Source: an uncultured delta proteobacterium (GTDB lineage Bacteria > Desulfobacterota > Binatia > HRBIN30 > BPIQ01). Taken from it: a stretch of DNA of 64,000 nt. Positions 1 to 64,000 of this stretch are shown one piece after another. Where the stretch lies: contig CAVXGR010000005.1 of the NCBI GenBank assembly GCA_963761335.1, positions 229,684 through 293,683 on the forward strand, read 5' to 3'. Positions within the stretch are counted from its first letter, which is position 1; every line of letters starts with the position of its first letter. The notes below the pieces were generated by a model. That model saw only the letters and a program-made list of their open reading frames with translations, made no database searches and was not told where the DNA came from. Made by a program: the position numbers and the translations under genes.

Positions 1-886
1 CTATACCCTTTATCAGTCACAGGCATCGACGCCGCCTCCGGGGCGGCTGTCGGAGACGCCGGCGGGCGACCCACCCGATCTGAACGCCTGCGATCTGCCG
101 CCCGCCGACGGCCTGGTTCTCCTGGCGGCGCACCTCGGCGAGGGGCTGATCCTGATGGACATGATCGATCCCTCGGTCGTCGATGAGAGCGATCCGCTGT
201 CGGTCGATCCGGCGCTCGACCCCTACAATCCCGGGAACGGCTATCGCCGTCCGCCCGAGTCGAGCCGCTACACGGCGGAGTTCGTGCAGCGCTACCGCGG
301 CGCGCAGCGCGCCCGCATCGAGCGCCTCGACGCCGCGGCGCGCGCGCACCTGAAACGCCGCGGCGAGGCGCGCGCCGCCATCGGCGATTCCGGCTTCGCG
401 GCGCGGCCATGGGCGGAGCAGGCGGGCGCTCTGCGCGGCGGGGTCGTCTGCCCCTACGTGGTCGTCTACCGCACGGAGGCCGATCTTCGCGCCCTCGACC
501 TCTCGCTCGACCCGTCGGAACGCGACGCCGGGACGCTCTTCTCGTACCGTCCCGATCTGACCAACTACATGGAGTTCGGCTTCGGCCGCGTCTCCACCCC
601 GCGCGCCTGGCTGAGCACGTGGTCGGCGATCTCGTCGCACGCCAGCGTGCCGCGCAACGGGCGCGCCATCAAGGTCCCGTCTCTGGTGGTCTCCTACACC
701 GGGGACAATGCCATCTTCCCCGGTGACGCGCGGGCGGCCTTCGAGGCGCTCGGCGCCGACGACAAGGAGCTGACCTTCGTCCCCGGCGACCACTACGGCT
801 TCGCCGTCGGCACCCAGGAGCGCCGCGGCGCTCCCCAGGCGCTGGCGCGCCTCTGCGAATGGCTGGGGAAACGCTTCCCCAATTGA
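1..886 (+). CDS. alpha/beta-hydrolase fold protein, 5'-truncated at the window edge (C-terminal part only)
   Basis: The frame is open from nt 2 with no upstream stop. The C-terminal region has an alpha/beta-hydrolase-like GDHYG motif. The stop lies 1 nt before the next gene. Confidence 0.45.
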   Translation, partial: YTLYQSQASTPPPGRLSETPAGDPPDLNACDLPPADGLVLLAAHLGEGLILMDMIDPSVVDESDPLSVDPALDPYNPGNGYRRPPESSRYTAEFVQRYRGAQRARIERLDAAARAHLKRRGEARAAIGDSGFAARPWAEQAGALRGGVVCPYVVVYRTEADLRALDLSLDPSERDAGTLFSYRPDLTNYMEFGFGRVSTPRAWLSTWSAISSHASVPRNGRAIKVPSLVVSYTGDNAIFPGDARAAFEALGADDKELTFVPGDHYGFAVGTQERRGAPQALARLCEWLGKRFPN

Positions 887-887
887 G

Positions 888-1760
888 ATGATCCGCATGA
901 CCAAAGCGCAACAGATCCGCAACCTCCTGCGCCAGGGGCGACCACTGGTCCTCGGCGGCGTCTACGACGGCATCAGCACGCGCATCGCCCACCGCCAGGG
1001 ATTCGAGGTGCTCTTCGTGGGTGGCTTCAGCGTCGCCGCGGCGCTGCTGGGCGAGCCCGACTTCGGCTACCTGACGCAGACGGAGATGGCCGAGACGGCG
1101 CGGCGCGTCTGCCGCCTCACCGACCGGCCGGTCCTGGTCGACGCCGACACCGGCTACGGCAATGCGCTCAACGTCATCCGCACCGTGGAGCTCTGGCAGA
1201 ACGCCGGCGCCGCCGGCATCTTCCTCGAGGATCAGGTCTGGCCCAAGCGCTGCGGCCACATGGCCGGCAAGCGGGTCGTCGAGCGCGGCGAATGGCTGGC
1301 GAAGCTGCGCGCCGCGCTCGAACGCCGCGGCGATACCGACCTGTTCGTGGTGGCGCGCACCGACGCGCGCGCTGCGATCAGCCTGGAGGAGGCGATCGAG
1401 CGCGGCAAGGCGGCCGCCGGGCTCGGCGTCGACGCGGTCTTCGTCGAGGCGCCGCAGTCGCTCGCCGAGCTGGAGACCATCGGACGAGAGATCCCCGGCG
1501 TGCGCGTCGCCAACATGGTCGAGCACGGACGAACGCCGTTGTTGACGCCAGAGGAGCTGCACCAGCTCGGCTTCGACCTGATCGTCACGCCGCTGGCACC
1601 GCTGATGGCAGCCGCACGGGCGCTGGCGCGCACCTACGCCACGCTGCGGCAGCAGGGCACCATGCGCGACGATCTCGACGGGCTGATGCCGTTCGACGAG
1701 TTCAATCAGCTCGTCGAGCTGCCTCGGCACTACGATCTCGACGAGCGCTACCGCGGCTGA
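888..1760 (+). CDS. isocitrate lyase/PEP mutase family enzyme (2-methylisocitrate lyase / carboxyvinyl-carboxyphosphonate phosphorylmutase-like)
   Basis: DADTGYGN and EDQVWPKRCGH (K-x-C-G-H) signatures of the ICL/PEPM superfamily. 290 aa. Confidence 0.75.
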   Translation: MIRMTKAQQIRNLLRQGRPLVLGGVYDGISTRIAHRQGFEVLFVGGFSVAAALLGEPDFGYLTQTEMAETARRVCRLTDRPVLVDADTGYGNALNVIRTVELWQNAGAAGIFLEDQVWPKRCGHMAGKRVVERGEWLAKLRAALERRGDTDLFVVARTDARAAISLEEAIERGKAAAGLGVDAVFVEAPQSLAELETIGREIPGVRVANMVEHGRTPLLTPEELHQLGFDLIVTPLAPLMAAARALARTYATLRQQGTMRDDLDGLMPFDEFNQLVELPRHYDLDERYRG

Positions 1761-1784
1761 GCGCGGCGTCGCCCCCGGCGCTTC

Positions 1785-2354
1785 TCAGTCCCAGGCGGGG
1801 TGGATGTCGACGCCGGCGTTGCCGAGAAAGCACGGCGTGGTGACGTAATCCGAGAACGTCCCGGTCTGCCCCGGGTCGAGATCGGACGGCTCCACCGAAA
1901 TTTCTCCGCTCAGACAAGTCGTCCCCTGGCCGGGGTCGGTGATGCTCACCATGACGCTCACGCGGTGGGCGATCTCACCGCCGACGTTCTTCACCACGCC
2001 GGTGACCTTGCGGGTCTGCTGGCCGTCCGGCTTGGCGTTGTGCTCGGTCACGATCACCCGAGCCGGGCGGGGCTCCTGCTCGAGGTCCTGGGCTGCGGCC
2101 CCCCCCGCGGGCGACGGGGTGCCGGCCGCCTCGCTCCCGGGGTTGGCTCCAGGCGTTTCGTCGCCGCCGGTGGACAGCACGGGGGCGTTCTCGCCGAGCG
2201 AGCGCTGCTCGACGTTCTGCACGCCCTGGGGCTTCTGATCGGCAAAGTGGACGACACCGTTCTTGTCCTTCCACGTGTAGATGTTCTGGGCCACTGCCGC
2301 GGTAGCAAGCGCGGCAGTGACGACTGCGACCAGCAGGGTGGCTCGACAGGTCAT
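1785..2354 (-). CDS. DUF4124-domain secreted protein
   Basis: Signal peptide followed by YTWKDKNGVVHFAD (DUF4124 Y-x-W-x-D-x-x-G-x-x-H-F-S/A-D). The start was taken at the internal Met that precedes the signal peptide. Confidence 0.5.
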   Translation of the reverse strand: MTCRATLLVAVVTAALATAAVAQNIYTWKDKNGVVHFADQKPQGVQNVEQRSLGENAPVLSTGGDETPGANPGSEAAGTPSPAGGAAAQDLEQEPRPARVIVTEHNAKPDGQQTRKVTGVVKNVGGEIAHRVSVMVSITDPGQGTTCLSGEISVEPSDLDPGQTGTFSDYVTTPCFLGNAGVDIHPAWD

Positions 2355-2602
2355 TCGGCGACGAACTCTATGGTTGCCGGATGGACAAGTCAACGGCGAT
2401 TGAGCGAACGACACTCGGGCGACTTCGCCGTGTGCCGGCAGACGCACGATTTCGCACATCAGCTCACTCATTACCCGGCCGGCCGCGATGCCGGCGTTGA
2501 GAGTGGGCTGGTACGGAGATTGCCAGAACCTGCTCCTGGCTCCGATATCCGTCGATCTAGGACGAGTCTAGAGCTTGAAGGAGCCCGGAGGAGAAAACGG
2601 TT

Positions 2603-3823
2603 ATGCAAAGAGTGCTGTTGACAGCTGTCCTCTGTACCGCGTGGCTGGCTGCACCCGGGGGTGCTACCGCGGCCACGCACACGCTCCGATCTGCGAATCT
2701 GCGCAGCGCGCCGGTGCTGTCTCCGGCGACCCTGGTGAGGACGGTGCCCGCTGGAGCGGAGGTGGAGGTGCGCGGCCAGCGGGTCGTCGGCTCGGCGCGC
2801 TGGCTTTTGGTCAGTGCCGGTGGCGAGAGCGGATGGATACGCGCCGATCTGATCGCCGACGAGGCAAGTGCGCCGGCAGATGCGCAGGCGTCTGCGCCGA
2901 TCGCCGCCGAGGTGGCGGCGCCGCCGCCGGCCGCGGCGCCGGTTGCCGCGGCAGCCGCAGAGGAGAGTGCCCCACAGCCTGAAACCGCTCCCGCGTTCCC
3001 GCGCCTCGGTGCATCGCTGGCGCCGGATCTCGGCGTGGCCGAGGCGGAGGCGGCGACCGTGGCGCGCGCGCCGATCCCGCCGGCCGGCGGCTTGCCGTGG
3101 CCGCTGCAGCTCCTCCACGACTCGCAGTTCCTGCTGGCGGCGGCGCTGGTCTCGCTGGTTCTGGTGCGCAGTGAGCGGCGCCTGGCGCAGCACTGGAGCA
3201 GCTGGCGCGAGCAAGCGGTTTCCGTGGTGCACTCCGAGCCGGTGGCCTCGCATGTCGACGAGGCGCTGCGCAACGAAGGCATCCGGCGCGAGTACGACCG
3301 GCTGCTCAGCGCTCTGTGCGCCATCGAGCGCCTGCTGGTGCCGAACGGCAGCAACCGATCGACCTTCTCGCAGCTCACCGAGATGGTGGCCAGCGCCAAC
3401 ATCGCCGACAGCGCCGAGCGGGTGGAGACGCTGGACGCGATTCGCCGGCGCATGCTCGAGGTGGGGATGCTGCCGGCGTTCGGCCGCGTCTTCGAGGGCC
3501 TCTCCGGCTACGCTTTCACGCCGCAGCTGTGCGACAAGCTGCAGGGATTCATGGCGGTGCCCGACGCCGAGATCGAGGAGCGCTTCGATCAGGTGCGCGA
3601 AGGAGCGCGGCTCTGCTTCGACGATCTCCGCCGCCATCTGGTCGCCGACATCCTGCAGGGAGGCGCCATCACCTTTCTCTTCAGCCGCCAGCTGGAGCTG
3701 CTCGACAACGCCCGCGCCGCAGCCCAGAGCGCCTCGGCCCGCGGCTGGAGCATGCGCGACGTCACCTCGCTGCGCCAGATGGTGGTAGCCCAGCTGTTCG
3801 AGGCGCCGAAGACAGACGCGTAA
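2603..3823 (+). CDS. membrane protein with N-terminal signal peptide and bacterial SH3-like domain, Ala/Pro-rich linker, one TM helix, cytoplasmic C-domain of unknown function
   Basis: GGAG-like RBS before the ATG. SH3b-like segment (RSAPVLSPATLVRTVPAGAEVEV..GESGWIRADLI). Hydrophobic helix WPLQLLHDSQFLLAAALVSLVLV. Confidence 0.45.
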   Translation: MQRVLLTAVLCTAWLAAPGGATAATHTLRSANLRSAPVLSPATLVRTVPAGAEVEVRGQRVVGSARWLLVSAGGESGWIRADLIADEASAPADAQASAPIAAEVAAPPPAAAPVAAAAAEESAPQPETAPAFPRLGASLAPDLGVAEAEAATVARAPIPPAGGLPWPLQLLHDSQFLLAAALVSLVLVRSERRLAQHWSSWREQAVSVVHSEPVASHVDEALRNEGIRREYDRLLSALCAIERLLVPNGSNRSTFSQLTEMVASANIADSAERVETLDAIRRRMLEVGMLPAFGRVFEGLSGYAFTPQLCDKLQGFMAVPDAEIEERFDQVREGARLCFDDLRRHLVADILQGGAITFLFSRQLELLDNARAAAQSASARGWSMRDVTSLRQMVVAQLFEAPKTDA

Positions 3824-3886
3824 GTCCGCCCGCCCAGGGGCGTTGGCAGCGGCGGTCGGCTGCGGTAGAAGTCGCGGGCGATTGCC

Positions 3887-6712
3887 ATGGGGAGTGTCGA
3901 GACGATTGCCCGCAGCGGGAGCGTGCACCTGCTGGTGGTGCCGCACACCCACTGGGATCGCGAGTGGTACCAGCCCTTCCAGGAGTTTCGCCGCCGCCTG
4001 GTGCGTCTCGTCGATCGCCTGCTGGACACCCTCGATGCCGATCCCGAGTTCTCGCACTTCCATCTCGATGGCCAGACGATCGTCCTCGAGGACTATCTGG
4101 AGATTCGCCCGGAGCGCGGCGCGCAGCTCCGCCGGCTGATCCGCTCCGGCCGTATCGCCGTCGGCCCGTGGTACGTGCTCCCCGACGAGTTCCTGGTCAG
4201 CGGCGAGTCGATCATCCGCAACCTGCGCATCGGCCAGCGCACCGCCGCCGCCTTTGGTGCCGACGCCGCGGTCGGCTATCTCCCGGATCAGTTCGGGCAC
4301 ATCGCTCAGATGCCGCAGATCCTCGCCGGCTTCGGGCTGTCGTCGGCGGTGGTCTGGCGCGGAGTCGGCGCCGACGTGCGGAGAACCGAGTTCGCCTGGC
4401 AGGCGCCGGACGGCACCGAGGCGTTCACCGTCTACATGCCTTCGGGGTACTCCCTGGGCCGCGCCCTGCCGCTCGAGCCGGCGGCGCTGCGGAAGCGGCT
4501 GGCCGCCCTGGTCGGCGAGATCGAGCCCTTCCGGCAGATTTCCTCGGTGCTGATCATGAACGGCACCGACCATCAGGAGGCGCAGGCCGGGCTGCCGGCG
4601 GCGCTGCGCGCCGCGCTCGCTCCCGTGGAGGGAGTCAGCGCCGAGATCGCTTCCCTGTCCGCGTACGTTGCCCGTGCCCGCCGCGAGGCGGGGGAATCGC
4701 CGGTGCGCCACGCCGGCGAGCTGCGCAGCCCGCTGCGCGCCCATCTTCTCCCGGGAGTCACCTCGGTGCGGGTGCGGCAGAAGCAACGCGACTTCGCCAA
4801 CCTCAGCCGCCTCGAACGCTACGCCGAGCCGCTGGCGACCTGGGCCGACGCCCTTGCCGGCCGCCGCGATCTGACGGCCTTCACCGAGCACGCCTGGAAG
4901 CTCTCGGTGCAGAACCATCCGCACGACTCCATCTGTGGCTGCTCCGTCGATCAGGTCCACCGCGACATGGAATTCCGCTTCGATCAGGTGGACCTGATCC
5001 TGCGTCAGGTACAGCGGCAGGCCTTCGCGGCCATCGCGGCGTGCGTCGATACCACCGCCGCCGCCGAGACGGCGCTGCTCGTCTACAATCCGAACCCGGC
5101 CGGCCGCGCTCTCCTCGACGTCGAGGTTCCTCTCGACCTCTCCGGCGGCGTTTCGCTGCACACTCTCGCCGGCGAGGGCATCGTTGCGCAGGTGGAGCAG
5201 GGATCGGGCGCGTTGCTGCTCGACGTCGAGCTGCCACCGGCGGCGCTGCGCGGCGAGATCGAGGGGCTGCAGTCGCGCGAGTTCCTGGGTTTCTTCCTGA
5301 ACGGCATTCGCTTCGATCGGGCCGATGGCCGGCTGAAGGTGCAGATCGTCGCTGACCTGGTGCCGCGCGGTAGCTTCGACGTCATGGCGGCGCGGGGGCG
5401 TTGGCTCGAGCTGCTCGACGATGCGTCGCTCGAGCTGGTCCACGTCCACGCCCGCACCGCCACCCCGGCGCGTCTGATCGCCGCCGCGCCGCTCAACGGA
5501 CACGGCCTGACCCTGCTCTCGCTGCGACACCATGCATCGGCCGAGACGCCTCCGAGTCCCTTCGCGGTCGGCGTGGGCTCGATCGAGAATCGCTGGTACC
5601 GCGTCGCCGTGGGCGACGACGGCTCGCTGTCCATCGCCGACAAGGAGCTGGGCCTCGAGCTCGGGCGCTGCAACTGGTTCATCGACGAGCCCGACCGCGG
5701 CGACGAGTACAACTTCGATCCGCCGGCGCCGGTGCGCTCGGTGAGCGCCCCGATCTCGTCGCCGTCGATCAGCGTGGAGAGCGGGCCGGCCGTGGCGCGC
5801 CTGTGCCTGCGGATGACCTATCGGATTCCCCGCCGTCTGGATGCCGACCGCGAAACGCCCTCGACGGAGATCGCCGAGGTGCCGATCCGCTCGACGGTAT
5901 CTCTGTATGCGGGCGTGAAGCGCATCGACTTCGTGACCGAGGTCGACAACGGCGCCGCCGACCATCGCCTGCGGGTGCACTTCGAGACGCCGCTGCAGGC
6001 GCCGGCGGTACGCGTCGAGCAGGCCTTCTGCACCGTCGAGCGCCCGCTCGAGCTGGAGGCGGGCGGGGAGATCGAGCAGCCGATCGGCACCACGCCGCAG
6101 AAGACGTTCTGCGCCATCGGCGACGGGCGACTGGGCGTGGCCCTCTTCAACCGCGGCATCCCGGAGATCGAGGCGCGCCGATCGAACGGCGGGACCGAGC
6201 TGGCCATGACCCTGGTGCGCGCCGTGGGCTGGCTGTCGCGCGGCGACCTGCGCCTGCGCAAGGGCCATGCGGGACCGGCGATGGAGACGCCGGAGGCGCA
6301 GTCGCCGGGGCCGCACCGCTTCGAGTACGCGCTCACCACCTTCGCGGGCGATTTCGAGGCGGCGAACATCGTCGCCGAGGCGCACCGCTTCGCGTATCCG
6401 CCGCAGGCAGTCGCCGCCGAGCGGCACGAGGGGCATCTGCCGGCGGACGCCGCCCTGATGCGCTGCGACAACCCCGCGGTGGTGATCTCGGCACTGGAGC
6501 CGGGCCGCTCCCCGGAGAGGTATCGCGTGCGCGTGTACAACTCCTCGGCGGCGTCGCAGTCGGTGTGCCTCGGCTTTCCCGGAGCCCGGCGGGTGCGCTC
6601 CGTGAACCTGGCCGGGCAGCCGGCGGCCAGCGGCCTGCGTTGCGGCGGCGATACGGCACGCGGCAGCCTGCGCCCCTTCCAGATCGCCACGCTGGAGATC
6701 ACCCGCGCATGA
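3887..6712 (+). CDS. glycoside hydrolase family 38 alpha-mannosidase (mannosylglycerate hydrolase-like)
   Basis: N-terminal GH38 catalytic signature LLVVPHTHWDREWYQPFQE and GPWYVLPDEFLVSGESIIRNL. 941 aa, the typical length. Confidence 0.8.
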   Translation: MGSVETIARSGSVHLLVVPHTHWDREWYQPFQEFRRRLVRLVDRLLDTLDADPEFSHFHLDGQTIVLEDYLEIRPERGAQLRRLIRSGRIAVGPWYVLPDEFLVSGESIIRNLRIGQRTAAAFGADAAVGYLPDQFGHIAQMPQILAGFGLSSAVVWRGVGADVRRTEFAWQAPDGTEAFTVYMPSGYSLGRALPLEPAALRKRLAALVGEIEPFRQISSVLIMNGTDHQEAQAGLPAALRAALAPVEGVSAEIASLSAYVARARREAGESPVRHAGELRSPLRAHLLPGVTSVRVRQKQRDFANLSRLERYAEPLATWADALAGRRDLTAFTEHAWKLSVQNHPHDSICGCSVDQVHRDMEFRFDQVDLILRQVQRQAFAAIAACVDTTAAAETALLVYNPNPAGRALLDVEVPLDLSGGVSLHTLAGEGIVAQVEQGSGALLLDVELPPAALRGEIEGLQSREFLGFFLNGIRFDRADGRLKVQIVADLVPRGSFDVMAARGRWLELLDDASLELVHVHARTATPARLIAAAPLNGHGLTLLSLRHHASAETPPSPFAVGVGSIENRWYRVAVGDDGSLSIADKELGLELGRCNWFIDEPDRGDEYNFDPPAPVRSVSAPISSPSISVESGPAVARLCLRMTYRIPRRLDADRETPSTEIAEVPIRSTVSLYAGVKRIDFVTEVDNGAADHRLRVHFETPLQAPAVRVEQAFCTVERPLELEAGGEIEQPIGTTPQKTFCAIGDGRLGVALFNRGIPEIEARRSNGGTELAMTLVRAVGWLSRGDLRLRKGHAGPAMETPEAQSPGPHRFEYALTTFAGDFEAANIVAEAHRFAYPPQAVAAERHEGHLPADAALMRCDNPAVVISALEPGRSPERYRVRVYNSSAASQSVCLGFPGARRVRSVNLAGQPAASGLRCGGDTARGSLRPFQIATLEITRA

Positions 6713-6746
6713 CGCACGGATTCCTTTGCCGCGGCGGTGCAACTCA

Positions 6747-8267
6747 ATGAGCGGCCCCCGGCTGGCCGATCTGCTCGCCGACGTCGAGGTTCTCGAGCGG
6801 CGCGGCTCCGTCGACATTCACATCGGCCACATTCGCTCCGATTCGCGGCTGGTCGAGCCGGGCGACCTCTTCGTCTGTCTGCCCGGCTACCGCACCGAGG
6901 GCGGCGAGAAGCGCGCCGATCGCCACCTGTTCGTCCCCGAAGCGCTGCGGCGCTGCGCCGCCGCCCTGGTGGTGGAGCGAGAGCCCGACACGAAGCTGCC
7001 GGCGCATCTGCCGGTGGTGCGGGTGCGCGACTGCTGGGCGGCGATCGCGGCGCTCTCGTGCGGGTTCTACGGCCAGCCCTCGCGACAGCTGCGGATGGTC
7101 GGTGTCACCGGCACCAGCGGCAAGACCTCGACCACCTACTTCATCGATTCGGTTCTGTCCGCAGCGGGCCTGCCCGCGGCGCGCCTGGGCACGATCGAGT
7201 ACAAGCTCGGCAGTGTGCGTCTGCCGGCGTCGCAGACGACACCCGAAGCTCCCGAGATGCAGCAGCTGCTGCGCCGCGCGCTCGACGAGGGCGCCGCCGC
7301 AGTGGTGATGGAGGTTTCGTCGCATGCGCTCGAGCTGCGGCGCGTGCAGGGCATCGCCTACGACGTCGCGGTATTCACCAATCTCAGCCAGGACCACCTG
7401 AACTTCCACCCCGACATGCACAGCTATCTGCGCGCCAAGGGGCGCCTCTTCGAGGAGCTCGGCAGCGGCGGCAAGGACGCCGTGGCGGTGGTGAACCGCG
7501 ACGATCCGGCGAGCGAGTACATCGAGAAGGTCAATCGCGGGCGGCTGCTGACTTACGGAATCAGCCCTCGGGCGGACGTGCGGGCGGAGGACGTCTCCAT
7601 CGGCCAGGGCGGCAGCCGTTTCCGGGCGCGCACCCCCGCCGGCGACGTCGACGTCTCGCTGGCGCATCTCGGCGAGTACAGCGTCCACAACGCGCTGGCG
7701 GCGGCGGCGACGGGAGTGGCACTGGGCCTGCCGCTGGACGAGATCGCCCGCGGCATCGACGCCGCTCCGCAGGTTCCCGGGCGTTTCGAGCTGATCGATT
7801 GCGGCCAGCGGTTTGCGGTGATCGTCGACTACGCCCACAAGCCCGACGCCTTGGAGCGCGTCATCCGCAGCGTGCGCGGCCTGCGGCCGCGGCGGGTGAT
7901 CACGGTTTTCGGCTGCGGCGGCGACCGCGACCGCGGCAAGCGTCCGATCATGGGCGCGATCGCGGCGCGCCTGAGCGACGTCGCCGTGGTGACCTCCGAC
8001 AACCCGCGCAGCGAGAGCCCGGAGGCGATCATCGAGGAGATCTGCGGCGGAATTCCGGCAGACTCCGCGGCCGAGGTGGTCGTCGAGCCGGACCGCGCTC
8101 GGGCCATCGACACCGCCATGCGCCTGGCGCGGGCGGAGGATGCGGTGATCATCGCTGGCAAGGGCCACGAGAACTACCAGCTGCTCGGCGACCGCCGCAT
8201 CCACTTCGACGACCGCGAGATGGCGCGCCAGGCGCTGGCGCGCCGCACCGACCCACCGAGCCACTGA
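6747..8267 (+). CDS. murE: UDP-N-acetylmuramoyl-L-alanyl-D-glutamate--2,6-diaminopimelate ligase
   Basis: Mur ligase P-loop GVTGTSGKTST and the DNPR motif, with full-length MurE architecture. Start chosen at MSGPRLADL; the alternative start is at 6726. Confidence 0.85.
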   Translation: MSGPRLADLLADVEVLERRGSVDIHIGHIRSDSRLVEPGDLFVCLPGYRTEGGEKRADRHLFVPEALRRCAAALVVEREPDTKLPAHLPVVRVRDCWAAIAALSCGFYGQPSRQLRMVGVTGTSGKTSTTYFIDSVLSAAGLPAARLGTIEYKLGSVRLPASQTTPEAPEMQQLLRRALDEGAAAVVMEVSSHALELRRVQGIAYDVAVFTNLSQDHLNFHPDMHSYLRAKGRLFEELGSGGKDAVAVVNRDDPASEYIEKVNRGRLLTYGISPRADVRAEDVSIGQGGSRFRARTPAGDVDVSLAHLGEYSVHNALAAAATGVALGLPLDEIARGIDAAPQVPGRFELIDCGQRFAVIVDYAHKPDALERVIRSVRGLRPRRVITVFGCGGDRDRGKRPIMGAIAARLSDVAVVTSDNPRSESPEAIIEEICGGIPADSAAEVVVEPDRARAIDTAMRLARAEDAVIIAGKGHENYQLLGDRRIHFDDREMARQALARRTDPPSH

Positions 8268-8330
8268 GCCACCGGGCCACTGTTTCCGCCCTCGCGAAAC
8301 TCCCCGGGGTGGGTTACGCTGAGGCGACGC

Positions 8331-9080
8331 ATGCGAAGGCTGATCGCCATCGTCTTTGTCCTGGTCACCGCGACTCCCGCTCTGGCAAGCCCGGTGGCCA
8401 CCGGTCGATTGGACTACACGCTGTCGTGGAACGGCATCCCCGCCGCCAACGCCACCGTGGATGTCTGGCGAACTCGCCACGACGGCAAGGAGGAGTACCG
8501 CGTCGAGGCCACGGCGCGCACCAACCGCATCGTCGATCTGTTGTGGAGCCTGCGCGCCTATGCCGGCTCGCGCTTCACCAACAGCGCGCCCACACCGCTG
8601 TGGTTTCGCTTCGACCGCTACGTGAACGACGAGCGCAGCGTCACCGAGATCGCCTTCGATTCCTCGTCGCCGCATGCCGTCGGCACCCTGGTCCGACCAC
8701 GGGGCTCGAAGGTGATGGACGTCGACGACCCGGGAGTGCTCGACCCGATCACGGCCATCTTCCATGCGCTCTCGCAACCGGTGAGCGTCGGCGATGACCT
8801 GCAGTACGAGCTGTTCACCGGGGAAGCCCTGTATCGCGTCAAGCTGCACATCGAGGACGAGGAGCTCCTGGACATTGCCGGCGCGACCCTGCCGACGTGG
8901 CGGGTGACGCCGCAGCTGTGGAAGATCGGCACAGGTGTCGACAAGCGCCTCCGCGACGCCACCATCTGGGTCTCGCAGGCGCCCGTGCGCACGGTGCTGC
9001 GCATTCGCAGCGACGTCTTCATCGGCGCCGTGTACTGCGACCTGCAACGTCTCCCGGCGGCTGCGCCGCCGTCGGGTTGA
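8331..9080 (+). CDS. DUF3108-like secreted protein
   Basis: Signal peptide MRRLIAIVFVLVTATPALA. About 250 aa with good GC3 codon bias. The family assignment is from memory only. Confidence 0.4.
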   Translation: MRRLIAIVFVLVTATPALASPVATGRLDYTLSWNGIPAANATVDVWRTRHDGKEEYRVEATARTNRIVDLLWSLRAYAGSRFTNSAPTPLWFRFDRYVNDERSVTEIAFDSSSPHAVGTLVRPRGSKVMDVDDPGVLDPITAIFHALSQPVSVGDDLQYELFTGEALYRVKLHIEDEELLDIAGATLPTWRVTPQLWKIGTGVDKRLRDATIWVSQAPVRTVLRIRSDVFIGAVYCDLQRLPAAAPPSG

Positions 9081-9085
9081 GAGGC

Positions 9086-9196
9086 CCTCTCAAAACCTGG
9101 GCAAGACGATTCCGCCGGCCCGCGGGCCGAGTCGAAGCGGCGTCTCGCCGCTTCGGAAAGCGCCGGGACGGCGCTTCTACTTTGGTGTTGAGACAG
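9086..9196. repeat. MITE-like repeat family A, roughly 110 bp, with CTGTCTCAA/TTGAGACAG-type terminal inverted repeats and the internal palindrome GAAGCGGCGTCTCGCCGCTTC
   Basis: Near-identical copy at 12643-12752. Partial copies at about 23125-23175 and 62090-62140. Confidence 0.7.
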
Positions 9197-9911
9197 CCTC
9201 TTGCGCGGGGGGGGACAGCGGATCCGCTCTGCGGACCTCGCCTTCCCTTCGCGGCTGTCATGTCCCGTCCCTCCCGCGGTGAAAATTGTACAGGGATGCG
9301 GCGACGGGGACCCCTGAGGACGCTTTTCTCTGGCAATACGATCGATATGCGGAGCAGAATGCCGATGGTTGGGCCGTTGCTATTGCGTGCAGAATGTATT
9401 GTCAGCGACTCTTCGTCGCCGTTGTGGTGTCGATGTTGGTTGGCGTCCTGCCGGTGCAGGCGCGACGCCTGAATGTATCGACGCAAATTGTCACTTCCGA
9501 TGCCGTCGGCGGCTATGACGCCGCGGCTCTTCCCTTCGATCCGATGACCTTCGAGAGCCCCCATTCGGGATGGGGCGAGCTCGGTAAGACCCGGTGGTGG
9601 GCCATCCTCGTCGCCCAGGTCGTGGTCCGCTTGGGGATCGTCGGCACGGAGTATTCCCCCCGGCTGGTCGAGCTCACCGAGGGACTCATGCACCACCCCG
9701 AGCTCGACTGGCAGATGCGCCTCGGTCGAGCGCAGAAGACCCGGCTGAACTTCCAGCTGAAGGCGGCCCATGGCGGCCCGAGGGCGGGGGTGTTGTTCAG
9801 ATGGTAGGGCGGCTCAGCATCTCAGTATCTCGGTGCCTCAGTGTCTCGGTACATTCGGTGGCCTCATTGAGCCACCGAGACACCGGGTTACCGAGCCACC
9901 GGGTCACCGGG

Positions 9912-10397
9912 TCACTGAGACACCGGTTGACCGGCTTGCAGATGCCGCAGCGTTTCGATCGCTTCGTCGATATGGACGTCGATGCCGAGCTCGCTCTGGA
10001 TGACGTGCTGGATGACGCCGTTCTTGTCGATGACGAAGGTGACGCGCTTGGTGGGCAGCCAGCCGCCGAGGCGCTGGACGCCGTAGGCGGTGGCGATGCG
10101 GCCGTCGCGATCGCTCACCAGCGGGTAGGGCAGCTGGTACTTCTCGGCGAAGGCCCCGTGTTTCTCCGCGGTATCGAGGCTCACGCCGATGATCTCGCCG
10201 TCGAGCGCGGCGATCTCGGCGCGGCGGTCGCGGAAGCTGCACGCCTCCTTGGTGCAGCCGGGGGTGAAGTCCTTCGGAAAGAAGTAGAGGATCACGTGGC
10301 GCCGGCCGCGGTAATCGCTCAGCTTGAGCTGGCGGCCGCCGGCGAGAGTTCCCGTGAAGTCGGGTGCGGCATCAGTCTTTGAGAGCATCTCTGGCAT
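9912..10397 (-). CDS. bcp: thiol peroxidase / peroxiredoxin Bcp (AhpC/TSA family)
   Basis: FFPKDFTPGCTKEAC peroxidatic-Cys motif. 161 aa. Confidence 0.85.
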   Translation of the reverse strand: MPEMLSKTDAAPDFTGTLAGGRQLKLSDYRGRRHVILYFFPKDFTPGCTKEACSFRDRRAEIAALDGEIIGVSLDTAEKHGAFAEKYQLPYPLVSDRDGRIATAYGVQRLGGWLPTKRVTFVIDKNGVIQHVIQSELGIDVHIDEAIETLRHLQAGQPVSQ

Positions 10398-11139
10398 CCA
10401 GCAGGCTCGAGAGTGAGGTCTTCAGATATCCCGAAGGGGGTGCGAACTCCGAATCTTCGATGTCGGCGCGCGACACGCGCACCACTTCCTGGCCGATGAC
10501 CGACTGGCCGAGATAGGCCTGCATGCGCATCGGAAAGCCGCGATCGTAGAGCTTGCGGTACTCCGGGTCGGCGCGCATGGCGGCGTACATGGCCCCGGTC
10601 TTTCCGGGAAGGGTGTTGGCCACCCTTGCCAGGTACTCGTTCAGGGCGCGCATGTCGAGGTCTGTCCCCAGGTTCAACCCCGGCGCAATCCAGATCTGCT
10701 GCAGGACGTCATCCCCGGAGAGGACCTCGTACTTGGTCGTCTTGTAGCTGCCGATGGTGTCGGTGATCTCCGTCGGCTTCACCTTGATCGGTTCGGTGGG
10801 CATGGTCGAGTGCGGCCGGTCCGGGAGCCTGCGCTTGTTCGGCTCGATGGCGGCGAGGTCGCGGAGATACTGGCCCGCGGTGCCGCTCCAGAAGAGGCTG
10901 CGCGCCGGAACCAGCAGCGTGTAGCGATCGTTCTTGTAATCGATGATGGCCACCGTCTTGCCGCTGGTCTGCCGCACCCGGTCCTTGGAAATGCGCAGGG
11001 TGGCGGTCGTCTCGTAGATCGTGTCCCCGTTCGGCCGCCGGTTGTAGCTCTTCTGCTCGATCTCCCAGCCGGCGCGGGCGGAAGCGGAGACCAGGAGAAA
11101 CGAGGAAAGGAGCAGGGCGATCGTGGCTGTGCGCGTCAT
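10372..11139 (-). CDS. secreted hypothetical protein
   Basis: Signal peptide MTRTATIALLLSSFLLVSASARA. Coding-like GC3. Overlaps bcp by 26 nt, so an operon is likely. Confidence 0.45.
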   Translation of the reverse strand: MTRTATIALLLSSFLLVSASARAGWEIEQKSYNRRPNGDTIYETTATLRISKDRVRQTSGKTVAIIDYKNDRYTLLVPARSLFWSGTAGQYLRDLAAIEPNKRRLPDRPHSTMPTEPIKVKPTEITDTIGSYKTTKYEVLSGDDVLQQIWIAPGLNLGTDLDMRALNEYLARVANTLPGKTGAMYAAMRADPEYRKLYDRGFPMRMQAYLGQSVIGQEVVRVSRADIEDSEFAPPSGYLKTSLSSLLDARDALKD

Positions 11140-11270
11140 GATCGCCGGAGTGTAAGAAGCTCATGGGGGCAAGTCAATTTATGGGAGCGCGGCCATCCGG
11201 GCCGCATCTCTTCGTTCGCCCCTCCTGCACGCCGCTTGATTCCCCCCGACCCGGGCGATAGCCAGGATCC

Positions 11271-12335
11271 ATGCAGGTCGGCGCAGCCGTCATCTTTCAG
11301 AACCTCGGACGCCCGCGGAGCGATCGCAGCGTCTATGCGGACGAGCTTCGCCTCGCGGATCTGATCGAGCCGCTCGGTTTCGACTCGCTTTGGAGCGTCG
11401 AGCACCATTTCACCGACTACACCATGGTGCCGGACGTCACCCAGCTTCTCGCCTACATGGCGGGGCGCACGCGGCGCGTGTCGCTCGGCACCATGGTGGT
11501 GGTCCTGCCGTGGCACGACCCAGTGCGTGTCGCCGAGGAGATCTCGATGCTCGACATCCTCGCCGACGGGCGCCTCATCCTCGGCATCGGCCGCGGCGCC
11601 GGGCGCGTCGAGTTCGAGGGGCTGCGCGTGCCTCAGTCCGAGTCGCGCGGCCGTTTCGTCGAGGCGGCGGAGCTGCTGCTCGGCGCCCTCGAGGAGGGGC
11701 GGACCGAGTTCTCCGGCACCCACTACCGCGTGCCGCCGCGCGACATCCGCCCGGCACCCTTCAAGTCCTTCCGCGGCCGCACCTACGGCGCCATGGTCAG
11801 CCCGGAGACGGCGGAGATCCTGGCGCGTCTCGGGGTAGGCATGCTGATCATCCCGCAGAAGGCGTGGGAGGACATTGCCGCCGATCTCGCCCACTATACC
11901 CGCGCCTGCGCCGAGCACGGGCGCCAGCCGCTGCCGCCGGTGGCGGCCTGCTGGGTGTACTGCGCCGCCAGCGAGCGCCGGGCCGAGGCGGGGGCGCGCC
12001 AATGGATCGGCAACTACTGGAAGTCGGCGCTGGCGCATTACGAGATCGGCGGCCAGCATTTCAAAGGGCTCAAAGGCTACGAGTACTACGGCAAGCTGAC
12101 GGAGATGATGGAGTCGGCCGGTCCCGGCGTGCACGATCTCATCACCGAAGCGTTCGTCGCCACGCAGGTGTGGGGCACGCCAGAGCAATGCCTGGAGAAG
12201 ATCTCCGACATCGCCGCCCGCGTCGCCAACGATCACTTCGTCGGCGTCTTCAGCTACGGCGGTATGCCCTACAACGCGGCGGAGAAGAGCATGCGGCTCT
12301 TCGCGTCCGAGGTTGTCCCGAAGCTGCGCGGGTGA
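11271..12335 (+). CDS. LLM-class (luciferase-like) flavin-dependent oxidoreductase
   Basis: Typical LLM N-terminus (AVIFQNLGRP..LGFDSLWSVEHHFTDY) and the overall TIM-barrel monooxygenase pattern. Confidence 0.8.
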   Translation: MQVGAAVIFQNLGRPRSDRSVYADELRLADLIEPLGFDSLWSVEHHFTDYTMVPDVTQLLAYMAGRTRRVSLGTMVVVLPWHDPVRVAEEISMLDILADGRLILGIGRGAGRVEFEGLRVPQSESRGRFVEAAELLLGALEEGRTEFSGTHYRVPPRDIRPAPFKSFRGRTYGAMVSPETAEILARLGVGMLIIPQKAWEDIAADLAHYTRACAEHGRQPLPPVAACWVYCAASERRAEAGARQWIGNYWKSALAHYEIGGQHFKGLKGYEYYGKLTEMMESAGPGVHDLITEAFVATQVWGTPEQCLEKISDIAARVANDHFVGVFSYGGMPYNAAEKSMRLFASEVVPKLRG

Positions 12336-12830
12336 AGTGGCTCGGTGGCTCGGTTATCGGGTTGTCGGGTTATCGAGTTTTGGTGATGGTAGCCGGTGGG
12401 TTTCAACCCGCGGCTGTGGCGTTTGGGCGCCTGCGCCCCTGACGGGGCGCGTGCAGAAGCCTGCCAATTTCCCCGGGTTTCACCCGGGGCTACACGCCTG
12501 CGCCCCCTTCGGGGGCGGCATCCGAATCGGCCTCGCCTGCGCCCCCTTCGGGGCGGCATCCGAATCGGCCTCGCCTGCGCCCCGGGGGCGGCATCCGAAG
12601 CGGCCGATGGGCGTCCAACCTCGTCGCCGGGGGTTGAACAGTCTGTCTCAAGACCTCGGCAAAACGATTCCGCAAGCCCGCGAACCAAGTAGAAGCGGCG
12701 TCTCGCCGCTTCGGAAAGCGCCGGGACGGCGCTTCTACCTCGGTTTGAGACAGCTTCTGAGACCCCCGGCTACCATCAACAGACCCGCCAACCCGCCAAC
12801 CCGATAACCGAGCCACCGAGCCACCGGCTT
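12336..12830. mobile_element. composite non-autonomous repeat element bounded by 28-bp perfect inverted repeats
   Basis: GTGGCTCGGTGGCTCGGTTATCGGGTT at 12336-12365 is the exact reverse complement of 12797-12826. The interior holds family-B palindromes (CCCCGGGTTTCACCCGGGG, GCGCCCCCTTCGGGGGCG x3) and one full family-A MITE (12643-12752). Confidence 0.6.
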
Positions 12831-14262
12831 ACTTTCCGAACCGCTGCAGCGACATCGGATCGAAGAGATTTTCGCGCAGCGGCACGCGGCGCTGGAAGGG
12901 CGCCTGCGCGTCGGGGCGCATGCCGCCGAGGGTAGCGCGGTCCTCCTTGAAGTTCTCGGCGCAGGCCCAGACCTGGGTGCTGGCGGGCAGCCATTCCTGA
13001 TCCGGCGGTGAGCCAGCGGGATGATTGATCCTCGCCATCGTCTGGTAGGTGTTGATCAGCTCGCCGTTCCAGCTGAACTTCCGGTTCCACGAGCCGTCCC
13101 AGGTCTCGGCGTCGATCCACAGCTCGATGCGGCCGAAGAGGTAGTACTTGTCCTTGGGAGTGGCCTCGATGATCCACATCGGCCGCTTCGCCAGGCCGGC
13201 GTCGATCGGTGCCCAGGGCAGACCGGTCCAGCCCTCCTGGCGGTAGCCGACGGTCGGCGGATTGCGGTCGGTGAGGATGATCCAGCCGCCGCCGGGAATC
13301 GGGTCGATCTTCACCGGGCCGTTCACCGACTCCGGATCGACGACGCGGAGCCCGTCCTTGTGGCCGATCACCTTCCAGGTGAAGTCCTCCGGCTTGCCGT
13401 CGAAGAAGAAGCCGTCGTCGCCGCTGAGGTCGGAGCCGAGATAGCCGTCGGAGCGGTTCGCCGGGCTCACGGCGCGAACGCGGCGGATGGCGGGCACGTA
13501 GGCCCAGACTGAGTCGCGCTTGTCGGGGTCGCGGTAGCGCCAGGTGAGCGAGGCCGTGCCCTCGAGGTCGGCGGGCTTGAGGGCGGCGCCGAGGAAGCGG
13601 CTCTGCAGGTTGAGCGGGTTCGGCTGGCGATACTTGGGGGTCTGGCCGTCGAAGAACTGAAACCAGCCGTCGGCGACGATTTCGCGGTCGACACCGGTGT
13701 GGTTGAGCATGGTGACCAGGGTGCGGTTGTAGGAGTCGCCGCCGTACCAGTACGCCAGGAACTGGTTCCAGGCGATCTTCACCCCGGCCTTGGGGTCGTG
13801 CTCGTCGATCTTCGGGAAGGGAATGCCGTAGTAGAAGTCCGGCTGCTTTCCGGTGGCGCGATCGATGATGGTGCCGCGGTCGTCGACGTCCAGGCGCGTG
13901 GCGTTCTGCTCGGTAGCGTCGAGGAACGACTTCTCCCAGGTACCGGTTCCCAAGGGGTAGTCGATGATCGGGTTGCGGTACTCTCCCTTGGCGTAGTGCG
14001 CCAAGATCTCGGGTGGCAGCAGATCCTTGGCGAGCTGCGCGTTCTCCTTGCCGAGGACGTCGCCCACCTTCAGCCCGGGTGCTACCTCCGCCCCCGCGGC
14101 CGCCGCCTGCGGCGCGGCTTGCGGCTTGGCGGCGGTCGACTGCGGCGTGGGTTTCGCCGCATCGGCGGCGAAGGCGGCGGGCAGCGGCAGCAGCAGCGCC
14201 AGAGCGATTGCGAGACAGCCGGCGTGGTCGCCGGCGTTGCGGATCAAGTATCGGATGCGCAT
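12829..14262 (-). CDS. DUF1329-family periplasmic/outer-membrane-associated protein (lipoprotein-sorting-like)
   Basis: 477 aa with a signal peptide. Size and composition fit the DUF1329 family, which is often linked to uptake of hydrophobic substrates. The assignment is from memory. Confidence 0.55.
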   Translation of the reverse strand: MRIRYLIRNAGDHAGCLAIALALLLPLPAAFAADAAKPTPQSTAAKPQAAPQAAAAGAEVAPGLKVGDVLGKENAQLAKDLLPPEILAHYAKGEYRNPIIDYPLGTGTWEKSFLDATEQNATRLDVDDRGTIIDRATGKQPDFYYGIPFPKIDEHDPKAGVKIAWNQFLAYWYGGDSYNRTLVTMLNHTGVDREIVADGWFQFFDGQTPKYRQPNPLNLQSRFLGAALKPADLEGTASLTWRYRDPDKRDSVWAYVPAIRRVRAVSPANRSDGYLGSDLSGDDGFFFDGKPEDFTWKVIGHKDGLRVVDPESVNGPVKIDPIPGGGWIILTDRNPPTVGYRQEGWTGLPWAPIDAGLAKRPMWIIEATPKDKYYLFGRIELWIDAETWDGSWNRKFSWNGELINTYQTMARINHPAGSPPDQEWLPASTQVWACAENFKEDRATLGGMRPDAQAPFQRRVPLRENLFDPMSLQRFGK

Positions 14263-14454
14263 CGATCCCCCTTTGGATGTGAGACCCTCGGATTCAACTG
14301 GACCCGGCCGCAGATTTCAACTGCGGCGCCACGGGACAGGCTACTTCTGCCCTTCGAGATCAGATGAGCGCGGCGGCAACAGCCGCAAAAGTTGCCTGTC
14401 CCCCACACCTTTCCTGCATTGTCCCCCGATCGCCTCCGTCTAGCATCGACCGTG

Positions 14455-14483
14455 TTGACAAACAAACGTTTGTTCCGTTAAAC
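14455..14483 (+). promoter_or_regulatory. promoter with a TTGACA -35 box immediately followed by the perfect palindrome AACAAACGTTTGTT (putative TetR operator)
   Basis: Palindrome at 14461-14474. TTGACA at 14455-14460. Possible -10 box TTAAAC 17 bp downstream. ATG of the DUF35 gene at 14492. The identical palindrome occurs at 52103-52116. Confidence 0.55.
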
Positions 14484-14491
14484 AACCCCGC

Positions 14492-14968
14492 ATGTCGACG
14501 CGCCCGCATCCGGTGAGCGACTCGGTGGAGCCGATGCACCAGGACATCGTCATGGAGTTTCCGTACACGCGCTCCACCGGCGAGACCGTCGGGCGCTTTC
14601 TCGCCGGTCTGAAGGAGCAGAAGAAGATCTGGGGGCGGCGTGTCGCCGGACAGGGCGTGGTCGTGCCGCCGATCGGCTACTCCGAGATCGACGCCTCTCC
14701 TGCCGGCGAATGGGTCGAGGTGAAGGACAGCGGCGAGGTCACCGCCGTCGCCGTGGTGGAGCAGCCGATCGAGCACCTGCATCCGTTCGCGCAGCGCTTT
14801 GCCTTCGTGCTCGTCCGCCTGGATGGCGCCGACACGGCGATGGCGCACGTGGTGAAGGACGATCTCGACAAGCTGCGGGTGGGAGCGCGCGTGCAGGCGG
14901 TGTGGGCGGCGGACGGGCAGCGCGGCGGCACCATTCGCGACATCGAGTGCTTCCGCGTCGTCGGCTGA
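14492..14968 (+). CDS. DUF35 OB-fold protein (thiolase/aldolase-associated)
   Basis: Size and OB-fold pattern match DUF35 proteins that partner SCP-x / Ltp2-type thiolase-like enzymes. First gene of the operon. Confidence 0.6.
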   Translation: MSTRPHPVSDSVEPMHQDIVMEFPYTRSTGETVGRFLAGLKEQKKIWGRRVAGQGVVVPPIGYSEIDASPAGEWVEVKDSGEVTAVAVVEQPIEHLHPFAQRFAFVLVRLDGADTAMAHVVKDDLDKLRVGARVQAVWAADGQRGGTIRDIECFRVVG

Positions 14969-15015
14969 GAACCGCAAAGGGCGCAGAGAGAGGCGCAAAG
15001 GACGCAAAGAAGAGC

Positions 15016-15516
15016 ATGAACGAGCCGCCCCGGGAGCCGATCACCTACATCAAGACGACGGTGCGGCTGCCGTACCACTACGTCGCCGGCGACTACAAGG
15101 CGCGATATCTGCGCGCCCTGAAGGACAAGGTGATCCTCGGCTCGAAGTGCTCGAAGACCGGCAAGGTCTTCGTGCCGCCGCTGGTGAACTCCCCCGAGAG
15201 CTTCGCGCCGGCGGACGAGTTCGTCGAGGTGCCGGACCGCGGTCTGATCACCACCTTCTGCGTGGTCAACATCCCGGTGATCGGCCGCAACCTCGAGCTG
15301 CCCTACGTCGTCGCCTCGGTCGCCCTCGACGGCGCGGCGCTCTCCATCTTCGCCCTGATCCAGGAGGCGAAGCCGGACGAGGTGCGCATGGGCATGCGCG
15401 TCGAAGCGGTGTGGAAGCCCGATGGCGAGCGCCAGGGCAGCCACGAGGACATCCTCTACTTCCGCCCCACCGGCGAGCCCGACGCACCCCTCGAATCCTT
15501 CATCCACCGCCTGTGA
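15016..15516 (+). CDS. DUF35 OB-fold protein with N-terminal rubredoxin-like zinc ribbon
   Basis: Zn-ribbon-like CSKTGKVFVPP segment followed by an OB-fold. A stop 5 nt upstream separates it from the preceding gene. Confidence 0.65.
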   Translation: MNEPPREPITYIKTTVRLPYHYVAGDYKARYLRALKDKVILGSKCSKTGKVFVPPLVNSPESFAPADEFVEVPDRGLITTFCVVNIPVIGRNLELPYVVASVALDGAALSIFALIQEAKPDEVRMGMRVEAVWKPDGERQGSHEDILYFRPTGEPDAPLESFIHRL

Positions 15517-15521
15517 GATCC

Positions 15522-16640
15522 ATGTCGCTGCGCAACGTCGCCGTCGTCGGCTTCGCCCAGGAACCCATCGTCGCCCGTGACCAGCACCGCACGGCGCAGG
15601 AGATGCTCTACCCGCAGGTGCGGCGGGCGCTCGCCGACTGCGGCGTGGCCCGCGACGACATCGACTACCAGGTGGCGGGCTCCGCCGACTACATCGACGG
15701 GCGGCCGTTCGGCTTCGTCGCCTCGCTCGACTACATGGGCTCCTGGCCGCCGCGGCAGGACCTCCATCTGGAGATGGACGCCGCCTTCGCCGCCTATTAC
15801 GCCTGGCTGCGCCTGCAGACCGGCGAATGCGACACCGCCATGGTGGTGGGCTACGGCAAGACCTCGGAGGGCGAGCCCGACGTGGTGCTGAACCTCCAGC
15901 TCGAGCCCTTCTACCAGGGCGCCATCGGCCTCGACCCGACCTCGACCGCAGCTCTGCAGGCGAGCGCCTACATGGCGCGCAGTGGCGCTACGGATCGCAC
16001 CTTCGCGGAGGTGGCGGCGCGCCGCCGCGCCGCCGGGGCCCGCAACCCCGACGCGCAGGTGCGCGAGCCCGCTTCCGCCGACGACCTGCAGCGCACTCCC
16101 TTTGCGGTGGCGCCGCTGCGCCGTGGATACATCCCTCCCGTCGGCGAGAGTGCCGTCTGTCTCATCCTCGCCGCCGAGGGCAAGGCGGAGCGCATGTGCA
16201 GCAAGCCCGCCTGGATTCACGGAGTCGACCAGCGCGCCGAGCTGCAGACCCTGGGGGCGCGCGACCTGTCGCGCAGCGCCGGCGCCCGGATGGCGACGGA
16301 GAAGGCGCTGGCGATGGCCGGCCTCGAGAGTGCCCGCCAGGTCGATGTGCTCGAGCTGATGGCGACCAACCCCGCCGAGGAGCTGATCCTGCGCGAGGCC
16401 ATGGGCGTTGCGGCGGAGGGAGGCGTGCCGGCGGTGAACCCCTCGGGCGGACCGCTCACCGGGAACCCGCTGATGATGACCGGTTTGATTCGCCTGGGCG
16501 AGGTCTTCCGCCAGCTGAGCGGCGCGGCCGCGGCGCACGCCGTGAGCGGCGCCGAGCGCGGCATCGCCCACGCGGTTGAGGGGCAGTGCCTGCAGCAGAA
16601 CGTCGTCTGGGTTCTCGGGCGAGAGCGGAGGTGGAAATGA
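15522..16640 (+). CDS. thiolase-superfamily protein (SCP-x/Ltp2-like, non-canonical, probable aldolase/lyase)
   Basis: Thiolase fold with an NPSGG motif. At the nucleophile position the sequence reads ..EMDAAFAA.. with no Cys, and the GHP motif is replaced by GNPLMMTG. Confidence 0.75.
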   Translation: MSLRNVAVVGFAQEPIVARDQHRTAQEMLYPQVRRALADCGVARDDIDYQVAGSADYIDGRPFGFVASLDYMGSWPPRQDLHLEMDAAFAAYYAWLRLQTGECDTAMVVGYGKTSEGEPDVVLNLQLEPFYQGAIGLDPTSTAALQASAYMARSGATDRTFAEVAARRRAAGARNPDAQVREPASADDLQRTPFAVAPLRRGYIPPVGESAVCLILAAEGKAERMCSKPAWIHGVDQRAELQTLGARDLSRSAGARMATEKALAMAGLESARQVDVLELMATNPAEELILREAMGVAAEGGVPAVNPSGGPLTGNPLMMTGLIRLGEVFRQLSGAAAAHAVSGAERGIAHAVEGQCLQQNVVWVLGRERRWK

Positions 16641-17788
16641 AGCGGCCGGTCGCCGTCGTCGGCGTCGGGCAGACGCATCACAGCTCGCGCCGGGTGGACG
16701 TCAACACCGCCGAGCTGGTGCGTGAAGCGATCGACCGCGCTCTCCTCGACGCCGGTCTCGAGCATCGCGATATCGACGCCATCATCATCGGCAAGGCTCC
16801 GGACATGCTCGAGGGCATCATGCAGCCCGAGCAGCTCCTCATCGGCGCCGTCGGCGGCCATCTCAAGCCCGTCCTGCGCGTGCACACCGCCGGCTCGGTC
16901 GGCGCCTCGACGGCCCTCGCCGGCGTCACCCACGTCACCTCGGGGCTGTTCGACCGCGTGCTGGTGGTCGCCTTCGAGAAGCAGTCGGAGGGCAACGTCA
17001 TGTGGGCGCTGTCGCCGAACATGCCGTTCACGGCGCCGCTGGTGGCCGGGGCGGGCGGCTTCTTCACGCCCTACATCCGCGCCTACATCCGACTGACGGG
17101 GGCGCCGCCGCACATCGGCCCGATGATCGCCGCCAATGCGCGCGCCAACGCCGGCCGCAACCAGTACGCGCACCTGCGCGAGCCGGTGACGGTCGAGGAC
17201 GTCATGCAGTCGCCGATGCTGTGGGACCCGATCCGCTACCTGGAGACCTGCCCGTCGTCGGACGGCGCCGTCGCCCTCGTGATCTCCAGCGAGGAGCAGG
17301 CGCGCAAGGGGCCGCGCAAGCCGGCCTGGGTGAAGTCGGGCGCCTCCTACGCCGAGGCCATGTGGGTGCCGGGCCGCGATCAGGTGAACCCCACGGCCGG
17401 ACGGGTGTGCTCCAAGGCGGTCTATGACGCCGCCGGCATCACCGACCCCTGGAACCAGATCGACGTCGCCGAGATCTACGTGCCGTTCTCGTGGTTCGAG
17501 GCGATGTGGCTCGAGAACCTCGGCTTCTGCGGCCACGGCGAGGGCTGGAAGATCGTCGACCGCGGCGAGCAGAAGTTCGGTGCGCACCTGCCGATCAATC
17601 CCTCCGGCGGCGTGCTGTGCACCAACCCCATCGGCGCCTCCGGCATGCTGCGCCTCGGCGAGGCGGCGCTGCAGGTGATGGGGCGCGCCGGCGAGCATCA
17701 GGTCGAGGGGGCGAAGGTCGCCCTCGGCCACGCCTATGGCGGCGGTGCGCAGTACTTCGCCATGTGGATCGTCGGCAGCGAGCAGTAG
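16637..17788 (+). CDS. thiolase-superfamily protein (SCP-x/Ltp2-like, non-canonical)
   Basis: ATGA start/stop overlap with the previous gene. NPSGG motif. The nucleophile Cys is absent (HTAGSVGAS) and the GHP motif reads TNPIGASG. Confidence 0.75.
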   Translation: MKRPVAVVGVGQTHHSSRRVDVNTAELVREAIDRALLDAGLEHRDIDAIIIGKAPDMLEGIMQPEQLLIGAVGGHLKPVLRVHTAGSVGASTALAGVTHVTSGLFDRVLVVAFEKQSEGNVMWALSPNMPFTAPLVAGAGGFFTPYIRAYIRLTGAPPHIGPMIAANARANAGRNQYAHLREPVTVEDVMQSPMLWDPIRYLETCPSSDGAVALVISSEEQARKGPRKPAWVKSGASYAEAMWVPGRDQVNPTAGRVCSKAVYDAAGITDPWNQIDVAEIYVPFSWFEAMWLENLGFCGHGEGWKIVDRGEQKFGAHLPINPSGGVLCTNPIGASGMLRLGEAALQVMGRAGEHQVEGAKVALGHAYGGGAQYFAMWIVGSEQ

Positions 17789-17871
17789 CTCAGTAGCCCA
17801 GTGGCTCGGTAGGTCTGAGTAACGGGCAACCAGTCGATCTCGGCGCCGCAATTCCTCTCAAGGAGCATTTC

Positions 17872-18684
17872 ATGTCTGAACCGGCCGTCCTCTATTCGAA
17901 GCAGGATCACGTCGCCACCGTCACCCTCAACCGCCCGCAGGTGCGCAATGCCCTCAATGCGGAGATGCTCTGCCGTCTGGCCGACGCCTGGCAGAACATC
18001 ATCGACGACGTCGAGGTGCGCGCCGCCATTCTCACCGGGGCGGGAGAGGACGCCTTCTGCGCCGGCGCCGATCTCGATCGCCTGGTGAGAATGATGCAGG
18101 GGCTGCGGCCACCGGAGGACGAGTTCGACCACCGCATCAAGAACGACGTCACCATCATCTACAAGGGTCTCCTGCGCAACATCGAGGTGCACAAGCCGAT
18201 GGTCGCCGCGGTGAAGGGCTTCTGCGTCGCCGGGGGCATGGAGATCCTGCAGTGCACCGACATCCGCGTCGCCGCCGACGATGCGCAGTTCGGCCTCGCC
18301 GAGGTGAAGTGGAGCCTCTTTCCGATGGGCGGCTCGACGGTGCGGCTGCCGCGACAGATCTCTTACTGTCAGGCGATGGAGATCCTGCTCACCGGCGAGC
18401 GCATCCCGGCGCAGGAGGCGTGGCGCATCGGCCTGATCAACAAGGTCGTGCCGGCGGGAAAGGTGCTGGAGGAGGCGCAGCGCTACGCGTCGCTGCTCGC
18501 CGAGAACGGACCGCTGGCGGTGCAGGCGGTAAAGCGCTCGGTGCTCGCCGGGCTGGGCGTGCCGACGGCGGCGGCGCTCGACAAGGAGTTCGAGATCGGC
18601 GTGCCGGTGTCGATGTCGGAAGACTCGCGGGAAGGGACGAAGGCCTTCAAGGAAAAGCGCAAGCCGGTCTTCAAAGGGAAGTAG
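17872..18684 (+). CDS. enoyl-CoA hydratase/isomerase (crotonase) family protein
   Basis: Crotonase-fold motifs AGADL and GFCVAGGMEIL. RBS AAGGAG lies 8 nt upstream of the start. Confidence 0.85.
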   Translation: MSEPAVLYSKQDHVATVTLNRPQVRNALNAEMLCRLADAWQNIIDDVEVRAAILTGAGEDAFCAGADLDRLVRMMQGLRPPEDEFDHRIKNDVTIIYKGLLRNIEVHKPMVAAVKGFCVAGGMEILQCTDIRVAADDAQFGLAEVKWSLFPMGGSTVRLPRQISYCQAMEILLTGERIPAQEAWRIGLINKVVPAGKVLEEAQRYASLLAENGPLAVQAVKRSVLAGLGVPTAAALDKEFEIGVPVSMSEDSREGTKAFKEKRKPVFKGK

Positions 18685-18714
18685 AGGCGGCGGCGAGGCT
18701 GGCAGAGAACCCCG

Positions 18715-18880
18715 CTGTTTTCCGTCGAGTTCTCCGTTCTCATTCTCGGTTCTCGTCCCGTCGTTTTCCATTGTTCTGCGAGCCGCGGCGAAACCGGTCA
18801 GCTGCGGGTTTCTCGGGGCTGTCAGAGCGAATGGAAAACGACGAGACGAGAACCGGGAATGAGAACGGGAATGGGGGAGA
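18715..18880. repeat. long imperfect inverted repeat (arms of about 45 bp) with an internal small hairpin, AT-enriched
   Basis: CCGTTCTCATTCTCGGTTCTCGTCCCGTCGTTTTCCATTG pairs with CAATGGAAAACGACGAGACGAGAACCGGGAATGAGAACGG. Lies between the crotonase and SGNH-hydrolase genes. Confidence 0.5.
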
Positions 18881-18949
18881 TCCTGCGGTTCCTTCGCCCA
18901 ACCGACCGGTGTCGCCGCTTTACCCGCCTGCGGTGATCTGCTGATCTGA

Positions 18950-19966
18950 ATGCCCATGTCCAGGCTTGCGGCGGTCCTCTTCGGACTCTTCCTCGGGCTG
19001 GCGCTGGCCGAGGTCGGCGATCGCCTGGTCACCAACGGGCAGCTGTCGCTGCCGCCGCAGTGGTGGGTGAATGACGCAGACCTGATCTTCCTGCACAACC
19101 CGGAGGTCTACCCCCAGACCTTCGTCTACGAGGGGCCGTCGCCGCTGCGCGCCGGCGAGGTGCGCATCGCCTGCCTGGGCGGCTCGACGACGGCGGGATA
19201 CAAGCTGCGCGGCGACCAGATGTGGCCGGCGGTCGCCGAGCGTGAGCTGCGCCAGAAGGGTGTCGACGCCCAGGTGCTCAACGCCGCCGTCGCCGGCTAC
19301 GGCAGTCGCCAGCTGCTGGTCCGCTACCGGCGGGATGTGGCACCGCTCTCGCCCTCATACGTGGTCATCTACGAGGGCTGGAACAAGACGGGTGCCCTGG
19401 TGGATCCGGCGGAGTTCGTTCCCTTCGGTATCGACCTGCCCGGCGAAGGCGTGGCGCGAGGCGCGCTGGTCGGGCTCGGCCGCCACGTTCTGTTGGTGCG
19501 CCACGCCATCGGCGCGGTGAACCGCATCGAAGAGCGCTTCAGCCGCGCCGACTGGAAGCCCGACCAGCATCACGACATCTGGGTCGCCGATATGCGCGCC
19601 CTGGTCCAGGAGATCATTGCCGACGGCCACACGCCGGTGTTCGTCATCTATCCGGCGCTCTACCACGCCGACATGACGCCGGAGGAGCTCGAGATCTACA
19701 AGCCGGAGATCGCCAACTGGAAGTACTACCGCCCCAAAATGCTCTGGGAGCTCGGGCGCAAGCACGACGCCATCCGCTCCCTGGCGGCGGAGAACCACTT
19801 CCCGGTGATCGACGTCGAGAAGCAGCTGAGCGGCTACCGCGGCGCGGCGCGCGCCCGCCTCTTCTTCGACGAGATGCACATGACCCGCGACGGCGAAGAG
19901 CTCGTCGGCAAGATCGTCGGCGACGGGCTGGCGGCGATGATCGAGGCGCGCCGGCGGGCCTCGTGA
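18950..19966 (+). CDS. SGNH/GDSL-type hydrolase family protein, secreted
   Basis: Signal peptide. CLGGSTTAGY (block I, Ser) and DEMHMT (D-x-x-H block V). Confidence 0.55.
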   Translation: MPMSRLAAVLFGLFLGLALAEVGDRLVTNGQLSLPPQWWVNDADLIFLHNPEVYPQTFVYEGPSPLRAGEVRIACLGGSTTAGYKLRGDQMWPAVAERELRQKGVDAQVLNAAVAGYGSRQLLVRYRRDVAPLSPSYVVIYEGWNKTGALVDPAEFVPFGIDLPGEGVARGALVGLGRHVLLVRHAIGAVNRIEERFSRADWKPDQHHDIWVADMRALVQEIIADGHTPVFVIYPALYHADMTPEELEIYKPEIANWKYYRPKMLWELGRKHDAIRSLAAENHFPVIDVEKQLSGYRGAARARLFFDEMHMTRDGEELVGKIVGDGLAAMIEARRRAS

Positions 19967-19970
19967 GCTC

Positions 19971-21326
19971 CTATCGACCCTCGAGCTGGCGCAGCTTCAG
20001 GTAGAGGAGCCCCATCACCAGGACGATCAGCGCCAGCGGAATCAGCAGGTTGCGGCGCCGGTTCCAGGCCTCCTGCAGAGTCGACTTGGCCGAGGCCTCG
20101 GTCTTCTCGGCCGTCTTGATCGCGGCATCGGCGGCCTTGACCACGACGTTGGGGTCGCCGAGGTGGGTGTCGGTGCGCACCTTGATCAGCGCCGGGCGTA
20201 CCTCCTCGTTCAGAGTGTACTGTTCGTCGCTGACCTCCATGCCCATCTGGCTCGCCTTGGTGAGCGTCGCCTCGGCATTGGTCACCACCGTCTGCAGCTG
20301 GTCGATCGCCTGGCGCATCTCCACGGCGCCCTTGTAGCCGTCGCTGCCGGGTTGGTGGCAGCGCCGGCACACGGCGCCTTCGTCGCCGCCGAGCATGAAA
20401 TCGCCGGTGTGGTGGATCTCGTGGTTGCTGTGGCAGGTGACGCACTGGGGCAAACCGAGGCGATCGAAGGCCGCCTTGTGCGGGCTCTTGAGGAAGTAGG
20501 TGGCGTTGTTGACGTGGCACTGGCCGCACACCTCGGCGATGGAGTTCACCCCCGGCGGGTAGGCGCCGTGGTTGCCGTGACAGTCGTTGCACGCCGGCGC
20601 CGAGAAGTCGCGCTGCACGAGGAGGGCCTCGGCGTGAACGCTCTTCTTCCACTTTTCCTCCTGATCGGTGGGGATCTTGTACTCCGCCATGTACTGCGGG
20701 TTGGAGTGGCAGTGACCGCAGGTGTCGGGAACGTTGGCCGGAAAGACCTTCGACTCGGCGCGGTCGGGAGGCAGGATGCCGTGCACGCCGTGGCAGCTCA
20801 CGCAGGTCGCCACCTTCTGGTCGCCGTTTTTCAAGCGCTGGCCGTGGACGCTCGTCCAGTACTGCGACAGCTGATCGGTCGGCAGCTTCGGGTCGAAGCG
20901 GCGCATGTAGGTCTCGTTCGCGTGACAGCGACCGCAGAACTCCGGGATCTGCTGGTGCTTGGGTGCGCCGCGAAAGCCCTTGGCCGGGTCCATGGCGCTG
21001 GGATCCATGACCGTCGGGTCGCCGCCGTGGCAGTCGGCGCAGGAGAGGCCCTTGTCGGCGTGGATGTCGTGCTCCATTCCCTTCACCGGGGCGCCCAGCT
21101 TGTCGGGTAGCACCTTGTGACACTCGATGCAGCTGTTCACCGCCGGCGTCGTTCCCGCCGCCTCGACCGCCGGCGCCGCCGTGGGTGTGGGCGTCGGCTG
21201 GGCCCGGGAGGTACGCGGCCCGAGGGCGACGATCACCGCGCAGCCGAGCGCAACGAGCAGGCAACGCGCCGAGACCGCGGCGAAGCCGTGCCGCGGCGCG
21301 CGCTCAGTAGGGCTTGAGATACGCAA
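19971..21326 (-). CDS. nine-haem c-type cytochrome, membrane-anchored (C-terminal TM helix)
   Basis: Nine CxxCH motifs (CIECH, CADCH, CGRCH, CVSCH, CGHCH, CNDCH, CGQCH, CVTCH, CRRCH). N-terminal signal peptide. C-terminal hydrophobic helix LLIPLALIVLVMGLLYL. Confidence 0.8.
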   Translation of the reverse strand: MRISSPTERAPRHGFAAVSARCLLVALGCAVIVALGPRTSRAQPTPTPTAAPAVEAAGTTPAVNSCIECHKVLPDKLGAPVKGMEHDIHADKGLSCADCHGGDPTVMDPSAMDPAKGFRGAPKHQQIPEFCGRCHANETYMRRFDPKLPTDQLSQYWTSVHGQRLKNGDQKVATCVSCHGVHGILPPDRAESKVFPANVPDTCGHCHSNPQYMAEYKIPTDQEEKWKKSVHAEALLVQRDFSAPACNDCHGNHGAYPPGVNSIAEVCGQCHVNNATYFLKSPHKAAFDRLGLPQCVTCHSNHEIHHTGDFMLGGDEGAVCRRCHQPGSDGYKGAVEMRQAIDQLQTVVTNAEATLTKASQMGMEVSDEQYTLNEEVRPALIKVRTDTHLGDPNVVVKAADAAIKTAEKTEASAKSTLQEAWNRRRNLLIPLALIVLVMGLLYLKLRQLEGR

Positions 21327-22413
21327 GCGACACCATGGTGATGATGAAGACGATGATCAGCACCCCGATCAGCGTGAACACCGGGCTCCGGCGGTCGCGC
21401 GCCGCGTTGCGATCGAGGAACGGGACCAGAAAGAGGAAGAGGCCGCCCAGGCCGAAGCCACAGATGCCGACGATGTCGCCGTCGATGCCGAGAATCTTGC
21501 CGGGCAGATATTTCAAGCTCTGGGACATGAACGTGAAGTACCACTCCGGGTGGATGCCGGCCGGCGCCGAGGCAAACGGGTCCGCCTTGGCGCCGAGCTC
21601 CCAGGGCAGGAAGGTGCAGAGCACGATCAGGACGCCGAGCACACCGAGCCAGAGGATGGCGTCGCGAAGCATGAACCCGGGGTAGAACGGCATCCCCTCG
21701 ACCTTCTTCCCCTTCGACGAGATCGACTCGCTCATCCCCTGGCGCTGGATGAAGAGGAGATGCAGCCCCAGAACGGCGGTGAAGGCGGCGGGCAGCATGG
21801 CGACGTGGATACCGAAGAACCGCGTCAGGGTGGCGCCGCTGACGCTCTCGCCGCCGCGCAGGAGGTCGGCGATGGCGGGACCCACGACCGGCACGAGACC
21901 GGCGATGTCGGTCCCGACTTTGGTGGCGAAGAACGCCAGCGTGTTCCAGGGCAGCAGGTAGCCGGAGAAGCCGAAGGTCATGGTCAGCAGCAGCAGCACC
22001 ATCCCGGTCATCCAGGTGAGCTCCCGCGGCGGGCGGTAGGCCTTCAGGAAGTAGACGCTGAACATGTGCACGAAGACGGTGAACACCATCAGGTTCGCCG
22101 ACCACGAGTGCAGCGAGCGGATCAGCCAGCCGAACGGAACCTGGGTGACGATGAACTGAACGCTCTCGTACGAGCTGTCGGCGCCGGGCTTGTAATAGAA
22201 GAGCAGCAGCAGGCCGGTGGCGACCTGAATGCCGAAGAGAAAGAGGGAGACGCCGCCGAAGTAGTACCAGGTGGAGCTGACGCGGCCTTCCATGGGGACG
22301 GTCTTGTGACGCAGGAACTCGATCGCCCCACTGATGCCGAGACGCTCGTCGAACCAGCGAGCGACCCCAGACCGAGACGGGCTAGGCGCGCCGGGAGACG
22401 ACGACATCCTCAC
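21304..22413 (-). CDS. cytochrome b subunit of a cytochrome bc-type complex
   Basis: Typical cytochrome b helices with haem-ligand His residues (WSANLMVFTVFVHMFSVYF ..) and PEWYF in the C-terminal part. Confidence 0.85.
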   Translation of the reverse strand: MRMSSSPGAPSPSRSGVARWFDERLGISGAIEFLRHKTVPMEGRVSSTWYYFGGVSLFLFGIQVATGLLLLFYYKPGADSSYESVQFIVTQVPFGWLIRSLHSWSANLMVFTVFVHMFSVYFLKAYRPPRELTWMTGMVLLLLTMTFGFSGYLLPWNTLAFFATKVGTDIAGLVPVVGPAIADLLRGGESVSGATLTRFFGIHVAMLPAAFTAVLGLHLLFIQRQGMSESISSKGKKVEGMPFYPGFMLRDAILWLGVLGVLIVLCTFLPWELGAKADPFASAPAGIHPEWYFTFMSQSLKYLPGKILGIDGDIVGICGFGLGGLFLFLVPFLDRNAARDRRSPVFTLIGVLIIVFIITMVSLAYLKPY

Positions 22414-22834
22414 CTCTCACGTTCACGTCGAACGACTCGAGGGGCGTCGGCGGTGGGCCGCCGACATTCTTCCCGGCGAGATTGTAGCGTCCGTTGTGGC
22501 ACGGGCACCAGATCAGCTCGAGGTCGCTGCGGAACTGCACCGTGCAACCGAGGTGCGTGCAGACGGCGGTGAAGGCCCGAAACTGCCCCGACGGCAGGCG
22601 GATGAGAATCCCGGGCTTCGAGCCGAAGCGGAAGATCAGCCCTGAGTTCGGCTTGACCTGATCGGCCTTCGCCGCCACGACACTGCTCGCCGAGGTCTCC
22701 TGAACCTTCGGCGTCGTGAGATAGCGGGTCACCGGGTAGAGCACGGCACCGAGAAAGGCGAGAAGGCCGCCGGACAGGAAGACGTCGAGCAGGCGGCGGC
22801 GGCTCACCTCGTTGTCTGCCGTGTCGGCGCCCAT
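22382..22834 (-). CDS. Rieske [2Fe-2S] iron-sulfur subunit
   Basis: Box I CTHLGC and box II CPCHNG. N-terminal TM anchor. Confidence 0.8.
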   Translation of the reverse strand: MGADTADNEVSRRRLLDVFLSGGLLAFLGAVLYPVTRYLTTPKVQETSASSVVAAKADQVKPNSGLIFRFGSKPGILIRLPSGQFRAFTAVCTHLGCTVQFRSDLELIWCPCHNGRYNLAGKNVGGPPPTPLESFDVNVRGEDVVVSRRA

Positions 22835-23039
22835 CCAGCTTTGTCTGCCAGCGAACAGCTGTTGCGTCAAGGTGGAAAGTCGCGGAATGTCCAGACTTGT
22901 CGCGACCACACAGGGCGTGCCCTGGGCAGAGCATTTGACTCGACTCGCCGCCTGCTCGATGGTTTGCTCCCATGGAAGACCGTCTGGAGCTTCGGCGAGC
23001 GACCGCTGCGGACCTCGAAACCTCTGGCTAGGTTCATGT

Positions 23040-23260
23040 GCCCCCCGGCGCTCCGTGATCGTAGCCGGGGGTTTCAACCCCCGGCGGGCGGGAACGATGT
23101 CCCTCCGCACCAAAGAAGCGGCGCGGCAGTGCACGAGGAAAGCGGCGAGACGCCGCTTCTACTTGGCTCACTTGCCGTTGGAAAGCATTCGCCGCCGCTC
23201 AGGCGGCGGCCAGTCGCCGAACGAGTCGCGATGGTCGCCGCGAGGTCCAGCGGCGCCGTA
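23040..23260. repeat. intergenic repeat patch: a CCGGGGGTTTCAACCCCCGG palindrome plus a partial family-A repeat
   Basis: Shares GAAGCGGCGAGACGCCGCTTCTAC with 9130-9185 and 12700-12755. Confidence 0.5.
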
Positions 23261-23309
23261 TGCATCGGTTCTTCCGGGGACGCCGCCGCTGTTGTATGGT
23301 CGCCGCACC

Positions 23310-24020
23310 ATGCGCATCTCGGGGCTCTTCGAGGACATCACCGCCCCCTACGGCGCCGTCCAGGCGTGGACCTACGATCGCATCATCGCGCCTGCGGTCA
23401 CGGAGCTTCTCGAAGGGAATCTCGGCGAGATCATCGACGAGATTCCCGAAGGCGCCCAGATGCTCGACGTCGGCTGCGGCGGCGGTCAGGCCCTCGAGCT
23501 GCTTGCCGGGCGGCGGCCCGACCTCCGCCTCCACGGCGTCGACCTGTCGCCGGGTCAGGTGGCGCGGGCGCGCGCTCGACTCCGCAATCGCGCCACCATC
23601 GTCGAGGGCAGTGCTCTCGCGCTCCCCTACGCCAGCGACCGCTTCGACTTCGTCTTCAGCGACGCCTCGATCAAACATTGGACCGATCCCGCCCGAGGGC
23701 TTCGCGAGTGCGTCCGCGTGCTCCGCCCCGGCGGCCACCTGGTCGTCACCGAAGCCGACCGCGGCTGCCGTCTCGAGGACGCCGCCGCCTTCGTCCGCAA
23801 GTGGTGGCTGCCGCGGGCCGTGTCGCCGCTCACTCTGGCGTTCTTCCGCACCTGGGTCGCCGGCCGGGCTTTCGATCTCGCCGAGCTCGAAGCTTTTGCC
23901 GCGGCGCTGCCGCTCGACGAGTGGCGGGTGTGGCGAATCGAGGGCACGCCCGGAATTGCGCTCGAGGGCGTCAAGCACCCGAAGCCGCAGTCGGGCAAAC
24001 GCCGGAAGAAAAGTGACTGA
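23310..24020 (+). CDS. class I SAM-dependent methyltransferase (small-molecule type)
   Basis: Motif I LDVGCGGGQALELL. Post-I acidic residue in HGVDLSP. Confidence 0.75.
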   Translation: MRISGLFEDITAPYGAVQAWTYDRIIAPAVTELLEGNLGEIIDEIPEGAQMLDVGCGGGQALELLAGRRPDLRLHGVDLSPGQVARARARLRNRATIVEGSALALPYASDRFDFVFSDASIKHWTDPARGLRECVRVLRPGGHLVVTEADRGCRLEDAAAFVRKWWLPRAVSPLTLAFFRTWVAGRAFDLAELEAFAAALPLDEWRVWRIEGTPGIALEGVKHPKPQSGKRRKKSD

Positions 24021-24432
24021 GAAACGATCGCCTCGAGGAGCGGCAAGCGAATCACCACCGGCAAGCAGTGAGGCAAGCAGGTAGGATTTGAGCGGGCGCC
24101 GGGCATCCAGCTAACCGCGGTAGGTACGCCCGGTGCGGCGATAGCTCGCGGCCGAGCGGATTCGGGCGGCCATCCGAGTGCCTCCGCCGCGAACTCGTCG
24201 CCGCTCAAGACGCGCAGCCCATAGGGCCGCAGCGAGGGGTTGATGAGTGCGCTTGATCTCCTGGTGCTCGCCGAACGGGCAGCAGCCAGTGGACCGCACC
24301 TCACCCGCGTGGCGGCGCGCCTGCCGCCGAAGCCGGCAATCTGGTTGCGCTCGGTGCTACGCGAGCACCTCTGTCGCGGTGGGAACCTTCGCGGAGGTGT
24401 GCTACAGCGCCTTCACGTGGGAGGTGGATGGG

Positions 24433-25452
24433 ATGGGAAAGGCGAGATGCGCTGTCTGCTCCACGGGTAAAGCCCGCCGTCTGTGTGATTTGAACGGCCA
24501 CTCTCGCATATGCGCGCCCTGTTGCGCCCGGATGCGAGGCCCTCAATGCGAGGGCTGCATCTACTGGGAGCAGGCGCGCAGCTATTCGCGGAGCCGCGAG
24601 CAGCGGCCGCCATTGGAGCTGATCATGATTCCGCGCGACGTGAGCGATCAGGTGGATGGCGCCATGGAGCTCGCGAGCCGCGCGCAGCTCGATGAGGCCG
24701 AGGGCATTGCGCTGCCGCTTCTGGAGGAATACGGCGATCTGGATGTTGTACAGCACGCGGTTGGTGTGATCCGCGCATTGCAGGGCCGCACCGACGAAGC
24801 CCTCGAGCATTTCGGCTGCGCCATCGCGATCTGTCCGGATTTCACCGAGGCGTGGTTCAACAAGGCGTGCGCGCATCGAGAGCGGCTCGAGATCGGGCCG
24901 ATGATCCGCTGCTTTCAGACGGTGGTCGAGATCGGCGATCCGGATGAGAGCCACGTTCGAGAGGCGGCCGAGGAGATTCGCCGCCTGGAAGAGGTGATCC
25001 GCGACAGCGACGGCCTGTCGCTCGACCGCTATTTGCACCTCATGGACGTCTTCAACGGGGCGTCTACCGAGATGGCGCGGGGGAAATGGGAGCGCGCCAT
25101 TGCGGGGTTTCAGAAGGTGCTCGCCGAGAACCCGCGCCACGTCCAGTCGCACGGCAACATTGGCCTCTGCTGCGCCTTTCTCGGTCGACGCCAGGAAGCG
25201 CTCGCATCTCTCGACGCGGCCCTCGCCCTCGAGCCCGGCTATGAGCTTGCACAGACCAAACGCGCCGCCGTTCTGAGGTTAGGTGGGGGCGAGGCGCTGC
25301 CGCCGCGTTTCCGCCAGTGTGACTACTACGTCGAGAAGCACAATCTGCCGCCGGCAAGCCCGGAGCTCCGAGCCGGAGCCAGCCGTTCTGCTGGTCGGCT
25401 GAGCCGAGCTCCAGCAGGACGGTCGCCCGGCCGGCCATCGGCGGGGCGGTAG
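24433..25452 (+). CDS. TPR-repeat protein with N-terminal Cys-rich zinc-finger-like module
   Basis: N-terminus CAVC-x8-C-x8-CAPCC-x7-CEGC. TPR-like helical repeats downstream. Confidence 0.45.
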   Translation: MGKARCAVCSTGKARRLCDLNGHSRICAPCCARMRGPQCEGCIYWEQARSYSRSREQRPPLELIMIPRDVSDQVDGAMELASRAQLDEAEGIALPLLEEYGDLDVVQHAVGVIRALQGRTDEALEHFGCAIAICPDFTEAWFNKACAHRERLEIGPMIRCFQTVVEIGDPDESHVREAAEEIRRLEEVIRDSDGLSLDRYLHLMDVFNGASTEMARGKWERAIAGFQKVLAENPRHVQSHGNIGLCCAFLGRRQEALASLDAALALEPGYELAQTKRAAVLRLGGGEALPPRFRQCDYYVEKHNLPPASPELRAGASRSAGRLSRAPAGRSPGRPSAGR

Positions 25453-25491
25453 CTGCGCGTCATGTCTCCATGAACCGCAGTTCCGCCAGGG

Positions 25492-26109
25492 CTATCGACG
25501 CTTGCGCCGAGATGGCGAGTGCGGGCGGGCGACGGCATCGATCTCCTGCCACAAGGAGTCGAGGTCGAGCACGAGCCCCGGACATCCGGGCACACGGGCG
25601 CGCCCTTCGCCCGCGGAGAGAGCGAGCACATAGCTTCGCGAAGCGGCGAGCTCGAAGATCTCCAGGCTGCGGAGCTGGGGATCGACGATCCAGTAGTAGC
25701 GGATGCGCGCCGACGCATAGTCGCGGAGCTTGTCGAGGCGGTCCCTGCGGGTGTCGCGCGGCCTCGGCGAGGTGACCTCGACGACCAGGTGCGGGGTCAC
25801 GCGAATGAGTGCATCGTCGAGATCGGGAAGGTGCCCTCGCAGGTAGACTGAAAGGTCCGGCTTGCGGCCCCGCCGCGGACCGACGGCGATCTTCGTCTCC
25901 GAGCCCGCCACCTGAGCGCCGCGGCGGCGCGCCCACCGGCGCAGCTCCGCGATCAGCCAGGCGACGACGATCTCGTGCAAGAAGCTCGGCATCTCCTCCT
26001 CCTTGAGGACGCCATCGACGAGCTCTCCCTCGATATCCTCGTCGAGCCGTGCCCACTCCGCGAGCGTGAGGGGCCTCTCCTGTGCGACATCCGCCGCGCT
26101 GCGCGACAT
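25492..26109 (-). CDS. Uma2-family (DUF820) putative endonuclease
   Basis: Matches the Uma2 / restriction-endonuclease-like fold pattern (..LVVEVTSP..YWIVDP..). Confidence 0.65.
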   Translation of the reverse strand: MSRSAADVAQERPLTLAEWARLDEDIEGELVDGVLKEEEMPSFLHEIVVAWLIAELRRWARRRGAQVAGSETKIAVGPRRGRKPDLSVYLRGHLPDLDDALIRVTPHLVVEVTSPRPRDTRRDRLDKLRDYASARIRYYWIVDPQLRSLEIFELAASRSYVLALSAGEGRARVPGCPGLVLDLDSLWQEIDAVARPHSPSRRKRR

Positions 26110-26262
26110 GCGGCGAACACTACCACGGTGAGCTCTCGGGATGAAGGACCGGGCACCGCGATCTCCATGGGCAAGCCCAGCCGCCACGTCTCGGGACGCA
26201 GCCGCACCCAGGAGCTACCTTGGCCATGCCGGGTTGTGCGGCCCGCCGCCGCACCGCCGATG

Positions 26263-26930
26263 TCAGGGACGTCGTTCGGCGACAACGATCTCGGAGGGCA
26301 CACCGTAGGGAGCCACGCGATTGACGTGCAGCACCTGCCATTGTGTCTCGTCCAGGAGCTGCCGCAGCTCCAGCGGCCGGCAACCGCCGACGAGGGATGG
26401 TCGTATGCGGTGGATCGTCGTCCAGACGGCAATCACGAAGCGGCTCGGCAGGCTCGTCCCGAACGTGAGGCTCGTCAGGCACAGCCGCCCGCCGGGTCGA
26501 GAATGCGGCGGGCGTCGGACAGGGTCGCGGCGATGTCTTCCTTCGACAGGAGGTCGAGGACGTAGGTCGAGAGGAAGCGGTCGCAGCTTCCATCGGCAGT
26601 GGGCAACGGCAGCGTGCCCGCGGCCTGGCGCACCTCGGCGCGCTCGCCGAAGCGCTGCAGGCGCCGTTGGGCCAGGCCGACCATGGTCGAGCTGACGTCC
26701 ACGCCGAGGTAGTGCGCCTGCGGCGGAAGATGACTCTGGAGAAGCATCTCGGCGACCCGTCCGGTGCCGCATCCGAGCTCGAACACGCTTCGCGCCTCTT
26801 CGAAAGCGGCATGGGCGATCAGATCGCGCAGCGCCGGCTCCTCGTAGAACGCCTGGCTGTCCTGCTTTGCCCCGAAACCGTCGTAGAAGGCGCGGGCTTC
26901 GTCGTGGCTGAGGGTTTTCAGTTCGTCCAT
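26263..26930 (-). pseudogene. class I SAM-dependent methyltransferase interrupted by an apparent +1 frameshift near 26480-26500
   Basis: The N-terminal part (ELGCGTGR motif I) terminates ..ILDPAGGCA*. The adjacent frame continues PGGRLCLTSLTFG.. to 26263, which fits the methyltransferase C-terminus. Confidence 0.45.
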
Positions 26931-26981
26931 CTGCAGGCCCTCCCGTCGAACGTGTGATTCCGATCGTATGCGCGCTCAGAT

Positions 26982-27941
26982 TCAAGCGGCGCTACGGGCT
27001 CCGTCGAGACAGCGATGCACCTCGACGGTGACGTGCGCCAGATCGCGGTGGCTCGCCAGGAGCTGCTTGTAGTGCGCCGGCTCACGCGGGTGCTGCGTGA
27101 CCACCGAGATGATTGCCGCCAGGTGCTGCGGGCCGACGCGCCACAGGTGCAGATCGGCCATCCGGTTGTCTGCATCCGCCTCGATTGCCTTCCTGATCGA
27201 CTCGTGGCGCTCCTCACCGGCCTCGGCATCGAGCAGCACGCGGCTGGTGTCGCGCAAGAGCCCCCAGGACCAACGAGCAATCACCACCGAGCCGATCAGA
27301 CCGGTCATCGAGTCCATCCATGTCCAGCCGAAGTACTTGCCCGCCGTCAGGGCGCCGATGGCCAGCACCGAGGTCAGCGCGTCCGCCAGCACGTGGAGGT
27401 AGGCACCGCGCAGGTTGTGATCGTGGTGGTGGTGATCTTCGCCGACAGTGGAGAGCGCGTGATCCTCGCGCAGCAGAACGGCACAGACGATGTTGACGAG
27501 AAGCCCGACCCAGGCGACCGCGATCGCCTCGTTGAAGCGGATCGGGGACGGGGTGGCGAGCCGCTCGACGCTCTCGCCGCAGACCAGGATGGCGACCACC
27601 GCCAGGCCGACGGCGCTGGCGAAGCCGCCGAGCGCCGCTACCTTTCCGGTGCCGAAGCTGTAGCGGGGATCGTCCGCGTGGCGCCTGGCGTAGGCATAGG
27701 CGAAGGCGGCGACGCCCAGGGCGGCGGCGTGCGTCGCCATGTGCCAGCCGTCCGCGAGGAGTGCCATCGAGCCAAACGCCAGGCCGGCGACGATCTCGAC
27801 CACCATCATGGTTGCGGTCAGGCCGATGACCCATCGGGTGCGCTGCTCGCCCCGCGTCTTGATGCCGGTTCCGAACGAATGGCGGTGCCGCCAGGGCTCC
27901 GTGGATTCGAGGTGCATGCTTTCCTTCCTTACTTTGCTCAT
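26982..27941 (-). CDS. cation diffusion facilitator (CDF) family metal transporter
   Basis: Six-TM CDF architecture, His-rich loop HHHHDH and a C-terminal cytoplasmic domain. Confidence 0.8.
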   Translation of the reverse strand: MSKVRKESMHLESTEPWRHRHSFGTGIKTRGEQRTRWVIGLTATMMVVEIVAGLAFGSMALLADGWHMATHAAALGVAAFAYAYARRHADDPRYSFGTGKVAALGGFASAVGLAVVAILVCGESVERLATPSPIRFNEAIAVAWVGLLVNIVCAVLLREDHALSTVGEDHHHHDHNLRGAYLHVLADALTSVLAIGALTAGKYFGWTWMDSMTGLIGSVVIARWSWGLLRDTSRVLLDAEAGEERHESIRKAIEADADNRMADLHLWRVGPQHLAAIISVVTQHPREPAHYKQLLASHRDLAHVTVEVHRCLDGARSAA

Positions 27942-27987
27942 ATCGCCCCGAGCCGCAGCCCTCAAGGTCGACACGGGGCACTTGCCG

Positions 27988-30900
27988 TCACGACGCCTGC
28001 GCCGTGCCGCGACCCTTCCACAGCGCGAAGATGGCCGGATAGACGGTCAGCTCCAGCAGGAACGAGGTCGCCAGCCCGCCGACCATGGGCGCGGCGATGC
28101 GGCGCATGACGTCGGCGCCGGTGCCGGTGCTCCACATCACCGGCAGAAGGCCGATGAAGGTGGTGAGCACGGTCATCAGCTTCGGGCGGATGCGCCGCGC
28201 GGCGCCCTCGACGATGGCCTCGCGCAGGTCCGCCGGAGATCGCATCCGGCCCTCCTCCCGGGCGCGCTCGTAGGCGAGCTTCAGGTAGAGCAACATGACC
28301 ACGCCGGTCTCGGCGTCCAGACCGGCGAGGGCGATGAGCCCCACCCAGACGGCGACGCTGGTGTTGTAGCCGAGCAGGTAGAGGAGCCACACGGCGCCGA
28401 TCAGAGAGAACGGCACCGCCGCCAGGACGATCGCCACCTCGGTCGCCGAGCCGGTGTTGAAGTAGAGCAGCAGGCAGATGAGGAAGAGCGTGACCGGCAC
28501 CACCACCTTGAGGCGCTCCTTGGCGCGCTCGAAGTACTGGAACTGACCGGCCCACTCGAGGCGCAGGCCCGCAGGCAGGCGCACCTGGCGGGCGACCACC
28601 TCCTTGGCCTGCGCGACGTACTCCGCGATCGCCCGGTCCCCGGTGTCGACGAAGACGTAGCCCACCAGGCGGCCGCCCTCGCTGCGGATCATCGGTGGTC
28701 CGGTGGCGAACTCGATGTCGGCCACCTGCCGCAGGGGCACCTGCGCGCCTCCCGGAGTCGCCACCAGCACGCGCTCGAGGGCCGTCGGGTCGTCGCGGAA
28801 ATCGCGAGCGTAGGCGACGCTCACCGGGTAGCGCTCGCGCCCCTCGACGGTCTCGGACACCTGCATGCCGCCGATTGCCGTCTGCACCACGTCGTTGACG
28901 TCGGCGACGCGCAGCCCGTAGCGCGCCGCCGCGGCGCGATCGACTTTCACGTCGAGATAGAAGCCGCCGGTGGAGCGGTCGGCGAAGGCGCTGCGCGTGC
29001 CGGGGATCGCCGCAACCGCCTGCTCGATGCGCACCGCGGTGTCCTCGATGGTCGCCAGATCGTCGCCGAAGATCTTGATGCCGAGTGGGCTGCGAATGCC
29101 GGTGGAGAGCATCTCGGTGCGCGTCTGGATCGGCATCCACCAGATGTTCGGCATGCCGGGATAGCGCAGCGCGCGATCCATCTCGGAGATCAGGTCGTCC
29201 CAGGTCATTCCTTGCCGCCACTGCTCCCGCGGCTTGAGCATTACCACCGTCTCGACCATGCCGATCGGCGCCGGATCGGTGGGTGAGCTGGCGCGCCCCA
29301 TCTTGCCGAAGACGCTCATCACCTCGGGGAACTGCTTGAGCTTGCGGTCCATCGACTGCAGCAGCACGCTGGCCTCGCTCATCGACATTCCCGGCGGAGC
29401 GGTCGGCATGTAGAGGATGGCGCCCTCGTTGAGCGGCGGCATGAACTCGCTCTGGATCTGCAACGCCGCCGGAACGGTCAGGGCCACGGCGATCACCGCC
29501 AGGGCGATGACCGAGCGACGGAAGCGCACCACGAAACGGACCACCGGCACGTAGAGGGCGATGAGAATGCGGTTGAGCGGGTTGGCCTCCTCGCCGCGGA
29601 TGCGGCCGCGCACGAAGATGGCCGCCAGCGCCGGGGTGAGCGTGATCGCCAGCAGCGCCGCGAAGCCCATGGAGTAGGTCTTGGTGAAGGCCAGCGGCCG
29701 AAACAGGCGGCCCTCGACCGCCTGCAGGGTGAACACCGGCAGAAAGGAGACGGTGATCACCAGGAGCGAGAAGAAGATGCTCGGGCCCACCTCCTGCATG
29801 GCCCCGATCAGCACCTGCAGTCGGTCGCCGGGACGGCCGACCTCCTCCCAGACCTCGAGCTTCTTGTGGATGTTCTCGATGATGATGATCGAGGCGTCGA
29901 CCATGGCGCCGATGGCCACGGCGATGCCCCCGAGCGACATGATGTTGATGGTCAGCCCCTGGTAGAACATGGGCACGAAGGAGAGCAGCACGGCCAGTGG
30001 CAGGGTGACGATCGGCACCAGAGCGCTGCGCGCGTGCAGCAGGAAGACGAAGATCACCAGGCTGACCACCAGCATCTCCTCGATGAGCGTGTGGCGCAGG
30101 GTGTCGATCGAGGCCTCGATCAGCCCCGAGCGATCGTAGGTGGTGACCACCTTCACGCCTGCCGGCAGCGTCTTCTGCAGCTGCGCCAGGCGCTCCTTCA
30201 CCGCGCCGATGACGCGCAGGGCGTTCTCCCCGTAGCGCATGACGACGATGCCCCCGACCACCTCGCCGCGGCCGTCGAGATCGGCGAGGCCGCGGCGCGG
30301 CGCCGGACCGAGCTTCACCTCGCCGACGTCGCGGATGTAGACCGGGGCGCCCGTGGTCCCGACCTTCAGCGGCACGAGCTCGAGATCCTGCTTCTTCTTC
30401 ACGTAGCCGCGACCGCGCACCATGAACTCGTGCTCGGAGAGCTCCAACACCTGGCCGCCGACCTCCTGGTTCGACTCGCGCACCGCCTGCACCACCTCGC
30501 GCAGGGGGATGCCGAGGGCCACCAGCTTGTTCGGGTCGAGAAGGATCTGGTACTCCTTGCCGAAGCCGCCGACCGAGGCGACCTCGGCGACTCCGGGCAC
30601 GCTCTCGATGGCGTAGCGCAGGTTCCAGTCCTGCAGGCTGCGCAGCTCCTGGAGGTCGAGCGTGCCGCTCTCGTCGACGAGCGCGTACTCGAACACCCAG
30701 CCGACACCCGTGGCATCGGGGCCGAGGACCGGCGTCACCCCCTGCGGCAGCGCATTGGAGACCTCGTCGAGATACTCGAGGACTCGAGAGCGCGCCCAGT
30801 AGATGTCGGTTCCGTCCTCGAAGATGGCGTAGACGAAGGACATGCCGAACATCGACTGGCCGCGCACGTACTTGATGCGCGGCGCCGCCAGGAGGCTTGC

Positions 30901-31110
30901 GGAGATTGGATAGGTGATCTGGTCCTCGACGATGTCGGGGCTCTGTCCGGGCCACTCGGTGAAGACGATCACCTGCACGTCCGACAGGTCCGGTATGGCG
31001 TCGAGCGGCGATTGGCGCATCGACCACGCCCCCCATGCCGCCAGGGCGGCGACGAAGAGCAGCGTGAGAAGAGGGTGCCGCGCGCAGGCGGCGATGACCC
31101 GGCCGATCAT
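27988..31110 (-). CDS. heavy-metal efflux RND pump, CusA/CzcA family
   Basis: 1040 aa. N-terminus MIGRVIAACARHPLLT with conserved HME-RND blocks throughout. The 279-aa upstream extension of the raw ORF is Arg-rich junk, so the start was taken at the internal Met. Confidence 0.9.
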   Translation of the reverse strand: MIGRVIAACARHPLLTLLFVAALAAWGAWSMRQSPLDAIPDLSDVQVIVFTEWPGQSPDIVEDQITYPISASLLAAPRIKYVRGQSMFGMSFVYAIFEDGTDIYWARSRVLEYLDEVSNALPQGVTPVLGPDATGVGWVFEYALVDESGTLDLQELRSLQDWNLRYAIESVPGVAEVASVGGFGKEYQILLDPNKLVALGIPLREVVQAVRESNQEVGGQVLELSEHEFMVRGRGYVKKKQDLELVPLKVGTTGAPVYIRDVGEVKLGPAPRRGLADLDGRGEVVGGIVVMRYGENALRVIGAVKERLAQLQKTLPAGVKVVTTYDRSGLIEASIDTLRHTLIEEMLVVSLVIFVFLLHARSALVPIVTLPLAVLLSFVPMFYQGLTINIMSLGGIAVAIGAMVDASIIIIENIHKKLEVWEEVGRPGDRLQVLIGAMQEVGPSIFFSLLVITVSFLPVFTLQAVEGRLFRPLAFTKTYSMGFAALLAITLTPALAAIFVRGRIRGEEANPLNRILIALYVPVVRFVVRFRRSVIALAVIAVALTVPAALQIQSEFMPPLNEGAILYMPTAPPGMSMSEASVLLQSMDRKLKQFPEVMSVFGKMGRASSPTDPAPIGMVETVVMLKPREQWRQGMTWDDLISEMDRALRYPGMPNIWWMPIQTRTEMLSTGIRSPLGIKIFGDDLATIEDTAVRIEQAVAAIPGTRSAFADRSTGGFYLDVKVDRAAAARYGLRVADVNDVVQTAIGGMQVSETVEGRERYPVSVAYARDFRDDPTALERVLVATPGGAQVPLRQVADIEFATGPPMIRSEGGRLVGYVFVDTGDRAIAEYVAQAKEVVARQVRLPAGLRLEWAGQFQYFERAKERLKVVVPVTLFLICLLLYFNTGSATEVAIVLAAVPFSLIGAVWLLYLLGYNTSVAVWVGLIALAGLDAETGVVMLLYLKLAYERAREEGRMRSPADLREAIVEGAARRIRPKLMTVLTTFIGLLPVMWSTGTGADVMRRIAAPMVGGLATSFLLELTVYPAIFALWKGRGTAQAS

Positions 31111-32720
31111 TGCCAGTGCTCCATCGCCAGCTTGAGCCGGCTCTCGGCGGCGATCAGGAAGTTCCCGGAGGTGACGATGACATCGCCCTCCTGCAGTCCC
31201 GCGGTGATCTCCACCAGATTTTCGGACTTCTGTCCGATCTCGACGCGCTGCGGCTTGAGGCGTCCCTGGCCGAGATCGAGGAAGACGAAGCGGCGCGCAC
31301 CGGCATAGAGGATCGCCTGCTCCGGGACGGTCAGGCGCTCGCCGAGGTCGCGCTGCAGCTCGACGTTGGCGTACATGTCCGGCTTCAGACGGCGGCCGGG
31401 GTTGTCGAGCTCGACGCGTACGCGGCCGGTGCGCGTCGTGTCGTCGAGGTAGGGATAGACGAAGGCGACGCGCCCGTGCAGGACCTCGCCGGGAACATAC
31501 GCCAGGGTGACCACCGCTTCGTCTCCGGGATGCACCAGGGCCAGCTCCGACTCGTAGACCTCGGCCTCCACCCAGACGCGATCCAGGCCGGCGATGCGGA
31601 ACAGCTTCATGCCCGGCTCGACGGCGGCGCCCTCGACGACGTTCTTCTCGACCACGGCGCCGGACACCGGAGAGAGGATGGGAACATACTCGAGCGGCTT
31701 GCCGGAGCGCGCGATCCGATCGATCTGCGCCTCGCCCAGATCCCACAGGCGCAGTCGCTGCCGCGCCGCGCCCACCAGGTAGTCGGCGCGATCGGGTGCC
31801 GAGGTCTTCGCCGCGGCGCGCCGGCTGGCCAGCGCCGTGAGGAGCTCCTGCTGGGTGGCGTAGAGATCCGGGCTGTAGAGGGTGAACAGCGGCTCGCCCT
31901 TGTGCACCTCCTGGCCCGGAGTGTCGGCGTAGAGAGTGCCGATCCACCCCTGATACTTGACGGAGACGTCGGCGAGGCGGGTCTGGTCGTAAACCACCTT
32001 GCCGACGGCGCGGATGGTGATCGTCAGCGGTCGCCGCTGCACCGGCGCCGTGGTGACGCCGATGGTCTGCCGGCGCTGCGCATCCACCATGATGACTCCG
32101 GTCTCCGCCTCGCTGCGCGTCACCGGCACCAGATCCATCGAGCAGATCGGGCAGGTGCCCGGCTTCTGGCTGCGCACCGACGGATGCATCGAGCAGGTGT
32201 AGTAGGCGATCTCGTCACCGCCCGCGGCGGCGTTCTTTCCGTCGTCTGCCGACCCCGTTCCGGTCGATCCGGCGGTCAGCCCGCGACGGCCGACGGTGAT
32301 GCCGTAGTTGGCCTCCGCGGAAGTGCCGCCGGCGGCGATTGCGACCTGCACCGTCCAGCTGCCCCCCATCGGGAAGTCCAGAGCGGCGATGTAGCGCCCG
32401 CCGCCGAGCGGCGTCACCGGACCCTTGCCGCGCATCTCCGACATGGCGCCCATGGCCGGCATCAGGTAGCCCACCTGGATCTGGGCGTTCTCGACTGGAG
32501 CGCCGAGGGCGTCGGTGAGGCGCAAGCGCAGGGCATTTCCCTTTTCCGCGGGCGGATCGGGGCGGATCTCGGCGGCGATGGTGAAGTCCCCCGCGCGAGT
32601 CTCCACGGTGTTGCCGGGGGGGCGGTCGCAGGAAAGTGGCGTCGCCACCAGGGTGAGCATCGACATGAAGCGCGCCAGCGTCGAAAGGCGCGTGAGCGCA
32701 ATTGACGTGAACATCTTCAT
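31107..32720 (-). CDS. efflux RND periplasmic adaptor (membrane-fusion protein), CusB-like, with N-terminal heavy-metal-binding domain
   Basis: YYTCSMHPSVRSQKPGTCPICSMDLVPV heavy-metal-binding motif. Adaptor beta-barrel and lipoyl regions. ATGA overlap with the pump gene. Confidence 0.85.
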   Translation of the reverse strand: MKMFTSIALTRLSTLARFMSMLTLVATPLSCDRPPGNTVETRAGDFTIAAEIRPDPPAEKGNALRLRLTDALGAPVENAQIQVGYLMPAMGAMSEMRGKGPVTPLGGGRYIAALDFPMGGSWTVQVAIAAGGTSAEANYGITVGRRGLTAGSTGTGSADDGKNAAAGGDEIAYYTCSMHPSVRSQKPGTCPICSMDLVPVTRSEAETGVIMVDAQRRQTIGVTTAPVQRRPLTITIRAVGKVVYDQTRLADVSVKYQGWIGTLYADTPGQEVHKGEPLFTLYSPDLYATQQELLTALASRRAAAKTSAPDRADYLVGAARQRLRLWDLGEAQIDRIARSGKPLEYVPILSPVSGAVVEKNVVEGAAVEPGMKLFRIAGLDRVWVEAEVYESELALVHPGDEAVVTLAYVPGEVLHGRVAFVYPYLDDTTRTGRVRVELDNPGRRLKPDMYANVELQRDLGERLTVPEQAILYAGARRFVFLDLGQGRLKPQRVEIGQKSENLVEITAGLQEGDVIVTSGNFLIAAESRLKLAMEHWQ

Positions 32721-34357
32721 CGCGGTTCTCCGTGGTCGGACTGCTGGTGGGTTTCCGCCGTTGTCGGAACGGCGGGGGCGAACGCCGTGCCGGGAAGGCC
32801 GCCGAGGAGGCGGGTGAGCTCGGCCAGACGCCGGTGGAAGTCGGCGAGCGCCTCTTCGTAGCTCAGCTGCACGGCGCGCTGGTTGCGCTCCGCGTCGATG
32901 AGGGCGAGGAAGCTGTTGCCGCCGCTCTCAAATCCGGCGCGCGCCGCCTGCACCTGATCGCGGGCGGCGGGCAGCAGGCGGCCGAGGTAGAGGTCGACGA
33001 TGTGGTGCATCTCCAGCAATCGCGCCGCCGTTTGCTCGACGTCGGAGCGGACGTCGTCAATGAGGCGCTGGCGCTCGCTCTCTGCCTGCTGCAGCTTGGC
33101 GCGCGCCTCGGCTTCGGCGGCGTCGAGACGCCCGCGCCAGATCGGCAGGTTGACAGAGGCGCCAATCATCCAGCGGTGCTCCTCGTCGTTCCACATCGAG
33201 TTGTATGAGCTGGTGAGGCCGAAATCCGGATAGCGCTCCAGCCCGGCCAGCTCCACGGCGGCGCGGCGGCCGCGGACATCGGCGGCGGCCATCGCCAGCT
33301 CCGGTCGCCGTTCGACGGCGAGATCGGCGAGGCGATCGACATCGGTGTGGGCCATCTGCAGCAGCGGGCTCTCGGTGGGCGGCGGCAGCATCTTTGGCGG
33401 CGGCGGCAGCGGCGCCGCATAAGATCGGTGCAGCAGCGTGTTGATGCGGGCGACGAGCACGTCGCGGTCGGTTGCCAGGGTCACCTTGCGGTGCTCCAGG
33501 TGCGCCAGCTCGACCTCGGCCGCCAGCGGCTCCTGCTGCGACAGACGTCCGGCGGCGTACTGGTCGGTGGCGGCGCGCTTGAGCGCGGCGAGCAGGCGGA
33601 CGTGCTCGTCGTTGATCTCGTCGGCGCGGTCGAGAAGGTAGTAATCGTAGAAGAGAAAGGTCGCCGCCAGAGCCGTCTCCAGGCGCAGCGAGTCGTACGC
33701 CTGCCGGCTCGATTCCGCCTCGGCGAGGGCCGCCTCGCCGCGCAGCCGCAGCTTTCCCGGCCAGGGGAGCTTCTGTGAGAGCTCGATCTGCTGGCCGTAG
33801 TCGACGCTGCTCGAGCCGATGCTCAGGGGCGCCAAGCCGTAGGCGAACATCGGATCGTCGAGCGCCGTGGCTTGCGGGTAGCGCGCTACGGTGGCGGTCC
33901 AGGCGCTGCGCAGCGCCGCCAGGCTCGGGTTGCGGCGCAGCACGGCGCGCCGCAGCTCGTCGACGTCGAGCACGGCTTCGCCCTGAAAGAGCGGCGCGTC
34001 ACTGAACGCGGCGCCCCGCCGCGTAGTGAGGAGGCGGGACGCCTCCTCTACAGTGGACGCGGCGTCCCGCCGCGTGGTGAGGAGGCGGGACGCCTCCTCT
34101 ACAGTAGACGCGGCGTCCCGCCGCGTGGTGAGGAGGCGGGACGCCTCCTCTACAGTGGACGCGGCGTCCCGCCGCGTGGTGGGGAGGTGGGACGCCTCCT
34201 CTACAGTGGACGCGGCGTCTCGCCGCGTGGTGGGGAGGCGGGACGCCTCCTCTACTTTGGGCCGCGGCCCGGAGCAGCCGGAACCACCGGCGGCGATGAT
34301 CAGCATCGAGCTCCAGAGCACGCGAGCGATAGGTCGTCGCATGTGCAGTACTCCCAC
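32717..34357 (-). CDS. TolC-family outer-membrane efflux lipoprotein (CusC/CzcC-like)
   Basis: Lipobox (AAGGSGCSG) and paired outer-membrane-factor repeats. ATGA overlap with the adaptor gene. Confidence 0.8.
   Translation of the reverse strand: MGVLHMRRPIARVLWSSMLIIAAGGSGCSGPRPKVEEASRLPTTRRDAASTVEEASHLPTTRRDAASTVEEASRLLTTRRDAASTVEEASRLLTTRRDAASTVEEASRLLTTRRGAAFSDAPLFQGEAVLDVDELRRAVLRRNPSLAALRSAWTATVARYPQATALDDPMFAYGLAPLSIGSSSVDYGQQIELSQKLPWPGKLRLRGEAALAEAESSRQAYDSLRLETALAATFLFYDYYLLDRADEINDEHVRLLAALKRAATDQYAAGRLSQQEPLAAEVELAHLEHRKVTLATDRDVLVARINTLLHRSYAAPLPPPPKMLPPPTESPLLQMAHTDVDRLADLAVERRPELAMAAADVRGRRAAVELAGLERYPDFGLTSSYNSMWNDEEHRWMIGASVNLPIWRGRLDAAEAEARAKLQQAESERQRLIDDVRSDVEQTAARLLEMHHIVDLYLGRLLPAARDQVQAARAGFESGGNSFLALIDAERNQRAVQLSYEEALADFHRRLAELTRLLGGLPGTAFAPAVPTTAETHQQSDHGEPR
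34015..34265. repeat. in-frame tandem repeat, 51 bp x about 5, encoding VEEASRL(P/L)TTRRDAAST in the N-terminal linker of the outer-membrane factor
   Basis: Each DNA unit carries two GC-rich hairpins (GAGGAGGCgggacGCCTCCTC; GGACGCgGCGTCC). Confidence 0.8.
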
Positions 34358-34478
34358 GGTCAGAGTTCATGAGAACGAGGGCACCCCACCACCGGGCGCG
34401 GAGATGCGGTATTCGCGCGCCGCGGCGGGCGCGAGCTGAACGGGACGAGGCCGTCCCGCCGTCACCGACCGAGGGTGA

Positions 34479-34892
34479 TCAGATCAGAAAGGAGCAGTTG
34501 CGAACGAAGAGAGGTAGGGGAGCGCCATGTGGAGGACCGCGCCAGGAAACGGCTTCCATCCGCGGCGCCGGGCTCGGGGCGTGAGTCACGGCGGTGGTGG
34601 CTGCCAGGACGGACGGAGGAGCGCCAGTGTCGGCGGCGACCGAGGAGACGGCTCCCGCCGGAGTGCGCTCGATTGTGCGCATCTGGCAGCAGCTCTTCGG
34701 CACCGCCGAGATCGAGGCACCCGAGGAGTTGCCGTTCTTCTGCGGGCAGCAGCAGGACAACCGCGCCTGTCCATCCACCGAGCAGATATAGAGGAGCATG
34801 CCCGAGAAGGCGGGCGAGGCGAGCAGCACCAGCGGCAGGATGAGCGCCGCGAGGGCTCCCTTGCTGCGGCTGGTGGTGCGGCGGATGAACAT
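34479..34892 (-). CDS. small secreted Cys-rich protein (SCCCPQK.., ..SCCQ motifs) directly upstream of the heavy-metal RND efflux operon
   Basis: Signal peptide and strong GC3 bias over about 80 codons. Homologous to the small ORF upstream of the second efflux operon (43491-43875). Confidence 0.4.
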   Translation of the reverse strand: MFIRRTTSRSKGALAALILPLVLLASPAFSGMLLYICSVDGQARLSCCCPQKNGNSSGASISAVPKSCCQMRTIERTPAGAVSSVAADTGAPPSVLAATTAVTHAPSPAPRMEAVSWRGPPHGAPLPLFVRNCSFLI

Positions 34893-34958
34893 GGACGCGA
34901 ATTCTAGGCCAGTTGCGCGGCTTTGCCAATCGCCGTCTGCGGATGGTGAGCGCGGCCC

Positions 34959-35498
34959 TCAGCCGGCGGCTCCTTGGTGGTGGTGCTCTTCTTCCTGCGT
35001 CGCGGCGCGCAGCTCGGACTTCTCCTGCGGGGTGAGGTGCGGCAGGTGGCGGACGAAGGCGACGATCTTCCAGATCTCCTCGTCGGTGTGCGTCGGCGCG
35101 AAGGCGGGCATGCCGGTCATGCGCACACCTTGCCGGATGGTCCAGAAGAGCTCGCCGTCGCTGATCTCCTCGGAGTCCTTCCACAGCTCCGGAGCGTCGG
35201 GATGGAGCCCCTTGGCCAGCTCGGCGGGCTCGACGTCGGGGGCGCCGTGGCAGACGACACAGTTCTCGCGATAGTGGTCGAGGCCGACGGCGATCGCCGC
35301 CGGATCGCCGTCGAAGCGGCTTTGTGCCTGCGGCGCGGCGTGCTCGATCCACGAATCGTAGGCGAGCTCGCCCACGAAGCTCTCGACCGGCCCGGGCTCG
35401 GGCTTCGCCGACATGTCGATGAAGCCGAGCCGAAGAGCCAACAGCGGCGTGCCGATGCAGACGATCACCCCGAAGACGAAACCGGCCCAAAAGCGCAT
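34959..35498 (-). CDS. membrane-anchored mono-haem c-type cytochrome
   Basis: N-terminal TM helix. Single CVVCHG haem site. The downstream Met in GVRMTGMPAF is the likely sixth ligand. Confidence 0.7.
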   Translation of the reverse strand: MRFWAGFVFGVIVCIGTPLLALRLGFIDMSAKPEPGPVESFVGELAYDSWIEHAAPQAQSRFDGDPAAIAVGLDHYRENCVVCHGAPDVEPAELAKGLHPDAPELWKDSEEISDGELFWTIRQGVRMTGMPAFAPTHTDEEIWKIVAFVRHLPHLTPQEKSELRAATQEEEHHHQGAAG

Positions 35499-35599
35499 GT
35501 GCGTTCTCCTTTCTCGCTTCGCCAATTCCAACTGGGGACGCCGAGGCGTCGAGCCGTCCCGTATTGGCCTGCAACCATTGTGGCTGAGACCGTGCGGGA

Positions 35600-36010
35600 C
35601 ACAAGTCAGCCGCTACTTCGAAAATCTGCTGGGTGAAGGTCTGGCGGAGCCCCGGCGCTTGGGGTGGAGATTATCGCCCCGGAGGGGCGCGGGCATGTAG
35701 CCCCGGGTGCCAACCCGGGGACCGCGTCCCGATTGCCCGGATCTGCGCCCCGGAGGGGCGCAGGCGTAGGGGCCGCGTGAATCACGTCGATGAGCTTTCC
35801 ACGCACCCAGCGGTGATCATCGGCGTACAGGCGCGACATCGACGAAATTTTGCCCGCGCCCCTGGCGGGGCGCCTATGACGGACCGTGCACTTTTCCCCG
35901 GGTTTCACCCGGGGCTACACGCCACTGCCCCTCCGGGGCGAACTTCGCCGAGGCCGGAACCCCCAAATCTCTTCCCGGGTCAGAACCCCGGCCTCATTTT
36001 CATCGTCTGC
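35600..36010. repeat. MITE-like repeat family B (roughly 400 bp, full-length copy)
   Basis: Related copies at 58409-58625 (5' part, above 90% identity) and 56040-56710 (reverse orientation with an internal duplication of about 205 bp). Imperfect terminal inverted repeats of about 70 bp starting GAAAAT and ending CGCCCCGGAGGGGCG. Fragments also lie inside 12420-12640. Confidence 0.7.
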
Positions 36011-36105
36011 TGGCGAGCCGCAAGGCAAGGCTCATGACGCACTGCTTCGAAAGTGTCGTGGGTGGGCCATCCGAGTGGCGTGGGGTCGTGGTCGCAAGCG
36101 CGGAG

Positions 36106-36579
36106 CTACCCGAGCGCGCCGGAAGCGAACTCCTCGGCGCTCAAGACCTGCACTCCGTAACGCAGCAGGGAGCCGAAGTGGCGCCGATTGTCCGTGACCA
36201 CGACGCTGGCGCCGTTCGCTCGTGCGGTCTGGGCGATGTGAAGATCGTACGCGCGTCCTCCGCTGATCCGATCGGCAACGGCATCGTCGAGCAGGCGCAA
36301 GCGCTCCGAGACAGGCAGGTCGTACACCTCGAACCGCTTGAGGATCTCCTCACGGAGCAGGCCGGCGGCATCCGCTGGGGATAGACGCAGCTCCGCAGGC
36401 AGGCGAGTCGAGACCGAGTAGAACTCCAGGCAGCAGTGCCACGCGGTGGCGGGCTTTCTCACTCGTCCTTCGGCAATGGCTGTCATCACGCTTTGGGAGT
36501 GCACGGCTGCCGGGCCGATGTCGATCAGGCCGGCCAGCAGGATCGTCGTATCGAAGAACACCGGCTTCACCACGGCCAT
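36106..36579 (-). CDS. vapC: PIN-domain ribonuclease toxin, VapC-like
   Basis: PIN acidic residues (VFFDTTIL.., ..VVTDNRRHF). About 157 aa. Confidence 0.7.
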   Translation of the reverse strand: MAVVKPVFFDTTILLAGLIDIGPAAVHSQSVMTAIAEGRVRKPATAWHCCLEFYSVSTRLPAELRLSPADAAGLLREEILKRFEVYDLPVSERLRLLDDAVADRISGGRAYDLHIAQTARANGASVVVTDNRRHFGSLLRYGVQVLSAEEFASGALG

Positions 36580-36824
36580 CGATCGCGCTCTTCTTCGACG
36601 AGCCGAGCGACATCGATCTTTGGCAGTGACCTCGCGTCTACCGAGGGCTTGGCGACGAGCCGCTTTCCGACCCGCGTGAGCTTCGGGCCTGGGGCCGTGC
36701 GGCTCAGCCGAATGCTGGAGTCCTCGAGCACGACCTCGATCTCGGTCCCCGGCACGAGCCCGGCCCGCCGCCGGAGATCCGCGGGAATCACCACTCTTCC
36801 TGCCCGATCAATGGTAGTTTTCAT
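36567..36824 (-). CDS. vapB: AbrB/MazE/SpoVT-type antitoxin, VapB-like
   Basis: 85 aa. Swapped-hairpin-like N-terminus RAGRVVIPADLRRRAG. Overlaps the vapC start by 13 nt. Confidence 0.65.
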   Translation of the reverse strand: MKTTIDRAGRVVIPADLRRRAGLVPGTEIEVVLEDSSIRLSRTAPGPKLTRVGKRLVAKPSVDARSLPKIDVARLVEEERDRWPW

Positions 36825-36851
36825 GCCATTTGTATGGCATGGACTATCCCG

Positions 36852-39800
36852 TCAGACAACCGGCTCCGCGGAAGCGGGAGCCGTCGGCGCGCCGTGCGGC
36901 AGGTGCCAACCGCGCCAGACGAAGTAGATGGCGGGGTAGACGACCAGCTCCATGACGAACGAGGTGACGACGCCGCCGACCATGGGAACGGCGATGCGCT
37001 TCATGACGTCGGCGCCGGTGCCGTGGCTCCAGAGAATCGGCAGCAGGCCGGCGAGAATGACGGAGACGGTCATCGCCTTCGGGCGTACGCGCTGCACGGC
37101 GCCGTGGTAGATCGCCTCGCGCAGGTCGCCGAGGGTGCGCAGCATGCCCTTGCTCTGCCACTCATCGTGGGCGACGTTGAGATAGAGCAGCATGACCACG
37201 CCGGTCTCGGCGTCGAGGCCGGCGAGGGCGATCATCCCCACCCACACCGCAATGCTCATGTTGTAGCCGAGGAACCAGATCAGCCAGACGGCGCCGACCA
37301 GGCTGAAGGGCACGGCGAGCAGGACGATGAAGGTCTCGAGCAGGCTCTGGGTGTTCAGATAGATGATCAGCACGATGATCAGCAGGGTGATCGGCAGGAT
37401 CACCAGCAGCCGCTGCTGGGCTCGCTGCATGTACTCGTACTGGCCGGACCAGGTGAGCGCGTAGCCGACCGGCAGAGTGATCTGGCCCTGGGCTTTCGCC
37501 TCGGCCACCGCCTTCTGGGCTCGCTCGACGTAGGTGCCGACGTCGATGCCGCGGATGTCGATGTAGATCCAGGTGTTCGGCCGGCTGTTCTCGCTCTTGA
37601 TGCCCGGAGCTCCCTTGGCGATCTCCATGTGGACGAGCTGCCCGAGGGGAATGTGCTGTCCCATGGGCGTCGGCACCAGGATGTTGTCGAGCTCCTCCAG
37701 GTTGGAGCGCAGCTCGCGCGGGTAGCGCAGGTTGATCGGATAGCGCTCCAGGCCCTCGACCGTGGTGGCCACGTTCATGCCCCCGATGGCGCTGGCGATG
37801 ACGTCCTGCACGTCGCCGAGGGTCAGACCGTAGCGGCCGATCTCCTCGCGGTCGATGGTGAAGTTGACGTAGTTGCCGCCGGCGACGCGCTCGGCGTAGG
37901 CGCTCAGGGTGTTCGGTACGCGCCGCATCACGGCTTCGACCTCCTCGCCGACGCGCTGCAGCGTCGGCAGGTCGGGGCCGGAGATCTTGATGCCCACCGG
38001 GGTCTTGATGCCGGTGGAAAGCATGTCGATGCGCGTCTTGATCGGCATCGTCCAGGCGTTGGTCACCCCGGGGAACTGGACCGCCGCATTGAGGGCGTCG
38101 ACCAGCTCGTCCGGCGTGCGGCGGCGGTGCGCGATCACCTGCCCGCCGGCGTCGGTGATGTCGACCGCCGGCCAGGTGTCCTCGTCGTTCAGCATCACCG
38201 TCGTCTCGATCATGCTCAGCGGCGCCGGGTCGGTGGCGGTGTCGGCGCGGCCGATCTTGCCGAAGACGTGATGCACCTCGGGGAAGCGCTTGATGATCCG
38301 GTCCGTCTGCTGCAACAGCTCGCGCGCCTTGGTGATGGAGATGCCCGGCAGGGTCGTTGGCATGTACAGGAAGTCGCCCTCGTAGAGAGGCGGCATGAAC
38401 TCCGACCCCAGCCGGCTGTAGGGCCACCAGGTGGCCGCTACGGTGAGCGCCGCGGCGCCGATGATGCCCCAGCACAGGGCGCGGTGGCGCAGGATGAACT
38501 CGATCACCGGATGGTACACGGCGATGAGCAGACGGTTCAGCGGATTGCGGTGCTCCGGCACGATGCGGCCGCGGACGAAGTAGCCCATGAGCACCGGGGC
38601 CAGGGTGATCGACAGGAAAGCGGCAGCGGCCATGGAGTACGTCTTGGTGAAGGCCAGCGGCTTGAAGAGGCGCCCCTCCTGCGCCTGCAGGGTGAACACC
38701 GGAACGAAGCTCACGGTGATCACCAGCAGGGAGTAGAAGAGCGTCGGGCCGACCTCGATGGAGGCGTCGCGGATGATCTCCCAGTGCGGCTTGCGGCCGG
38801 CGTCGCGCTCGACGTGCTTGTGGGCATTCTCGACCATGATGATGACCGCGTCGACCATCGCCCCGATGGCGATGGCGATGCCGCCGAGGCTCATGATGTT
38901 GGCGCCGATGCCCTGCGCGTACATGACGATGAAGGCCATCAGCACCGCCATTGGCAGGGTGACGATCGCCACCAAGGCGCTGCGAAAGTGGAAGAGGAAG
39001 AGGACGCAGACCACCGACACCGCCAGCGACTCCTCCAGCAGCTTCTCGCGCAGGGTGTGGATGGAGCGATCGATGAGCGAGGAGCGGTCGTAGGCGACGT
39101 GGATCTGCACGTCGGGCGGCAGGCCCGCCTTCAGCTCCGCCAGCTTCGCCTTGACGCGACTGATGACGTCGCGGGCGTTGGCGCCGTAGCGCACCACGAT
39201 GATGCCCCCGACCGTCTCCCCGGTGCCGTTCCACTCGGCGATGCCGCGCCGCATCTCCGGGCCGATGGACACCGTGCCGAGGTCGCGCAGCAGGATGGGT
39301 GTGCCGTCGGCGCGGGCGCCCACCGCCGCCTCCTCGAGCTCGCGCGGGTCGGTGATGTAGCCCTTGACGCGCAGGATGTACTCGGTCTCCGACATCTCCA
39401 TGACGCGGCCGCCGACCTCGCCATTGGATCGCTGAATCGCCTGCCGCACCTTGCCCAGCGGGATGTCATAGGCGCGCAGCTTCTCGGGATCGACGGTGAC
39501 CTGATACTGCTTGACGAAGCCGCCCACGCTGGCGACCTCGGAGACGCCCTCGGTCGCGGTGAGCTCGTACTTCAGGTACCAGTCCTGGATGCTGCGCAGC
39601 TGCTGGAGGTCGCGGCTGGGGCTGGTGAGGCTGTATATGAAGGCCCAGCCGACGCCGGTGGCATCGGGCCCGAGCGTCGGCGTCACCCCGCGCGGCAGCT
39701 GCCCCTGGAGCTGGCTCAGATACTCGAGCACCCGGCTGCGCGCCCAGTAGAGGTCGGTGCCGTCCTCGAAGATCACGTAGACGAAGGAGAAGTTGAAGAA

Positions 39801-40058
39801 GCTGTAGCCGCGCACCACCTTGGCGTAGGGCACCGACAGCATCTTGGTGGTGATCGGGTAGGTGATCTGGTCCTCGATGATGCGCGGTGCCTGGCCGGGA
39901 TACTCGGTGAAGACGATCACCTGGACATCGGACAGATCGGGGATGGCGTCGAGCGGCATGCGCGGGAGCACGTAGACGCCACCGAGGACGATGAACAGCG
40001 CCAGCAGGAGAACGATGAACTTGTTCTCCAGCGAGAAGCGGATGATGCGGGCGATCAT
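36852..40058 (-). CDS. heavy-metal efflux RND pump, CusA/CzcA family (second copy)
   Basis: 1068 aa. About 60% identity to the 27988-31110 protein by eye (MIARIIRFSLENKFIVLLL.. versus MIGRVIAACARHPLLTLLF..). Confidence 0.9.
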   Translation of the reverse strand: MIARIIRFSLENKFIVLLLALFIVLGGVYVLPRMPLDAIPDLSDVQVIVFTEYPGQAPRIIEDQITYPITTKMLSVPYAKVVRGYSFFNFSFVYVIFEDGTDLYWARSRVLEYLSQLQGQLPRGVTPTLGPDATGVGWAFIYSLTSPSRDLQQLRSIQDWYLKYELTATEGVSEVASVGGFVKQYQVTVDPEKLRAYDIPLGKVRQAIQRSNGEVGGRVMEMSETEYILRVKGYITDPRELEEAAVGARADGTPILLRDLGTVSIGPEMRRGIAEWNGTGETVGGIIVVRYGANARDVISRVKAKLAELKAGLPPDVQIHVAYDRSSLIDRSIHTLREKLLEESLAVSVVCVLFLFHFRSALVAIVTLPMAVLMAFIVMYAQGIGANIMSLGGIAIAIGAMVDAVIIMVENAHKHVERDAGRKPHWEIIRDASIEVGPTLFYSLLVITVSFVPVFTLQAQEGRLFKPLAFTKTYSMAAAAFLSITLAPVLMGYFVRGRIVPEHRNPLNRLLIAVYHPVIEFILRHRALCWGIIGAAALTVAATWWPYSRLGSEFMPPLYEGDFLYMPTTLPGISITKARELLQQTDRIIKRFPEVHHVFGKIGRADTATDPAPLSMIETTVMLNDEDTWPAVDITDAGGQVIAHRRRTPDELVDALNAAVQFPGVTNAWTMPIKTRIDMLSTGIKTPVGIKISGPDLPTLQRVGEEVEAVMRRVPNTLSAYAERVAGGNYVNFTIDREEIGRYGLTLGDVQDVIASAIGGMNVATTVEGLERYPINLRYPRELRSNLEELDNILVPTPMGQHIPLGQLVHMEIAKGAPGIKSENSRPNTWIYIDIRGIDVGTYVERAQKAVAEAKAQGQITLPVGYALTWSGQYEYMQRAQQRLLVILPITLLIIVLIIYLNTQSLLETFIVLLAVPFSLVGAVWLIWFLGYNMSIAVWVGMIALAGLDAETGVVMLLYLNVAHDEWQSKGMLRTLGDLREAIYHGAVQRVRPKAMTVSVILAGLLPILWSHGTGADVMKRIAVPMVGGVVTSFVMELVVYPAIYFVWRGWHLPHGAPTAPASAEPVV

Positions 40059-40063
40059 CGCGC

Positions 40064-41845
40064 CTACTCCCGGCCACCCGCCGCCGGCGTCTTCTCGACC
40101 TGCGACTCCGGCACCGGGATGAGCGACATGCCGCAGATCGGGCACTTGCCCGGCCCGGGGCGGTGCACGGACGAGTGCTCCGGCATCGGGCAGGTCCAGT
40201 AGGCGATCTTCGGCTTCTCGACGTGTCCGCCGCGCTTACGGACCGGCACCAGCTGCATGCCGCAGATCGGGCACCTGCCCGGCTTGTCGTAGAGAATGTC
40301 GGAGTGCTCCGGCATCGGGCACACGTAGAAGAGCTCCCCCTCGCCGGGCGGAGGCGCTGCGGCGCCGCTCTGGCGGGTGGCGTCCTTGATCGGCTGGGCG
40401 CCGCCGACGGTTCCGGGCTCCATGAACTTCACCGCGGCCTCCCGCAGGCGACTCTCGGAATCGAGGAGGAACTGCCCGGAGATCACCACCGTCTCGCCCG
40501 GCGAGAGGCCGGAGAGCACCTGCAGGTAATTGTTGTCGTCGCGCGCCCCGATCTTCAGCTCGCGGGGCTCGAAGTGGCCGGGGCGTGGCATGACGAAGGC
40601 GACGGCGCGCATGCCGGTGCGGATGACCGCCATGTCCGGAACCATGGTTGCCTCGGCGGCGACCTGGCTCACCAGCGACACGGTGGCATACATGCCGGGC
40701 TTCAGCTCGTATCCGGGATTGTGGAACTCCATGCGCACCGGCACAGTGCGCGTTTTGGCTTCGAGATACGGGTAGACGTAGGTAACGCGCCCGCGGAAGG
40801 TCCGGCCCGGCAGGTAGGTGAGCGTCATCAGAGCTTCCTGTCCGAGCTTCACGTAGGGGGCGTCGGACTCGTACACCTGGGCGATCACCCAGACGTTGGA
40901 GATGTCGGCGAGCTTGAAGACGTCGGTGCCGGCGGCGATCTTCTGTCCCTCGACGACGTTCTTCTGGGTGACGATGCCGGTGAAGGGCGCGCGGATGGAG
41001 AGCGTCTTCGTCACCTCGCCGCTCTTCTTCAGCTGCGCGATCTGCTCGGGGGAGATGTCGAAGAACTCCAGCCGCGTGCGCGCGTCGCGCACCAGCGCTT
41101 GCGAGTCGATGCGCGATCGGGGAATCAGTGGCAGGTCCGCCGTCTGCTCGTTGCGCAGCGCCGCGACGTATTCCTGCTGGGCCGAGAACAGCTCCGGCGA
41201 GTACAGGTCGAACAGCGGATCGCCCTTGTGCACCTGCTGGCCGGTCTGATCCACGTAGAGCTTCTCGATCCAGCCGCCCACCTTGGTGGCGACCGCCGCC
41301 AGCGTGGTCTCGTCATAGGCGACGTTGCCGAGGGTGCGGATGCTCTTGTTGAGTGGCGCGCGGATCACCTTGTCGACGCGCACGCCCATGTTCTGCTCGA
41401 TCACCGGGTCAATGCGGATGGTTCCGGCAGAGGCTTCGTCGGCGTACACGGGGACGAGGTCCATCCCCATCGAGTCCTTGCCCGGCTCGCTGTGGGTCTC
41501 CCCGGGAATCATCGACGATTTCCAGTAGAGGGTCTTGCGCTCCGGGGCTGCGGCTTCCGTCCGTTTGATCGGTGGTGACGCCGCCGGCTGGCTGAGACCC
41601 ATGGCGGCGGCGCGGTCCGCGGCCATGGGTTGCAGCTTCATGCCGCACTTCGGGCAGTCGCCGGGATGGTCCTGGACCACCTCCGGGTGCATGCCGCAGG
41701 TGTACCAGGTCCTGGCGCTCTGCGGCGCCGCGCTCGCGTCGACGACGCTCTCCTGGTGCTGCCGCTGCATCCACAGCCAGGCGCTGCCGGCGCCGGCGGC
41801 GAAGACGATACCGGTGAGGGCGATGAGGGAAATGGCGCGCTTCAT
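40064..41845 (-). CDS. efflux RND periplasmic adaptor, CusB-like, with three heavy-metal-binding-domain motifs
   Basis: N-terminal YTCGMHPEV..CPKCGMKL. Two C-terminal copies YVCPMPEHS..CPICGMQL and YWTCPMPEHS..CPICGMSL. Start taken at the internal Met MKRAISL. Confidence 0.85.
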   Translation of the reverse strand: MKRAISLIALTGIVFAAGAGSAWLWMQRQHQESVVDASAAPQSARTWYTCGMHPEVVQDHPGDCPKCGMKLQPMAADRAAAMGLSQPAASPPIKRTEAAAPERKTLYWKSSMIPGETHSEPGKDSMGMDLVPVYADEASAGTIRIDPVIEQNMGVRVDKVIRAPLNKSIRTLGNVAYDETTLAAVATKVGGWIEKLYVDQTGQQVHKGDPLFDLYSPELFSAQQEYVAALRNEQTADLPLIPRSRIDSQALVRDARTRLEFFDISPEQIAQLKKSGEVTKTLSIRAPFTGIVTQKNVVEGQKIAAGTDVFKLADISNVWVIAQVYESDAPYVKLGQEALMTLTYLPGRTFRGRVTYVYPYLEAKTRTVPVRMEFHNPGYELKPGMYATVSLVSQVAAEATMVPDMAVIRTGMRAVAFVMPRPGHFEPRELKIGARDDNNYLQVLSGLSPGETVVISGQFLLDSESRLREAAVKFMEPGTVGGAQPIKDATRQSGAAAPPPGEGELFYVCPMPEHSDILYDKPGRCPICGMQLVPVRKRGGHVEKPKIAYWTCPMPEHSSVHRPGPGKCPICGMSLIPVPESQVEKTPAAGGRE

Positions 41846-43305
41846 GATCTGTTGCTCCCATTCGTCGATTCGGTTGGGGCGGGGGCCGTCGCCGGCTCGA
41901 GGTCGGCGCGCCGCGGCACCTGCACGCCGATCAGCTGGCGCAGGTCGGCGAAGCGCTGCTCCAGCTCCGCCAGGGCGCGGTGGTAGGAGAGCGTGAGGTT
42001 GAGCCACTTGCGCCAGTTCTCGATCAGCGCTGTGAACTCGATGGCATTTGCCTGGTAAGCGGAGTTGGAGGCCTCGATCGCCTGCCAGGCGCGCGGCACG
42101 ATGAGATCGCGGAACAGAAGCGCCTGGCGGTACTGCGTGTCGATCTTTACCAGCGTGTCCTGGAGCTGGAGGAAGATCTGGTTGCGCAGCTCGTCGTACT
42201 CCTCGACCGAGGCGAGCGTCTGCGCGTTGCCCTCGAGGACGCGGGCCCGCAGTCGCTTCCACCAGATCGGCAGGTTCAGGCCCAGCGATAGATTCCAGGC
42301 GTCGTCGCCGGTGCGCACCGGGCTGATGCCCGAGCTGGAGATGGCCGTGTACGTCGTGCCCAGGGTCAGATCCGGATAGTAGTTGAGATGCGCCAGATCG
42401 ACGGCCTCGAGGTCGCGCCGGATCTGGGCCCGCAGTCGCTCCAGGCGCGGGTTCGAGGTGACGGCCCGGTCGATTGCCTGCGGCAGCTTCCACTCCACGG
42501 CGGCCAGCTCGAAGGGGCGGGGCGGGGGCAGCGGCGCGTCCACCGGTCGATTCATCAGGCTGTCGAGCTGCGCCTGGGCCGTGGTGCGTTGCTGCTCGAG
42601 GGTGATGAGGTCGTTGGCCAGCCCGTAGAGCTCGACCTCGGCGCGCAACACGTCCTGCTGCGTCGCCTGACCCGTGCGGTAGCGGGCGGCGGCGACCTCG
42701 CGGATCTGGCCGAGGAGCCTCTCACTCTCGCGGGTGATCTGGATGGAGACCTCGGCGAGGTAGTAGCTGTAGTAGGCCCTCTGCACCTGACCGACGGTCG
42801 AGACCCGCGCCTCGTCAATGCCGTCCAGAGCCATGCGCACCGCCTGCTCGGCGACGCGCCCGCGGGCCGCCAGCTTGCCGGGGAAGGGCAGCTTCTGCGA
42901 CACGCCCACGGAGCCGGCCATCATTCCGGCGGCGGTCTCGATCATGTCGCCGGTGGGCGGGATCAGGGTCAGCATCGGATCGTCGAGCGAGGTCATCTGC
43001 GGGACCTGGTATCCGAGAACCTGGGCCTGGCGGACGGCGCGGCGAATCGCGGGATTCTCGGCGAGGGCGACGCGGACGTAGTCGTCCAGCCCGGCGCCCG
43101 AAGGCAGGGGCTCGACAGGCGGAGGCGCCCCGGCGTGCAGGCTCTGCGCCGCCGTATCGACGACGGCCTGATCGTCTTCGACGGCCGGCTGCAGCGGCGC
43201 CGCTTCGGCGGCGACGCGTCGCTGCAGTTTGCCGTCTACCGCGGCGCAGCCGGTGACCGCCAGCAGCGCCAGCAGGGCGATGAAATGTATCGGTTGTGGC
43301 TTCAC
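41842..43305 (-). CDS. TolC-family outer-membrane efflux lipoprotein (CusC/CzcC-like, second copy)
   Basis: Lipobox LLAVTGCAA. Outer-membrane-factor repeats. 4-nt overlap with the adaptor gene. Confidence 0.8.
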   Translation of the reverse strand: MKPQPIHFIALLALLAVTGCAAVDGKLQRRVAAEAAPLQPAVEDDQAVVDTAAQSLHAGAPPPVEPLPSGAGLDDYVRVALAENPAIRRAVRQAQVLGYQVPQMTSLDDPMLTLIPPTGDMIETAAGMMAGSVGVSQKLPFPGKLAARGRVAEQAVRMALDGIDEARVSTVGQVQRAYYSYYLAEVSIQITRESERLLGQIREVAAARYRTGQATQQDVLRAEVELYGLANDLITLEQQRTTAQAQLDSLMNRPVDAPLPPPRPFELAAVEWKLPQAIDRAVTSNPRLERLRAQIRRDLEAVDLAHLNYYPDLTLGTTYTAISSSGISPVRTGDDAWNLSLGLNLPIWWKRLRARVLEGNAQTLASVEEYDELRNQIFLQLQDTLVKIDTQYRQALLFRDLIVPRAWQAIEASNSAYQANAIEFTALIENWRKWLNLTLSYHRALAELEQRFADLRQLIGVQVPRRADLEPATAPAPTESTNGSNRS

Positions 43306-43490
43306 GACTCCTCCAGCTCGGTTTCCTGCTTTGCACGTCTCCGACGTAGGGGCGGGTTTGCCCAGCCAGGCGATGTGCCAGCGTTGCCCCCCGCCGCCGC
43401 GAAAAGGCGCGGCGGAAAAGACGAGGCGCGCGCGAGCGACGGCTGCGAGTGCAGCCGTTCAGCGCGGTCCCGGCGAAGCGGCTGGAGGAA

Positions 43491-43875
43491 TCAGATCAGG
43501 AGTGTGGAAAGGGCGAGATAGCGGGGCGGGTCGTGGGAGGTGCGGGCGACTGGTGCCGGCAGTACGAACGGCGCAAATGGCGCGAGCCCGGTGGCGAGCG
43601 CCGGCGCCGGGTGCGCCGGCGGAGCGGCGATCGCGTTGCCGTTGCTGCTGGTGACGGTGCGCACGAAGCACTTTCCCGCCTGACAGCAGGCGTGCCCGGC
43701 CGGCATCGGCGCCCGCGCCGGCGCCTTCATCGGCATCCCCGCCTCGGGCGGCCATGGCGCAGCCCTGGTGGCTGGCGGGCCCATCGGCGCAGCGCAGCAG
43801 CCCGTAGGGCACCCAGGCCAGACTCAGGAGCAGAGCGGTCGCGGGGAAGAGATAGCTTCTGACGAGTCGGGCCAT
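43491..43875 (-). CDS. small CC-motif ORF upstream of the second efflux operon, apparently split between two frames (frameshift or error)
   Basis: The signal-peptide part (MARLVRSYLFPATALLLSLAWVPYGLL..C.DG) is in one frame. The HACCQAGKCF..SSNGNAIAAP.. part, which aligns with the 34479-34892 protein, is in the +1 frame. Confidence 0.3.
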
Positions 43876-44269
43876 GTCGCGGAACCGTTGGTGATGCAGG
43901 GAGTGTGCCACTTTTTTCGGCGTTCGTAAACCTGGCTCAGCCAGGCGAGCCTTATTGACAGTGACAGAGACGTGTCCGCAACATTTCCGAATGGCGCGCT
44001 TTTGAGACTCCATAAAGCAACCGGCGTCAGACGGCCTCGGGACAGATTCGCGACCAGCACTCGCCGAGGAACGCATCGCCCAAGGCGCTCATTCTGCGGC
44101 TTGGGCCTGCCGGCTGCGCACGATCCCTCGCACCTCTGATAGCGCACGCCATCCGTCAACGTCGAACGCCCTGCATGTCAGAAGGATGCTGCAGCAGATC
44201 GGCAGAGCCGACAACGCATAGGGCCCTGCCTCTTTCCTAACGGAAGGATTGTGGCTATATACCCCGGCC

Positions 44270-44620
44270 ATGCGCGTCCGCCTGGGCTTTTTCTTGCTAG
44301 CCTGTATGGGCTGGTGTCTCTGCGCGCCCATGGCGGCGATCGCCGCGCAGCCGCCGGGGACGCGGTCTGCAGCGATCGCTGCAGAGGGCGAGCCGCAGAA
44401 CATCGCCTGGGCCCCGCGTACCACCTTTCAGGATCTGGTTCGTTCTCCCGACGAGCATCCGCGCCGCATGGCGCGGGTCGTGGCGGAGCGGCGAACCGGG
44501 ACAGCCCCCGTGGAGCCGCATGGCGGTATCCGCGTCGCTGCCCTTCACCGGAGTTTCTATCCGGCGCGCCGCTGCGTGCAACGGCTGGTGCGCTCGGATG
44601 AAAACGACCCACCCGCCTGA
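44270..44620 (+). CDS. small secreted hypothetical protein
   Basis: Signal peptide MRVRLGFFLLACMGWCLCAPMAAIAA. Acceptable GC3 bias. No recognisable domain. Confidence 0.3.
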   Translation: MRVRLGFFLLACMGWCLCAPMAAIAAQPPGTRSAAIAAEGEPQNIAWAPRTTFQDLVRSPDEHPRRMARVVAERRTGTAPVEPHGGIRVAALHRSFYPARRCVQRLVRSDENDPPA

Positions 44621-44989
44621 TCTTCGGCGTTTCTCACCTCGAGGTAGGACAGAGGAAATGACGCACCAGACGTGTGCGCCGAGAGACGATGCGGCGCCTG
44701 CCCCGGCAGGGCTGCACCAACCGAGGTTCAGGAGAGTGACAGATGTCCACTCATGTGGGTGCGGATCATGGATGAACAGAAACCATCGCCGGAGCCGGGG
44801 CAGCCCGAGCCCAGCGGGTCTGTGCTTCTGGCGCGGACCCTGTTCTTCTTGATCATCTTGCCGGCCATCGTGATCTATCTCGTGAAGCTGTTCACGGGTT
44901 GAAGCGGCTTCGAGGCGGGCGCTCAGGCGCCCGCCCCGGGTCTTTGACGGATTCAGAGGCAAAATAAATCAATCGCAGAGGGATGGTTC

Positions 44990-47149
<2,160 letters not shown>

Positions 47150-47194
47150 GCGGCGGTGCGGGTCGCGAGCACCGCAGTGCCGCCGCCGAAGGTT

Positions 47195-47278
47195 GTTAGG
47201 TGGTTGCGTTGTTGGTTGTTGGTAAGAAGGGGGGACTGACCTAACAACCTAACAACGTAGCAGCCAACAACCCGCCCG
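47195..47278 (+). terminator. long hairpin built from GGTTGTTAGG / CCTAACAACC motifs downstream of hppA
   Basis: GGTTGTTAGGTGGTTGCGTTGTTGGTTGTTGG .. loop .. CCTAACAACCTAACAACG..CCAACAACC. There is no U-tract, so an intrinsic-terminator role is uncertain. Shares the motif of the 54225-54460 array. Confidence 0.35.
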
Positions 47279-47490
47279 CAGCAAATGGGAATCCCGTTGG
47301 GCAAAGCCACCCGTTCTTGGTGTTCTCGTGGCTCTGCGCCGCGGCGCCGCCTCCTTCGCGCCTCGCCATTGCCGACCGCGGCTTGCCGGAAGCTCAGGAG
47401 TCGGGTAGCGATTTCATTACTTTGCGGCTGAACCCGATCACCCTGATCCTGTCCTTCTCACGTCCGAGAGAAGGGGCGCGTAGCCGATGC

Positions 47491-48900
47491 GTGGTGTCGT
47501 GTGCGGCTCTCTTGTTGGTCGCTGCAACCGTTGCCGCGGCGGCGCCGGTGCGTTGGATCGCCGTCGGCGGCGGCGCGGATCCGCGCTCCACGCAGGTTTC
47601 CCTGGAGCAGGATGTGGCTCTGGCGAAAGAGACGCTGGGGCCGGGCGGAAAGCTCTTCTTCGCCGGCGGAGAGGACGCCTACGCGGTGCAGGTGTTGAAC
47701 CAGACGCCACACGGCGACGCGCTGCTGCGCGAGCTGGGTGATCTGTTCGAGCCCCGCGACGGCCGCGACGCGCACTACCGCCGCCCCGCCGTGCACACCG
47801 ACGGACCGGCGACGGACACCGAGCTCTTCGATGCCCTGTCGGCGGCGCTGCAGGACGGCGCCGCGCCGCTCCTCGTCTATGTTGCCACGCACGGCGACGT
47901 GGGCGAGAGCCCCAGCGAGAACTCGATCCACCTGTGGGGCGACGAGGCGGTGACCGTCGGCGACCTCGCCGAGTTTCTCGCCCGGCACCGCAGCCGGCGT
48001 CCGCTGCGTTTCGTGGTCACTTCCTGCTATTCCGGCGGCTTTGCCGAGCTCGCCTTCGCCGGCGCCTCGCCCGAGAACGGCGCGGCCCCGGGGATCCGCT
48101 GCGGCCTGTTCTCCACGGAGTGGGATCGGCAGGCGAGCGGCTGTGACCCGAATCCCGATCGCGGCACGCAGCAGGGGTACGGCATCCACTTTTGGCACGC
48201 CCTGCGCGGCGAGGATCGCGATGGTCAGCCATTGCCGCCGTCGGTGCTCGACCTCGACGGCGACGGCAAGATCTCGTTGCTCGAGGCGCACACGCGGGCG
48301 CGCATCGCCTCGACCTCGATCGACATCCCGACGACGACCTCGGAGCGCTGGCTGCGCGAAGCGGTGCCCGCCGGAGGCGCCATCGAGACCATCGCCGCGG
48401 CGGCGCCGATGTCGTTTCCCGAGGAAGATGCGGTCATCGCCACGCTCGGGAGCCAGCTCTCGCTGCCCAACGAGGTCACCGCCCGGCGGCGCTTCGACCA
48501 CCTTTCGGACGAGCTGCGGCAGGCCAACGACGCCGAGGCGCGCGCCGAGGACGACGAGGCGGATGCCTATGCCGACCTGCGCATCTCGCTGCTCGGCCGT
48601 TGGCCGGTGCTCGACGATCCCTGGCATCCGGACTTCGCGAGCACGATTCGCGACCATCGCGCCGCCATCGACGCGGCGCTGCACCAGGGCACGCGCCCCG
48701 CCGTCTATCACAGTGCCCTCGACCGCCTGTCACGCGCCGGCGATGTGGCCGAGCGCGTGCTGCTCGAGTACGCCCGTGTGGCGCGCCTGGTGCGCGCCTA
48801 TGAGACGCGTGCCCTCGCCAACCGCCTGCGGGCCCAGGGCGGCCCCGCATGGGAAACCTACCGCCGCCTCCTCGAGTGCGAGCGCGGAACCCCGAGGTAG
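47491..48900 (+). CDS. secreted caspase-like (clan CD, C13/legumain-like) cysteine peptidase with an EF-hand Ca-binding motif
   Basis: His/Cys dyad context (VYVATHGD and FVVTSCYSGGF). Canonical 12-residue EF-hand loop DLDGDGKISLLE. Start uncertain: GTG at 47491, or the upstream TTG/ATG at 47317. Confidence 0.5.
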   Translation: MVSCAALLLVAATVAAAAPVRWIAVGGGADPRSTQVSLEQDVALAKETLGPGGKLFFAGGEDAYAVQVLNQTPHGDALLRELGDLFEPRDGRDAHYRRPAVHTDGPATDTELFDALSAALQDGAAPLLVYVATHGDVGESPSENSIHLWGDEAVTVGDLAEFLARHRSRRPLRFVVTSCYSGGFAELAFAGASPENGAAPGIRCGLFSTEWDRQASGCDPNPDRGTQQGYGIHFWHALRGEDRDGQPLPPSVLDLDGDGKISLLEAHTRARIASTSIDIPTTTSERWLREAVPAGGAIETIAAAAPMSFPEEDAVIATLGSQLSLPNEVTARRRFDHLSDELRQANDAEARAEDDEADAYADLRISLLGRWPVLDDPWHPDFASTIRDHRAAIDAALHQGTRPAVYHSALDRLSRAGDVAERVLLEYARVARLVRAYETRALANRLRAQGGPAWETYRRLLECERGTPR

Positions 48901-48970
48901 AAGGGGGAGCGCGACCAGCTCGGCCGCCCTGGGAGCGCGGCCGTCCCGGCCGCAAGAGCCCTCTCAGCGG

Positions 48971-49891
48971 CTATTTCACTGCCAGAGGGTTGAGGGGTGA
49001 GCCGACGCCGCCGGTCACCTTGAGGGGCGGCGCGCTGAAGAGAAACTCGTAGACGCCGTCGGCGGCGCAGTCGGCGGCGAGATCGCCGAGGTCGAACATC
49101 TCGCCCAGCGTCAGACCCATGTCGCGGATGCACAGCAGGTGGAGCGGCAGCGGCGTGCTGGCGTCCTCGAAGGGAATCACCTCGACGGCGTTGGTGTCGC
49201 TCGCCACGGCCGCCACCTCGCGGGCGTGCAGCCACTCGGCGCAGGCGACCCCGAGACCGGGCATCTGGCGCATGTAGCCGACGCGGTCTCCATCCTTCTT
49301 GAAGACGTCGAGGTGGCCGGTGCGAATGAGCAGGACGTCGCCGGACTCGGCGCGGACGCCGGCGGCGCGCTCGGCGGTCTCGAGATCACCGGGACCGATG
49401 ACGCGGCCGGGCGGCAGTCGATCGACGCCGGCGGCGCGGGCGAGGTCGAGGAGCACGCCGCGGGAGACGATGCCGGCGCCCACCTTGTCGATGCCGTTGC
49501 GGGCCGCCCCGGCGGGCGTGATCGTCGAGGCGGGATAGCCGTTGTAGAGCTGTCCGCCGTAGTGGACGTGCGCCAGGCTGTCCCACTGGGTGGCGCACTG
49601 CAGCGGCATGACGACGACGTCGTCGGAGTAGCGGAAGCCCTCCGGGTCGGGACCGATCTGTCCGGCCACGGCGCTCATCAGGTGCAGTGGGTTGACGCGC
49701 CCGCCCTGGCCGATCTGGGGCCCCTCGGCGCCGAAGTTGAGACCGAGGCTGAAGACGTCGCCGCGCTTCACGCGGGCGGCGCCGCGCCGCACCACCTCCG
49801 GGGTGATGAAGTTGAGAGTGCCGCGCTCGTCGTCCGCGCCCCAGCGCCCCCAGTTCGAGACCCTCTTCGCGAGAGCGCGTACCTTCTCCAT
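48971..49891 (-). CDS. putative cyclase family protein (kynurenine-formamidase-like fold)
   Basis: 306 aa. Pattern ..HVHYGGQLYNGY.. and ..DLLIRTGH.. is typical of the putative-cyclase family. Last gene of the tetR-P450-fdx operon. Confidence 0.6.
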   Translation of the reverse strand: MEKVRALAKRVSNWGRWGADDERGTLNFITPEVVRRGAARVKRGDVFSLGLNFGAEGPQIGQGGRVNPLHLMSAVAGQIGPDPEGFRYSDDVVVMPLQCATQWDSLAHVHYGGQLYNGYPASTITPAGAARNGIDKVGAGIVSRGVLLDLARAAGVDRLPPGRVIGPGDLETAERAAGVRAESGDVLLIRTGHLDVFKKDGDRVGYMRQMPGLGVACAEWLHAREVAAVASDTNAVEVIPFEDASTPLPLHLLCIRDMGLTLGEMFDLGDLAADCAADGVYEFLFSAPPLKVTGGVGSPLNPLAVK

Positions 49892-49907
49892 GGTTGCCGG
49901 CGCCGCC

Positions 49908-50102
49908 TCAGTCTTCGACGATCGAGAGCGCCTGGCGCGGGCAGAGCCGCACCGCTTCCTCCACCTTGCTGCGCAGAGACTCGGGCGGTCGCTCCTGCTT
50001 GAGATGGGCCTTGTCGTCGTCCTCGACGACGAAGACCTCGGGCGCCGCCTTCTGGCACTTCGCGTTTCCCTCACACAGATCGTAATCGACCACGACTCTC
50101 AT
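49908..50102 (-). CDS. small [3Fe-4S]/[4Fe-4S] ferredoxin, P450 redox partner type
   Basis: 64 aa. C-x5-C ... CP cluster ligands (DLCEGNAKC .. LCPRQA). Immediately downstream of the P450. Confidence 0.75.
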   Translation of the reverse strand: MRVVVDYDLCEGNAKCQKAAPEVFVVEDDDKAHLKQERPPESLRSKVEEAVRLCPRQALSIVED

Positions 50103-50156
50103 AGAAGCCCTCTCTCGAATGGAAGTGGCCTAAATTTGCGCGTGCGGAGCCCGGCG

Positions 50157-51368
50157 TCAACCCGCCGCCGGCGTGAAGCGCACCGGCATCCGCTTGATTC
50201 CGGCGATGAAGTTGGAGCGCAGGCGCGCCACCGGCCCGGCCAGCTCGATGTCGGGGAGACGGCGCAGCAGCTCCGCGAACATGAGGCGGATCTCCAGGCG
50301 CGCCAGATTGGAGCCGAGGCAGAAGTGCTCGCCGATGCCGAAGGCGAGGTGGTTGTTGGGCGTGCGGCCGACGTCGAAGTGGTCGGGTGCCGCGAAGACG
50401 TCCTCGTCGCGGTTGGCGGAGATGTAGTAGATCACCACCTTGTCGCCCTCGCGGATCCGGTGGCCGCGCAGCTCGGTGTCGCGGGTCGCGGTGCGGCGGA
50501 AGTGGGTCACCGGGGAAACCCAGCGCAGCATTTCCTCGACGGTGGTGTCGATGAGCGACGGATCGGCGAGCAGGCGGGCGCGCTGCTCGGGGTGCTCGAT
50601 GAGCGCCAGCATACCGCCGGAGATGAGGTTGCGGGTGGTTTCGTTGCCGGCCACGGCGAGCAGCAGGAAGAAGAGGTCGAACTCGAGCTCGCTGAGCTGC
50701 TGGCCGTCCACCTCGCCGTTCATCAGCACGCTCACCAGGTCGTCGCCGGGGTGCTGGCGCCGCTCGATGGCGAGCTGGTTGGCGTAGACGTACATCTCGG
50801 TGGCGGCGATCTTGCCGTCCTCCAACGAGGTCTGGAACTCCGGGTCGTCGAAGCCGATCAGCCGATTGCTCCACTCGAACAGCTTGTGCCGATCCTCCAG
50901 CGGGATTCCCATCATCTCGGCGATGACCTGCAGCGGCAGCTCGCAGGCGATGTCGGCGACGAAGTCGCACTCGCCGCGCGCCGCCACCTTGTCGACGATG
51001 AGGCGCGCCTGCTCGCGAATGCGGGGCTCGAGGCGGCTGATCATGCGCGGCGTGAAGCCGCGGCTCACCAGCGAGCGCAGCTTGGTGTGCTTCGGCGGGT
51101 CCTGATTGAGCATCATCAGCTGCATCTGTTGCAGGTCCTCCTCCGCCGGCTCGAAGAGGAAGGTCGCCCGGCGCTCGGAGGAGAAGGTGCGGGGATCGCG
51201 AGACACGGTGATGACGTCGGCGTGCTTGGTGACCGCCCAGAAGCCGGGTCCCTGCGGGTCGGGATGCCAGAACACCGGCGCCTCGGCGCGCAGGCGCGCG
51301 AAGGCGGCGTGCGGCACGCCCTTCTCCCAGAGGTCCTGGCTGTAGAGATCGATGTCGGACAGGCTCAT
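50157..51368 (-). CDS. cytochrome P450 monooxygenase
   Basis: Haem-thiolate loop FGIGEHFCLG. EEMLRW (ExxR). I-helix AGNETT. Confidence 0.9.
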   Translation of the reverse strand: MSLSDIDLYSQDLWEKGVPHAAFARLRAEAPVFWHPDPQGPGFWAVTKHADVITVSRDPRTFSSERRATFLFEPAEEDLQQMQLMMLNQDPPKHTKLRSLVSRGFTPRMISRLEPRIREQARLIVDKVAARGECDFVADIACELPLQVIAEMMGIPLEDRHKLFEWSNRLIGFDDPEFQTSLEDGKIAATEMYVYANQLAIERRQHPGDDLVSVLMNGEVDGQQLSELEFDLFFLLLAVAGNETTRNLISGGMLALIEHPEQRARLLADPSLIDTTVEEMLRWVSPVTHFRRTATRDTELRGHRIREGDKVVIYYISANRDEDVFAAPDHFDVGRTPNNHLAFGIGEHFCLGSNLARLEIRLMFAELLRRLPDIELAGPVARLRSNFIAGIKRMPVRFTPAAG

Positions 51369-51410
51369 GGTCGGATCTCCCGCAGTGCGGCCCGCGGCGT
51401 TGCCGCCGGC

Positions 51411-52088
51411 TCAGCGCCTGCGCACGGCGCGCGGCCGCGCTCGGCCGGCGCCGAGAAGCTCCGCCACGGCGGTCTTGAGGAAGCGGCGTTGCCGTTGCAG
51501 CGCTGCGGGATCGAGGGGATCGCCCTGCATCACCGTCTGCAGGAGCTTGGCGTTGGCGAAGTAGCCGAAGATCAGCAGGTAGAGGCCGGCGGCGAGGTGC
51601 GGCAGCTCCTCCGCCGTCCACGGCCCGCCGCTGCTGGCCAGCACCTGCACGCCTTCGGCGTAGACGGGCCGCAGGAGCCGGGTGATGGTGCTGCGCAGGT
51701 AGCGGCTGTCGTCGAGCGCGGCGCGCTGGATCAGCCGCGGCAGCTGCGGATGCTCGACCAGGTAATCGAACATGCGGTCGAGGAAGTGATCGACGACGCC
51801 CGCCTCGACGGCGGCGCCGCTCCCCTTCTCGGCATCGACGCGGGCGCTCTCCGCCACCAGCTCGAGAACCGGATCGAGGCCGCGCGCTAGCGCCGCCTCG
51901 TAGAGCGCCCGCTTGTTGCGGAAATGGTTGTAGAGGCTGGCCTGGTTCTTCAGCCCCGCCTCGGCGGCGATGCCGCGCACCGAGACCCCGGCGAAGCCGC
52001 TCTCCGCGAAGCGCCGCTCCGCGGCGTCGAGGATCAGATCCCGCGTCGACCGCGCCTCGGCCTTGCGCGCCGCGCCGCTGCCAGCCAT
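51411..52088 (-). CDS. TetR/AcrR-family transcriptional regulator
   Basis: N-terminal HTH (GFAGVSVRGIAAEAGLKNQASLYNHFRNKRALY). First gene of the P450 operon. Confidence 0.85.
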   Translation of the reverse strand: MAGSGAARKAEARSTRDLILDAAERRFAESGFAGVSVRGIAAEAGLKNQASLYNHFRNKRALYEAALARGLDPVLELVAESARVDAEKGSGAAVEAGVVDHFLDRMFDYLVEHPQLPRLIQRAALDDSRYLRSTITRLLRPVYAEGVQVLASSGGPWTAEELPHLAAGLYLLIFGYFANAKLLQTVMQGDPLDPAALQRQRRFLKTAVAELLGAGRARPRAVRRR

Positions 52089-52096
52089 GCGCCCTG

Positions 52097-52122
52097 TTAC
52101 AAAACAAACGTTTGTTCGTCAA
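52097..52122 (-). promoter_or_regulatory. tetR promoter/operator: TTGACG -35 box immediately followed by the perfect palindrome AACAAACGTTTGTT
   Basis: Palindrome at 52103-52116, 15 nt upstream of the tetR ATG (52088). Same sequence and architecture as 14455-14474. Confidence 0.55.
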
Positions 52123-52125
52123 GCC

Positions 52126-52322
52126 GCCAAGGCGAACCGCAGAGGCGCCGAGGGTGCAGAGAAAGGACACCGCCACGATCCGTTACCGGCGTCCCTTCGC
52201 CTGGGGCGTTGCCCCAGGCTGTTGAATTGCGCCCATTCGGGGCTGGAGTGGTCCGAATCTCCCTCGGCGTCCTTGGCGAGCTTCTCCTCTGCGCCCTCGG
52301 CGCCTTGGCGGTTCGCCTTGGC
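52126..52322. repeat. 36-bp imperfect inverted repeat (33/36 matching) flanking a structured segment of about 125 bp in the tetR-dxs intergenic region
   Basis: GCCAAGGCGAACCGCAGAGGCGCCGAGGGTGCAGAG versus CTCTGCGCCCTCGGCGCCTTGGCGGTTCGCCTTGGC. Internal hairpin CCTGGGGcgttgCCCCAGG. Confidence 0.5.
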
Positions 52323-52411
52323 GGCTCTTTGCACCGGTTCTGCACGATCTCTCTGCTGGAATTCCTCGCCGCGGCTCTGCAGTCGTCAAACTCGTATGCT
52401 CTTCTGGGGGC

Positions 52412-54241
52412 ATGAAAGATCAGCTCTCCGCCGCGACCCGTCTGGCTCCGGATGTCTCGCCGCCGCTGCCGGCTCTCGAATATCTGCGGGGGCCGGAGGA
52501 CGTCAGGCGGCTGTCGCCGGCGCAGCTGCAGAGGCTCGCCGAGGAGATGCGCGAGTTTCTCATCGACGCGGTCACCCGCATCGGCGGGCACCTCGGGGCC
52601 GGGCTCGGCGTCGTCGAGCTGACCATCGCGCTGTTCGCCGAGCTCGATCTGAACGATGGCGACAAGCTGGTGTGGGACGTCGGCCACCAGTGCTATCCGC
52701 ACAAGCTGCTCACCGGGCGGGCTCGCGGTTTCGAGTCGCTGCGCCGCCGCGGCGGCATGTCGGGCTTTCCGGATCCGCGCGAGTCGAGCTGGGACACGGT
52801 GAAGACCGGGCACGGGGGCACCAGCATCTCCACCGCCGCCGGCTTCGCCCTCGCCTGGAAGCACGCCGGAGCAGACCCGGAACGGCGCGCCGTGGCGGTG
52901 ATCGGCGACGGCGCCCTGCAGGAAGGCAGCGCCTACGAGGCGCTGCATCACGCCGGCAGCATTGCCGACCTGCCGCTGATCGTCGTCCTCAACGACAACG
53001 GCATGTCGATCAGCCCCAGCGCCGGGGCTCTTCCCGGCCTTCTCGATCGGCAGGGCCGCTCGGGCGGCGACAACTTCTTCGAGCAGCTCGGCTTCCGCTA
53101 CTGCGGTCCGTTCGACGGTCACGACATCGAGGCCGTGCGCCGGGCGCTGCGCACCGCCCGCTGCGAGCCGGGGCCGGTGGTGCTGCACCTGCTGACTCGC
53201 AAGGGACGCGGCTACCGCGACGGCGAGCCCGAGCACACCTGCTATCACGCCGTCTCCGCCGCGGGCGGTGGCGCTGTCGAGTATCCGCAGCAGGGCGGGC
53301 CGAGCTTCACTGCGGCGTTTGCCGACGCCGCCATCGCCATGGCGGAGGAGGATCCGCGCCTGGTGGTGGTCACCGCGGCGATGCTCGAAGGGACCGGGCT
53401 GGTGAAGTTCCAGCGGCGCTTCCCGGATCGCTGCCACGACGTCGGCATGGCGGAGCAGCACGCCGTGGCGCTGGCGGCCGGCTTGGCGCTCGCCGGCCGG
53501 CGGCCGATCTGCGCCATCTACTCGACCTTCCTGCAGCGCGCCTACGACCAGGTGTTCCAGGAGGTGGCGCTGCAGCGCGCCCGGGTTCTCTTCTGTCTCG
53601 ACCGCGGCGGCCTGGTGGGCTCCGACGGCGCCACTCACAACGGCGTCTTCGACGTCGGCTATCTCCGCTGCCTGCCGAACCTGGCGCTGATGGCGCCGCG
53701 CGACATCGGCGAGCTGGCGCAGATGATGCGCCTCGCCTGGGAATGGGATGGACCGGTGGCCATCCGTTTCCCGCGCGGCAGCGGCGCGCGGCCGGAGTGG
53801 CAGCTGCCGCATGCGCCGCTCACCTTCGGCCGCGCCGAGCGCGTCGCCCCGGGGGAGGACGGGTGCATCCTCGCCTACGGGGCGATGACCTATGCGGCCC
53901 TGGAAGTACGGCGGCGCCTGCTCGCCGAGAGCGGCGTGCGGCTGGCCGTGGTCAACGCGCGCTTCGCCAAGCCTCTCGACGAGGACCTGATCGCCGAGGA
54001 GCTACAGCGGCAGCCGGTGGTCTTCACCCTCGAGGATCACGCCCTCAGCTGCGGCTTCGGCGCCGCCGTCGCCGAGCTGGCGCACACCCGCCTGTCGGGG
54101 CAGATGGACAGCGGCCGCCTCTGCCTCCTCGGTATTCCCGATCGCTTCTTCGACCACGCCGAGCGCGCCGAGCAGCTCGAGGAGGCCGAGCTTGGTGTCG
54201 ATCAGATCAAGGGGCGGGTTGTTAGGTTGTTAGGTTGTTAG
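52412..54241 (+). CDS. dxs: 1-deoxy-D-xylulose-5-phosphate synthase
   Basis: TPP-binding GDGALQEGSAYEAL plus transketolase-like pyrimidine and C-terminal domains. The last 8 codons and the stop are encoded by the octamer repeat array. Confidence 0.9.
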   Translation: MKDQLSAATRLAPDVSPPLPALEYLRGPEDVRRLSPAQLQRLAEEMREFLIDAVTRIGGHLGAGLGVVELTIALFAELDLNDGDKLVWDVGHQCYPHKLLTGRARGFESLRRRGGMSGFPDPRESSWDTVKTGHGGTSISTAAGFALAWKHAGADPERRAVAVIGDGALQEGSAYEALHHAGSIADLPLIVVLNDNGMSISPSAGALPGLLDRQGRSGGDNFFEQLGFRYCGPFDGHDIEAVRRALRTARCEPGPVVLHLLTRKGRGYRDGEPEHTCYHAVSAAGGGAVEYPQQGGPSFTAAFADAAIAMAEEDPRLVVVTAAMLEGTGLVKFQRRFPDRCHDVGMAEQHAVALAAGLALAGRRPICAIYSTFLQRAYDQVFQEVALQRARVLFCLDRGGLVGSDGATHNGVFDVGYLRCLPNLALMAPRDIGELAQMMRLAWEWDGPVAIRFPRGSGARPEWQLPHAPLTFGRAERVAPGEDGCILAYGAMTYAALEVRRRLLAESGVRLAVVNARFAKPLDEDLIAEELQRQPVVFTLEDHALSCGFGAAVAELAHTRLSGQMDSGRLCLLGIPDRFFDHAERAEQLEEAELGVDQIKGRVVRLLGC

Positions 54242-54460
54242 GTTGTTAGGTTGTTAGGTTGTTAGGTTGTTAGGTTGTTAGGTTGTTAGGTTGTTAGGTT
54301 GTTAGGTTGTTAGGTTGTTAGGTTGTTAGGTTGTTAGGTTGTTAGGTTGTTAGGTTGTTAGGTTGTTAGGTTGTTAGGTTGTTAGGTTGTCAGCTCAGTC
54401 GTTGAAGAGGGTTCATCCGTACCTAACAACCAACAACTCAACAACTTAACAACCTGCCCT
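54225..54460. repeat. tandem array of about 22 copies of the octamer GGTTGTTA, followed after a spacer by about 4 inverted copies (TAACAACC-like)
   Basis: Read directly from the sequence. The dxs stop codon TAG lies in the third unit. The 3' inverted copies can pair with the array to form a hairpin. Confidence 0.9.
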
Positions 54461-54510
54461 CAAGAACAATCAGGCTTGACTGTTTGTTTGTGATTCGCTA
54501 GCTTCACCGG

Positions 54511-55146
54511 ATGCCGATCGCAGCAGCGGTGAGGGCGCGGCGCACCCAGGCGGAGCGCAGCGCGGCAATGCAGGCGCGCCTGCTCGACGCGGCGCTCGAC
54601 TGTCTGGTCGAGCACGGCTACGCCGGCACCACCACCACCCTGGTCGCCGAGCGCGCCGGGGTATCCCGCGGCGCCCAGCTGCACCACTACCCGACGCGCG
54701 CCGCGCTGGTCTCCGCCGCCATCGAGCACCTCTTTGCCCGGATGACCGAGGAGTACGTCGACGGCTTCGCCCGCCTCGCCCCGGGCGCCGACCGCCTGCG
54801 CGCCGCCGTCGACATGCTCTGGTCGATGTACGCCAGGCCGCCCTACGCCGCCGTCCTCGACCTCTACATCGCGGCGCGCACCGACGCCGAGCTGCGCGCC
54901 CATCTGAAGCCGATCGCCGAACGCCATCAGGAGAACGTCTTCCGCCTGGCGCGCCGCTACTTTCCCGAGGCGGCGCGCCACAATCCCGATTTCGACGTCA
55001 CCCTGGAGCTGGTTCTCGACGCCATGCAGGGCATGGCGGTGTCGCGCTTCGTGCACGGGCGCGCCGCCGCCGGGGCTCGACGCCTGGAGGCCGTGCAGCA
55101 GATCGCCGCCCGCGCCCTGCGTTTCCGTGTTCCCGGGAGGAAGTGA
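54511..55146 (+). CDS. TetR/AcrR-family transcriptional regulator
   Basis: N-terminal HTH (GYAGTTTTLVAERAGVSRGAQLHHYPTRAAL). The promoter has TTGACT followed by GTTTGTTTG. Confidence 0.85.
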   Translation: MPIAAAVRARRTQAERSAAMQARLLDAALDCLVEHGYAGTTTTLVAERAGVSRGAQLHHYPTRAALVSAAIEHLFARMTEEYVDGFARLAPGADRLRAAVDMLWSMYARPPYAAVLDLYIAARTDAELRAHLKPIAERHQENVFRLARRYFPEAARHNPDFDVTLELVLDAMQGMAVSRFVHGRAAAGARRLEAVQQIAARALRFRVPGRK

Positions 55147-55150
55147 AGCG

Positions 55151-56014
55151 ATGCCCGACCTGACCATCTATGCCATCCCGGCGTTCTTCGCCCTGATGAT
55201 CGCCGAGGGAGTGCTCGCCGGCGCCACCGCCATGCGCGGCTACGAGTCCCGCGACACCGCCGCCAGCCTCGCCATGGGCGTCGGCAACGTGCTCATCGAC
55301 CTGCTGATGAAGGGCGTTCACCTGGCGTTGCTCTTCTGGGTGGCGCAGCACGCCGTGCTTCACCTCGGGCACGCGTGGTGGTCGTGGGTGCTGCTGCTGG
55401 TCGCCGGCGACCTGGTCTACTACTGGTTTCACCGCCTGCACCACGAGGTGCGCTTTCTGTGGGCGGCGCACGTGAATCATCACTCCAGCCAGCGCTACAA
55501 CCTGTCGACGGCGCTGCGGCAGTCGTGGACCACGCCCTTCACCATCATGCTCTTCTGGTGGCCGCTCGCCCTCATCGGCTTCGACCCGCTGATGATCATG
55601 GCGGCCATCGCCATCAACACCGTCTACCAGTTCTGGATCCACACCGAGGCCATCGGCCGGCTGGGCGTGCTCGAATGGGTGCTCAACACCCCGTCGCATC
55701 ACCGCGTCCACCACGGCGCCAACGTCGAGTACCTGGACCGCAACTACGGCGGCATGTTCATCGTCTGGGACTTTCTCTTCGCCAGCTTCGAGCCGGAGCG
55801 GGCCCGGGTGCGCTACGGGCTCACCAAGAACATCGACACCTTCAACCCGGTGAAGATCGCTTTCCACGAGTGGATCGCCATGCTCGGCGACGCCTGGCGC
55901 GCCGATTCCTGGCGCGACCGCATGGCGCATCTGCTCCAGCCCCCCGGCTGGAGCCCCGACGGCTCAACGCTCACCGCCCGCGAAATGCAGGCCGCCCCTA
56001 CCGCTGCCGGGTGA
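55151..56014 (+). CDS. sterol desaturase / fatty-acid hydroxylase superfamily membrane protein
   Basis: Three His boxes: HRLHHE, HVNHHS and HHRVHHG. Start lies 4 nt after the TetR stop. Confidence 0.8.
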   Translation: MPDLTIYAIPAFFALMIAEGVLAGATAMRGYESRDTAASLAMGVGNVLIDLLMKGVHLALLFWVAQHAVLHLGHAWWSWVLLLVAGDLVYYWFHRLHHEVRFLWAAHVNHHSSQRYNLSTALRQSWTTPFTIMLFWWPLALIGFDPLMIMAAIAINTVYQFWIHTEAIGRLGVLEWVLNTPSHHRVHHGANVEYLDRNYGGMFIVWDFLFASFEPERARVRYGLTKNIDTFNPVKIAFHEWIAMLGDAWRADSWRDRMAHLLQPPGWSPDGSTLTAREMQAAPTAAG

Positions 56015-56039
56015 AAGGGGACAGTGCGTCATGAGCCTG

Positions 56040-56710
56040 CGGCTCACCAGCAGACGATGAAGATGAGGCTGGGGATCTGCCCCGTAGAGAGATTTGGCGG
56101 TTCTCGCCTGGGCGAAGTTCGCCCCGGAGGGGCGGTGGCGTGTAGCCCCGGATGAAACCCGGGGAAAAATGCGCGCTCCGTCATAGGCGCCCCGCCAGGG
56201 GGCGCGGGCAGATTTTCGTCGATGTCGCGCCTGTACGCCGATGATCACCGCTGGGTGCGTGGGAAGCTCATCAACGTGATTCACGCGGCCCCTACGCCTG
56301 CGCCCCTCCGGGGCGCTGATCTGGGCAATCGGAACGCGGTCCCCGGGTTGGCACCCGGGGAAAAATGCGCGCTCCGTCATAGGCGCCCCGCCAGGGGCGC
56401 GGGCAGATTTTCGTCGATGTCGCGCCTGTACGCCGATGATCACCGCTGGGTGCGTGGGAAGCTCATCAACGTGATTCACGCGGCCCCTACGCCTGCGCCC
56501 CTCCGGGGCGCTGATCTGGGCAATCGGAACGCGGTCCCCGGGTTGGCACCCGGGGCTACATGCCCGCGCCCCTCCGGGGCGATAATCTCCACCCCAAGCG
56601 CCGGGGCTCCGAGAGACCCTCCGGGGCGATAAGCCTCCACCCCAGCGCCGGGACTCCGCCAGACCTTCACCCAATAGATTTTCGAAGCAGGCTACTTTTG
56701 CGGCTCGAGG
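56040..56710. repeat. family-B MITE-like element in reverse orientation with an internal tandem duplication of about 205 bp
   Basis: 56150-56350 and 56355-56560 are near-identical. The ends match the reverse complement of the 35600-36010 ends. Confidence 0.7.
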
Positions 56711-56760
56711 TCGGGTGAGAGCAACAATCTCGCGTGCAAAAGTTGCCTGTCCCCAGCCCC

Positions 56761-58188
56761 TCAGCCCCAGATGGGCGGGCGGCGGTCGCGCCAGGGGCGG
56801 GCCTCTTCGAGCTGCGCCGCCAGGCGGAAGAGCGTCGCCTCGTCGCCGAAGCGGCCGGTGAACATGAGGCCGACGGGAAGGCCGTCGGCGGTCCAGTGCA
56901 ACGGCAGCGAGATCGCCGGCTGGCCGGTGGCGTTCTGCATCGGCGTGAAGGGCACGTACTCCATCACCGGGGCCATCGCCTTCATCGGGTCCTTCTCCTG
57001 GATGTCGATCGTGCCGAGGCGAATCGGCGGCGATGCCAGCGTCGGCGTCAGCCAGCAGTCATAGGTCTGGTGGAAGCGCGCGATCTGGCGCGAGGCCATC
57101 TGCAGCATCGCCATCGAAAGATGATACTGGCTCGCGGGCACCTGCTTCCCCTGCTGATAGAGGGCCCAGGTGAGCCCCTCGAAGTCCCCTTCGCTCGGCG
57201 TGCGGCCGTTCATGAGACCGAAGCCCTCGATCATCGCGGCGTGAGCCGAGAGGAAGACGGAGAGGAAGGCGCCGCTGAGCATGCCGACGTCGACCGGCGG
57301 AGACGACTCCTCGAGCGTGTGTCCCAGCTCCTCGAGCAGCTTGGCGGTCGACTCCACGGCGGCGACGCACTCCGGGTGCAGGGCCGCGCCACTCGGTGAT
57401 CGCGTCGCGAAGGCGATGCGCAGGCGGCCGGGCGGCGTTCCGGTCTCCTCGAGGAACGGCCGCTTCACCGGCGGCGCCCAGTACGGATCGCCGGGCTCGG
57501 GGCCGTGGGTGCAGTCGAGGGCGGCGGCGCTGTCGCGAACCGTGCGGCTGACGACACCCTCGACGACAATGCCGCCGGCGAAGTCGCCGATGTCCGGCCC
57601 CATCGGGTTGCGGGCCCGCGTCGGCTTGAGACCGACGAGACCGCAGCACGATGCCGGAATGCGAATCGAGCCGCCGCCGTCATTGGCGTGCGCCAGCGGG
57701 ACGATCCCCGCAGCCACGGCGGCGGCGGAGCCGCCACTGGATCCGCCGGTCGAGTGATCGGGGTTCCACGGATTGCGTGCCGGCCCGTAGAGCGCCGACT
57801 CGGTGGTCGGCAGGATGCCGCATTCGGGCGCGTTGGTCTTGCCCAGCGGAATTAGGCCCGCCGCCTTGAAGCGCACCACCAGCGTATCGTCGCGGTGCGC
57901 CGGCACTCCCACCATGAAGCGGCAGGCCGACGCCGTCGGCACGCCCTCGAGGTTGCCGAGGATGTCCTTGAGGAGAAACGGCACACCGCCGAAGGCGCCG
58001 TTCGCCGGTTGCGCCGCGGCGCTGCGGGCGCGGTCGTAGATCTTGTAGACGACCGCGTTCAGCTGCGGGTTGTGTCGCTCGATGCGCGCAATCGCCTCAT
58101 CGACGAGCTCGGCAGGAGTGACCTCGCCGCGGCGCACGAGATCCGCGAGGCCGAGGCCGTCATGGGCGGCATATTCGGAAAAGGACAT
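56761..58188 (-). CDS. amidase (amidase-signature family)
   Basis: [14 protein letters not shown] amidase-signature motif and Ser-cisSer-Lys context. 475 aa from MSFSEY. Confidence 0.85.
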
Positions 58189-58408
58189 GCGCGCACGATT
58201 AGCGCCGCGGCCGCCGCGGTTCAATGGCGGAGGAGAGCCGAGGGGGACTGGCTCCTCTTCGGCTCGAGTGGCGCACTTCGAACGGCGTGTCGCTCGCCGC
58301 CGAAGAGGTGCCTGTCCCCCACCGCCGCGCGCCGCTGGGGACAGGCAACTCTTGCCGTCGGAGGGCGGCAGTTTTCCCGTTTGGTGGTGGCCGGCAAAGT
58401 AGCCTGCT

Positions 58409-58625
58409 TCGAAAATCTGTTGGGTGAAGGTCTGGCGGAGTCCCGGCGCTGGGTGGAGGCTTATCGCCCCGGAGGGGCGTAGGCATGTAGCCCCGGGTGT
58501 CAACCCGGGGACTGCGGTTCCGATTGGCCCAGATCAGCGCGCCGGAGGGGCGCAGGAGTAGAGGCCGCGTGAATCACGTCGATGAGCTTCCCACGCACCC
58601 AGCGGTGATCATCGGCGTACAGGCG
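58409..58625. repeat. family-B MITE-like element, 5' portion
   Basis: Above 90% identical to 35621-35855. Confidence 0.7.
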
Positions 58626-58626
58626 A

Positions 58627-59580
58627 TCATTGCGCACCTCCACCGGGGATCGCCCGGATCGCGAGCGGCGAGCGGACGCGCACGTCCGTCTCGACCAGGG
58701 GTTGGCCAAATCCGCGGGTGTAGCGGCTCTGGGCTTCGGGGCGCGACAGGTTGCGCACCAGCCGCAGCGGCTGCGGGTCGTCGTAGCGCCGGGCGCTGTA
58801 GCACTGCTCGATGTCGCCGATCATCAGGGCGACGACCTCGATCATCGCCACCAGGCCGACGCCGCTGCCGCCCGCCACGTCCGTCTGCACCACCGTGACC
58901 ACGCGCTTGTTCTTGGACAGCGGCGTCACCAGGTCGACCAGCGCCCCGGGATTGCAGGCGTGATAGAGGCCGGGAATCTCATAGAAGTCGACGACCTCGC
59001 CGGCGACCGGGGTGTGGTTGTAGTGGTACTGATCCGGCGTCAGGCGGAGAACGGAGAAGGCGCCGGTGCCGAATGCCTCCAGCCACCGCGGCTTGTTGGC
59101 CCCGAGCAGCTCGCGGAGATCGAAGAACTTGTCCTTGAGAAAGAGCGGATTGCCCGCTTCGAGCGAGCCGACCACGGCGCGCGCGTCCGCGGGGGAGACC
59201 ACCGCAGCTGTGGGCGCGCGCATCGGCCGGCACTCCCAGTAGCGGATCTTGCGCTCGAAGATCTTGCGGGGGGTATCGAAGCTCTCGGTCGGATCGAGAC
59301 AGTCGTCGAGGTCGACGCCGCAGGAGCGCAGAAAGCGCCGGTGCCCGATCAGCCGGGGGGCGAGCGGCAGGTCGAAGTTGACGAAGGCGAGCATCTTCGA
59401 GGTCCAGGCGCTGCTCAGCGCCCGGTAGAGAGGCCCGCTCTGCTCGCGTGCCCGGGAATAGAGGAAGTTCAGGATCCAGTCGCCGAGAAGCGTCTCGGTG
59501 ACCACCCGTCCATCGCCGCGGCGCACGTACTGGTGGATCGTCGGCGCCGCCGGGCGCGGCTCATTTTCGACTCGGTACAC
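58627..59580 (-). CDS. phosphatidylserine decarboxylase family protein
   Basis: LTPDQYHYNHTPV matches the phosphatidylserine-decarboxylase D-x-Y-H-x-x-H motif. A Gly-Ser site (AGGSGVG) is a possible pyruvoyl-forming cleavage site. Confidence 0.55.
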   Translation of the reverse strand: MYRVENEPRPAAPTIHQYVRRGDGRVVTETLLGDWILNFLYSRAREQSGPLYRALSSAWTSKMLAFVNFDLPLAPRLIGHRRFLRSCGVDLDDCLDPTESFDTPRKIFERKIRYWECRPMRAPTAAVVSPADARAVVGSLEAGNPLFLKDKFFDLRELLGANKPRWLEAFGTGAFSVLRLTPDQYHYNHTPVAGEVVDFYEIPGLYHACNPGALVDLVTPLSKNKRVVTVVQTDVAGGSGVGLVAMIEVVALMIGDIEQCYSARRYDDPQPLRLVRNLSRPEAQSRYTRGFGQPLVETDVRVRSPLAIRAIPGGGAQ

Positions 59581-59793
59581 TCGCGTGTCTGCGCATCGTG
59601 CCCCGTATGATAGCCGCGTAGTGTTATCGGATGTTTACGGGAATCTAAATTTCCGGTTACGAATGCGAGAGCGGCCCGCCTGACCGTGCACCCCTAGGAG
59701 GGCGCCCGAGCGGCCCGTCCGGGGAGCGGGTGGCTGGCCGCGGCCCCGGCGTCCTCCTTGCGCCTCGCCAACGGCCGGTGAATCATCGGCCCG

Positions 59794-61071
59794 ATGAGCA
59801 GCGAGACGGCCCCGCCCGCGGCGCCCCCGCGGCGCCTGCGCCTGCCGCGGCTGGCTCTTCCCTTCGACGCGCGCTTGCTCGCCGTCGTCTGCCTGGTCGG
59901 AATTCTCGCGGGGTTGCTGGCGTCGCTGTACTTCTTCGCACTGGACGCCATGCTCCGCCTTTCTACTCGCCTGGGCTCCGCTGTTCCGGTGTGGGCGCTG
60001 ATGCCGGCGGCGGGCGTCCTCGTCGGCCTGGGATGGCTGCTCGGCGAGCCGGGCGAAACGGACGCCGTGGTCGACAACATTCACGTTGCCAACGGCCGCA
60101 TCGACACCAGGGCCAACCTGCCGCTGGTTCCCGTCTCGCTGCTGTCGATCGCCGCCGGCGGCAGCGCCGGTCCCGAGGCGCCGATGGTGTATCTCACCGG
60201 CAGCGTCGGCACCTGGCTGCATCGCTGGCTGAAGCTGCCGGAGAGCTGGGTGCGCACCCTCACGCTCACCGGCATGGGCGTCGGCTTTGCGACTCTCTTC
60301 GGCGCCCCGATCGGTGCGGCGCTCTTCGCCCTGGAGATCCCGCACAAGCGCGGCATGGAGTACTACGAGGCGACCATCCCCTCGATGATCGGCTGCCTGG
60401 TGGGCTACGCGGTCTATGCGCACGTCACTCACCACGGCCTCGGCCCGGCGTGGCACTTCCCAGCCTACCGCCTGTCGGATCCCTTCGATCTCCTGCGGGC
60501 GGCGGGCGTAGGGCTGGTCGCGGCGCTGGCGGCGTTTCCGTATGTCTGGATGATTCGCGGCGCCAAGCGCGCCGGCGAGCGCCTGCGCCTTCCCATGTTC
60601 GTCAAGGCGGCGGCGGGGGGTGCCGTTCTCGGGCTCTTCGCCTGGGGTCTTCCGGCGACGCGTTTCTGGGGAGAGTCGCAGCTGCAGACGTTCCTGCTGG
60701 ACGCCTCTCCCGGAATTGCCCTTCTCCTCGTCCTCGCCGCCGCGAAGATGGTGACCGTATCGGTGACCCTGGCGTCGGGTTGGCGTGGCGGCATCATCAT
60801 TCCGTGCTTCTTCATCGGCGCGGCCGTCGGCAAGGCGGTGGCTCTTGCAGTTCCCGGGCTCGATCCCACCCTGGCGATGCTGGCAGGGATGGCGGGAGTG
60901 AACGTCTCGGTGATGAAGGTGCCGCTGGCCACCGTCCTCGTGGTTGCCGGCATGAGCGGCATCGCCTCCCTGCCGGTGATCGGCGCTGCCAGCTTCACAG
61001 CCTTCGCCGTCGGCGGCGGCATCGAGTTTCTGGAATCGAAGCGCAGCCGGGCCGAGATCGATCTTCCGTAA
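59794..61071 (+). CDS. ClC-family anion channel/transporter without CBS domains
   Basis: ClC motifs GSAGPEAP (GxEGP-like) and FGAPIGAALFALE (GxFxP-like). About 10-12 TM helices. 425 aa with no C-terminal CBS pair. Confidence 0.75.
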   Translation: MSSETAPPAAPPRRLRLPRLALPFDARLLAVVCLVGILAGLLASLYFFALDAMLRLSTRLGSAVPVWALMPAAGVLVGLGWLLGEPGETDAVVDNIHVANGRIDTRANLPLVPVSLLSIAAGGSAGPEAPMVYLTGSVGTWLHRWLKLPESWVRTLTLTGMGVGFATLFGAPIGAALFALEIPHKRGMEYYEATIPSMIGCLVGYAVYAHVTHHGLGPAWHFPAYRLSDPFDLLRAAGVGLVAALAAFPYVWMIRGAKRAGERLRLPMFVKAAAGGAVLGLFAWGLPATRFWGESQLQTFLLDASPGIALLLVLAAAKMVTVSVTLASGWRGGIIIPCFFIGAAVGKAVALAVPGLDPTLAMLAGMAGVNVSVMKVPLATVLVVAGMSGIASLPVIGAASFTAFAVGGGIEFLESKRSRAEIDLP

Positions 61072-61079
61072 CCCCGGCT

Positions 61080-62057
61080 TCACCCTCCCCGGACGATTCC
61101 GGCGGCGGCGCGCAGCAGCTCCTCGGCGCCTTCGGCCAGCTCGCGCACGATCTCGGCCGCCGGCTGGATGCGCTCGACGCGGCCGACCGTCTGGCCGGCG
61201 TAGAGGGCCATGGCCTCGATGGTGCCGGTGGTGCCGCGGATCGGCGCCGGCACGGCGCGGGGCGGCAGTGGAAAGACGACGTCGCCGAGAGGAAGCTCGG
61301 CGACGATGTCGCCCTCGAAGGCGCGCGCCGCCTCGATGCTCGAGCGCAGAACTCGATGGGGCGCATTCGGCCACATGACCGAGAAGGTCTCGGTGAGCTC
61401 GGTGTCGCCGGCGCCGGCGCCGAGCAGGGCGTCGACGTAGCCGGGATGGATGTTGCATTCCGGCGTGGCGAGAAAGCGGGTGCCGACGCGTGCCGCCGCG
61501 GCTCCGGCGGCGAGCACCGCCGCCATGGCACGGGCGCTGCCGATGCCGCCGCCGGCGATCACCGGCACCTCGACGGCGTCGAGCACATCGGCGAGCAGCG
61601 GCAGCACGCCGATGCGGCCGCGAACGTGGCCGCCCGCCTCGACGCCCTGGGCGACGACGAGGTCGCATCCGGCGCGAGCCGCAGCGACCGCCTCCTCGAC
61701 CGAGCCGACCTGCCAGGCGGCGAGAGCCCCACCGGCGTGGACGAGATCGACGAGCGACGGGTCGGGGTCGGCGTAGAAGAACTCGACCAGGCGGCAGCGC
61801 GATGCCGCCGCCTCGACCGCATCTCTCTCCAGGAACGGCATGAGGAAGTTCACCCCGAAGGCGCCGGCGGTGCGGCTGGCGGCGTCCTCGAGCATCTGCG
61901 CCATTCTGATCGCCGGCACCCGGGCGCCGCCGATCATCCCCAGGGCCCCGGCCTCGGCAACCGCGACCGCGAGATCGGCGGTGGCCACGCCACCCATTCC
62001 GGCCTGCTGCAGCGGCACGCCGCAGCCGATCCTTTCCGTGAAGCTCGTTGTCAGCAC
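61080..62057 (-). CDS. nitronate monooxygenase (NMO / 2-nitropropane dioxygenase-like, FMN-dependent)
   Basis: NMO TIM-barrel pattern (GMGGVATADLAVAVAEAGALGMIG .. GGHVRG .. IAGGGI). Confidence 0.8.
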   Translation of the reverse strand: MLTTSFTERIGCGVPLQQAGMGGVATADLAVAVAEAGALGMIGGARVPAIRMAQMLEDAASRTAGAFGVNFLMPFLERDAVEAAASRCRLVEFFYADPDPSLVDLVHAGGALAAWQVGSVEEAVAAARAGCDLVVAQGVEAGGHVRGRIGVLPLLADVLDAVEVPVIAGGGIGSARAMAAVLAAGAAAARVGTRFLATPECNIHPGYVDALLGAGAGDTELTETFSVMWPNAPHRVLRSSIEAARAFEGDIVAELPLGDVVFPLPPRAVPAPIRGTTGTIEAMALYAGQTVGRVERIQPAAEIVRELAEGAEELLRAAAGIVRGG

Positions 62058-62237
62058 TGTTCCCCCTCTCTCGCCGGAAGATTACTCAGACGCCACGCGG
62101 CTGCAAGGTAGAAGCGGCGTCTCGCCGCTTCCGTGGGGGCAGGGACGTTTCGCTGTGACCGCTTCGCCGCAGGTTCGTTCAAGCGCGACGATGAATGGCG
62201 CAGGTCAGGTGCCCCCTTTCATGTCGGAAGAAAAGCT

Positions 62238-62591
62238 TCAGAACAGATCCAGGAATTCCGCCAGTGCGCGCCGCATCTCGTCGCGCAGCCCTTCGGGGAT
62301 GGGGCCGAGGTCCCGACGGAACAGGTCGTTGTCCCAAGCCAGGATCTGGTCGACGAGCACGTCGCTGTCTCGCGTCAGTCCACAGACGCCGGCGGGTATG
62401 CGCACGCGCAGCGGAAATGCGTCGCCTACGACCTTGGTCGTGAGCGGCAGCACCACGGTGCTCGGTAGCCCCGCCTCGGCGAACTCCGTCGGCTGGATCG
62501 CCAGGCAGGGGCGCTGCTTGCCCGGCTTCGTCCCCACGCGGGGATCGAGCGCGACAACGTAGATGTGCCAGCGCTGCGGAACTGGTGTCAT
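62238..62591 (-). CDS. mazF: MazF/PemK-family endoribonuclease toxin
   Basis: 117 aa. Motif ..WHIYVVALDPRVGTKPGKQRPCLAIQP.. typical of the MazF/PemK family. Confidence 0.7.
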   Translation of the reverse strand: MTPVPQRWHIYVVALDPRVGTKPGKQRPCLAIQPTEFAEAGLPSTVVLPLTTKVVGDAFPLRVRIPAGVCGLTRDSDVLVDQILAWDNDLFRRDLGPIPEGLRDEMRRALAEFLDLF

Positions 62592-62830
62592 CACTCCAGC
62601 CGGCGCAAGCGGCTGTGGGCGCGGAAGTCTCGAAGCGCCGCACGACTTTCGCCGGCAACCAGGCCCACGGCCCTGCGCCATCTCGCCACTCGGTCGGCGC
62701 GCTCGGCATCGCGCTCGAGCAAATCGAGCGCCGAGCGCACGACGTCGATTTTCGTTCGCGCTCCCAACCGCCTCTTCAGCGTCTCGATCCGCTCGGCATC
62801 GGCGTCCTGCAGCATGAGAGGTCTCCCCAT
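62591..62830 (-). CDS. cognate antitoxin (small DNA-binding protein)
   Basis: 79 aa. Overlaps the toxin start by 1 nt. No other support. Confidence 0.45.
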   Translation of the reverse strand: MGRPLMLQDADAERIETLKRRLGARTKIDVVRSALDLLERDAERADRVARWRRAVGLVAGESRAALRDFRAHSRLRRLE

Positions 62831-62977
62831 CGGTATCTACACCTCGATTGATATACGGATATATCAACAGCTATATTCGACGGACGCCAGTCGCGCAACC
62901 GAGTAGCGTCCTGCGTTGCCGAATGCGCGCCGTGACATCGATGATCGGTTGGCCTTTGCGGCGCCAGCGCCATCCGT

Positions 62978-64000
62978 TCAGTGCAGCAGCGCAACGGTGC
63001 CCTCACGGACCCAGCTGGACGAGATACTCCAGCGCTTCAGGGGCGGCCGGCCGATCTCCTCGTCGCTCAGCGGGCGCGGCGCACTGACCAGGTAGTACGA
63101 GTAGGGGCCGCACGGCGGACCGGCGTCGTACCAGAGGAAGTTGATCTCTGCGAGGTTGCGGGCCAACCAACCACTGCCCTCGAAGCGGCGCAGCAGCCAG
63201 CCGGCCTCGCGCCGACAGCTGAAGGCTTCCATCAGCTGTCGCTGCGAATAGAACGCCATGGTCCCGATCTCGCCCTGGAGCTTGATCCTCTCGCCGGGGC
63301 CGAGGTGATCGCGCAGCCAGAGGGCGATCTCTTCGTACTGGTCGCGCGTTGCCCAGTTGGTGTGGATCGGCGCCTCGGTGGGAGGAAAGCTGTCGGCCCG
63401 CAGGAAGAATACACACACACCAACGACGGCGAGCAGCGGAACCACGCAGAGCGCCGCTCGCGCCACCGGAGCTCGCGCACGGGAGTATGCCGCCGCCAGT
63501 CCGAAGCTGCCCATCAGGGCGCCGCTGGCGGCCAGGGGCGCGAAGTACCAGTGGTATGGCCCGACCTCCATCAGCGCGTAGGCGGCGTAGTACGCTGCCG
63601 CAAACCACGCCAGCACCCGCAGGATACGCGCCCCCTCTCGGTTTCGATTGAGCACGGCAAGGGGAACGAACGGCACGAGGGCAAATGAAGACAGAGTCTG
63701 CAACGGGTAGCGCCTCAGGTACAGGCCGAGACCGGAGGCGAAACCGTACCTGCCCCAGGGATTGGCGACCTTGAGAAAGAAGGTGTCGGGCAGCGCCGAG
63801 CCCAGATACACCCACGAGAACACGTACCAGGGCAGCAGGCAGAGGAGATAGACGGCGGTGAACCGCGCCCGCAGCCGCCATCGACCCGAGGCTTCAAGCG
63901 CTCGTCGGCCCTGGGCGGCCTTCGTACCGTCCCCGGCCGGGTCGATGAAGAACACCATTACGGCGAAGAGCACCGCGCCATCCGGACGCGCCAGGGTCAG
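62978..64000 (-). CDS. polytopic membrane protein (possible glycosyltransferase-like), N-terminus outside the window
   Basis: Many hydrophobic helices and good GC3 bias. The frame is open to the window end. Confidence 0.4.
   Translation of the reverse strand: MTLARPDGAVLFAVMVFFIDPAGDGTKAAQGRRALEASGRWRLRARFTAVYLLCLLPWYVFSWVYLGSALPDTFFLKVANPWGRYGFASGLGLYLRRYPLQTLSSFALVPFVPLAVLNRNREGARILRVLAWFAAAYYAAYALMEVGPYHWYFAPLAASGALMGSFGLAAAYSRARAPVARAALCVVPLLAVVGVCVFFLRADSFPPTEAPIHTNWATRDQYEEIALWLRDHLGPGERIKLQGEIGTMAFYSQRQLMEAFSCRREAGWLLRRFEGSGWLARNLAEINFLWYDAGPPCGPYSYYLVSAPRPLSDEEIGRPPLKRWSISSSWVREGTVALLH

Follow-up and report, generated by a model that had tools for sequence, protein, structure and literature searches.

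Classical bacterial MITEs such as Correia/NEMIS, ERIC and RUP carry terminal inverted repeats and are accompanied by target-site duplications. Non-autonomous derivatives of IS200/IS605 elements, for example the PATEs of Haloquadratum, contain palindromes and depend on an HUH enzyme acting in trans for their mobilisation. REP-targeting IS110/IS1111 elements (IS621, ISPpu9/10) enter repeated palindromes precisely, with no or minimal duplication, and pass through a circular junction. REPs and REPINs, according to what Bertels and Rainey reportedly described in 2011, are mobilised by RAYT, and we know of no case in which BIMEs behave as discrete units with fixed ends that insert at a specific nucleotide of another palindrome.

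Here we analyse family B, a repeat of about 430 bp found in a 64-kb stretch of DNA (the window) from a 472,979-bp contig. Like REP/REPIN-RAYT systems (Nunvar 2010, PMC2817692; Di Nocera et al. 2013, PMC3733652), it has extragenic hairpins that are GC-rich and tagged 5′ with GTAG, coexisting stem families within a genome, inverted pairs, a position downstream of genes, and Y1 genes flanked by the same hairpins in other genomes. Unlike REPs and REPINs, it has a lineage-specific core, its own ends outside the hairpins, a second small hairpin per REP and a visible, defined insertion site; its length of ~430 bp and its 176-nt spacer compare with ~20-100 nt for REP dimers, and a cognate RAYT is absent from the window and the related contigs. 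With enterobacterial BIMEs it shares alternating-orientation REP mosaics, conserved linker motifs, tandem amplification and a location between gene ends. The absence of terminal inverted repeats (TIR) and of target duplication, and insertion 3′ of a short specific sequence, are held in common with IS200/IS605 derivatives, whose hairpins lie a few tens of nucleotides from the ends in the same orientation, whereas the modules of family B are inverted and lie further in. IS110/IS1111 elements are autonomous, 1.2-1.5 kb long and encode a DEDD recombinase; for family B no such gene and no bridge-RNA match was found in the sequence covered. Its similar size and its non-coding, dispersed intergenic nature recall classical MITEs, but it has neither TIR nor target-site duplication. 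With Rfam RF01687 it shares a two-hairpin architecture and conserved CUA/loop features, and it departs from the description of that family in that the modules form the inverted arms of a mobile repeat, occur in many more phyla and lie beside Y1 genes. Family B is REPIN/BIME-like, has rules in common with IS200/IS605 derivatives, and is distinct in size, ends, module and target.

Copies and anatomy of the repeat

Blastn and a repeat search within the window establish the family-B repeat as real, far beyond chance, and the window holds four loci, as the preliminary description had recognised. Copies A and B are 90-94% identical over 281-360 nt (blastn E 1e-123 to 1e-139), A and C 91% identical over 224 nt, and A and fragment D 79% identical over 91 nt. 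The loci stand as first described, and the borders do not: junction comparison of A, B, C and two copies on another contig, L105, places copy A at 35616-36044 instead of 35600-36010 and also resets B and C, as follows.

12429..12517, + strand: fragment D, right-arm part (hairpin, REP, small hairpin); blastn
35616..36044, + strand: copy A, full length, 429 bp, CTTCGAAAATCT......GGCTCATGACGCACTG; junction comparison
56022..56687, − strand: copy B, full length with internal expansions, 666 bp; blastn and junctions
58407..58625, + strand: copy C, left half only, truncated in the core; blastn and junctions

The flanking genes are unlike at every copy locus (Pfam). Copy A has as neighbours the stop of a PIN toxin gene (36106) and the start of a cytochrome c gene (35531); copy B lies between a fatty-acid hydroxylase (stop 56014) and an amidase (stop 56761), which are convergent; and copy C abuts the stop codon of phosphatidylserine decarboxylase (psd), 58627-58629. 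Copies A and C are between same-direction genes, and all copies are downstream of genes. Fragment D is followed by an array of three 38-bp units (12495-12605), both being enclosed in a larger palindromic repeat cluster (12337-12824). Further copies occur on other contigs, namely L105 and that of an ORF, P0121; the latter contig, 167,650 bp long, bears one more locus and is probably from the same assembly as the window. Element-specific patterns (22 nt of the core and 26 nt of the left end) gave 0 matches in GTDB representative genomes and JGI metagenomes.

Copies from two genomes, five in all, have the same pair of ends. The left end reads CTTCGAAAATC... and the right end ...GACGCACTG, or ...GGCTCATGACGCACTG in its longer form, and junction comparison reveals them to be mutually non-complementary and not inverted repeats. 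Within a copy, inverted repetition is confined to one subterminal pair of 46 nt with 83% complementarity, set in by 59 nt from the left end and by 103 nt from the right. The ~70-bp imperfect TIRs first proposed are refuted by this arrangement, as is the idea that GAAAAT opens both ends: the left one reads CTTCGAAAATC, and the second GAAAAT is ~43 nt in from the right one. Two features noted at the same time, the palindrome CGCCCCGGAGGGGCG and hairpins of the form CCCCGGGT...ACCCGGGG, are both present in the sequence and in the hairpin scan. Each 46-nt member of the pair is an arm module with two hairpins: a small hairpin, ~8 nt, GTAG, and then CCCCGGGTnnnnACCCGGGG, an 8-bp GC hairpin. GTAG followed by CCCCGGGTnnnnACCCGGGG is present in every arm. 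The features of copy A are the following.

35675..35720, + strand: left arm module; sequence, hairpin scan
35675-35689, + strand: small hairpin of the left arm, CGCCCCGGAGGGGCG, then a 7-nt linker
35697-35700, + strand: GTAG tag of the left arm; sequence
35701-35720, + strand: REP hairpin of the left arm, CCCCGGGTgccaACCCGGGG; hairpin scan
35743..35769, + strand: second small hairpin CTGCGCCCCGGAGGGGCGCAG, then gc and GTAG, a degenerate extra module; hairpin scan
35770..35855, no strand: lineage-specific non-coding core, 86 nt; homology and RayT profile searches
35856..35873, no strand: hairpin GCGCCCCtggcGGGGCGC; hairpin scan
35896..35941, − strand: right arm module, inverted, with REP hairpin CCCCGGGTttcACCCGGGG, CTAC, an 8-nt linker and small hairpin GCCCCTCCGGGGC

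The left and right REP hairpins of A are 195 nt apart from start to start, with a 176-nt spacer between the arms, and sit 85-130 nt from the element ends. Outermost are ~59 nt of left-end and ~103 nt of right-end sequence, and a small hairpin, GAGCC-loop-GGCTC, is found in all copies 11 nt from the right end. When folded as single-stranded DNA, the left and right arm modules each form two hairpins (z = -2.5 and -3.4, respectively), while the terminal 70 nt fold no better than shuffled sequence (z = -0.3 to -0.6). The predicted fold of the whole element pairs both arms (z = -6.4 and -6.9).

Several candidate identities for the interior were rejected. Neither the + strand ORF (134 aa) nor the − strand ORF (100 aa) has a homologue among 5.8 billion proteins; an exhaustive phmmer search with the element ORFs returned ORFs across other copies (P0121, P0123) and two unrelated repetitive proteins. 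A coding gene was discarded on these grounds, the ORF homologues being limited to spurious calls over sister copies. The core is not a RayT relic, as a profile of 120 RayT homologues found nothing in the six-frame translation of the window; a single-sequence tblastn gave a weak ‘...HKWVRGK’ match with E about 0.1. A group II intron or other Rfam family was likewise rejected, with neither Intron_gpII nor any other intron model matching the window at E <= 10. Within the element, no promoter-like (sigma-70) site was found, and intrinsic terminators gave weak matches only.

Copy B is longer than copy A because it carries two copies each of a 195-bp and a 47-bp unit (TRF). An internal duplication of ~205 bp had been noted in this reverse-oriented copy; the duplication holds, and its size is corrected by the two arrays.

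56157..56555, − strand: 195-bp unit, two times, 99% identity, equal to the REP-to-REP interval; TRF
56570..56665, − strand: 47-bp unit, two times, with a small hairpin; TRF

The 195-bp unit has the length of the interval from one REP hairpin to the other, and its borders fall in these hairpins; A has a single unit, B has two and P0121 has five. Of the 47/48-bp unit, A has one and B two, whereas the two L105 copies have four and eight.

Insertion site and variation between relatives

Three of the junctions lie in a second palindrome, X, which is separate from family B and has the plan GGGGACAGGC-stem-loop-stem-GCCTGTCCCC. The copies of X in the window and the distinct flank of copy A are as follows.

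14333..14404, + strand: unoccupied X palindrome, an empty target, GGGACAGGCTACTTCTGC...GCAAAAGTTGCCTGTCCCCC; DNA fold z = -3.0
36045..36068, + strand: right flank of copy A, CTTCGAAAGTGTCGTGGGTGGGCC, which resembles the element left end and is also present at the L106 empty site after CCACTG
56688..56754, − strand: palindrome X_B, target of copy B, GGGGACAGGCAACTTTTGC-loop-GCAAAAGTAGCCTG; X motif search, junctions
58337..58406, + strand: palindrome X_C, with copy C inserted after ...GTAGCCTG; X motif search

The upstream flanks of B (...GCAAAAGTAGCCTG), of C (...GGCAAAGTAGCCTG) and of a head-to-tail dimer on L105 (...CGAAAAGGCGCCTG) each equal the right arm of X, and all three share one position of it, CCTG^TCCCC. 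On the far side, the flanks of B and L105 start with TCCCC, which at B are the last 5 nt of X_B (56017-56021 on the other strand); removal of the element therefore restores a whole X, GGGGACAGGC...GCCTGTCCCC. X_B, X_C and the L105 X have unrelated loops and therefore count as three independent copies of X. The restored palindrome and the use of the same position thus indicate insertion at CCTG^TCCCC without duplication. The right end of the element also finishes with CTG, which is the sole ambiguity in the insertion point, and no duplication of more than 3 nt flanks the element: at most CTG is common to the target and the right end.

Copy A lies outside any X palindrome. Left flanks end in CCTG (B, C, L105), in CACTG at the dimer junction, which reads ...GCACTG|CTTCGAAAATC, and in GCTA at A, whose left flank carries AGCCGC, as does a flank of B. 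The sequence directly after copy A is CTTCGAAAGTGTCGTGGG. An 8-bp target duplication, CTTCGAAA, was considered at A and rejected: in every copy these nucleotides belong to the left end of the element itself, and the right-flank CTTCGAAA pre-exists in the L106 empty site.

That empty site comes from the related contigs L106 and L109 (91-98% identical), in which the CusA-MazE-PIN-cytochrome c-OEP order is kept and copy A is absent; the genome with this order and no A is 91-94% identical to the window. The L106 site reads GGGACACCAAGTCCACTG|CTTCGAAAGTGTCGTGGG, no family-B copy is present in these 12.5 kb, and 13 nt (CACTGCTTCGAAA) are identical between this empty site and the L105 dimer junction. 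The left flank of A (GCCGCTA) matches the empty site (CCACTG) inexactly. Copy A may have been either gained or precisely lost.

At the other loci, L107 (98.6% identical) has both B and C. In L108 (97-98% identical) psd is followed by a gene for an LGT-like membrane protein of 346 aa, whose start overlaps the stop of psd (ATGA), and then by the amidase. The truncated C and X_C of the window together measure 386 nt, against 1124 nt in L108, and the breakpoints of the two share ATG.TCG.CCTG. The simplest reading of the C locus would be a deletion from the element core into the neighbouring gene. Contigs also end at the repeat: L107 exactly at the right end of B, L108 exactly at its left border, and a Logan contig identical to the window 13 nt inside A. 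Assemblers break contigs at the family-B repeat.

Insertion polymorphism between strains, which the preliminary description had suggested looking for, is seen in the absence of A from L106 and in the 346-aa gene of L108 where C stands. The mobile-element behaviour it had proposed also holds, the repeat being non-coding and dispersed, with differing flanks. A segmental duplication with identical flanks is refuted because the flanking genes differ, more copies exist elsewhere and A is absent in L106. What did not survive is the suggestion that copies mark the boundaries of accessory modules: L106 keeps the MazE-PIN-cytochrome c-efflux order without the element, and the other window genes are ordinary chromosomal genes without transposase or integrase domains. 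Because it is built around two inverted copies of a widespread hairpin module tagged with GTAG, and because its presence and absence differ between close genomes, family B is very likely a recently active relative of REP/REPIN repeats and is no classical MITE.

The arm module, Acido-Lenti-1 and Y1 genes

One arm module of copy C (58465-58510) scores 40 bits against the Rfam model RF01687, Acido-Lenti-1, for which the gathering threshold is 37. The remaining arm modules of the window are under the threshold or filtered out; a sequence at 52200-52244 scores 33.4 bits, and the L105 arm modules score 27.5-33.5 bits. Acido-Lenti-1 is filed as a probable sRNA of Acidobacteria and Lentisphaerae (Rfam; Weinberg 2010, PMC2864571). 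Seen from the opposite strand, the motif becomes a hairpin preceded 5′ by GTAG, the tag that characterises the REPs of the GTAG superfamily (Di Nocera et al. 2013, PMC3733652). The arm module is, as judged from sequence, a GTAG-tagged REP, the same thing that Rfam names Acido-Lenti-1. It also appears to be one in behaviour, because it flanks Y1 (RayT) genes in several genomes of other phyla. A literature search found no paper tying Acido-Lenti-1 to REPs.

GTAG or CTAC adjoins 8 of the 38 intergenic perfect hairpins of the window, where 0.2 would be expected, and several stem families are involved. Among these are GTAG-AAGCGGCG..., which occurs as doublets and was called ‘family A’ in the preliminary description, GTAG-CCGGGGGT... 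and GTAG-CCGGTGGGT.... The intergenic regions of the window are mosaics of several repeat families.

A pattern scan with the exact hairpin GTAGCCCCGGGTGNNAACCCGGGG, using one genome per GTDB species, found at least 94 loci in at least seven phylum-level groups. These include Acidobacteriota (Terriglobia, Holophagales, Thermoanaerobaculia), Bacteroidota, Ignavibacteria, Verrucomicrobiota, Planctomycetota, Lentisphaerales, Hydrogenedentota and one Pseudomonadales MAG. Among the matches listed, the hairpin is often multi-copy per genome, and a small hairpin lies upstream of GTAG in nearly all loci. The 94 REP loci listed have no recurrent neighbour protein, apart from spurious ORFs over the repeat. 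Across 102 module instances from other phyla there are 45 distinct small-hairpin stems, with a modal linker of 8 nt and the loops GGA, GTA and GAA. The stems vary with pairing kept, and G:T outnumbers A:C by 9 to 1 on the GTAG strand.

Y1 (RayT-type) genes are present in two of the 94 loci listed, L073 and L036, and both adjoin the module. The Y1_Tnp gene of L073 (Bacteroidales; Pfam, 1e-21) lies between inverted modules, and the frameshifted Y1 gene of L036 (Verrucomicrobiales; 1e-16) lies beside a module dimer whose two hairpins have exactly the sequences of the window hairpins. Most genes homologous to that of the L073 protein are single-copy, and many of the products are named ‘REP element-mobilizing transposase RayT’ by JGI. 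In a set of seven RayT loci, made up of L073, L036 and five loci picked by the L073 protein alone, modules (counted as small hairpin, 6-10 nt, GTAG) have a density of 3.3 per kb in the 450-nt flanks vs 0.43 per kb elsewhere; their stem sequences differ among loci. A cognate Y1 gene with the same module was likewise found in L097, outside this lineage. Across the 64-kb window and ~43 kb of sequence from related contigs, profile and domain searches found no Y1 transposase or other recombinase, and IS110-type DEDD recombinase, transposase and integrase domains are absent from all window ORFs.

Mobilisation, alternative explanations and significance

Family B is very likely a mobile, non-autonomous element of REP type. 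More specifically, it is probably a non-autonomous mobile repeat of the REP/REPIN/BIME kind, of ~430 bp, with non-inverted ends and two inverted 46-nt modules. More tentatively, it could be mobilised in trans, on single-stranded DNA, by a RayT/IS200-like HUH enzyme, to which the fixed non-inverted ends, the lack of target duplication, the short target, the dimers, the empty sites and the Y1-linked GTAG hairpins point. The element itself encodes nothing; under such a mechanism a RayT-like HUH Y1 transposase encoded elsewhere in the source genome would recognise the GTAG hairpins and move single-stranded DNA. Entry is immediately 3′ of CTG, without duplication or with at most a shared CTG, preferably at CCTG^TCCCC in the stem of the repeated palindrome X, and the element can occur as head-to-tail dimers. 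Slippage or unequal exchange between its own hairpins may then produce the 195-bp and 47/48-bp copy-number changes, and an inserted element may seed deletions in neighbouring DNA. Downstream of genes, the hairpins might act, as RNA or DNA, as a 3′ exonuclease barrier, terminator or insulator, like other REPs.

The main rival to a RayT-mobilised repeat, which we consider unlikely, is a circular dsDNA intermediate and conservative site-specific recombination by an IS110/IS1111-type DEDD enzyme (with bridge RNA) or a tyrosine recombinase, in which the joined ends ...GCACTG|CTTCGAAA... would recombine with a target sharing a short core. The L105 head-to-tail dimer fits this account, as do the 13 nt (CACTGCTTCGAAA) common to the L106 empty site and the dimer junction, the CTG at both junctions, as expected of a crossover core, and the precise, duplication-free entry into a repeated palindrome, like that of REP-targeting IS110-family elements. 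However, what the X targets have in common with the junction ends at (C/A)CTG and falls short of a 13-nt core, a matching recombinase gene was not found in the window or related contigs, and the parts that stand out by their conservation are the GTAG hairpins, found alongside Y1 transposases elsewhere. It is quite improbable that family B is a passive BIME-like cluster of REPs, spreading and shrinking among REP-rich intergenic regions by recombination (homologous or illegitimate), gene conversion and replication slippage with no dedicated transposition. Such a cluster would suit the 195-bp, 47/48-bp and 38-bp arrays with unit borders in hairpins, the mosaic intergenic regions and the deletion associated with copy C, and the AGCCGC in the flanks of A and B hints at copying with some flank. 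Against it, three loci whose X loops are unrelated have the same end joined to the same X nucleotide, the X palindrome is completed by the far flank, the two ends recur in five copies from two genomes, and A is cleanly absent at those ends in L106.

An RNA gene or cis-regulatory RNA (the Acido-Lenti-1 sRNA) as the primary identity, with the copies being paralogous RNA genes, is very improbable. In its favour, one module is above the Rfam gathering score, the whole-element folds are predicted to be strong, and the stems vary with pairing kept, G:T exceeding A:C by 9 to 1 on the GTAG strand; but this G:T bias favours the strand opposite to the Rfam model. Both module orientations occur within one element, no promoter-like site was found and terminator-like matches are weak, copies vary in number, truncation and presence between strains, and elsewhere the modules flank transposase genes. 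The MITE label of the preliminary description, meaning a deletion derivative of a DDE insertion sequence with TIR and target-site duplication, rested on a small, non-coding, multi-copy repeat with an internal inverted repeat, and has next to no chance of being right: no inverted repeat lies at the very ends, the one that exists is set in by 59 and 103 nt and is the REP-type module, and filled and empty X sites show no duplication beyond CTG, none exceeding 3 nt. For the reading that we favour, some observations point the other way. The window and ~43 kb of related contigs yielded no Y1 transposase or other recombinase; the REP hairpins, at 85-130 nt from the ends, are further in than in IS200/IS605; the terminal 70 nt are not significantly structured; copy A lies outside X and has a left flank that matches the empty site inexactly; and a single window module is above the Rfam threshold.

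Family B offers exact ends, an exact target, empty sites and strain polymorphisms, which are rare for REP-type repeats, whose spread is debated, and such material opens the way to a direct test of how the repeat is mobilised. On the practical side, metagenome assemblies break at the borders of the element, spurious ORFs are called over it, and in one strain it is associated with the loss of a neighbouring gene. The identity of the arm module would reassign a curated Rfam ‘sRNA’ motif to the REP/RAYT world and extend GTAG-tagged REPs to phyla without a report in the 2013 survey (Di Nocera 2013, PMC3733652). One possible, still speculative, generalisation is that Acido-Lenti-1 is no sRNA but the recognition hairpin of a RayT Y1 clade, and that family B represents an undescribed class of larger non-autonomous derivatives that carry cargo. 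If so, the RayT Y1 clade of Acido-Lenti-1 hairpins would span Acidobacteriota, Bacteroidota, the PVC group and others, and the class would have fixed ends, insert 3′ of CTG in the stem of a second palindromic repeat without duplication, produce dimers joined head to tail, and be a driver of gene loss and of variation in copy number among strains.

Hairpin and octamer repeats in the window

Copy A of Family B, the non-coding mobile repeat of approximately 430 bp, lies together with a TA pair and cytochrome c between two paralogous heavy-metal RND efflux operons (27988-34357 and 36852-43305). Each operon encodes a membrane-fusion protein with an HMBD domain, an RND pump and an OEP, and the two share 71-84% DNA identity at a distance of approximately 8.9 kb. 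Within the coding region of the outer-membrane efflux lipoprotein (ORF 32717-34357, minus strand), directly after the lipobox, a 51-bp unit is repeated five times in tandem (34006-34255). Every unit is a GTAG-type hairpin doublet, and the array is translated as a repeated STVEEASRLLTTRRDAA peptide. The number of units differs between genomes, with five in the window versus only about two in the related genome L106.

A separate small element occupies 52122-52326, between divergent TetR and DXP synthase genes, where 40-nt inverted repeats (93% complementary) enclose a module resembling Acido-Lenti-1 (RF01687), the motif made of a small hairpin, GTAG and a REP hairpin. This module scores 33.4 bits, under the Rfam threshold of 37 bits. 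Runs of octamers were also observed, of the sequence GGTTGTTA and the akin GTGGCTCG, GTTATCGG, GTTGTCGG and CACCGGGT, at the following window sites:

54217-54390: perfect array of 21.8 copies of GGTTGTTA, intergenic, with the DXP synthase gene on one side and a TetR gene on the other
12337-12378 and 12783-12824: the two ends (42 nt, inverted) of a repeat cluster at 12337-12824, consisting of runs of the GGTTGTTA-related octamers
9864-9934: octamer-run site

Strain differences at repeat sites

Comparison with close relatives revealed differences at several repeat sites. The 'family A' element at 9082-9212, which comprises a doublet of GTAG hairpins plus flanking sequence of its own over approximately 130 nt, is precisely missing from the related genome L109 (989-1000), and a second repeat family is therefore also polymorphic. 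In strain L108 (4511-5646), which is 97-98% identical, a gene for a 346-aa LGT-like membrane protein lies between psd and the amidase gene; the corresponding stretch of the window (58234-58625) lacks this gene and has in its place copy C, a truncated Family B copy, with its abutting palindrome X_C. X palindromes are targeted by Family B at CCTG^TCCCC, and at an otherwise empty one L109 carries an additional unrelated segment of approximately 66 nt (within 6112-6189, compared with window 14394-14412), which starts 3 nt past this site. Insertions or indels may occur preferentially at the end of the X palindrome.

The module in other genomes

Among the listed matches from other genomes (loci L002-L095), the module's small hairpin, read on the GTAG strand, has G:T mismatches more often than A:C ones, at 9 to 1, which suggests that folding takes place on the strand opposite to that of the Rfam model. 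At locus L099 (1700-3100), from a low-GC genome, the last approximately 75 nt of the gene for RayT, an IS200-like Y1 transposase, are repeated in tandem downstream of the intact gene, together with the flanking small-hairpin-GTAG modules. The REP-type units of this locus carry a transposase gene fragment. Many acidobacterial matches (L004-L095, among those listed) have in common a far longer unit (...CCATCCTTATAGAGCTGCGTAGCAGCGGCTCAGG-GTAG-hairpin-TCGTATGGGTTCCGCGCCAACCCAGCCGCGAATGCGGCGA), at least 134 nt in length, which is multi-copy and conserved across species in Terriglobia, Ca. Versatilivorator and sponge-associated Acidobacteria. This unit is a different composite element with the same hairpin as its base.

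Follow-up and report, generated by a model that had tools for sequence, protein, structure and literature searches.

The systems closest to the adaptor described here are CusCFBA of Escherichia coli and SilB of Cupriavidus metallidurans CH34, the latter reportedly treated by Bersch (2011) and Urbina (2016). The CusF-like domain at the C-terminus of SilB is a metallochaperone (PMC4446572), and this C-terminal module has been proposed to serve as a tethered chaperone or as a second site (PMC4446572, PMC10407283). In a plasmid-borne SilB, silver is bound at both the N- and the C-terminus, and recent work on the Cus and Sil systems prefers a switch model, with no funnelling of metal into CusA by the adaptor itself (PMC10407283). 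A further point of comparison is the P1B-ATPase CopA of Legionella pneumophila (LpCopA), whose heavy-metal-binding domain (HMBD; PDB 8OVL) binds Ag+ and Hg2+ via M44, C59 and M61 according to NMR and ICP-MS. This domain is cytoplasmic and has been read as a sensor for the autoinhibitory tail, not as a delivery chaperone, and the Cys/His/Cys/Cys set of the HMBD resembles a structural zinc ribbon (PMC11970713). In the CusB homologue of Bizionia argentinensis, a Cys replaces M64 (PMC11213822). Our literature search combining HMBD and CusB found no study of adaptors with C-terminal HMBDs, and a mention of the family accession, PF19335, was found only for a plant protein.

The adaptor studied here, MFP2, is encoded in the second of two efflux operons in the 64-kb window, that is, the whole stretch of DNA that was analysed. 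The genes concerned are as follows.

27988..34357, minus strand: operon 1, with the outer-membrane factor (OMF) at 32717-34357, the adaptor at 31107-32720 and a CusA-type RND pump at 27988-31110
36852..40058, minus strand: CusA-type RND pump of operon 2
40064-41845, minus strand: CusB-type adaptor MFP2 of operon 2, 593 aa (MKRAIS...GGRE*), with Pfam, TIGR01730, PDB and AF2 matches
41842..43305, minus strand: CusC/TolC-like OMF of operon 2, matching Pfam OEP in two stretches (E=6.1e-38)

According to the junction sequence, the stop codon of the operon 2 OMF and the ATG of MFP2 overlap by 4 nt (ATGA), and the ATG of the pump lies 5 nt past the MFP2 stop codon. The pump scored 1158 bits against the CusA/CzcA model TIGR00914 (cut-off 701), and 1180 bits against E. 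coli CusA vs 513 against ZneA. Its TM4 motif is IAIAIGAMVDAVIIMVEN, the CusA-type signature being AIGAMVDA..EN as contrasted with DFG..DGA..VEN, and it keeps the equivalents of M573, M623 and M672, in a numbering that assumes a 7-residue tag offset inferred for the PDB chains. Since the operon 1 pump likewise has the CusA-type TM4 motif and equivalents of the same three Met residues, the suggestion of an earlier note that the two operons may differ in substrate is not borne out. Both pumps are predicted to be Cu(I)/Ag(I) exporters, and a difference in affinity or in capture capacity is possible. A Czc-type divalent-cation role was also considered for either operon and was rejected on account of the CusA signatures in both pumps.

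MFP2 itself matched HlyD_D23 in Pfam at aa 165-387 (E=1.5e-81), the RND_mfp model TIGR01730 with 153 bits (over the cut-off of 94.9) and CusB chains in the PDB (E=7.9e-53), and in a Foldseek search its AF2 model resembled CusB of the CusBA complex (3NE5_C, E=2.2e-25). Against the NCBIfam CusB subfamily PRK09783 it scored 226.4 bits, under the cut-off of 390. By these scores MFP2 is CusB-like and stands outside the curated enterobacterial CusB subfamily. From the N- to the C-terminus its parts are the following.

41753..41842, minus strand: N-terminal hydrophobic helix, aa 2-31 (a helix in the AF2 model; K2/R3, then a hydrophobic run)
41624..41710, minus strand: HMBD-N, CxMHP subtype, aa 46-74 (predicted ligands M52, C67 and M69; pLDDT 79-96)
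41444..41536, minus strand: Met3 site of the CusB/SilB type, Cys-free, aa 104-134 (predicted ligands M112, M126 and M128)
40424..41428, minus strand: adaptor core, aa 140-474, with membrane-proximal, beta-barrel, lipoyl and hairpin domains and the conserved C-terminal helix SGQFLLDSESRLREA
40337..40423, minus strand: low-confidence linker rich in Ala, Pro and Gly, aa 475-503 (pLDDT <50 at aa 474-500 in the AF2 model)
40241..40336, minus strand: HMBD-C1, CPMPxH subtype, aa 504-535 (predicted ligands M511, C528 and M530; best Pfam HMBD stretch at aa 506-535)
40109..40207, minus strand: HMBD-C2, CPMPxH subtype, aa 547-579 (predicted ligands M554, C571 and M573; from Pfam, motif scan, alignment and AF2)

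The N-terminal helix is probably a membrane anchor or signal sequence, which would place the remainder of MFP2 in the periplasm. The linker, of about 27 residues, is consistent in the model with a flexible tether for the C-terminal domains. MFP2 and its operon resemble E. coli CusCFBA in the OMF-adaptor-RND operon, the adaptor core fold (3NE5_C), the N-terminal Met3 site, and the Met triad and TM4 motif of the pump. They differ in that no cusF was detected in the window, that MFP2 adds one N-terminal and two C-terminal HMBDs, and that it falls below the CusB-subfamily cut-off.

The earlier note had recognised three motifs of the HMBD type in MFP2, one N-terminal and two in tandem at the C-terminus, and on this point it was right. 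Pfam placed HMBD (PF19335) on three stretches of the protein (127.5 bits, cut-off 23.6, E=1.7e-37), the domains matched 8OVL in sequence with E-values from 1e-5 to 5e-7, and 8OVL was the top match of the AF2 model of the tandem. The domain containing the HMBD-N motif YTCGMHPEVVQDHPGDCPKCGM (aa 50-69, nt 41639-41698) aligned with LpCopA residues 36-67 of 8OVL (E=4.9e-7), and the domain containing the HMBD-C1 motif YVCPMPEHSDILYDKPGRCPICGM (aa 509-530, nt 40256-40321) also aligned with 8OVL (E=1.1e-5). The HMBD-C2 motif is WTCPMPEHSSVHRPGPGKCPICGM (aa 552-573, nt 40127-40192). In these alignments the Met/Cys/Met triads of MFP2 map onto M44, C59 and M61 of LpCopA; the other Cys residues of the three domains are C50/C64, C509/C525 and C552/C568. 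Since all Cys and Met residues of the three motifs are invariant in an alignment of 76 sequences reaching down to 51% identity, the motifs are not due to chance. The C-terminal tandem was modelled with a mean pLDDT of 82. Its best PDB match, 8OVL, gave an rmsd of 1.6 A across 32 columns, with 47% identity and a probability of 0.99; with so short a domain the E-value was no better than 0.14. The modelled fold agrees with the rubredoxin knuckle and three-stranded sheet of the HMBD family. When the whole window was scanned for the motif in six frames, one further copy only was found, at nt 32136-32195 in the operon 1 adaptor, which agrees with the earlier statement that this adaptor carries an N-terminal HMBD alone.

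The MFP2 domains are like the LpCopA HMBD in family (PF19335), predicted fold and Met-Cys-Met triad. They are unlike it in that the LpCopA copy is cytoplasmic, single, N-terminal to the ATPase and regulatory, whereas the MFP2 copies are multiple and predicted to be periplasmic. Furthermore, the C-terminal copies belong to the CPMPxH subtype, whose conserved His shows a two-residue shift. The likeness to zinc-binding domains has to be weighed here, since the Cys/His/Cys/Cys set could bind Zn(II) or form disulfides in the service of folding, assembly or protein contact, the transported metal then being irrelevant. The fold does resemble zinc-binding domains, with the ligands aligning to C42, H45, C56 and C59 (PMC11970713), and weak zinc-ribbon matches were seen in Pfam, Zn_ribbon_TFIIB reaching a sub-threshold 20.9 bits (cut-off 22). 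A pure zinc ribbon, however, would not need the two Met residues that bind Ag+ in LpCopA, and these are invariant in every copy. The HMBD family is also almost confined to metal-handling proteins, and the Cys-free knuckle of CusB and SilB binds Cu/Ag with three Met residues. We therefore regard a structural zinc ribbon as very unlikely.

Between HMBD-N and the core lies a predicted fourth metal site. Residues 104-134 of MFP2, KTLYWKSSMIPGETHSEPGKDSMGMDLVPVY, align with ERKILFWYDPMYPNTRFDKPGKSPFMDMDLVPKYADE of E. coli CusB and with the N-terminal domain of SilB (5A4G). Within the 76-sequence alignment M112 and M126 are kept in 75 sequences, and at position 128, 65 sequences have Met and 10 have His. 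The site takes the same linear position as the HMBD in the operon 1 adaptor and is the Cys-free counterpart of the HMBD. Each MFP2 protomer is thereby predicted to hold four metal sites, all of them small sulfur sites of the rubredoxin-knuckle type, namely three HMBDs and the Met3 site. The Met3 site was absent from the earlier description of this gene.

MFP2 shares with SilB (C. metallidurans CH34, PDB 5A4G; plasmid-borne SilB, PMC10407283) a knuckle-type Ag/Cu site in the N-terminal part and a further metal-binding module at the C-terminus. In SilB that module is a single CusF-like beta-barrel, whereas in MFP2 it consists of two tandem Cys/Met HMBD knuckles of ~30 residues each. Pfam gave no CusF family match in MFP2, and a SilB-type C-terminal CusF-like beta-barrel was not found in it by Pfam, motif or tblastn. 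The CusF-like H..W..M.M motif did not occur in the 64-kb window or in the flanks, ~8 kb each, of the 80 homologous loci, and tblastn of the same DNA with a CusF query sequence gave nothing below E=0.68. MFP2 stands outside the SilB-type family of CusF-fused adaptors but may work in a SilB-like way.

We propose that the C-terminal HMBDs are tethered modules for the capture and hand-off of periplasmic Cu(I)/Ag(I) on the adaptor of a CusCBA-type pump, a reading to which we assign a probability of roughly 0.45. With its Met-Cys-Met triads the HMBD pair would take up Cu(I)/Ag(I) and would then hand the ion to the N-terminal site of the adaptor, to the Met triad that lines the periplasmic cleft in the CusA-type pump, or to both. 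In doing so it would perform the job of free CusF in E. coli and of the CusF-like domain fused to the C-terminus of Cupriavidus SilB. In favour of it stand the domain identity, the invariant ligands, the modelled fold, the low-confidence linker, the CusA type of the pump, the position-specific subtypes with their variable copy number, the precedent of SilB, and the lack of a CusF match by motif and tblastn in the window and the flanks searched. In this proposal we infer metal binding by the MFP2 copies, the direction of transfer and the functional replacement of CusF. Several observations count against hand-off. The LpCopA HMBD, the only one studied, is cytoplasmic and was read as a sensor, the switch model is preferred for Cus and Sil, and there is the zinc-ribbon likeness together with the sub-threshold Zn_ribbon_TFIIB match. 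The CxxC pairs could, in addition, form disulfides in the oxidising periplasm.

The first two of these points favour a regulatory role instead, in which metal occupancy of the HMBDs would alter the conformation of the adaptor or its contacts with the pump without feeding the pump. Opening would then occur only at high periplasmic Cu/Ag, and the response would become steeper or more sensitive with increasing copy number. Such a role would be in keeping with the sensing function assigned to the LpCopA HMBD, which relieves autoinhibition, with the proposal that the N-terminal domain of SilB is a sensor (PMC11970713), and with the preference for a switch in CusB/SilB (PMC10407283). The position of the domains fits as well, since they are tethered beside the membrane-proximal domain, through which the adaptor touches the pump (PMC4446572; AF2 model). 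The earlier note had placed them at the periplasmic exit, but the C-terminus of MFP2 leaves the membrane-proximal domain, by the periplasmic entrance of the pump (AF2 model; review PMC4446572). Against a sensor or switch, one to six copies on an otherwise conserved core fit capacity more easily than a defined allosteric contact, and the long low-confidence linker speaks against a fixed regulatory interface. We consider this role somewhat unlikely.

The variation in copy number came from the relatives of MFP2. C-terminal HMBDs, in one to six copies, were present in 116 of the 120 closest database homologues listed. A scan of species-representative genomes gave 336 related loci. Eighty of these were kept, and at least two C-terminal HMBDs were found in 62 of the 64 loci parsed from them, across Myxococcota, Binatia, Verrucomicrobiota, Planctomycetota and Sumerlaeota. 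The tandem C-terminal domains had been called unusual, a view that neither these counts nor the precedent of SilB (PMC4446572, PMC10407283) support. The nearest relatives, at 66-72% identity, come from Myxococcota, Binatia and deltaproteobacterial MAGs. The subtypes follow position, with CPMPxH in 238/276 C-terminal copies and CxMHP in 108/111 N-terminal ones, and as judged from these motifs the C-terminal HMBDs are a conserved, position-specific subtype. A copy number of one to six would fit selection on the capacity of a capture array.

Repeat arrays of variable copy number would also be expected of a periplasmic buffer, in which the HMBDs sequester Cu(I)/Ag(I) on the surface of the inner membrane with no directed hand-off. 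His-rich tails follow the last HMBD in many homologues, and tandem HMBD arrays occur on unrelated proteins too (local HMMs; a 10-protein Pfam sample); both features would suit such a buffer. Its capacity would be at most 24 predicted sites per pump, taking four sites on each of six protomers, the number six being assumed from E. coli CusBA, and stoichiometric buffering by a subunit of a membrane complex would offer little capacity. Moreover, the array is tied genetically to an efflux adaptor within a conserved operon, the full OMF-MFP-RND order being found in 56 of the 80 related loci. Simple buffering is accordingly improbable in our estimation.

Returning to capture and hand-off, we propose more tentatively that the C-terminal CPMPxH arrays of one to six HMBDs form a distinct, previously unstudied class of tethered periplasmic chaperones for Cu(I)/Ag(I). 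These may replace CusF, which was not detected beside the operons, in Myxococcota, Binatia, the PVC phyla and Sumerlaeota, with copy number tuning capacity, and the Met3 site of CusB/SilB may be a Cys-free descendant of the HMBD knuckle. If the tethered-chaperone reading is right, the arrays would be a second, independent answer to the fused CusF of SilB in bringing periplasmic Cu/Ag to a CusA-type pump, built from a module of ~30 residues that is open to multiplication. The Met-only site of CusB and the Cys/Met HMBD of P-type ATPases would then form a single module family in use on either side of the membrane, and the reading would help to predict copper and silver resistance in uncultured bacteria of soil and water. 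The general picture of RND efflux of heavy metals is left unchanged. The domain layout of MFP2, a modest variation on known pumps, is common among such bacteria.

Tandem-HMBD proteins of at most 250 aa made up 56 of the top 150 representatives and were considered as free, CusF-like chaperones. They were rejected as evidence, at least six being clear fragments from adaptor C-termini and most others indistinguishable from fragmentary gene calls.

The operon 1 adaptor resembles the Bizionia argentinensis CusB homologue in having a Cys-containing knuckle where the N-terminal site of canonical CusB stands. MFP2 is unlike both, since it retains the Met3 site and has HMBDs added around it, not substituted for it. 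The two adaptors of the window do differ in accessory domains, as the earlier note had held, both in the number of HMBDs and in a YtkA-like domain in operon 1, which that note did not mention. The YtkA-like domain (PF13115) was placed by Pfam at aa 48-126 of the operon 1 adaptor, where it is followed by the one HMBD (aa 173-200) and then by the core.

[quoted passage not shown] A motif scan placed them at aa 50-69, 509-530 and 552-573, which bears out the one N-terminal and two tandem C-terminal copies claimed in the earlier note. Its reading of one HMBD only in the operon-1 adaptor also held, that copy being the only further one in the whole 64-kb window. The operon-2 genes are:

41842-43305, upstream of the adaptor gene: outer-membrane factor (OMF; Pfam OEP)
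40064-41845, minus strand: adaptor, 593 aa, Pfam CusB/HlyD barrel-sandwich domain (E=1.5e-81) and three HMBDs
36852-40058, downstream of the adaptor gene: RND pump (RND2), 1068 aa

The OMF stop codon is overlapped by the adaptor ATG, and the pump ATG begins 5 nt beyond the adaptor stop codon. The ~1.6 kb upstream of the OMF gene (window 43306-44950) contains no ORF with coding-type GC3, its local G+C falls to 0.55-0.62 against a window average of 68%, its two longest ORFs had no Pfam match and the region had no Rfam match.

Since the Cys and Met of all three motifs were invariant in a 76-sequence alignment with identity down to 51%, the three-motif pattern is far from chance, and the feature is real and well conserved. 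The predicted ligands, M52/C67/M69, M511/C528/M530 and M554/C571/M573, match the ligand triad of the HMBD from the Legionella pneumophila P1B-ATPase CopA (LpCopA). An AlphaFold model of the C-terminal tandem (aa 496-593), for which 35 homologous C-termini served as input, had a mean pLDDT of 82, and its top PDB match was 8OVL, the NMR structure of the LpCopA HMBD (rmsd 1.6 Å over 32 columns, 47% identity, probability 0.99), the E-value of 0.14 being weak because the domain is so short. The LpCopA domain folds as a rubredoxin knuckle around a three-stranded sheet (PMC11970713). Its authors noted a resemblance to zinc-binding domains, as would suit a purely structural zinc ribbon; the domain was also likened to the N-terminal silver site of SilB, with Met in place of C59 (PMC11970713), and we consider the purely structural role less likely.

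The earlier note was right about the HMBDs but missed a fourth metal site. Residues 104-134 (KTLYWKSSMIPGETHSEPGKDSMGMDLVPVY) can be aligned position by position to the N-terminal metal site of E. coli CusB (ERKILFWYDPMYPNTRFDKPGKSPFMDMDLVPKY), and also to that of SilB, with M112, M126 and M128 as the Met residues of this three-methionine (Met3) site. Of the 76 homologues, 75 keep M112 and M126; at position 128, 65 homologues have Met and 10 have His. Four sulfur sites per adaptor protomer are thus predicted. The comparison is with:

31107-32720, minus strand: operon-1 adaptor, N-terminal YtkA-like domain and one HMBD

The two adaptors align collinearly (42% identity over 375 aa), the Met-only site lying exactly opposite the single operon-1 HMBD. 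The NCBIfam CusB profile coordinates agree with this equivalence. Operon 1 thus has an HMBD in place of the classical site, an exchange that has been noted for a CusB homologue of Bizionia as well (PMC11213822). Unlike the operon-1 protein, the operon-2 adaptor retains the classical site, with one additional HMBD on its N-terminal side and two more past the core. The YtkA-like domain of the operon-1 adaptor (PF13115, aa 48-126, E=1.6e-14; FixH also matches weakly) contains a Met-rich loop, YLMPAMGAMSEMRG (nt 32433-32462), and is a second, different candidate metal-binding accessory domain.

The full-length AlphaFold model (mean pLDDT 82) of the operon-2 adaptor has the following order:

aa 2-31: N-terminal helix, followed by a disordered stretch
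after this stretch: HMBD-N (the N-terminal HMBD), pLDDT 79-96, followed by a second disordered stretch
between the second disordered stretch and the core: Met3 knuckle
core: confident; best structural match CusB in the CusBA complex (3NE5_C, E=2.2e-25)
aa 458-474: conserved helix
aa 474-500: linker, low confidence
after the linker: two C-terminal HMBDs

The membrane-proximal domain of such adaptors is made up of C-terminal elements and an N-terminal strand (PMC4446572), and therefore all accessory domains are placed on tethers close to the pump's inner-membrane face, beside its periplasmic entry cleft, and not at the outer-membrane "exit"; the location at the periplasmic exit proposed in the earlier note does not hold.

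The earlier note called tandem C-terminal HMBDs unusual. At least one C-terminal copy was present in 116 of the 120 best database homologues (N-terminal plus C-terminal copies 1+2 in 66, 1+3 in 15, 1+4 in 14, maximum 1+6). A locus scan that took one genome from each species gave 336 related loci, of which 80 were kept and 64 parsed, and 62 of those parsed had two to four C-terminal HMBDs. Given this wide occurrence, "unusual" is true only in comparison with the few model systems that have been characterised. The loci come from MAGs of Myxococcota, Binatia, Sumerlaeota, Planctomycetota, Verrucomicrobiota, Lentisphaerota, Nitrospinota and Acidobacteriota, the OMF-adaptor-RND order being complete in 56 of 80 and partial in most others. 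A profile of the C-terminal tandem matched 7355 of 1.84 billion cluster representatives at a threshold of E<=1e-3, falling to 993 at E<=1e-10; adaptors made up 60 of the top 150, with arrays N-terminal, C-terminal or both. The C-terminal copies read CPMPxH in 238 of 276 cases and the N-terminal ones CxMHP in 108 of 111; by motif, the former are a position-specific subtype, and the pattern points to one ancestral C-terminal copy that was tandemly duplicated and then conserved. Many adaptor homologues (e.g. P0008-P0060) carry His-rich tails (HDHAH, HEHEHSH) past the last HMBD; the operon-2 adaptor has none. Another set among the best tandem-profile matches, outside the window (P0124, P0136, P0179, P0219, P0176, P0150 and also P0121), comprises proteins of 730-940 aa in which 4-7 HMBD repeats are fused to a partial Complex1_49kDa domain, which is NuoD/NiFe-hydrogenase large-subunit-like, and one further protein with a fusion to Oxidored_q3 (NuoJ-like).

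By sequence, the two RND pumps of the window both belong to the CusA type. Their TIGR00914 scores are 1158 and 1132 bits, and RND2 scores 1180 bits to E. coli CusA versus 513 to ZneA. Their TM4 motifs, IAIAIGAMVDAVIIMVEN and IAVAIGAMVDASIIIIEN, are ones we take to be CusA-type, unlike the DFG..DGA..VEN of divalent-cation pumps. Both have Met at the positions of CusA M573, M623 and M672, a residue list confirmed in the literature (PMC11213822). The idea, once suggested, that the two operons differ in the class of their substrate is therefore not supported. The accessory equipment does differ, the operon-1 adaptor having the YtkA-like domain with its Met-rich loop and one HMBD. In the operon-2 pump, 14 aa (AVDITDAGGQVIAH) are inserted between the equivalents of M623 and M672, and the protein contains 19 His residues, the operon-1 pump 5. 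Operon 1 is also followed, directly after its pump gene, by:

26982-27974, minus strand: CDF cation-efflux gene

We propose, at somewhat less than even odds (about 0.45), that the C-terminal HMBDs would capture Cu(I)/Ag(I) while tethered to the adaptor and hand it to the adaptor N-terminal site and/or the pump Met triad. This is the best explanation because the tether is flexible, the ligands are conserved and SilB offers a precedent: the CusF-like C-terminal domain of SilB works as a metallochaperone (PMC4446572), and in plasmid-borne SilB both termini bind silver (PMC10407283). The operon-2 adaptor differs from SilB in having two HMBDs in place of a CusF-like module, and a CusF-like sequence was not found in the window or 80 related loci by motif search, nor by tblastn with a provisional CusF query sequence (best E=0.68). 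The main rival is that the extra HMBDs act as a sensor or switch, a role proposed for the LpCopA domain (PMC11970713) and for CusB/SilB (PMC11970713, PMC10407283). That they merely hold metal as a plain buffer is less likely than either. Every metal-binding model has to reckon with the redox state that the CxxC pairs have in the periplasm. The operon-2 adaptor is a variant of a known theme, the heavy-metal adaptor with extra metal-binding domains, known from databases rather than from experiment; it is not surprising and is of value as a note for copper-efflux specialists.

Other features of the window are:

34959-35531, minus strand: cytochrome c gene, between the two efflux operons
36106-36579, minus strand: PIN-domain gene, between the two efflux operons
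44990-47149, plus strand: H+-pyrophosphatase gene, upstream of operon 2
58465-58510, minus strand: Acido-Lenti-1 sRNA match (Rfam RF01687), E=1.3e-5, 40 bits where the gathering score is 37

Follow-up and report, generated by a model that had tools for sequence, protein, structure and literature searches.

Four genes lie head-to-tail on the minus strand of the window, the 64,000-nucleotide stretch of DNA analyzed here, and encode a TetR-family regulator, a class-I cytochrome P450, a ferredoxin, and a PF04199 "cyclase" (Table 1). The preliminary description had reported this arrangement with exact outer coordinates (48971-52088), and its naming of the regulator as TetR and of a class-I P450 with its own 3Fe-4S-type ferredoxin was borne out by the PF00440 and TetR_C_29 matches and by the three cysteines of the adjacent ferredoxin. 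Successive genes are separated by 42, 54, and 16 nt, Shine-Dalgarno-like GGGAGA precedes the P450 and GAGAGAGGG the ferredoxin, and a GC3 of 0.89-0.94 marks the operon frames as coding. The calls for TetR, P450, ferredoxin, cyclase, DUF35a, and hydratase were identical to gene products on a 472,979-bp public contig. A 367-aa GTG ORF overlapping the ferredoxin was rejected as over-extended, the real cyclase start being the ATG at 49891. No promoter-like sites were found inside the four-gene unit, and the single terminator-like match in it, within the P450 gene, corresponds to the frequency expected by chance. The TetR-P450-ferredoxin-cyclase order recurred in independent contigs (L085 and L086), indicating that these genes did not come together by chance. 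We infer that the four genes are co-transcribed.

Table 1. Features of the TetR-P450 operon and its partner operon, with positions in the window
Feature	Position	Strand	Remarks
DUF1329/LolA-like protein	12829..14262	-	PF07044 + PF17131; divergent from DUF35 operon, shares operator 1
Operator 1, 14-bp palindrome identical to operator 2	14461..14474	.	DUF35/thiolase-like operon promoter, divergent intergenic region with DUF1329 gene
Two DUF35/OB_ChsH2_C proteins	14492-14968 (158 aa), 15016-15516 (166 aa)	+	PF01796
Ltp4-like thiolase-fold protein, 372 aa	15522..16640	+	Best NCBIfam PRK07937 "lipid-transfer protein"
Ltp3-like thiolase-fold protein (ThlD), 383 aa	16637..17788	+	NCBIfam PRK08313
EchA19-like enoyl-CoA hydratase, 270 aa	17872..18684	+	ECH_1
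PF04199 "cyclase-like" protein, 306 aa	48971..49891	-	PF04199 E 2.4e-20
Cognate ferredoxin, 64 aa	49908..50102	-	Fer4_15/Fer4_13; [3Fe-4S]-type motif
Class-I cytochrome P450, 403 aa	50157..51368	-	PF00067; CYP125/CYP124 terminal-methyl hydroxylase group
TetR-family repressor, 225 aa	51411..52088	-	PF00440 (E 1.8e-13) + TetR_C_29; first operon gene
Predicted sigma-70-type promoter, TetR-P450-ferredoxin-esterase unit	52094..52122	-	Read directly from sequence
Operator 2, perfect 14-bp palindrome AACAAACGTTTGTT	52103..52116	.	In TetR promoter

The P450 carries an FGIGEHFCLG heme loop, an AGNETT I-helix, and an EEMLR motif. Its best PDB match was CYP125MRCA (8vxi, E 1.3e-173), with identities of 63.7% to CYP125MRCA, 46.2% to CYP124A1, and 44.0% to CYP125A1, and more than 100 metagenome homologues (68-77% identity) were mostly auto-labelled cholest-4-en-3-one 26-monooxygenase. 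An NJ bootstrap analysis did not separate a placement of the P450 with CYP125 from one with CYP124. Both families are terminal hydroxylases of sterols and methyl-branched lipids, and their role is to prime side-chain degradation. CYP125MRCA is a resurrected enzyme that 26-hydroxylates cholesterol and cholest-4-en-3-one and also oxidises phytosterols and vitamin D3, with phytosterols preferred (PMC12100521). The window P450 shares its fold and motifs with CYP125MRCA (8vxi/8vxg), CYP125A1, and CYP124A1. It differs in being a present-day protein of a non-actinobacterial clade and in having Leu at the position of pocket residue M243 in CYP125MRCA (F260 in CYP125A1). The preliminary description would have taken a grouping with a well-characterised family of unrelated function as evidence against its reading, and it had left the substrate unknown. 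We found the opposite, a grouping with CYP125/CYP124, and the likely substrates are now sterol-like lipids or lipids with a terminal methyl branch.

The ferredoxin has only three cysteines (C10-x2-N-x2-C16...C54-P) and, judged by this motif, is of the P450-associated [3Fe-4S] CXX?XXC(X)nCP type. Among solved structures, it is closest to ferredoxins that partner P450s (8amp, the CYP51-ferredoxin fusion 6mcw, and 4id8), and in many related loci a ferredoxin gene stands next to that of the P450. The Asn variant of the motif is known for M. marinum Fdx4, Fdx7, and Fdx11, and the Asn-type Fdx11 is listed as the Rv3503c equivalent (PMC6237146). With these three proteins and M. tuberculosis Rv0763c, Rv1786, and Rv3503c, the window ferredoxin shares a length of ~63 aa, a single cluster, three cysteines, Asn at the variable position, and being encoded beside its P450. 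Rv3503c lies in the M. tuberculosis cholesterol region. No ferredoxin reductase gene was found in the window.

The last protein of the unit had been described as a putative cyclase of amidohydrolase-like character, an assignment that the PF04199 match upholds and that we refine. Its only PDB match, over the whole length, was 5IBZ (E 2.1e-63), the esterase MGS0169 (PMC5341072). Q98-x3-Q102-x-D104-x3-H108, R65, H251, and E264 align with mutagenesis-validated MGS0169 residues, so that the modified motif Q-x3-Q-x-D-x3-H and the equivalents of Arg87, His286, and Glu299 are all kept, whereas Phe84 of MGS0169 is Ile. Q98, Q102, D104, H108, H251, and E264 were invariant in 120 esterase homologues. The protein is best read, from these residues, as an MGS0169-type metal-dependent carboxylesterase or lactonase, and not as a cyclase or a kynurenine formamidase. 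MGS0169 prefers acetate and phenyl esters, its family includes dienelactone hydrolase, and it came from an activity screen without known physiological context (PMC5341072), whereas the window gene sits in a P450 operon. In L085 the esterase gene comes after that of the ferredoxin, in L083 and L084 it is 1-5 genes away, and it was near the P450 in none of 80 GTDB loci whose P450s have 45-73% identity (0/80). The linkage holds only in the closest clade; elsewhere, esterase orthologues accompany a different LLM-ALDH-ADH module.

TetR orthologues with 56-72% identity adjoin ferredoxin, P450, or ECH genes in L007, L084-L086, and L090-L105. The window TetR gave no match to the NCBIfam KstR model, and its PDB similarity is mostly confined to the N-terminal DNA-binding region. 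The palindrome AACAAACGTTTGTT occurred in two exact copies in the 64-kb window, against 0.19 expected, and a search of the 64 kb allowing up to 3 mismatches found no further site. Each copy sits between a TTGAC(A/G) -35 element and a -10-like hexamer. Operator 2 occupies the 17-nt spacer between TTGACG (52122-52117) and TAACAG (52099-52094) on the minus strand, and the TetR ATG starts 5 nt past the latter hexamer; the mRNA probably has no leader or only a very short one. A strict consensus promoter scanner did not call the TetR promoter, so this promoter is deduced from its layout. Operator 1 is flanked by TTGACA (14455-14460) and TTAAAC/TAAACA (14478-14484), with an ATG at 14492.

The sharing of an operator with the DUF35/thiolase-like operon, claimed in the preliminary description, was found again in these two copies and was conserved across relatives. 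The layout TTGACn + operator + 3-4 nt + TAnnnn recurs in about 20 related loci, and the combination of promoter and operator stands upstream of orthologous TetR/P450 genes in about 30 independent contigs. A site equivalent to operator 1 lies upstream of DUF35a in L083, L084, and L085, and a weaker one, with 2 mismatches, in L101/L102. A search with at most 2 mismatches gave 14 operator matches in the 1.19 Mb flanking 80 P450 homologues, none of them farther than roughly 120 nt upstream of the point where a P450 or TetR gene starts. Near TetR orthologues with 42% identity or more, 99 kb contained 13 matches, and the 494 kb surrounding TetR homologues with 39% identity or less contained none. 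From this anatomy and conservation, a TetR dimer would bind AACAAACGTTTGTT at two promoters, and since the palindrome fills the -35/-10 spacer, the bound repressor would exclude RNA polymerase. One promoter would drive tetR-P450-fdx-esterase, and because it would drive tetR itself, the regulator and its unit are predicted to be autoregulated. The other would drive DUF35-DUF35-ltp4-like-ltp3-like-echA19-like and probably also the divergent DUF1329 gene. The substrate or a CoA-thioester intermediate would be expected to release the repressor.

In the partner operon, the two DUF35 proteins are predicted to act as scaffolds that hold the thiolase-like pair. L084 has a single fused gene of 334 aa in their place, and they align at 38.5% and 45.4% with the N- and C-terminal halves, respectively, of a double OB-fold protein from a Tsukamurella steroid cluster. 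The Ltp4-like protein scored 338 bits against PRK07937, under the cut-off of 419, and is 39.8% identical to the Tsukamurella PRK07937 protein; read by eye without an alignment, it appears to have LMAT in place of the thiolase HDCF and is probably a non-catalytic partner. The Ltp3-like protein scored 597 bits against PRK08313, over the cut-off of 514. In alignment with true thiolases, its nucleophilic Cys is replaced by Gly, HDCF by YVPF, and the GHP His by Asn, and the same substitutions occur in the Tsukamurella steroid-cluster PRK08313 protein, to which it is 57.7% identical. It is predicted to be a retro-aldolase rather than a thiolase. In the aldolases Ltp2 and Sal, a Tyr at the HDCF-equivalent motif serves as catalytic base (PMC12329534). 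The Ltp3-like protein resembles Ltp2 and Sal in its thiolase fold without the nucleophilic Cys (Gly as in Sal), in the Tyr that opens the HDCF-equivalent motif (YVPF, against YDHF in Ltp2 and YDCY in Sal), and in the DUF35 genes alongside, DUF35 being the obligate partner in Ltp2-ChsH2 and Sal-Shy. The window differs from those systems in having two different thiolase-fold subunits, two free-standing DUF35 proteins without a Cys4 zinc ribbon, and a crotonase (EchA19-like) rather than a MaoC-type hydratase. The best PDB matches of this hydratase were the EchA19 entries 4f47 and 6wyi (E 3e-66), and its NCBIfam scores were 308 bits for EchA19 (cut-off 400) and 313 for PRK07799 (cut-off 316). L007, L083, L084, and L085 each have an orthologue of the DUF1329 protein (66-73% identity) inside the cluster, and in L087 and L089 such an orthologue adjoins that of the esterase; the protein may serve in the periplasm as a carrier of a hydrophobic substrate.

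The link between hydroxylation and side-chain cleavage, which had also been proposed, is seen in synteny, as the two operons are contiguous as one cluster in L083, L084, L085, and L007. The order in close relatives is DUF1329 / DUF35-DUF35-Ltp4-like-Ltp3-like-EchA19-like-acyl-CoA ligase-TetR-P450-ferredoxin-cyclase. For all ten window proteins, L083, L084, and L085 each have orthologues gathered in a single cluster, and in L085 these orthologues form an uninterrupted run in which the ligase is inserted and TetR-P450-ferredoxin-cyclase keep the window order. ECH/Thl genes lie directly upstream of TetR in L007, L093-L098, and L101/L102, and the last two loci keep the whole cluster without the P450. 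Myxococcota P450 homologues lie beside Thl/DUF35 (L040 and L043) or ECH (L017-L020 and L036). Neither an acyl-CoA dehydrogenase nor an acyl-CoA ligase was found in the window.

Taken together, we consider it likely that the locus makes up half of a TetR-repressed regulon with two promoters, by which a terminal methyl is oxidised and a sterol-like or methyl-branched side chain is shortened. By homology, the P450 would hydroxylate the terminal methyl and may oxidise it further, with electrons supplied by the dedicated [3Fe-4S] ferredoxin and a reductase presumably encoded elsewhere. The resulting acid would be converted to a CoA ester by a ligase, the gene of which lies inside the cluster in relatives and is absent from the window. 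Desaturation and the addition of water by the EchA19-like hydratase would follow, and the Ltp3/Ltp4-like pair, on the two DUF35 proteins, would cleave the beta-hydroxyacyl-CoA by a retro-aldol reaction without thiolysis. Retro-aldol cleavage is the actinobacterial solution for C24-branched phytosterol side chains, and Ltp3/Ltp4 and FadD19 were reported to be essential for sterol side chains only when these are branched at C24 (PMC6273163). The most likely task of the PF04199 esterase would be to hydrolyse an ester form of the substrate or of an intermediate, for example a steryl ester, an acetate ester, or a lactone. The most probable substrates would be C24-alkyl sterols or closely similar isoprenoid lipids.

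The same regulon could instead act on acyclic methyl-branched lipids degraded CYP124-style, sterols not being physiological, with iso-branched fatty acids or alkanes, phytol/phytanate-type isoprenoids, and hopanoid or other terpenoid chains as candidates. We regard this as unlikely, although the P450 is slightly closer to the methyl-branched lipid omega-hydroxylase CYP124A1 (46.2%) than to CYP125A1 (44.0%), the bootstrap analysis does not support an affiliation with CYP125, and esterase relatives sit with LLM-ALDH-ADH modules typical of hydrocarbon/alcohol oxidation. Moreover, no steroid-ring genes (KshA, KstD, or Hsa-type) or other steroid-nucleus catabolic genes were noticed on reading the 64-kb window, the fetched flanks, and the related-locus gene tables, so the module may act on non-steroid branched lipids or remove side chains only. 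However, among characterised enzymes the P450 is closest to CYP125MRCA (64% identity), which hydroxylates sterols and phytosterols, the best characterised relatives of the hydratase and aldolase-type proteins are EchA19 and the Ltp3/Ltp4-type proteins of the Tsukamurella CYP125/FadA5 cluster, and by established beta-oxidation chemistry regular 2-methyl-branched isoprenoid acids need no retro-aldolase.

Two further readings appear highly improbable. A biosynthetic or tailoring operon, in which the P450, ferredoxin, and "cyclase" would modify an endogenous terpenoid or sterol from isoprenoid precursors supplied by DXS, is suggested by the DXS gene (52412-54241) divergently adjacent to TetR, by a sterol-desaturase-family gene under a second TetR 2.4 kb away, and by Binatia MAGs reported to carry sterol biosynthesis clusters including a C24 methyltransferase (PMC9531527). 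Yet neither DXS nor the FA_hydroxylase gene adjoins the cluster in any relative, PF04199 proteins are hydrolases and not cyclases, the window one carrying an esterase active site, and the conserved partners are CoA-dependent degradative enzymes (ligase, hydratase, and aldolase-type) and a substrate-responsive TetR repressor. Equally doubtful is a subterminal/Baeyer-Villiger route parallel to the aldolase, in which the P450 product would pass through a dehydrogenase ketone and a luciferase-like monooxygenase ester or lactone to PF04199 hydrolysis. The ester preference of MGS0169 and the dienelactone hydrolase in its family (PMC5341072), the recurrence of esterase orthologues beside TetR-LLM-ALDH-ADH modules (L084, L087, and L088), and an LLM gene at 11262-12335 in the window fit this route. 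That LLM, however, is only 25-30% identical to those of the three modules, neither adjoins the esterase nor has an operator match nearby, and belongs to a group whose Baeyer-Villiger activity is putative here; no ADH or ALDH occurs in the window.

Side-chain shortening, the reading that we prefer, is a known type of catabolism (KstR/igr/ltp3-ltp4), and what is new is its presence in an uncultured lineage that has a regulator and an operator of its own; the operon looks like an uncultured Binatia version of the mycobacterial sterol side-chain degradation genes. The Tsukamurella cluster holds an Rv3520c-type LLM, EchA19, the double-DUF35 and PRK07937 proteins, a steroid 3-ketoacyl-CoA thiolase, and a CYP125 with 62% identity to CYP125A1. 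KstR uses a 14-bp palindrome overlapping core promoter elements at several operons (PMC1995591), and the window likewise combines a TetR-family regulator with a 14-bp palindrome over such elements. In common with the KstR genes (cyp125/igr; echA19, DUF35, ltp4, and ltp3) are a terminal-methyl P450, an EchA19-type hydratase, two DUF35 domains, and an Ltp4/Ltp3-type thiolase-fold pair, the double DUF35 protein being split into two genes in the window. In contrast to the KstR system, the host is an uncultured Gram-negative-type lineage whose closest named relatives are Candidatus Binatia MAGs, ring-degradation genes were not noticed near the window operons, and the operator half-sites AAC(A/G)AAC and GTT(C/T)GTT abut with no central spacer, whereas the KstR site is TAGAAC-N2-GTTCTA. 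The window cluster also adds a dedicated ferredoxin, the PF04199 esterase, and the DUF1329 protein.

The four genes claimed for 48971-52088, head-to-tail on the minus strand, were confirmed by third-position G+C (0.89-0.94) and by Pfam matches for all four. Because the window has a G+C content of ~68%, mechanical ORF lists were crowded with spurious frames, and coding frames were chosen by third-position G+C. A 367-aa ORF for the PF04199 gene (48971-50074) was rejected as over-extended, since it overlaps the ferredoxin gene in another frame; the 306-aa form agrees with public gene calls and homologue lengths, and the calls for all four genes are identical to products on a 472,979-bp public contig. 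The intergenic gaps are 42, 54 and 16 nt, and Shine-Dalgarno-like sequences precede the P450 and ferredoxin genes. A consensus scan revealed no promoter-like site within the unit; the P450 gene holds the single terminator-like match, a frequency expected by chance, and the consensus promoter and terminator scans gave nothing usable for the four genes. The hairpin 3' of the last gene (-42 kcal/mol) was no better than shuffled sequence (z -1.5), and Rfam and tRNA scans gave no match in or near the operon. The downstream neighbor is convergent, and the upstream gene, encoding 1-deoxy-D-xylulose-5-phosphate synthase (DXS), is divergent. From this anatomy and the conserved gene order, we infer that the TetR, P450, ferredoxin and PF04199 genes are co-transcribed.

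Features of the window and of related loci discussed in the text
Feature	Position	Strand	Remarks
DUF1329/LolA-like	12829-14262	-	divergent from five-gene operon
Operator 1	14461-14474
DUF35a	14492-14968	+	PF01796; behind operator 1
DUF35b	15016-15516	+	PF01796
ThlC	15522-16640	+	thiolase fold; best match PRK07937 "lipid-transfer protein"
ThlD	16637-17788	+	thiolase fold; PRK08313
Enoyl-CoA hydratase	17872-18684	+	EchA19-like
Region without clear high-GC3 frame	22400-25500		~3 kb
Cation-diffusion-facilitator-like gene	26982-28046
RND efflux system	27988-34366	-	CusA/CzcA type
Outer-membrane efflux protein	32717-34366	-
Tandem repeat	34006-34255
RND efflux system	36852-43458	-	CusA/CzcA type
Downstream neighbor	47317-48900	+	527 aa; no Pfam match
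PF04199 "Cyclase"	48971-49891	-	306 aa; Pfam
Ferredoxin	49908-50102	-	64 aa; Fer4_15/Fer4_13
P450	50157-51368	-	403 aa; PF00067
TetR	51411-52088	-	225 aa; PF00440
Operator 2	52103-52116
DXS	52412-54241	+	above NCBIfam cut-off
Second TetR	54511-55146	+
FA_hydroxylase/sterol-desaturase-family membrane protein	55127-56014	+
Amidase	56761-58206
Acido-Lenti-1 RNA motif	58465-58510	-	Rfam
L088 (another MAG), TetR locus	6798-8660		operator AACGAACGTTCGTT
L084, esterase neighborhood	11871-17468
L087, esterase neighborhood	8479-17317
L088, esterase neighborhood	10001-20921
L089, esterase neighborhood	8634-10921

DXS is separated from the TetR gene by a 323-bp intergenic region; this adjacency is kept in no relative, which rules DXS out as a member of the unit. 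The product of the convergent neighbor showed a weak NCBIfam match to the EACC1-associated caspase domain (E 1.3e-4).

Proteins of the P450 superfamily (here class I, ferredoxin-dependent) carry an FxxGxxxCxG Cys-ligand loop, an acid-alcohol pair in the I-helix and an ExxR motif. The P450 translation contains FGIGEHFCLG, AGNETT and EEMLR and scored 107 bits against PF00067 (cut-off 22.8). Its best match among solved structures was CYP125MRCA (PDB 8vxi; E 1.3e-173), followed by CYP124A1, CYP125A1 and CYP268A2 (349-358 bits), CYP126 (319 bits), and CYP142 and P450terp (~278-284 bits). Identities were 63.7% to CYP125MRCA, 46.2% to CYP124A1 and 44.0% to CYP125A1. By the nomenclature rule, a P450 belongs to the same family if it is >40% identical to members (cited in PMC12100521); the identities exceed this value for CYP125 and CYP124 alike, so the rule does not discriminate. 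A neighbor-joining tree from BLOSUM distances placed CYP125A1 and CYP125MRCA next to the window's clade, with CYP124A1 outside. With corrected distances and an outgroup, the CYP125 grouping was recovered in 17 of 100 bootstraps and a grouping with CYP124A1 in 49 of 100, from a reference set without CYP142, CYP126 and CYP268 sequences. Because the identities pass 40% for both families and the bootstraps are undecided, we placed the P450, a predicted terminal-methyl hydroxylase, in the joint CYP125/CYP124 group.

CYP125MRCA is a reconstructed ancestor that 26-hydroxylates cholesterol and cholest-4-en-3-one and also oxidizes phytosterols and vitamin D3, with phytosterols preferred (PMC12100521). 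Its pocket residue M243, which opens a side channel and corresponds to F260 in CYP125A1, is Leu in the window P450. Among the matches listed, >100 metagenome homologues were 68-77% identical to the P450, and many of them are automatically labeled cholest-4-en-3-one 26-monooxygenase; the named carriers of related P450s are MAGs of Candidatus Binatia, "Deltaproteobacteria," Myxococcota and Chloroflexota. CYP125MRCA is only ~53% identical to CYP125A1 and to the CYP125 of a Tsukamurella record, a steroid cluster of a cultured actinobacterium used as a control, compared with 63.7% to the extant window P450. This match of a non-actinobacterial P450 to CYP125MRCA bears on the published claim that CYP125 arose from an actinobacterial ancestor.

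A gap of 54 nt separates the P450 gene from the ferredoxin gene downstream, which encodes the [3Fe-4S]-type motif CXX?XXC(X)nCP as C10-E-G-N13-A-K-C16 ... C54-P, with exactly three Cys in the whole protein. Its nearest solved relatives are P450-partner ferredoxins, and many of the related loci likewise pair the P450 with a ferredoxin gene. The Asn variant of this motif class is known in Mycobacterium marinum, including Fdx11, with Rv3503c as the Mycobacterium tuberculosis equivalent (PMC6237146). In the window, we noticed no gene for a ferredoxin reductase.

The preliminary description had also proposed an operator shared between this unit and the DUF35/thiolase-like operon, and the operator proved real. 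The TetR protein contains the PF00440 helix-turn-helix domain, and a perfect 14-bp palindrome, AACAAACGTTTGTT, occurs in its own promoter, 14 nt ahead of the start codon, and again in front of DUF35a. No further copy was found in the window even at up to 3 mismatches (0.19 expected). At both sites, a TTGAC(G/A) hexamer lies directly 5' of the palindrome, which is followed by 3 or 4 bases and a TA-rich hexamer (TAACAG; TTAAAC/TAAACA), with the start codon only 5-8 nt beyond. The operator would thus fill the spacer of a sigma-70-like promoter, and the predicted transcript would have little or no leader. Three locus comparisons indicated that the operator is not an accident of one genome. With up to 2 mismatches, the motif occurred 14 times in the 80 GTDB loci retrieved through the P450 (1.19 Mb), in every case within ~120 nt upstream of the P450 or adjacent TetR start. 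The 18 metagenome loci whose TetR orthologue is at least 42% identical (99 kb) held 13 occurrences, and the 62 loci whose TetR homologue is at most 39% identical (494 kb) held none. The arrangement TTGACn, operator, TAnnnn was seen in most of ~20 related loci. We conclude from these patterns that the TetR orthogroup probably recognizes AAC(A/G)AAC joined to GTT(C/T)GTT and represses by promoter occlusion.

In L088, the operator is likewise preceded by TTGACG and stands before a 42%-identical TetR, after which comes a gene with a MaoC/FAS1_DH-type hydratase domain; regulon membership therefore varies between lineages. Within the window, the second TetR gene overlaps the start of the FA_hydroxylase gene by 20 nt, and the pair looks like a separate two-gene regulatory unit, with no copy of the palindrome.

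The operon behind operator 1 encodes a likely cleavage system. ThlD scored 597 bits against PRK08313 (cut-off 514) and is paired with the adjacent ThlC and with two PF01796 genes upstream. PRK08313 and PRK07937 probably correspond to M. tuberculosis Ltp3 and Ltp4. Alignment of ThlD with SCP2-thiolase, BbsB and an archaeal thiolase argued against a Claisen-cleaving thiolase: Gly stands at the position of the nucleophilic Cys, YVPF at that of HDCF, and Asn at that of the GHP His. ThlC, as we read its sequence, presumably lacks even the Tyr of the HDCF-equivalent motif and may be a structural partner. The characterized steroid aldolases Ltp2 (YDHF) and Sal (YDCY) use the corresponding Tyr as their catalytic base, and Sal, like ThlD, has Gly in place of Cys (PMC12329534). 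The best PDB matches of the hydratase were mycobacterial EchA19 (E 3e-66); it scored 308 bits against the EchA19 equivalog cut-off of 400 and 313 against 316 for PRK07799, and by these scores it is EchA19-like and not a certified equivalog.

The Tsukamurella record contains an Rv3520c-type luciferase-like monooxygenase (LLM), a certified EchA19, a double-DUF35 protein, PRK07937 and PRK08313 proteins, a CYP125 (62% identical to CYP125A1) and a steroid 3-ketoacyl-CoA thiolase. This set presumably matches the M. tuberculosis region around echA19, Rv3520c, Rv3521, ltp4 and ltp3. The DUF35, PRK07937 and PRK08313 triad is common to the window operon and the Tsukamurella cluster, and the Tsukamurella PRK08313 protein is 57.7% identical to ThlD, with the same three substitutions. 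By gene content, the Binatia cleavage operon is the putative counterpart of the actinobacterial echA19/ltp4/ltp3 set. The TetR is not KstR: NF033703 gave no match at E <= 1e-3, and the operator is unlike TnnAACnnGTTnnA, which has a 2-nt center, whereas the half-sites of the window operator abut. Compared with the KstR-controlled side-chain genes, the system appears similar in its working yet is not a member of that regulon; its own features are the host lineage, split DUF35 genes, an in-cluster ferredoxin, the PF04199 gene and DUF1329.

In relatives, the two operons are joined. L085, a related locus, holds in one cluster a minus-strand DUF1329 gene and DUF35-DUF35-Thl-Thl-ECH-AMP-ligase-TetR-P450-Fdx-Cyclase (ECH, enoyl-CoA hydratase; Fdx, ferredoxin); L084 and L083 are variants, with the cyclase-family gene 1-5 genes beyond the P450. 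ECH and Thl lie directly upstream of TetR in L007, L093-L098 and L101/L102. In the closest relatives, orthologues of all ten window proteins occur inside single clusters at 62-85% identity, and distant P450 homologues from Myxococcota stand beside Thl/DUF35 (L040, L043) or ECH (L017-L020, L036). This gene-fusion-type evidence and the shared operator support the suggested combination of hydroxylation with side-chain cleavage. The acyl-CoA ligase of these clusters is absent from the window. It passes PRK07798; however, it is only 26% identical to the Tsukamurella AMP-ligase, and its orthology to FadD19 was dropped as unsupported. The Tsukamurella AMP-ligase is itself FadD8-like. The metagenome contigs L101/L102 (Ga0265331_10000480, Ga0265332_10000500) keep DUF1329 and DUF35-DUF35-Thl-Thl-ECH-TetR-Fdx; behind the ferredoxin gene, an unrelated 662-aa gene stands in place of the P450, and loss or relocation of the hydroxylase is thus possible.

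The last gene of the unit had been described as a putative, amidohydrolase-like cyclase. The PF04199 family assignment stands; the cyclase reading does not. The only solved relative was 5IBZ (MGS0169; E 2.1e-63), a metagenomic Mn/Mg-stimulated carboxylesterase for which mutagenesis has validated Gln127, Gln131, Asp133, Arg87, His286 and Glu299 (PMC5341072). The MGS0169-type subgroup was defined by the modified motif Gln-x3-Gln-x-Asp-x3-His and equivalents of Arg87, His286 and Glu299; in alignment with MGS0169, the window protein matches these residues with Q98, Q102, D104, H108, R65, H251 and E264, and Q98, Q102, D104, H108, H251 and E264 were found invariant in 120 homologues. Given this alignment and conservation, the protein is a predicted esterase or lactonase of this subgroup. 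Homologues are automatically labeled kynurenine formamidase by JGI. That reading was rejected: the leading His pair of KynB is Gln at both positions, with Ala for Gly and Leu for Pro (LQCATQWDSLAH). No KynB structure appeared among the PDB matches at E <= 0.01, and no tryptophan-catabolism genes adjoin the gene.

The esterase gene stood beside the P450 in 0 of the 80 GTDB loci. Conserved linkage in the closer relatives L083-L085 nevertheless overturned the view that it is an accidental neighbor, and the linkage is specific to the closest clade. Esterase orthologues recur beside DUF1329 and a distinct TetR-LLM-aldehyde dehydrogenase-(amidohydrolase)-zinc alcohol dehydrogenase module, which suggests a second conserved lipid/ester oxidation unit in those organisms. 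The second TetR of the window is not the counterpart of the "TetRb" beside these orthologues, as no similarity was found. We regard the esterase as most likely an accessory step in a broader lipid-oxidation network, and the P450 operon offers a first physiological context for the orphan MGS0169 esterase subfamily, now misannotated as kynurenine formamidase.

Building on gene identities, active-site states, the operator (its identity, placement and co-occurrence with TetR) and operon fusion in relatives, all demonstrated at the sequence level, we propose that TetR would repress by promoter occlusion until the substrate or a CoA intermediate induces. The P450/ferredoxin couple would oxidize a terminal methyl, a ligase encoded elsewhere in this genome would carry out CoA activation, the EchA19-like enzyme would hydrate, and the Ltp3/Ltp4-like/DUF35 complex would cleave by a retro-aldol reaction; the PF04199 enzyme would hydrolyze an ester or lactone, and the DUF1329 protein would handle the substrate. 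Ltp3/Ltp4 have been reported as aldol-lyases required only for C24-branched sterol side chains (PMC6273163). Because the aldolase-type pair is tied to such chains and the nearest characterized P450 prefers phytosterols, C24-alkyl sterols would be our best single guess for the substrate. Given that no ring-degradation genes were noticed in an untargeted reading of the window and fetched flanks, a non-steroid branched lipid, or metabolism of the side chain only, is a serious alternative.

What is known of aerobic sterol side-chain breakdown comes, to our knowledge, almost wholly from work on Actinobacteria and a few Proteobacteria. The locus appears to follow the same scheme, with a terminal P450, an EchA19-type hydratase and a predicted Ltp3/Ltp4-type aldolase on a DUF35 scaffold, in a small, separately regulated module of an uncultured lineage abundant in soils and sediments, with thousands of homologues in metagenomes. 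Conceptually, the module is within established sterol/lipid catabolism and overturns no current understanding. It offers a testable TetR/operator pair, a genetic handle on the as yet uncharacterized Ltp3/Ltp4 reaction, and a natural P450-ferredoxin couple, 64% identical to a phytosterol-preferring enzyme, that is useful for steroid biocatalysis. In a literature search, no paper connected Binatia with sterol catabolism or with this P450 clade; the sole relevant match reported sterol biosynthesis clusters in sponge-associated Binatia (PMC9531527).

We consider doubtful, and put forward only tentatively, a broader proposal: that a compact regulon, self-contained and very widespread, is present in Candidatus Binatia and allied "deltaproteobacterial" and Myxococcota lineages and, under a TetR and operator of its own, removes C24-alkylated sterol side chains without linked ring-degradation genes, the cyclase-fold metalloesterase being a dedicated step, such as de-esterification of steryl esters or of a pathway ester. 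In that case, a major uncultured group of soils and sediments would act as an unrecognized sink reshaping sterols, which serve as biomarkers, and CYP125-type sterol hydroxylases would not be purely actinobacterial in origin, given an extant clade 64% identical to the "resurrected" ancestor.

Elsewhere in the window, ~3 kb at 22400-25500 contains no clear high-GC3 frame in the coding screen and no Rfam family or tRNA. A cation-diffusion-facilitator-like gene lies at 26982-28046, and translations alone point to two neighboring RND efflux systems that include membrane-fusion and outer-membrane components. Near the N terminus of the outer-membrane efflux protein at 32717-34366, a 17-residue peptide is repeated (…TTRRDAASTVEEASRL…), the product of a 51-nt tandem repeat (4.9 copies, 95% identity). 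The Acido-Lenti-1 RNA motif match (40 bits; gathering score 37) lies ~260 nt upstream of the amidase gene.

Follow-up and report, generated by a model that had tools for sequence, protein, structure and literature searches.

A putative TetR operator set within a probable leaderless promoter at the head of a P450 operon in an uncultured member of the Binatia

The tetR gene, its promoter and its operon

The stretch of DNA analysed here, 64 kb in length and referred to as the window throughout, carries on its minus strand a gene for a TetR-family regulator that is followed by genes for a P450 and a putative cyclase/hydrolase. The promoter ahead of the regulator gene and the genes themselves comprise the following features.

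52117..52122, minus strand: -35 hexamer TTGACG, directly abutting the palindrome, in the position equivalent to the conserved TTGACA of relatives
52103..52116, no strand: putative operator, a perfect 14-bp palindrome, AACAAACGTTTGTT, filling the promoter spacer
52102-52100, minus strand: TTG between palindrome and -10, read from the sequence
52094..52099, minus strand: -10-like hexamer TAACAG, after a 17-nt spacer; in relatives only the TA is conserved
52093-52089, minus strand: GGCGC between -10 and ATG, read from the sequence
52086..52088, minus strand: ATG of tetR and predicted (leaderless) transcription start, 5 nt after the -10, with no Shine-Dalgarno (SD) sequence
51411..52088, minus strand: tetR, encoding a 225-aa TetR-family regulator of an uncharacterised subfamily (PF00440, 1.8e-13, plus TetR_C_29)
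50157..51368, minus strand: second gene, a CYP125/CYP124-like P450 of 403 aa (PF00067) with an SD of its own (GGAG)
48971..50074, minus strand: third gene, a putative cyclase/hydrolase (PF04199)

Read along the minus strand, these elements follow one another in the order C-TTGACG, AACAAACGTTTGTT, TTG, TAACAG, GGCGC and ATG. The palindrome between the promoter boxes upstream of tetR is therefore real, as the original prediction had it, and the layout and coordinates given there (52097-52122, which run from the -35 hexamer through the palindrome and halfway into the -10) were accurate apart from the distance to the ATG; this had been put at about 7 nt and is really 5 nt from the -10-like hexamer and 14 nt from the palindrome. 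TAACAG is a weak -10 by E. coli standards, and a scan for E. coli-type promoters and terminators made no call at the tetR site, the hexamer being without T at position 6. This blank was rejected as counter-evidence, since the scan needs a T at that very position and relatives keep only the TA. The whole intergenic region upstream of tetR measures 323 bp (52089-52411).

The PF00440 domain spans residues 19-66 and places the protein among the TetR helix-turn-helix (HTH) regulators. Its AF2 model is all-helical, with 10 helices and a pLDDT of 88.7, and a Foldseek search with this model returned TetR-family structures only among the 50 matches listed, with TM-scores of up to 0.80. Its neighbours in the PDB, by sequence as well as by fold, are generic (BkaR/Fad35R, RutR, PsrA/PA3006 and FadR, at about 20% identity), and no NCBIfam family scored above its cut-off. 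The P450 matches CYP125MRCA (1.3e-173), CYP124, a methyl-branched lipid omega-hydroxylase (6e-106), and CYP125, a steroid C26-monooxygenase (1.5e-104), in the PDB.

That the TetR gene heads a P450 operon, as had been proposed, is borne out by several lines of evidence: tetR, the P450 gene and the cyclase gene are co-directional, the gaps between them are short (42 nt, then 82 nt), no promoter-like or terminator-like site was found in these gaps, and the synteny of tetR and P450 is kept in 42 of 71 related loci. The sole terminator-like match of the three-gene stretch lies within the P450 ORF and is at chance level. The cyclase, too, is found downstream of tetR in 10 related loci, whether or not a P450 lies in between.

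An identical site ahead of a second operon

Allowing up to three mismatches, the palindrome occurs at exactly two sites in the 64-kb window (14461-14474 and 52103-52116), both of them exact, as compared to 0.19 sites per window expected from a shuffle control; from base composition (the DNA has 68% G+C), 8.7e-6 exact copies would be expected. The site at 14461 precedes a set of genes on the plus strand.

14455..14460, plus strand: twin -35 hexamer TTGACA, read from the sequence
14461..14474, no strand: twin of the putative operator, an exact match to the 14-mer
14479..14484, plus strand: twin -10-like hexamer TAAACA, after an 18-nt spacer; the ATG at 14492 comes 7 nt later
14492..18684, plus strand: predicted target operon behind the twin site (DUF35, second DUF35-like ORF, two thiolases, hydratase)
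14492-14968, plus strand: DUF35/ChsH2-OB, first gene of this operon
~15016-15516, plus strand: second DUF35-like ORF of about 166 aa, starting MNEPPREPITYIK and hidden beneath longer overlapping ORFs
15147-16640 (ORF), plus strand: Ltp-like thiolase A
16586-17788, plus strand: Ltp-like thiolase B (Ltp model match)
17872-18684, plus strand: EchA19-like enoyl-CoA hydratase (EchA19 model match)

The twin site reads TTGACA, palindrome, CCGT, TAAACA, ACCCCGC and ATG (14492). The two sites had been described as twins, and they do share both the 14-mer and the layout; moreover, the DUF35 operon bears the site in other genomes too. The tetR operon and the DUF35 operon lie 38 kb apart in the window's genome, and the cassette is kept at both. 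As the NCBIfam match of thiolase A begins at residue 128 of the ORF, its true start is probably near 15525. The two Ltp-like thiolases match PRK07937 and PRK08313, and relatives likewise have two DUF35 genes. Genes for the degradation of steroid rings were not seen in the window.

Conservation of the promoter-operator cassette

Relatives of the TetR were sought with one genome per species, which gave 74 loci, mostly at 50-71% protein identity and all from MAGs labelled Binatia, 'Deltaproteobacteria' or Chloroflexota/Dehalococcoidia. A cassette recurs in these loci that consists of TTGACA, AAC(A/G)AACGTTTGTT, N4, TAnnnn, N6-8 and ATG. With up to four mismatches allowed, tetR is immediately preceded by the palindrome in 47 of the 72 loci having upstream sequence, and in others the palindrome heads an operon that ends in tetR; together with its identity to a probe bound by another TetR protein (PaaR, see below), this argues for the predicted autoregulatory operator.

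A scan for the palindrome only (up to two mismatches) in 722 kb of related DNA yielded 51 sites in 46 loci plus the window. TTGACA, with at most one mismatch, abuts the palindrome at 46 of these sites (chance rate 0.4%), and a TA follows at offset +4/+5 past the palindrome at 41 and at +3/+4 in three more, the window's tetR site being among the latter. The spacer is 18 nt long at most sites, as opposed to 17 nt at the tetR promoter of the window. In the information profile of the 51 sites, TTGACA reaches 1.3-1.9 bits and the two positions of the TA 1.2 and 1.5 bits, with high values for the palindrome that are partly built in by choosing the sites through a palindrome match, the flanks being unbiased. 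Elsewhere the information does not exceed 0.7 bit (0.34 bit upstream of the -35), and the four positions before the TA are low. Such a profile is the signature of a putative -35 box, an operator-filled spacer, a TAnnnn -10 and a transcript that would start at the start codon. That operator and -35 invariably adjoin could indicate either a joint spread of operator and promoter through the regulon or a contact between the regulator and RNA polymerase.

More distant TetR relatives, at about 30% identity, are encoded on Novosphingobium/Sphingobium megaplasmids; a plasmid collection yielded relatives at this level only. They have different neighbouring genes and a different conserved palindrome, AGTTATAGATCGATAACT, so that the operator appears specific to the orthologue group of Binatia and Chloroflexota. 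The sphingomonad palindrome was located in the divergent intergenic region beside a conserved hypothetical gene (L076, 4905-4935; L077, 4913-4940).

The start of the tetR transcript

The ATG at 52088 is the first start codon past an upstream in-frame stop, and apart from it no ATG, GTG or TTG occurs in frame before codon 36, which lies well within the HTH domain. In an alignment of 29 homologues, invariant residues set in from T15 on, with about 13-15 variable residues ahead of them, and the ATG is the only in-frame start ahead of the conserved helix alpha-1. It is the only usable start, and the tetR mRNA must consequently begin at or upstream of 52088. No SD of the GGAG type is present at this start (anti-SD duplex of -3.1 kcal/mol); the DUF35 start at the twin site also lacks such a motif (+1.2 kcal/mol), and SD-bearing genes of the window, taken as control, have GGAG- or GAGG-type motifs with duplexes of about -7 to -11 kcal/mol.

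An ATG or GTG is found 14-19 nt after the palindrome at 41 of the 51 sites, for which about 15% were estimated by chance. Counting the tetR-proximal sites, an ATG lies 15-21 nt after the palindrome in 40 of 47 and a GTG in four. The stretch between the TA and the start codon contains no conserved or purine-rich sequence, and the -10-like hexamer ends 5 nt before the ATG in the window versus 6-8 nt in most relatives, a distance that serves as a proxy for a leaderless start, although the shorter gap in the window is a point against this reading. The absence of an SD together with a preference for AUG, as is characteristic of leaderless genes, is likewise found here. From these features we infer that the tetR transcript begins at, or within 1-2 nt of, the ATG and that its mRNA is leaderless. 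The promoter had originally been called near-leaderless, and the fixed TA of the -10, the ATG or GTG 14-19 nt on and the lack of a conserved or purine-rich stretch in between uphold this in substance; however, the wording should be strengthened, as leaderless outright is what these features suggest.

The layout has left its trace in public databases, where the gene calls of the homologues P0111 and P0119 begin at the TTG of the -35 hexamer, with the N-termini LTNKRSF and LTNERLF, that is, with the operator translated. Such calls are a systematic mis-annotation caused by the leaderless layout.

Similar promoters occur elsewhere in the window. The second TetR gene, at 54511 (plus strand), has a leaderless-looking promoter of TTGACT, N17, TAGCTT, N6 and ATG; a gene for a luciferase-like monooxygenase (interval 11231-11273) shows TTGATT, N17, TAGCCA, N6 and its ATG at 11271 (plus strand); and the gene at 10372-11139 on the minus strand (interval 11140-11180) is perhaps leaderless, with TTGACT, N17, TACACT, N9 and ATG. 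In view of these, leaderless starts seem to be common in the organism and not peculiar to tetR.

Genes behind the cassette

In the related loci, the cassette precedes DUF35 operons in L008, L009, L015, L022 and probably L002; in L002 and L009 it is a DUF35-thiolase operon that ends just before tetR, and an operon of DUF35, two thiolases and an enoyl-CoA hydratase (ECH) is found immediately upstream of tetR in many genomes. P450 genes are preceded by the site in L001 and L039, the P450 gene of the latter lying further upstream of tetR, and in L040 and L069 the site stands ahead of an acyl-CoA synthetase gene that is located upstream of tetR on the same strand. Other genes led by it encode a WS/DGAT (L036), an enoyl-CoA hydratase (L043) and a paralogous TetR (L039:8875).

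For a view that is not anchored on tetR, metagenome contigs were scanned with the 20-mer of TTGACA and palindrome. It was met in 108 stretches; 80 loci were returned, and the first downstream ORF was callable at 75 matches. These ORFs comprise 30 DUF35, 21 TetR, 9 P450 and 1 ECH, and the remaining 14 include WS/DGAT, acyl-CoA synthetase, acyl-CoA dehydrogenase, GDSL lipase and amidohydrolase. The TetR genes behind the 20-mer include visibly more divergent ones (L106, L127 and L152).

Judged by homology, this gene content points to activation, terminal oxidation and beta-oxidative/retro-aldol shortening of branched or sterol-like side chains and looks like a branched-lipid or sterol side-chain catabolic regulon, whose proposed members are the CYP125/124-like P450, the DUF35/Ltp thiolases, the EchA19-like hydratase, acyl-CoA synthetase and WS/DGAT. 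Going one step further, we tentatively suggest that one stereotyped module may be the shared control unit of an undescribed regulon for sterol, hopanoid or methyl-branched-lipid side chains in uncultured Binatia and Chloroflexota, under a new KstR-like TetR subfamily with a PaaR-type operator; this wider proposal is possible, with the balance of probability tilted against it.

Comparison with characterised regulators

PaaR (TTHA0973) of Thermus thermophilus HB8 is a TetR-family repressor of phenylacetate catabolism (PMC6651687), whose effector is phenylacetyl-CoA according to the title of a reference cited there (ref 11 in PMC6651687). Its consensus, selected by REPSA, is AACnAACGTTnGTT, and the 'wt' probe AACAAACGTTTGTT was bound in vitro with a KD of 5.4 nM (PMC6651687). 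PaaR is encoded by the first gene of the operon that it represses, and its native site is found at -3, counted from the start codon of this gene (PMC6651687). The palindrome of the window is an exact match to the PaaR consensus probe. However, the two sites differ in position, at the start codon in Thermus and in the spacer between -35 and -10 in the window, and in what they control, the paa regulon in Thermus as compared to a CYP125-like P450 and a DUF35-thiolase-ECH operon in the window. No paa genes were found behind the operator in the window, the related loci or the metagenome contigs, which does not fit a PaaR regulon. What is claimed is a shared putative operator and not family membership.

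PsrA of Pseudomonas recognises half-sites of the form (C/G)AAAC...GTTT(G/C) with a spacing of N2-4 (PMC13104628). A site that overlaps its promoter provides for autoregulation; PsrA also governs genes of beta-oxidation and is responsive to long-chain fatty acids (PMC13104628). The half-sites of the window's operator are the same, but their spacing is N0 as opposed to N2-4, and hence the site differs from a PsrA operator. With respect to the protein, PsrA/PA3006 (2fbq) is among the best PDB matches by sequence and by fold, at about 21% identity in the fold match, and the Vibrio PsrA model is the second-best NCBIfam match of the window's TetR; the PsrA equivalog cut-off of 300 is not reached (43.3 bits, covering the HTH region only).

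The closest functional analogue is KstR, given the CYP125/CYP124-like P450 and the Ltp and EchA19 model matches in the window. KstR of Mycobacterium and Rhodococcus is an autoregulated TetR repressor of cholesterol catabolism with targets such as cyp125, ltp3/ltp4-type thiolases and echA19, its motif is TnnAACnnGTTnnA, and many mycobacterial transcripts are leaderless. Set against this motif, the window's palindrome differs in that AAC and GTT are contiguous (AACGTT) instead of 2 nt apart, and KstR is absent from the best 60 PDB sequence matches of the window's TetR. As far as promoter architecture is concerned, PLtetO-1 is comparable, its TetR operator sitting exactly between TTGACA and the -10 hexamer. 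That promoter is synthetic, whereas the arrangement in the window is natural and joined to what is predicted to be a leaderless start.

Proposed mode of action and alternatives

We consider it likely that the 14-mer is the operator of the adjoining TetR, set on a leaderless promoter of the sigma-70 type, and that it serves autorepression as well as co-repression of the DUF35 operon. The symmetry and size of the palindrome fit one TetR dimer, and with its 14 bp and its overlap with the regulator's own promoter it agrees with TetR-type autoregulatory operators, which are palindromes of about 14-20 bp. A TetR dimer on the spacer would keep RNA polymerase off both the -35 and the -10. With tetR as the first gene, repression would be autogenous and common to the P450 and the cyclase, and through the identical site at 14461 the same TetR would also repress the DUF35-thiolase-hydratase operon. 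By analogy with PaaR, PsrA and KstR, release is assumed to be ligand-induced; the ligand would presumably derive from lipids, the most likely candidates being an acyl-CoA and an intermediate of the branched or sterol-like kind. What the sequences show directly is the layout, the rarity of the site, its conservation, its co-occurrence with the regulator and the genes behind it; from these we infer that the TetR binds there, which way it regulates, where transcription starts and what kind of ligand it would respond to. The original suggestion of tight autorepression agrees with the location of the operator in the promoter spacer, even if the word "tight" is drawn from geometry.

Another regulator, be it a paralogous TetR or an unrelated factor, might bind the palindrome, which would make the adjoining tetR merely a target. 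Paralogous TetRs (40-45% identity) occur in several loci, and as the one at L039:8875 carries the same operator and cassette, binding by a paralogue or cross-talk is conceivable; the more divergent TetR genes led by the 20-mer point in the same direction. We nevertheless regard this as unlikely: the window contains a single TetR of this group, the similarity of its second TetR (54511) is confined to the HTH, at 37% identity, and the promoter sequences differ, and the motif tracks the orthologue group across two phyla and is lost in the relatives at about 30% identity.

A related question is where transcription starts. If the palindrome were a TetR operator acting as a roadblock and the promoter were located further upstream, in or beyond the 205-bp hairpin described below, tetR would have a long leader. 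Such a scenario would leave the near-invariant TTGACA, the TA 18 nt on and the constant 6-8 nt to the ATG unexplained, and so too the missing SD; furthermore, there is no conservation upstream of the -35, and none of the related loci has the hairpin. It is therefore improbable, despite the room that the 323-bp intergenic region offers for another promoter, the weak -10 hexamer at tetR and the leaders of 24-72 nt that many DUF35 genes of relatives have after the same cassette.

As for the direction of regulation, the TetR would act as an activator or dual regulator if it remodelled an over-long 18-bp spacer in the manner of MerR. In favour of this, 46 of 51 promoters place the site identically with respect to the -35, most of them with an 18-nt spacer, and so fixed a geometry is more typical of activators; moreover, there are TetR proteins, PsrA among them, that activate as well as repress (PMC13104628). 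On the other hand, the tetR promoter of the window has the optimal 17-nt spacer, and PaaR, which prefers the same site, is a repressor. Strong repression is classically obtained with an operator in the spacer, engineered tetO promoters being an example, and we know of no TetR-family precedent for spacer-based activation, all of which makes an activator very improbable. Finally, a palindrome of chance or structural origin (an AclI-type AACGTT, an RNA hairpin or an AT-rich spacer) is hardly credible in the face of the expected count of 8.7e-6 and of a symmetric conservation over 14 bp in two phyla, even if promoter spacers tend to be AT-rich. A role in RNA structure was rejected, as the palindrome lies upstream of the predicted transcription start and would thus not be transcribed, and as RNA it would yield no more than a weak, A/U-rich stem with some 5 pairs.

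Autorepression by the adjoining TetR from a leaderless promoter, the reading favoured here, would be a standard case: the site is a predicted TetR autoregulatory operator, and its putative mechanism is textbook TetR biology. The added value lies in a rigidly conserved promoter-operator module whose core is the PaaR consensus probe and which appears to serve a lipid side-chain regulon in two uncultured phyla. It provides a candidate regulatory code, comprising operator, promoter geometry and regulon members, for the Binatia, an abundant uncultured soil lineage, and for the Chloroflexota, and suggests that a conserved set of genes serves to oxidise and shorten side chains of the isoprenoid or sterol type. 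In addition, it offers a ready-made pair of operator and putative repressor, the 14-mer being already known to be bound by one TetR protein (PaaR) at nanomolar affinity, and draws attention to a systematic fault of gene callers, which take the TTG of the -35 as a start and so carry ORFs into the promoter.

Repeats and structured elements in the window

Between tetR and the divergent dxs gene lies a 205-bp element (52122-52326) with 40-nt inverted repeat ends (93% complementary), which abuts the first T of the tetR -35 hexamer and folds into a single long hairpin (-141.5 kcal/mol, z = -8.5). In its middle part (52200-52244, plus strand) it resembles the Rfam motif Acido-Lenti-1, with 33.4 bits (E of 4e-6 to 8e-6), which falls short of the gathering score of 37. 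As part of the switch the element was rejected, since no related locus has it and the window contains a single copy; an insertion of the MITE or REP type is conceivable, as is a structured RNA. A further Acido-Lenti-1 motif, at 58465-58510 on the minus strand, scores 40 bits against the same gathering score of 37, is without the long flanking inverted repeat and lies just upstream of, or overlaps, the predicted start of an amidase gene (56761-58503, minus strand). Acido-Lenti-1 was described from Acidobacteria and Lentisphaerae, whereas the present genome looks like one of the Binatia.

On the other side of dxs, a tandem array at 54217-54390 consists of 21.8 copies of (GGTTGTTA) with 100% matches, starts within the last 25 nt of the gene and is followed by degenerate complementary copies at about 54421-54455. 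The array is AT-rich in a genome of 68% G+C and lies upstream of the second TetR gene (54511-55146), which encodes an unrelated protein with a PF00440 domain, 37% identical over the HTH only, and has GTTTGTTTG in its promoter spacer. The end of this gene overlaps the start of a gene of the fatty-acid hydroxylase family at 55127-56014 (interval 54474-56014).

Other tandem repeats are found at 34006-34255 (51 bp, 4.9 copies, 95% matches), 56157-56555 (195 bp, 2.0 copies, 99% matches), 56570-56665 (47 bp, two copies) and 12495-12605 (38 bp, three copies). A dispersed repeat family is suggested by the 47-bp unit (CCCTCCGGGGCGATAAGCCTCCACCC...), which resembles the sequence on the flank of the Acido-Lenti-1 copy at 58420-58470.
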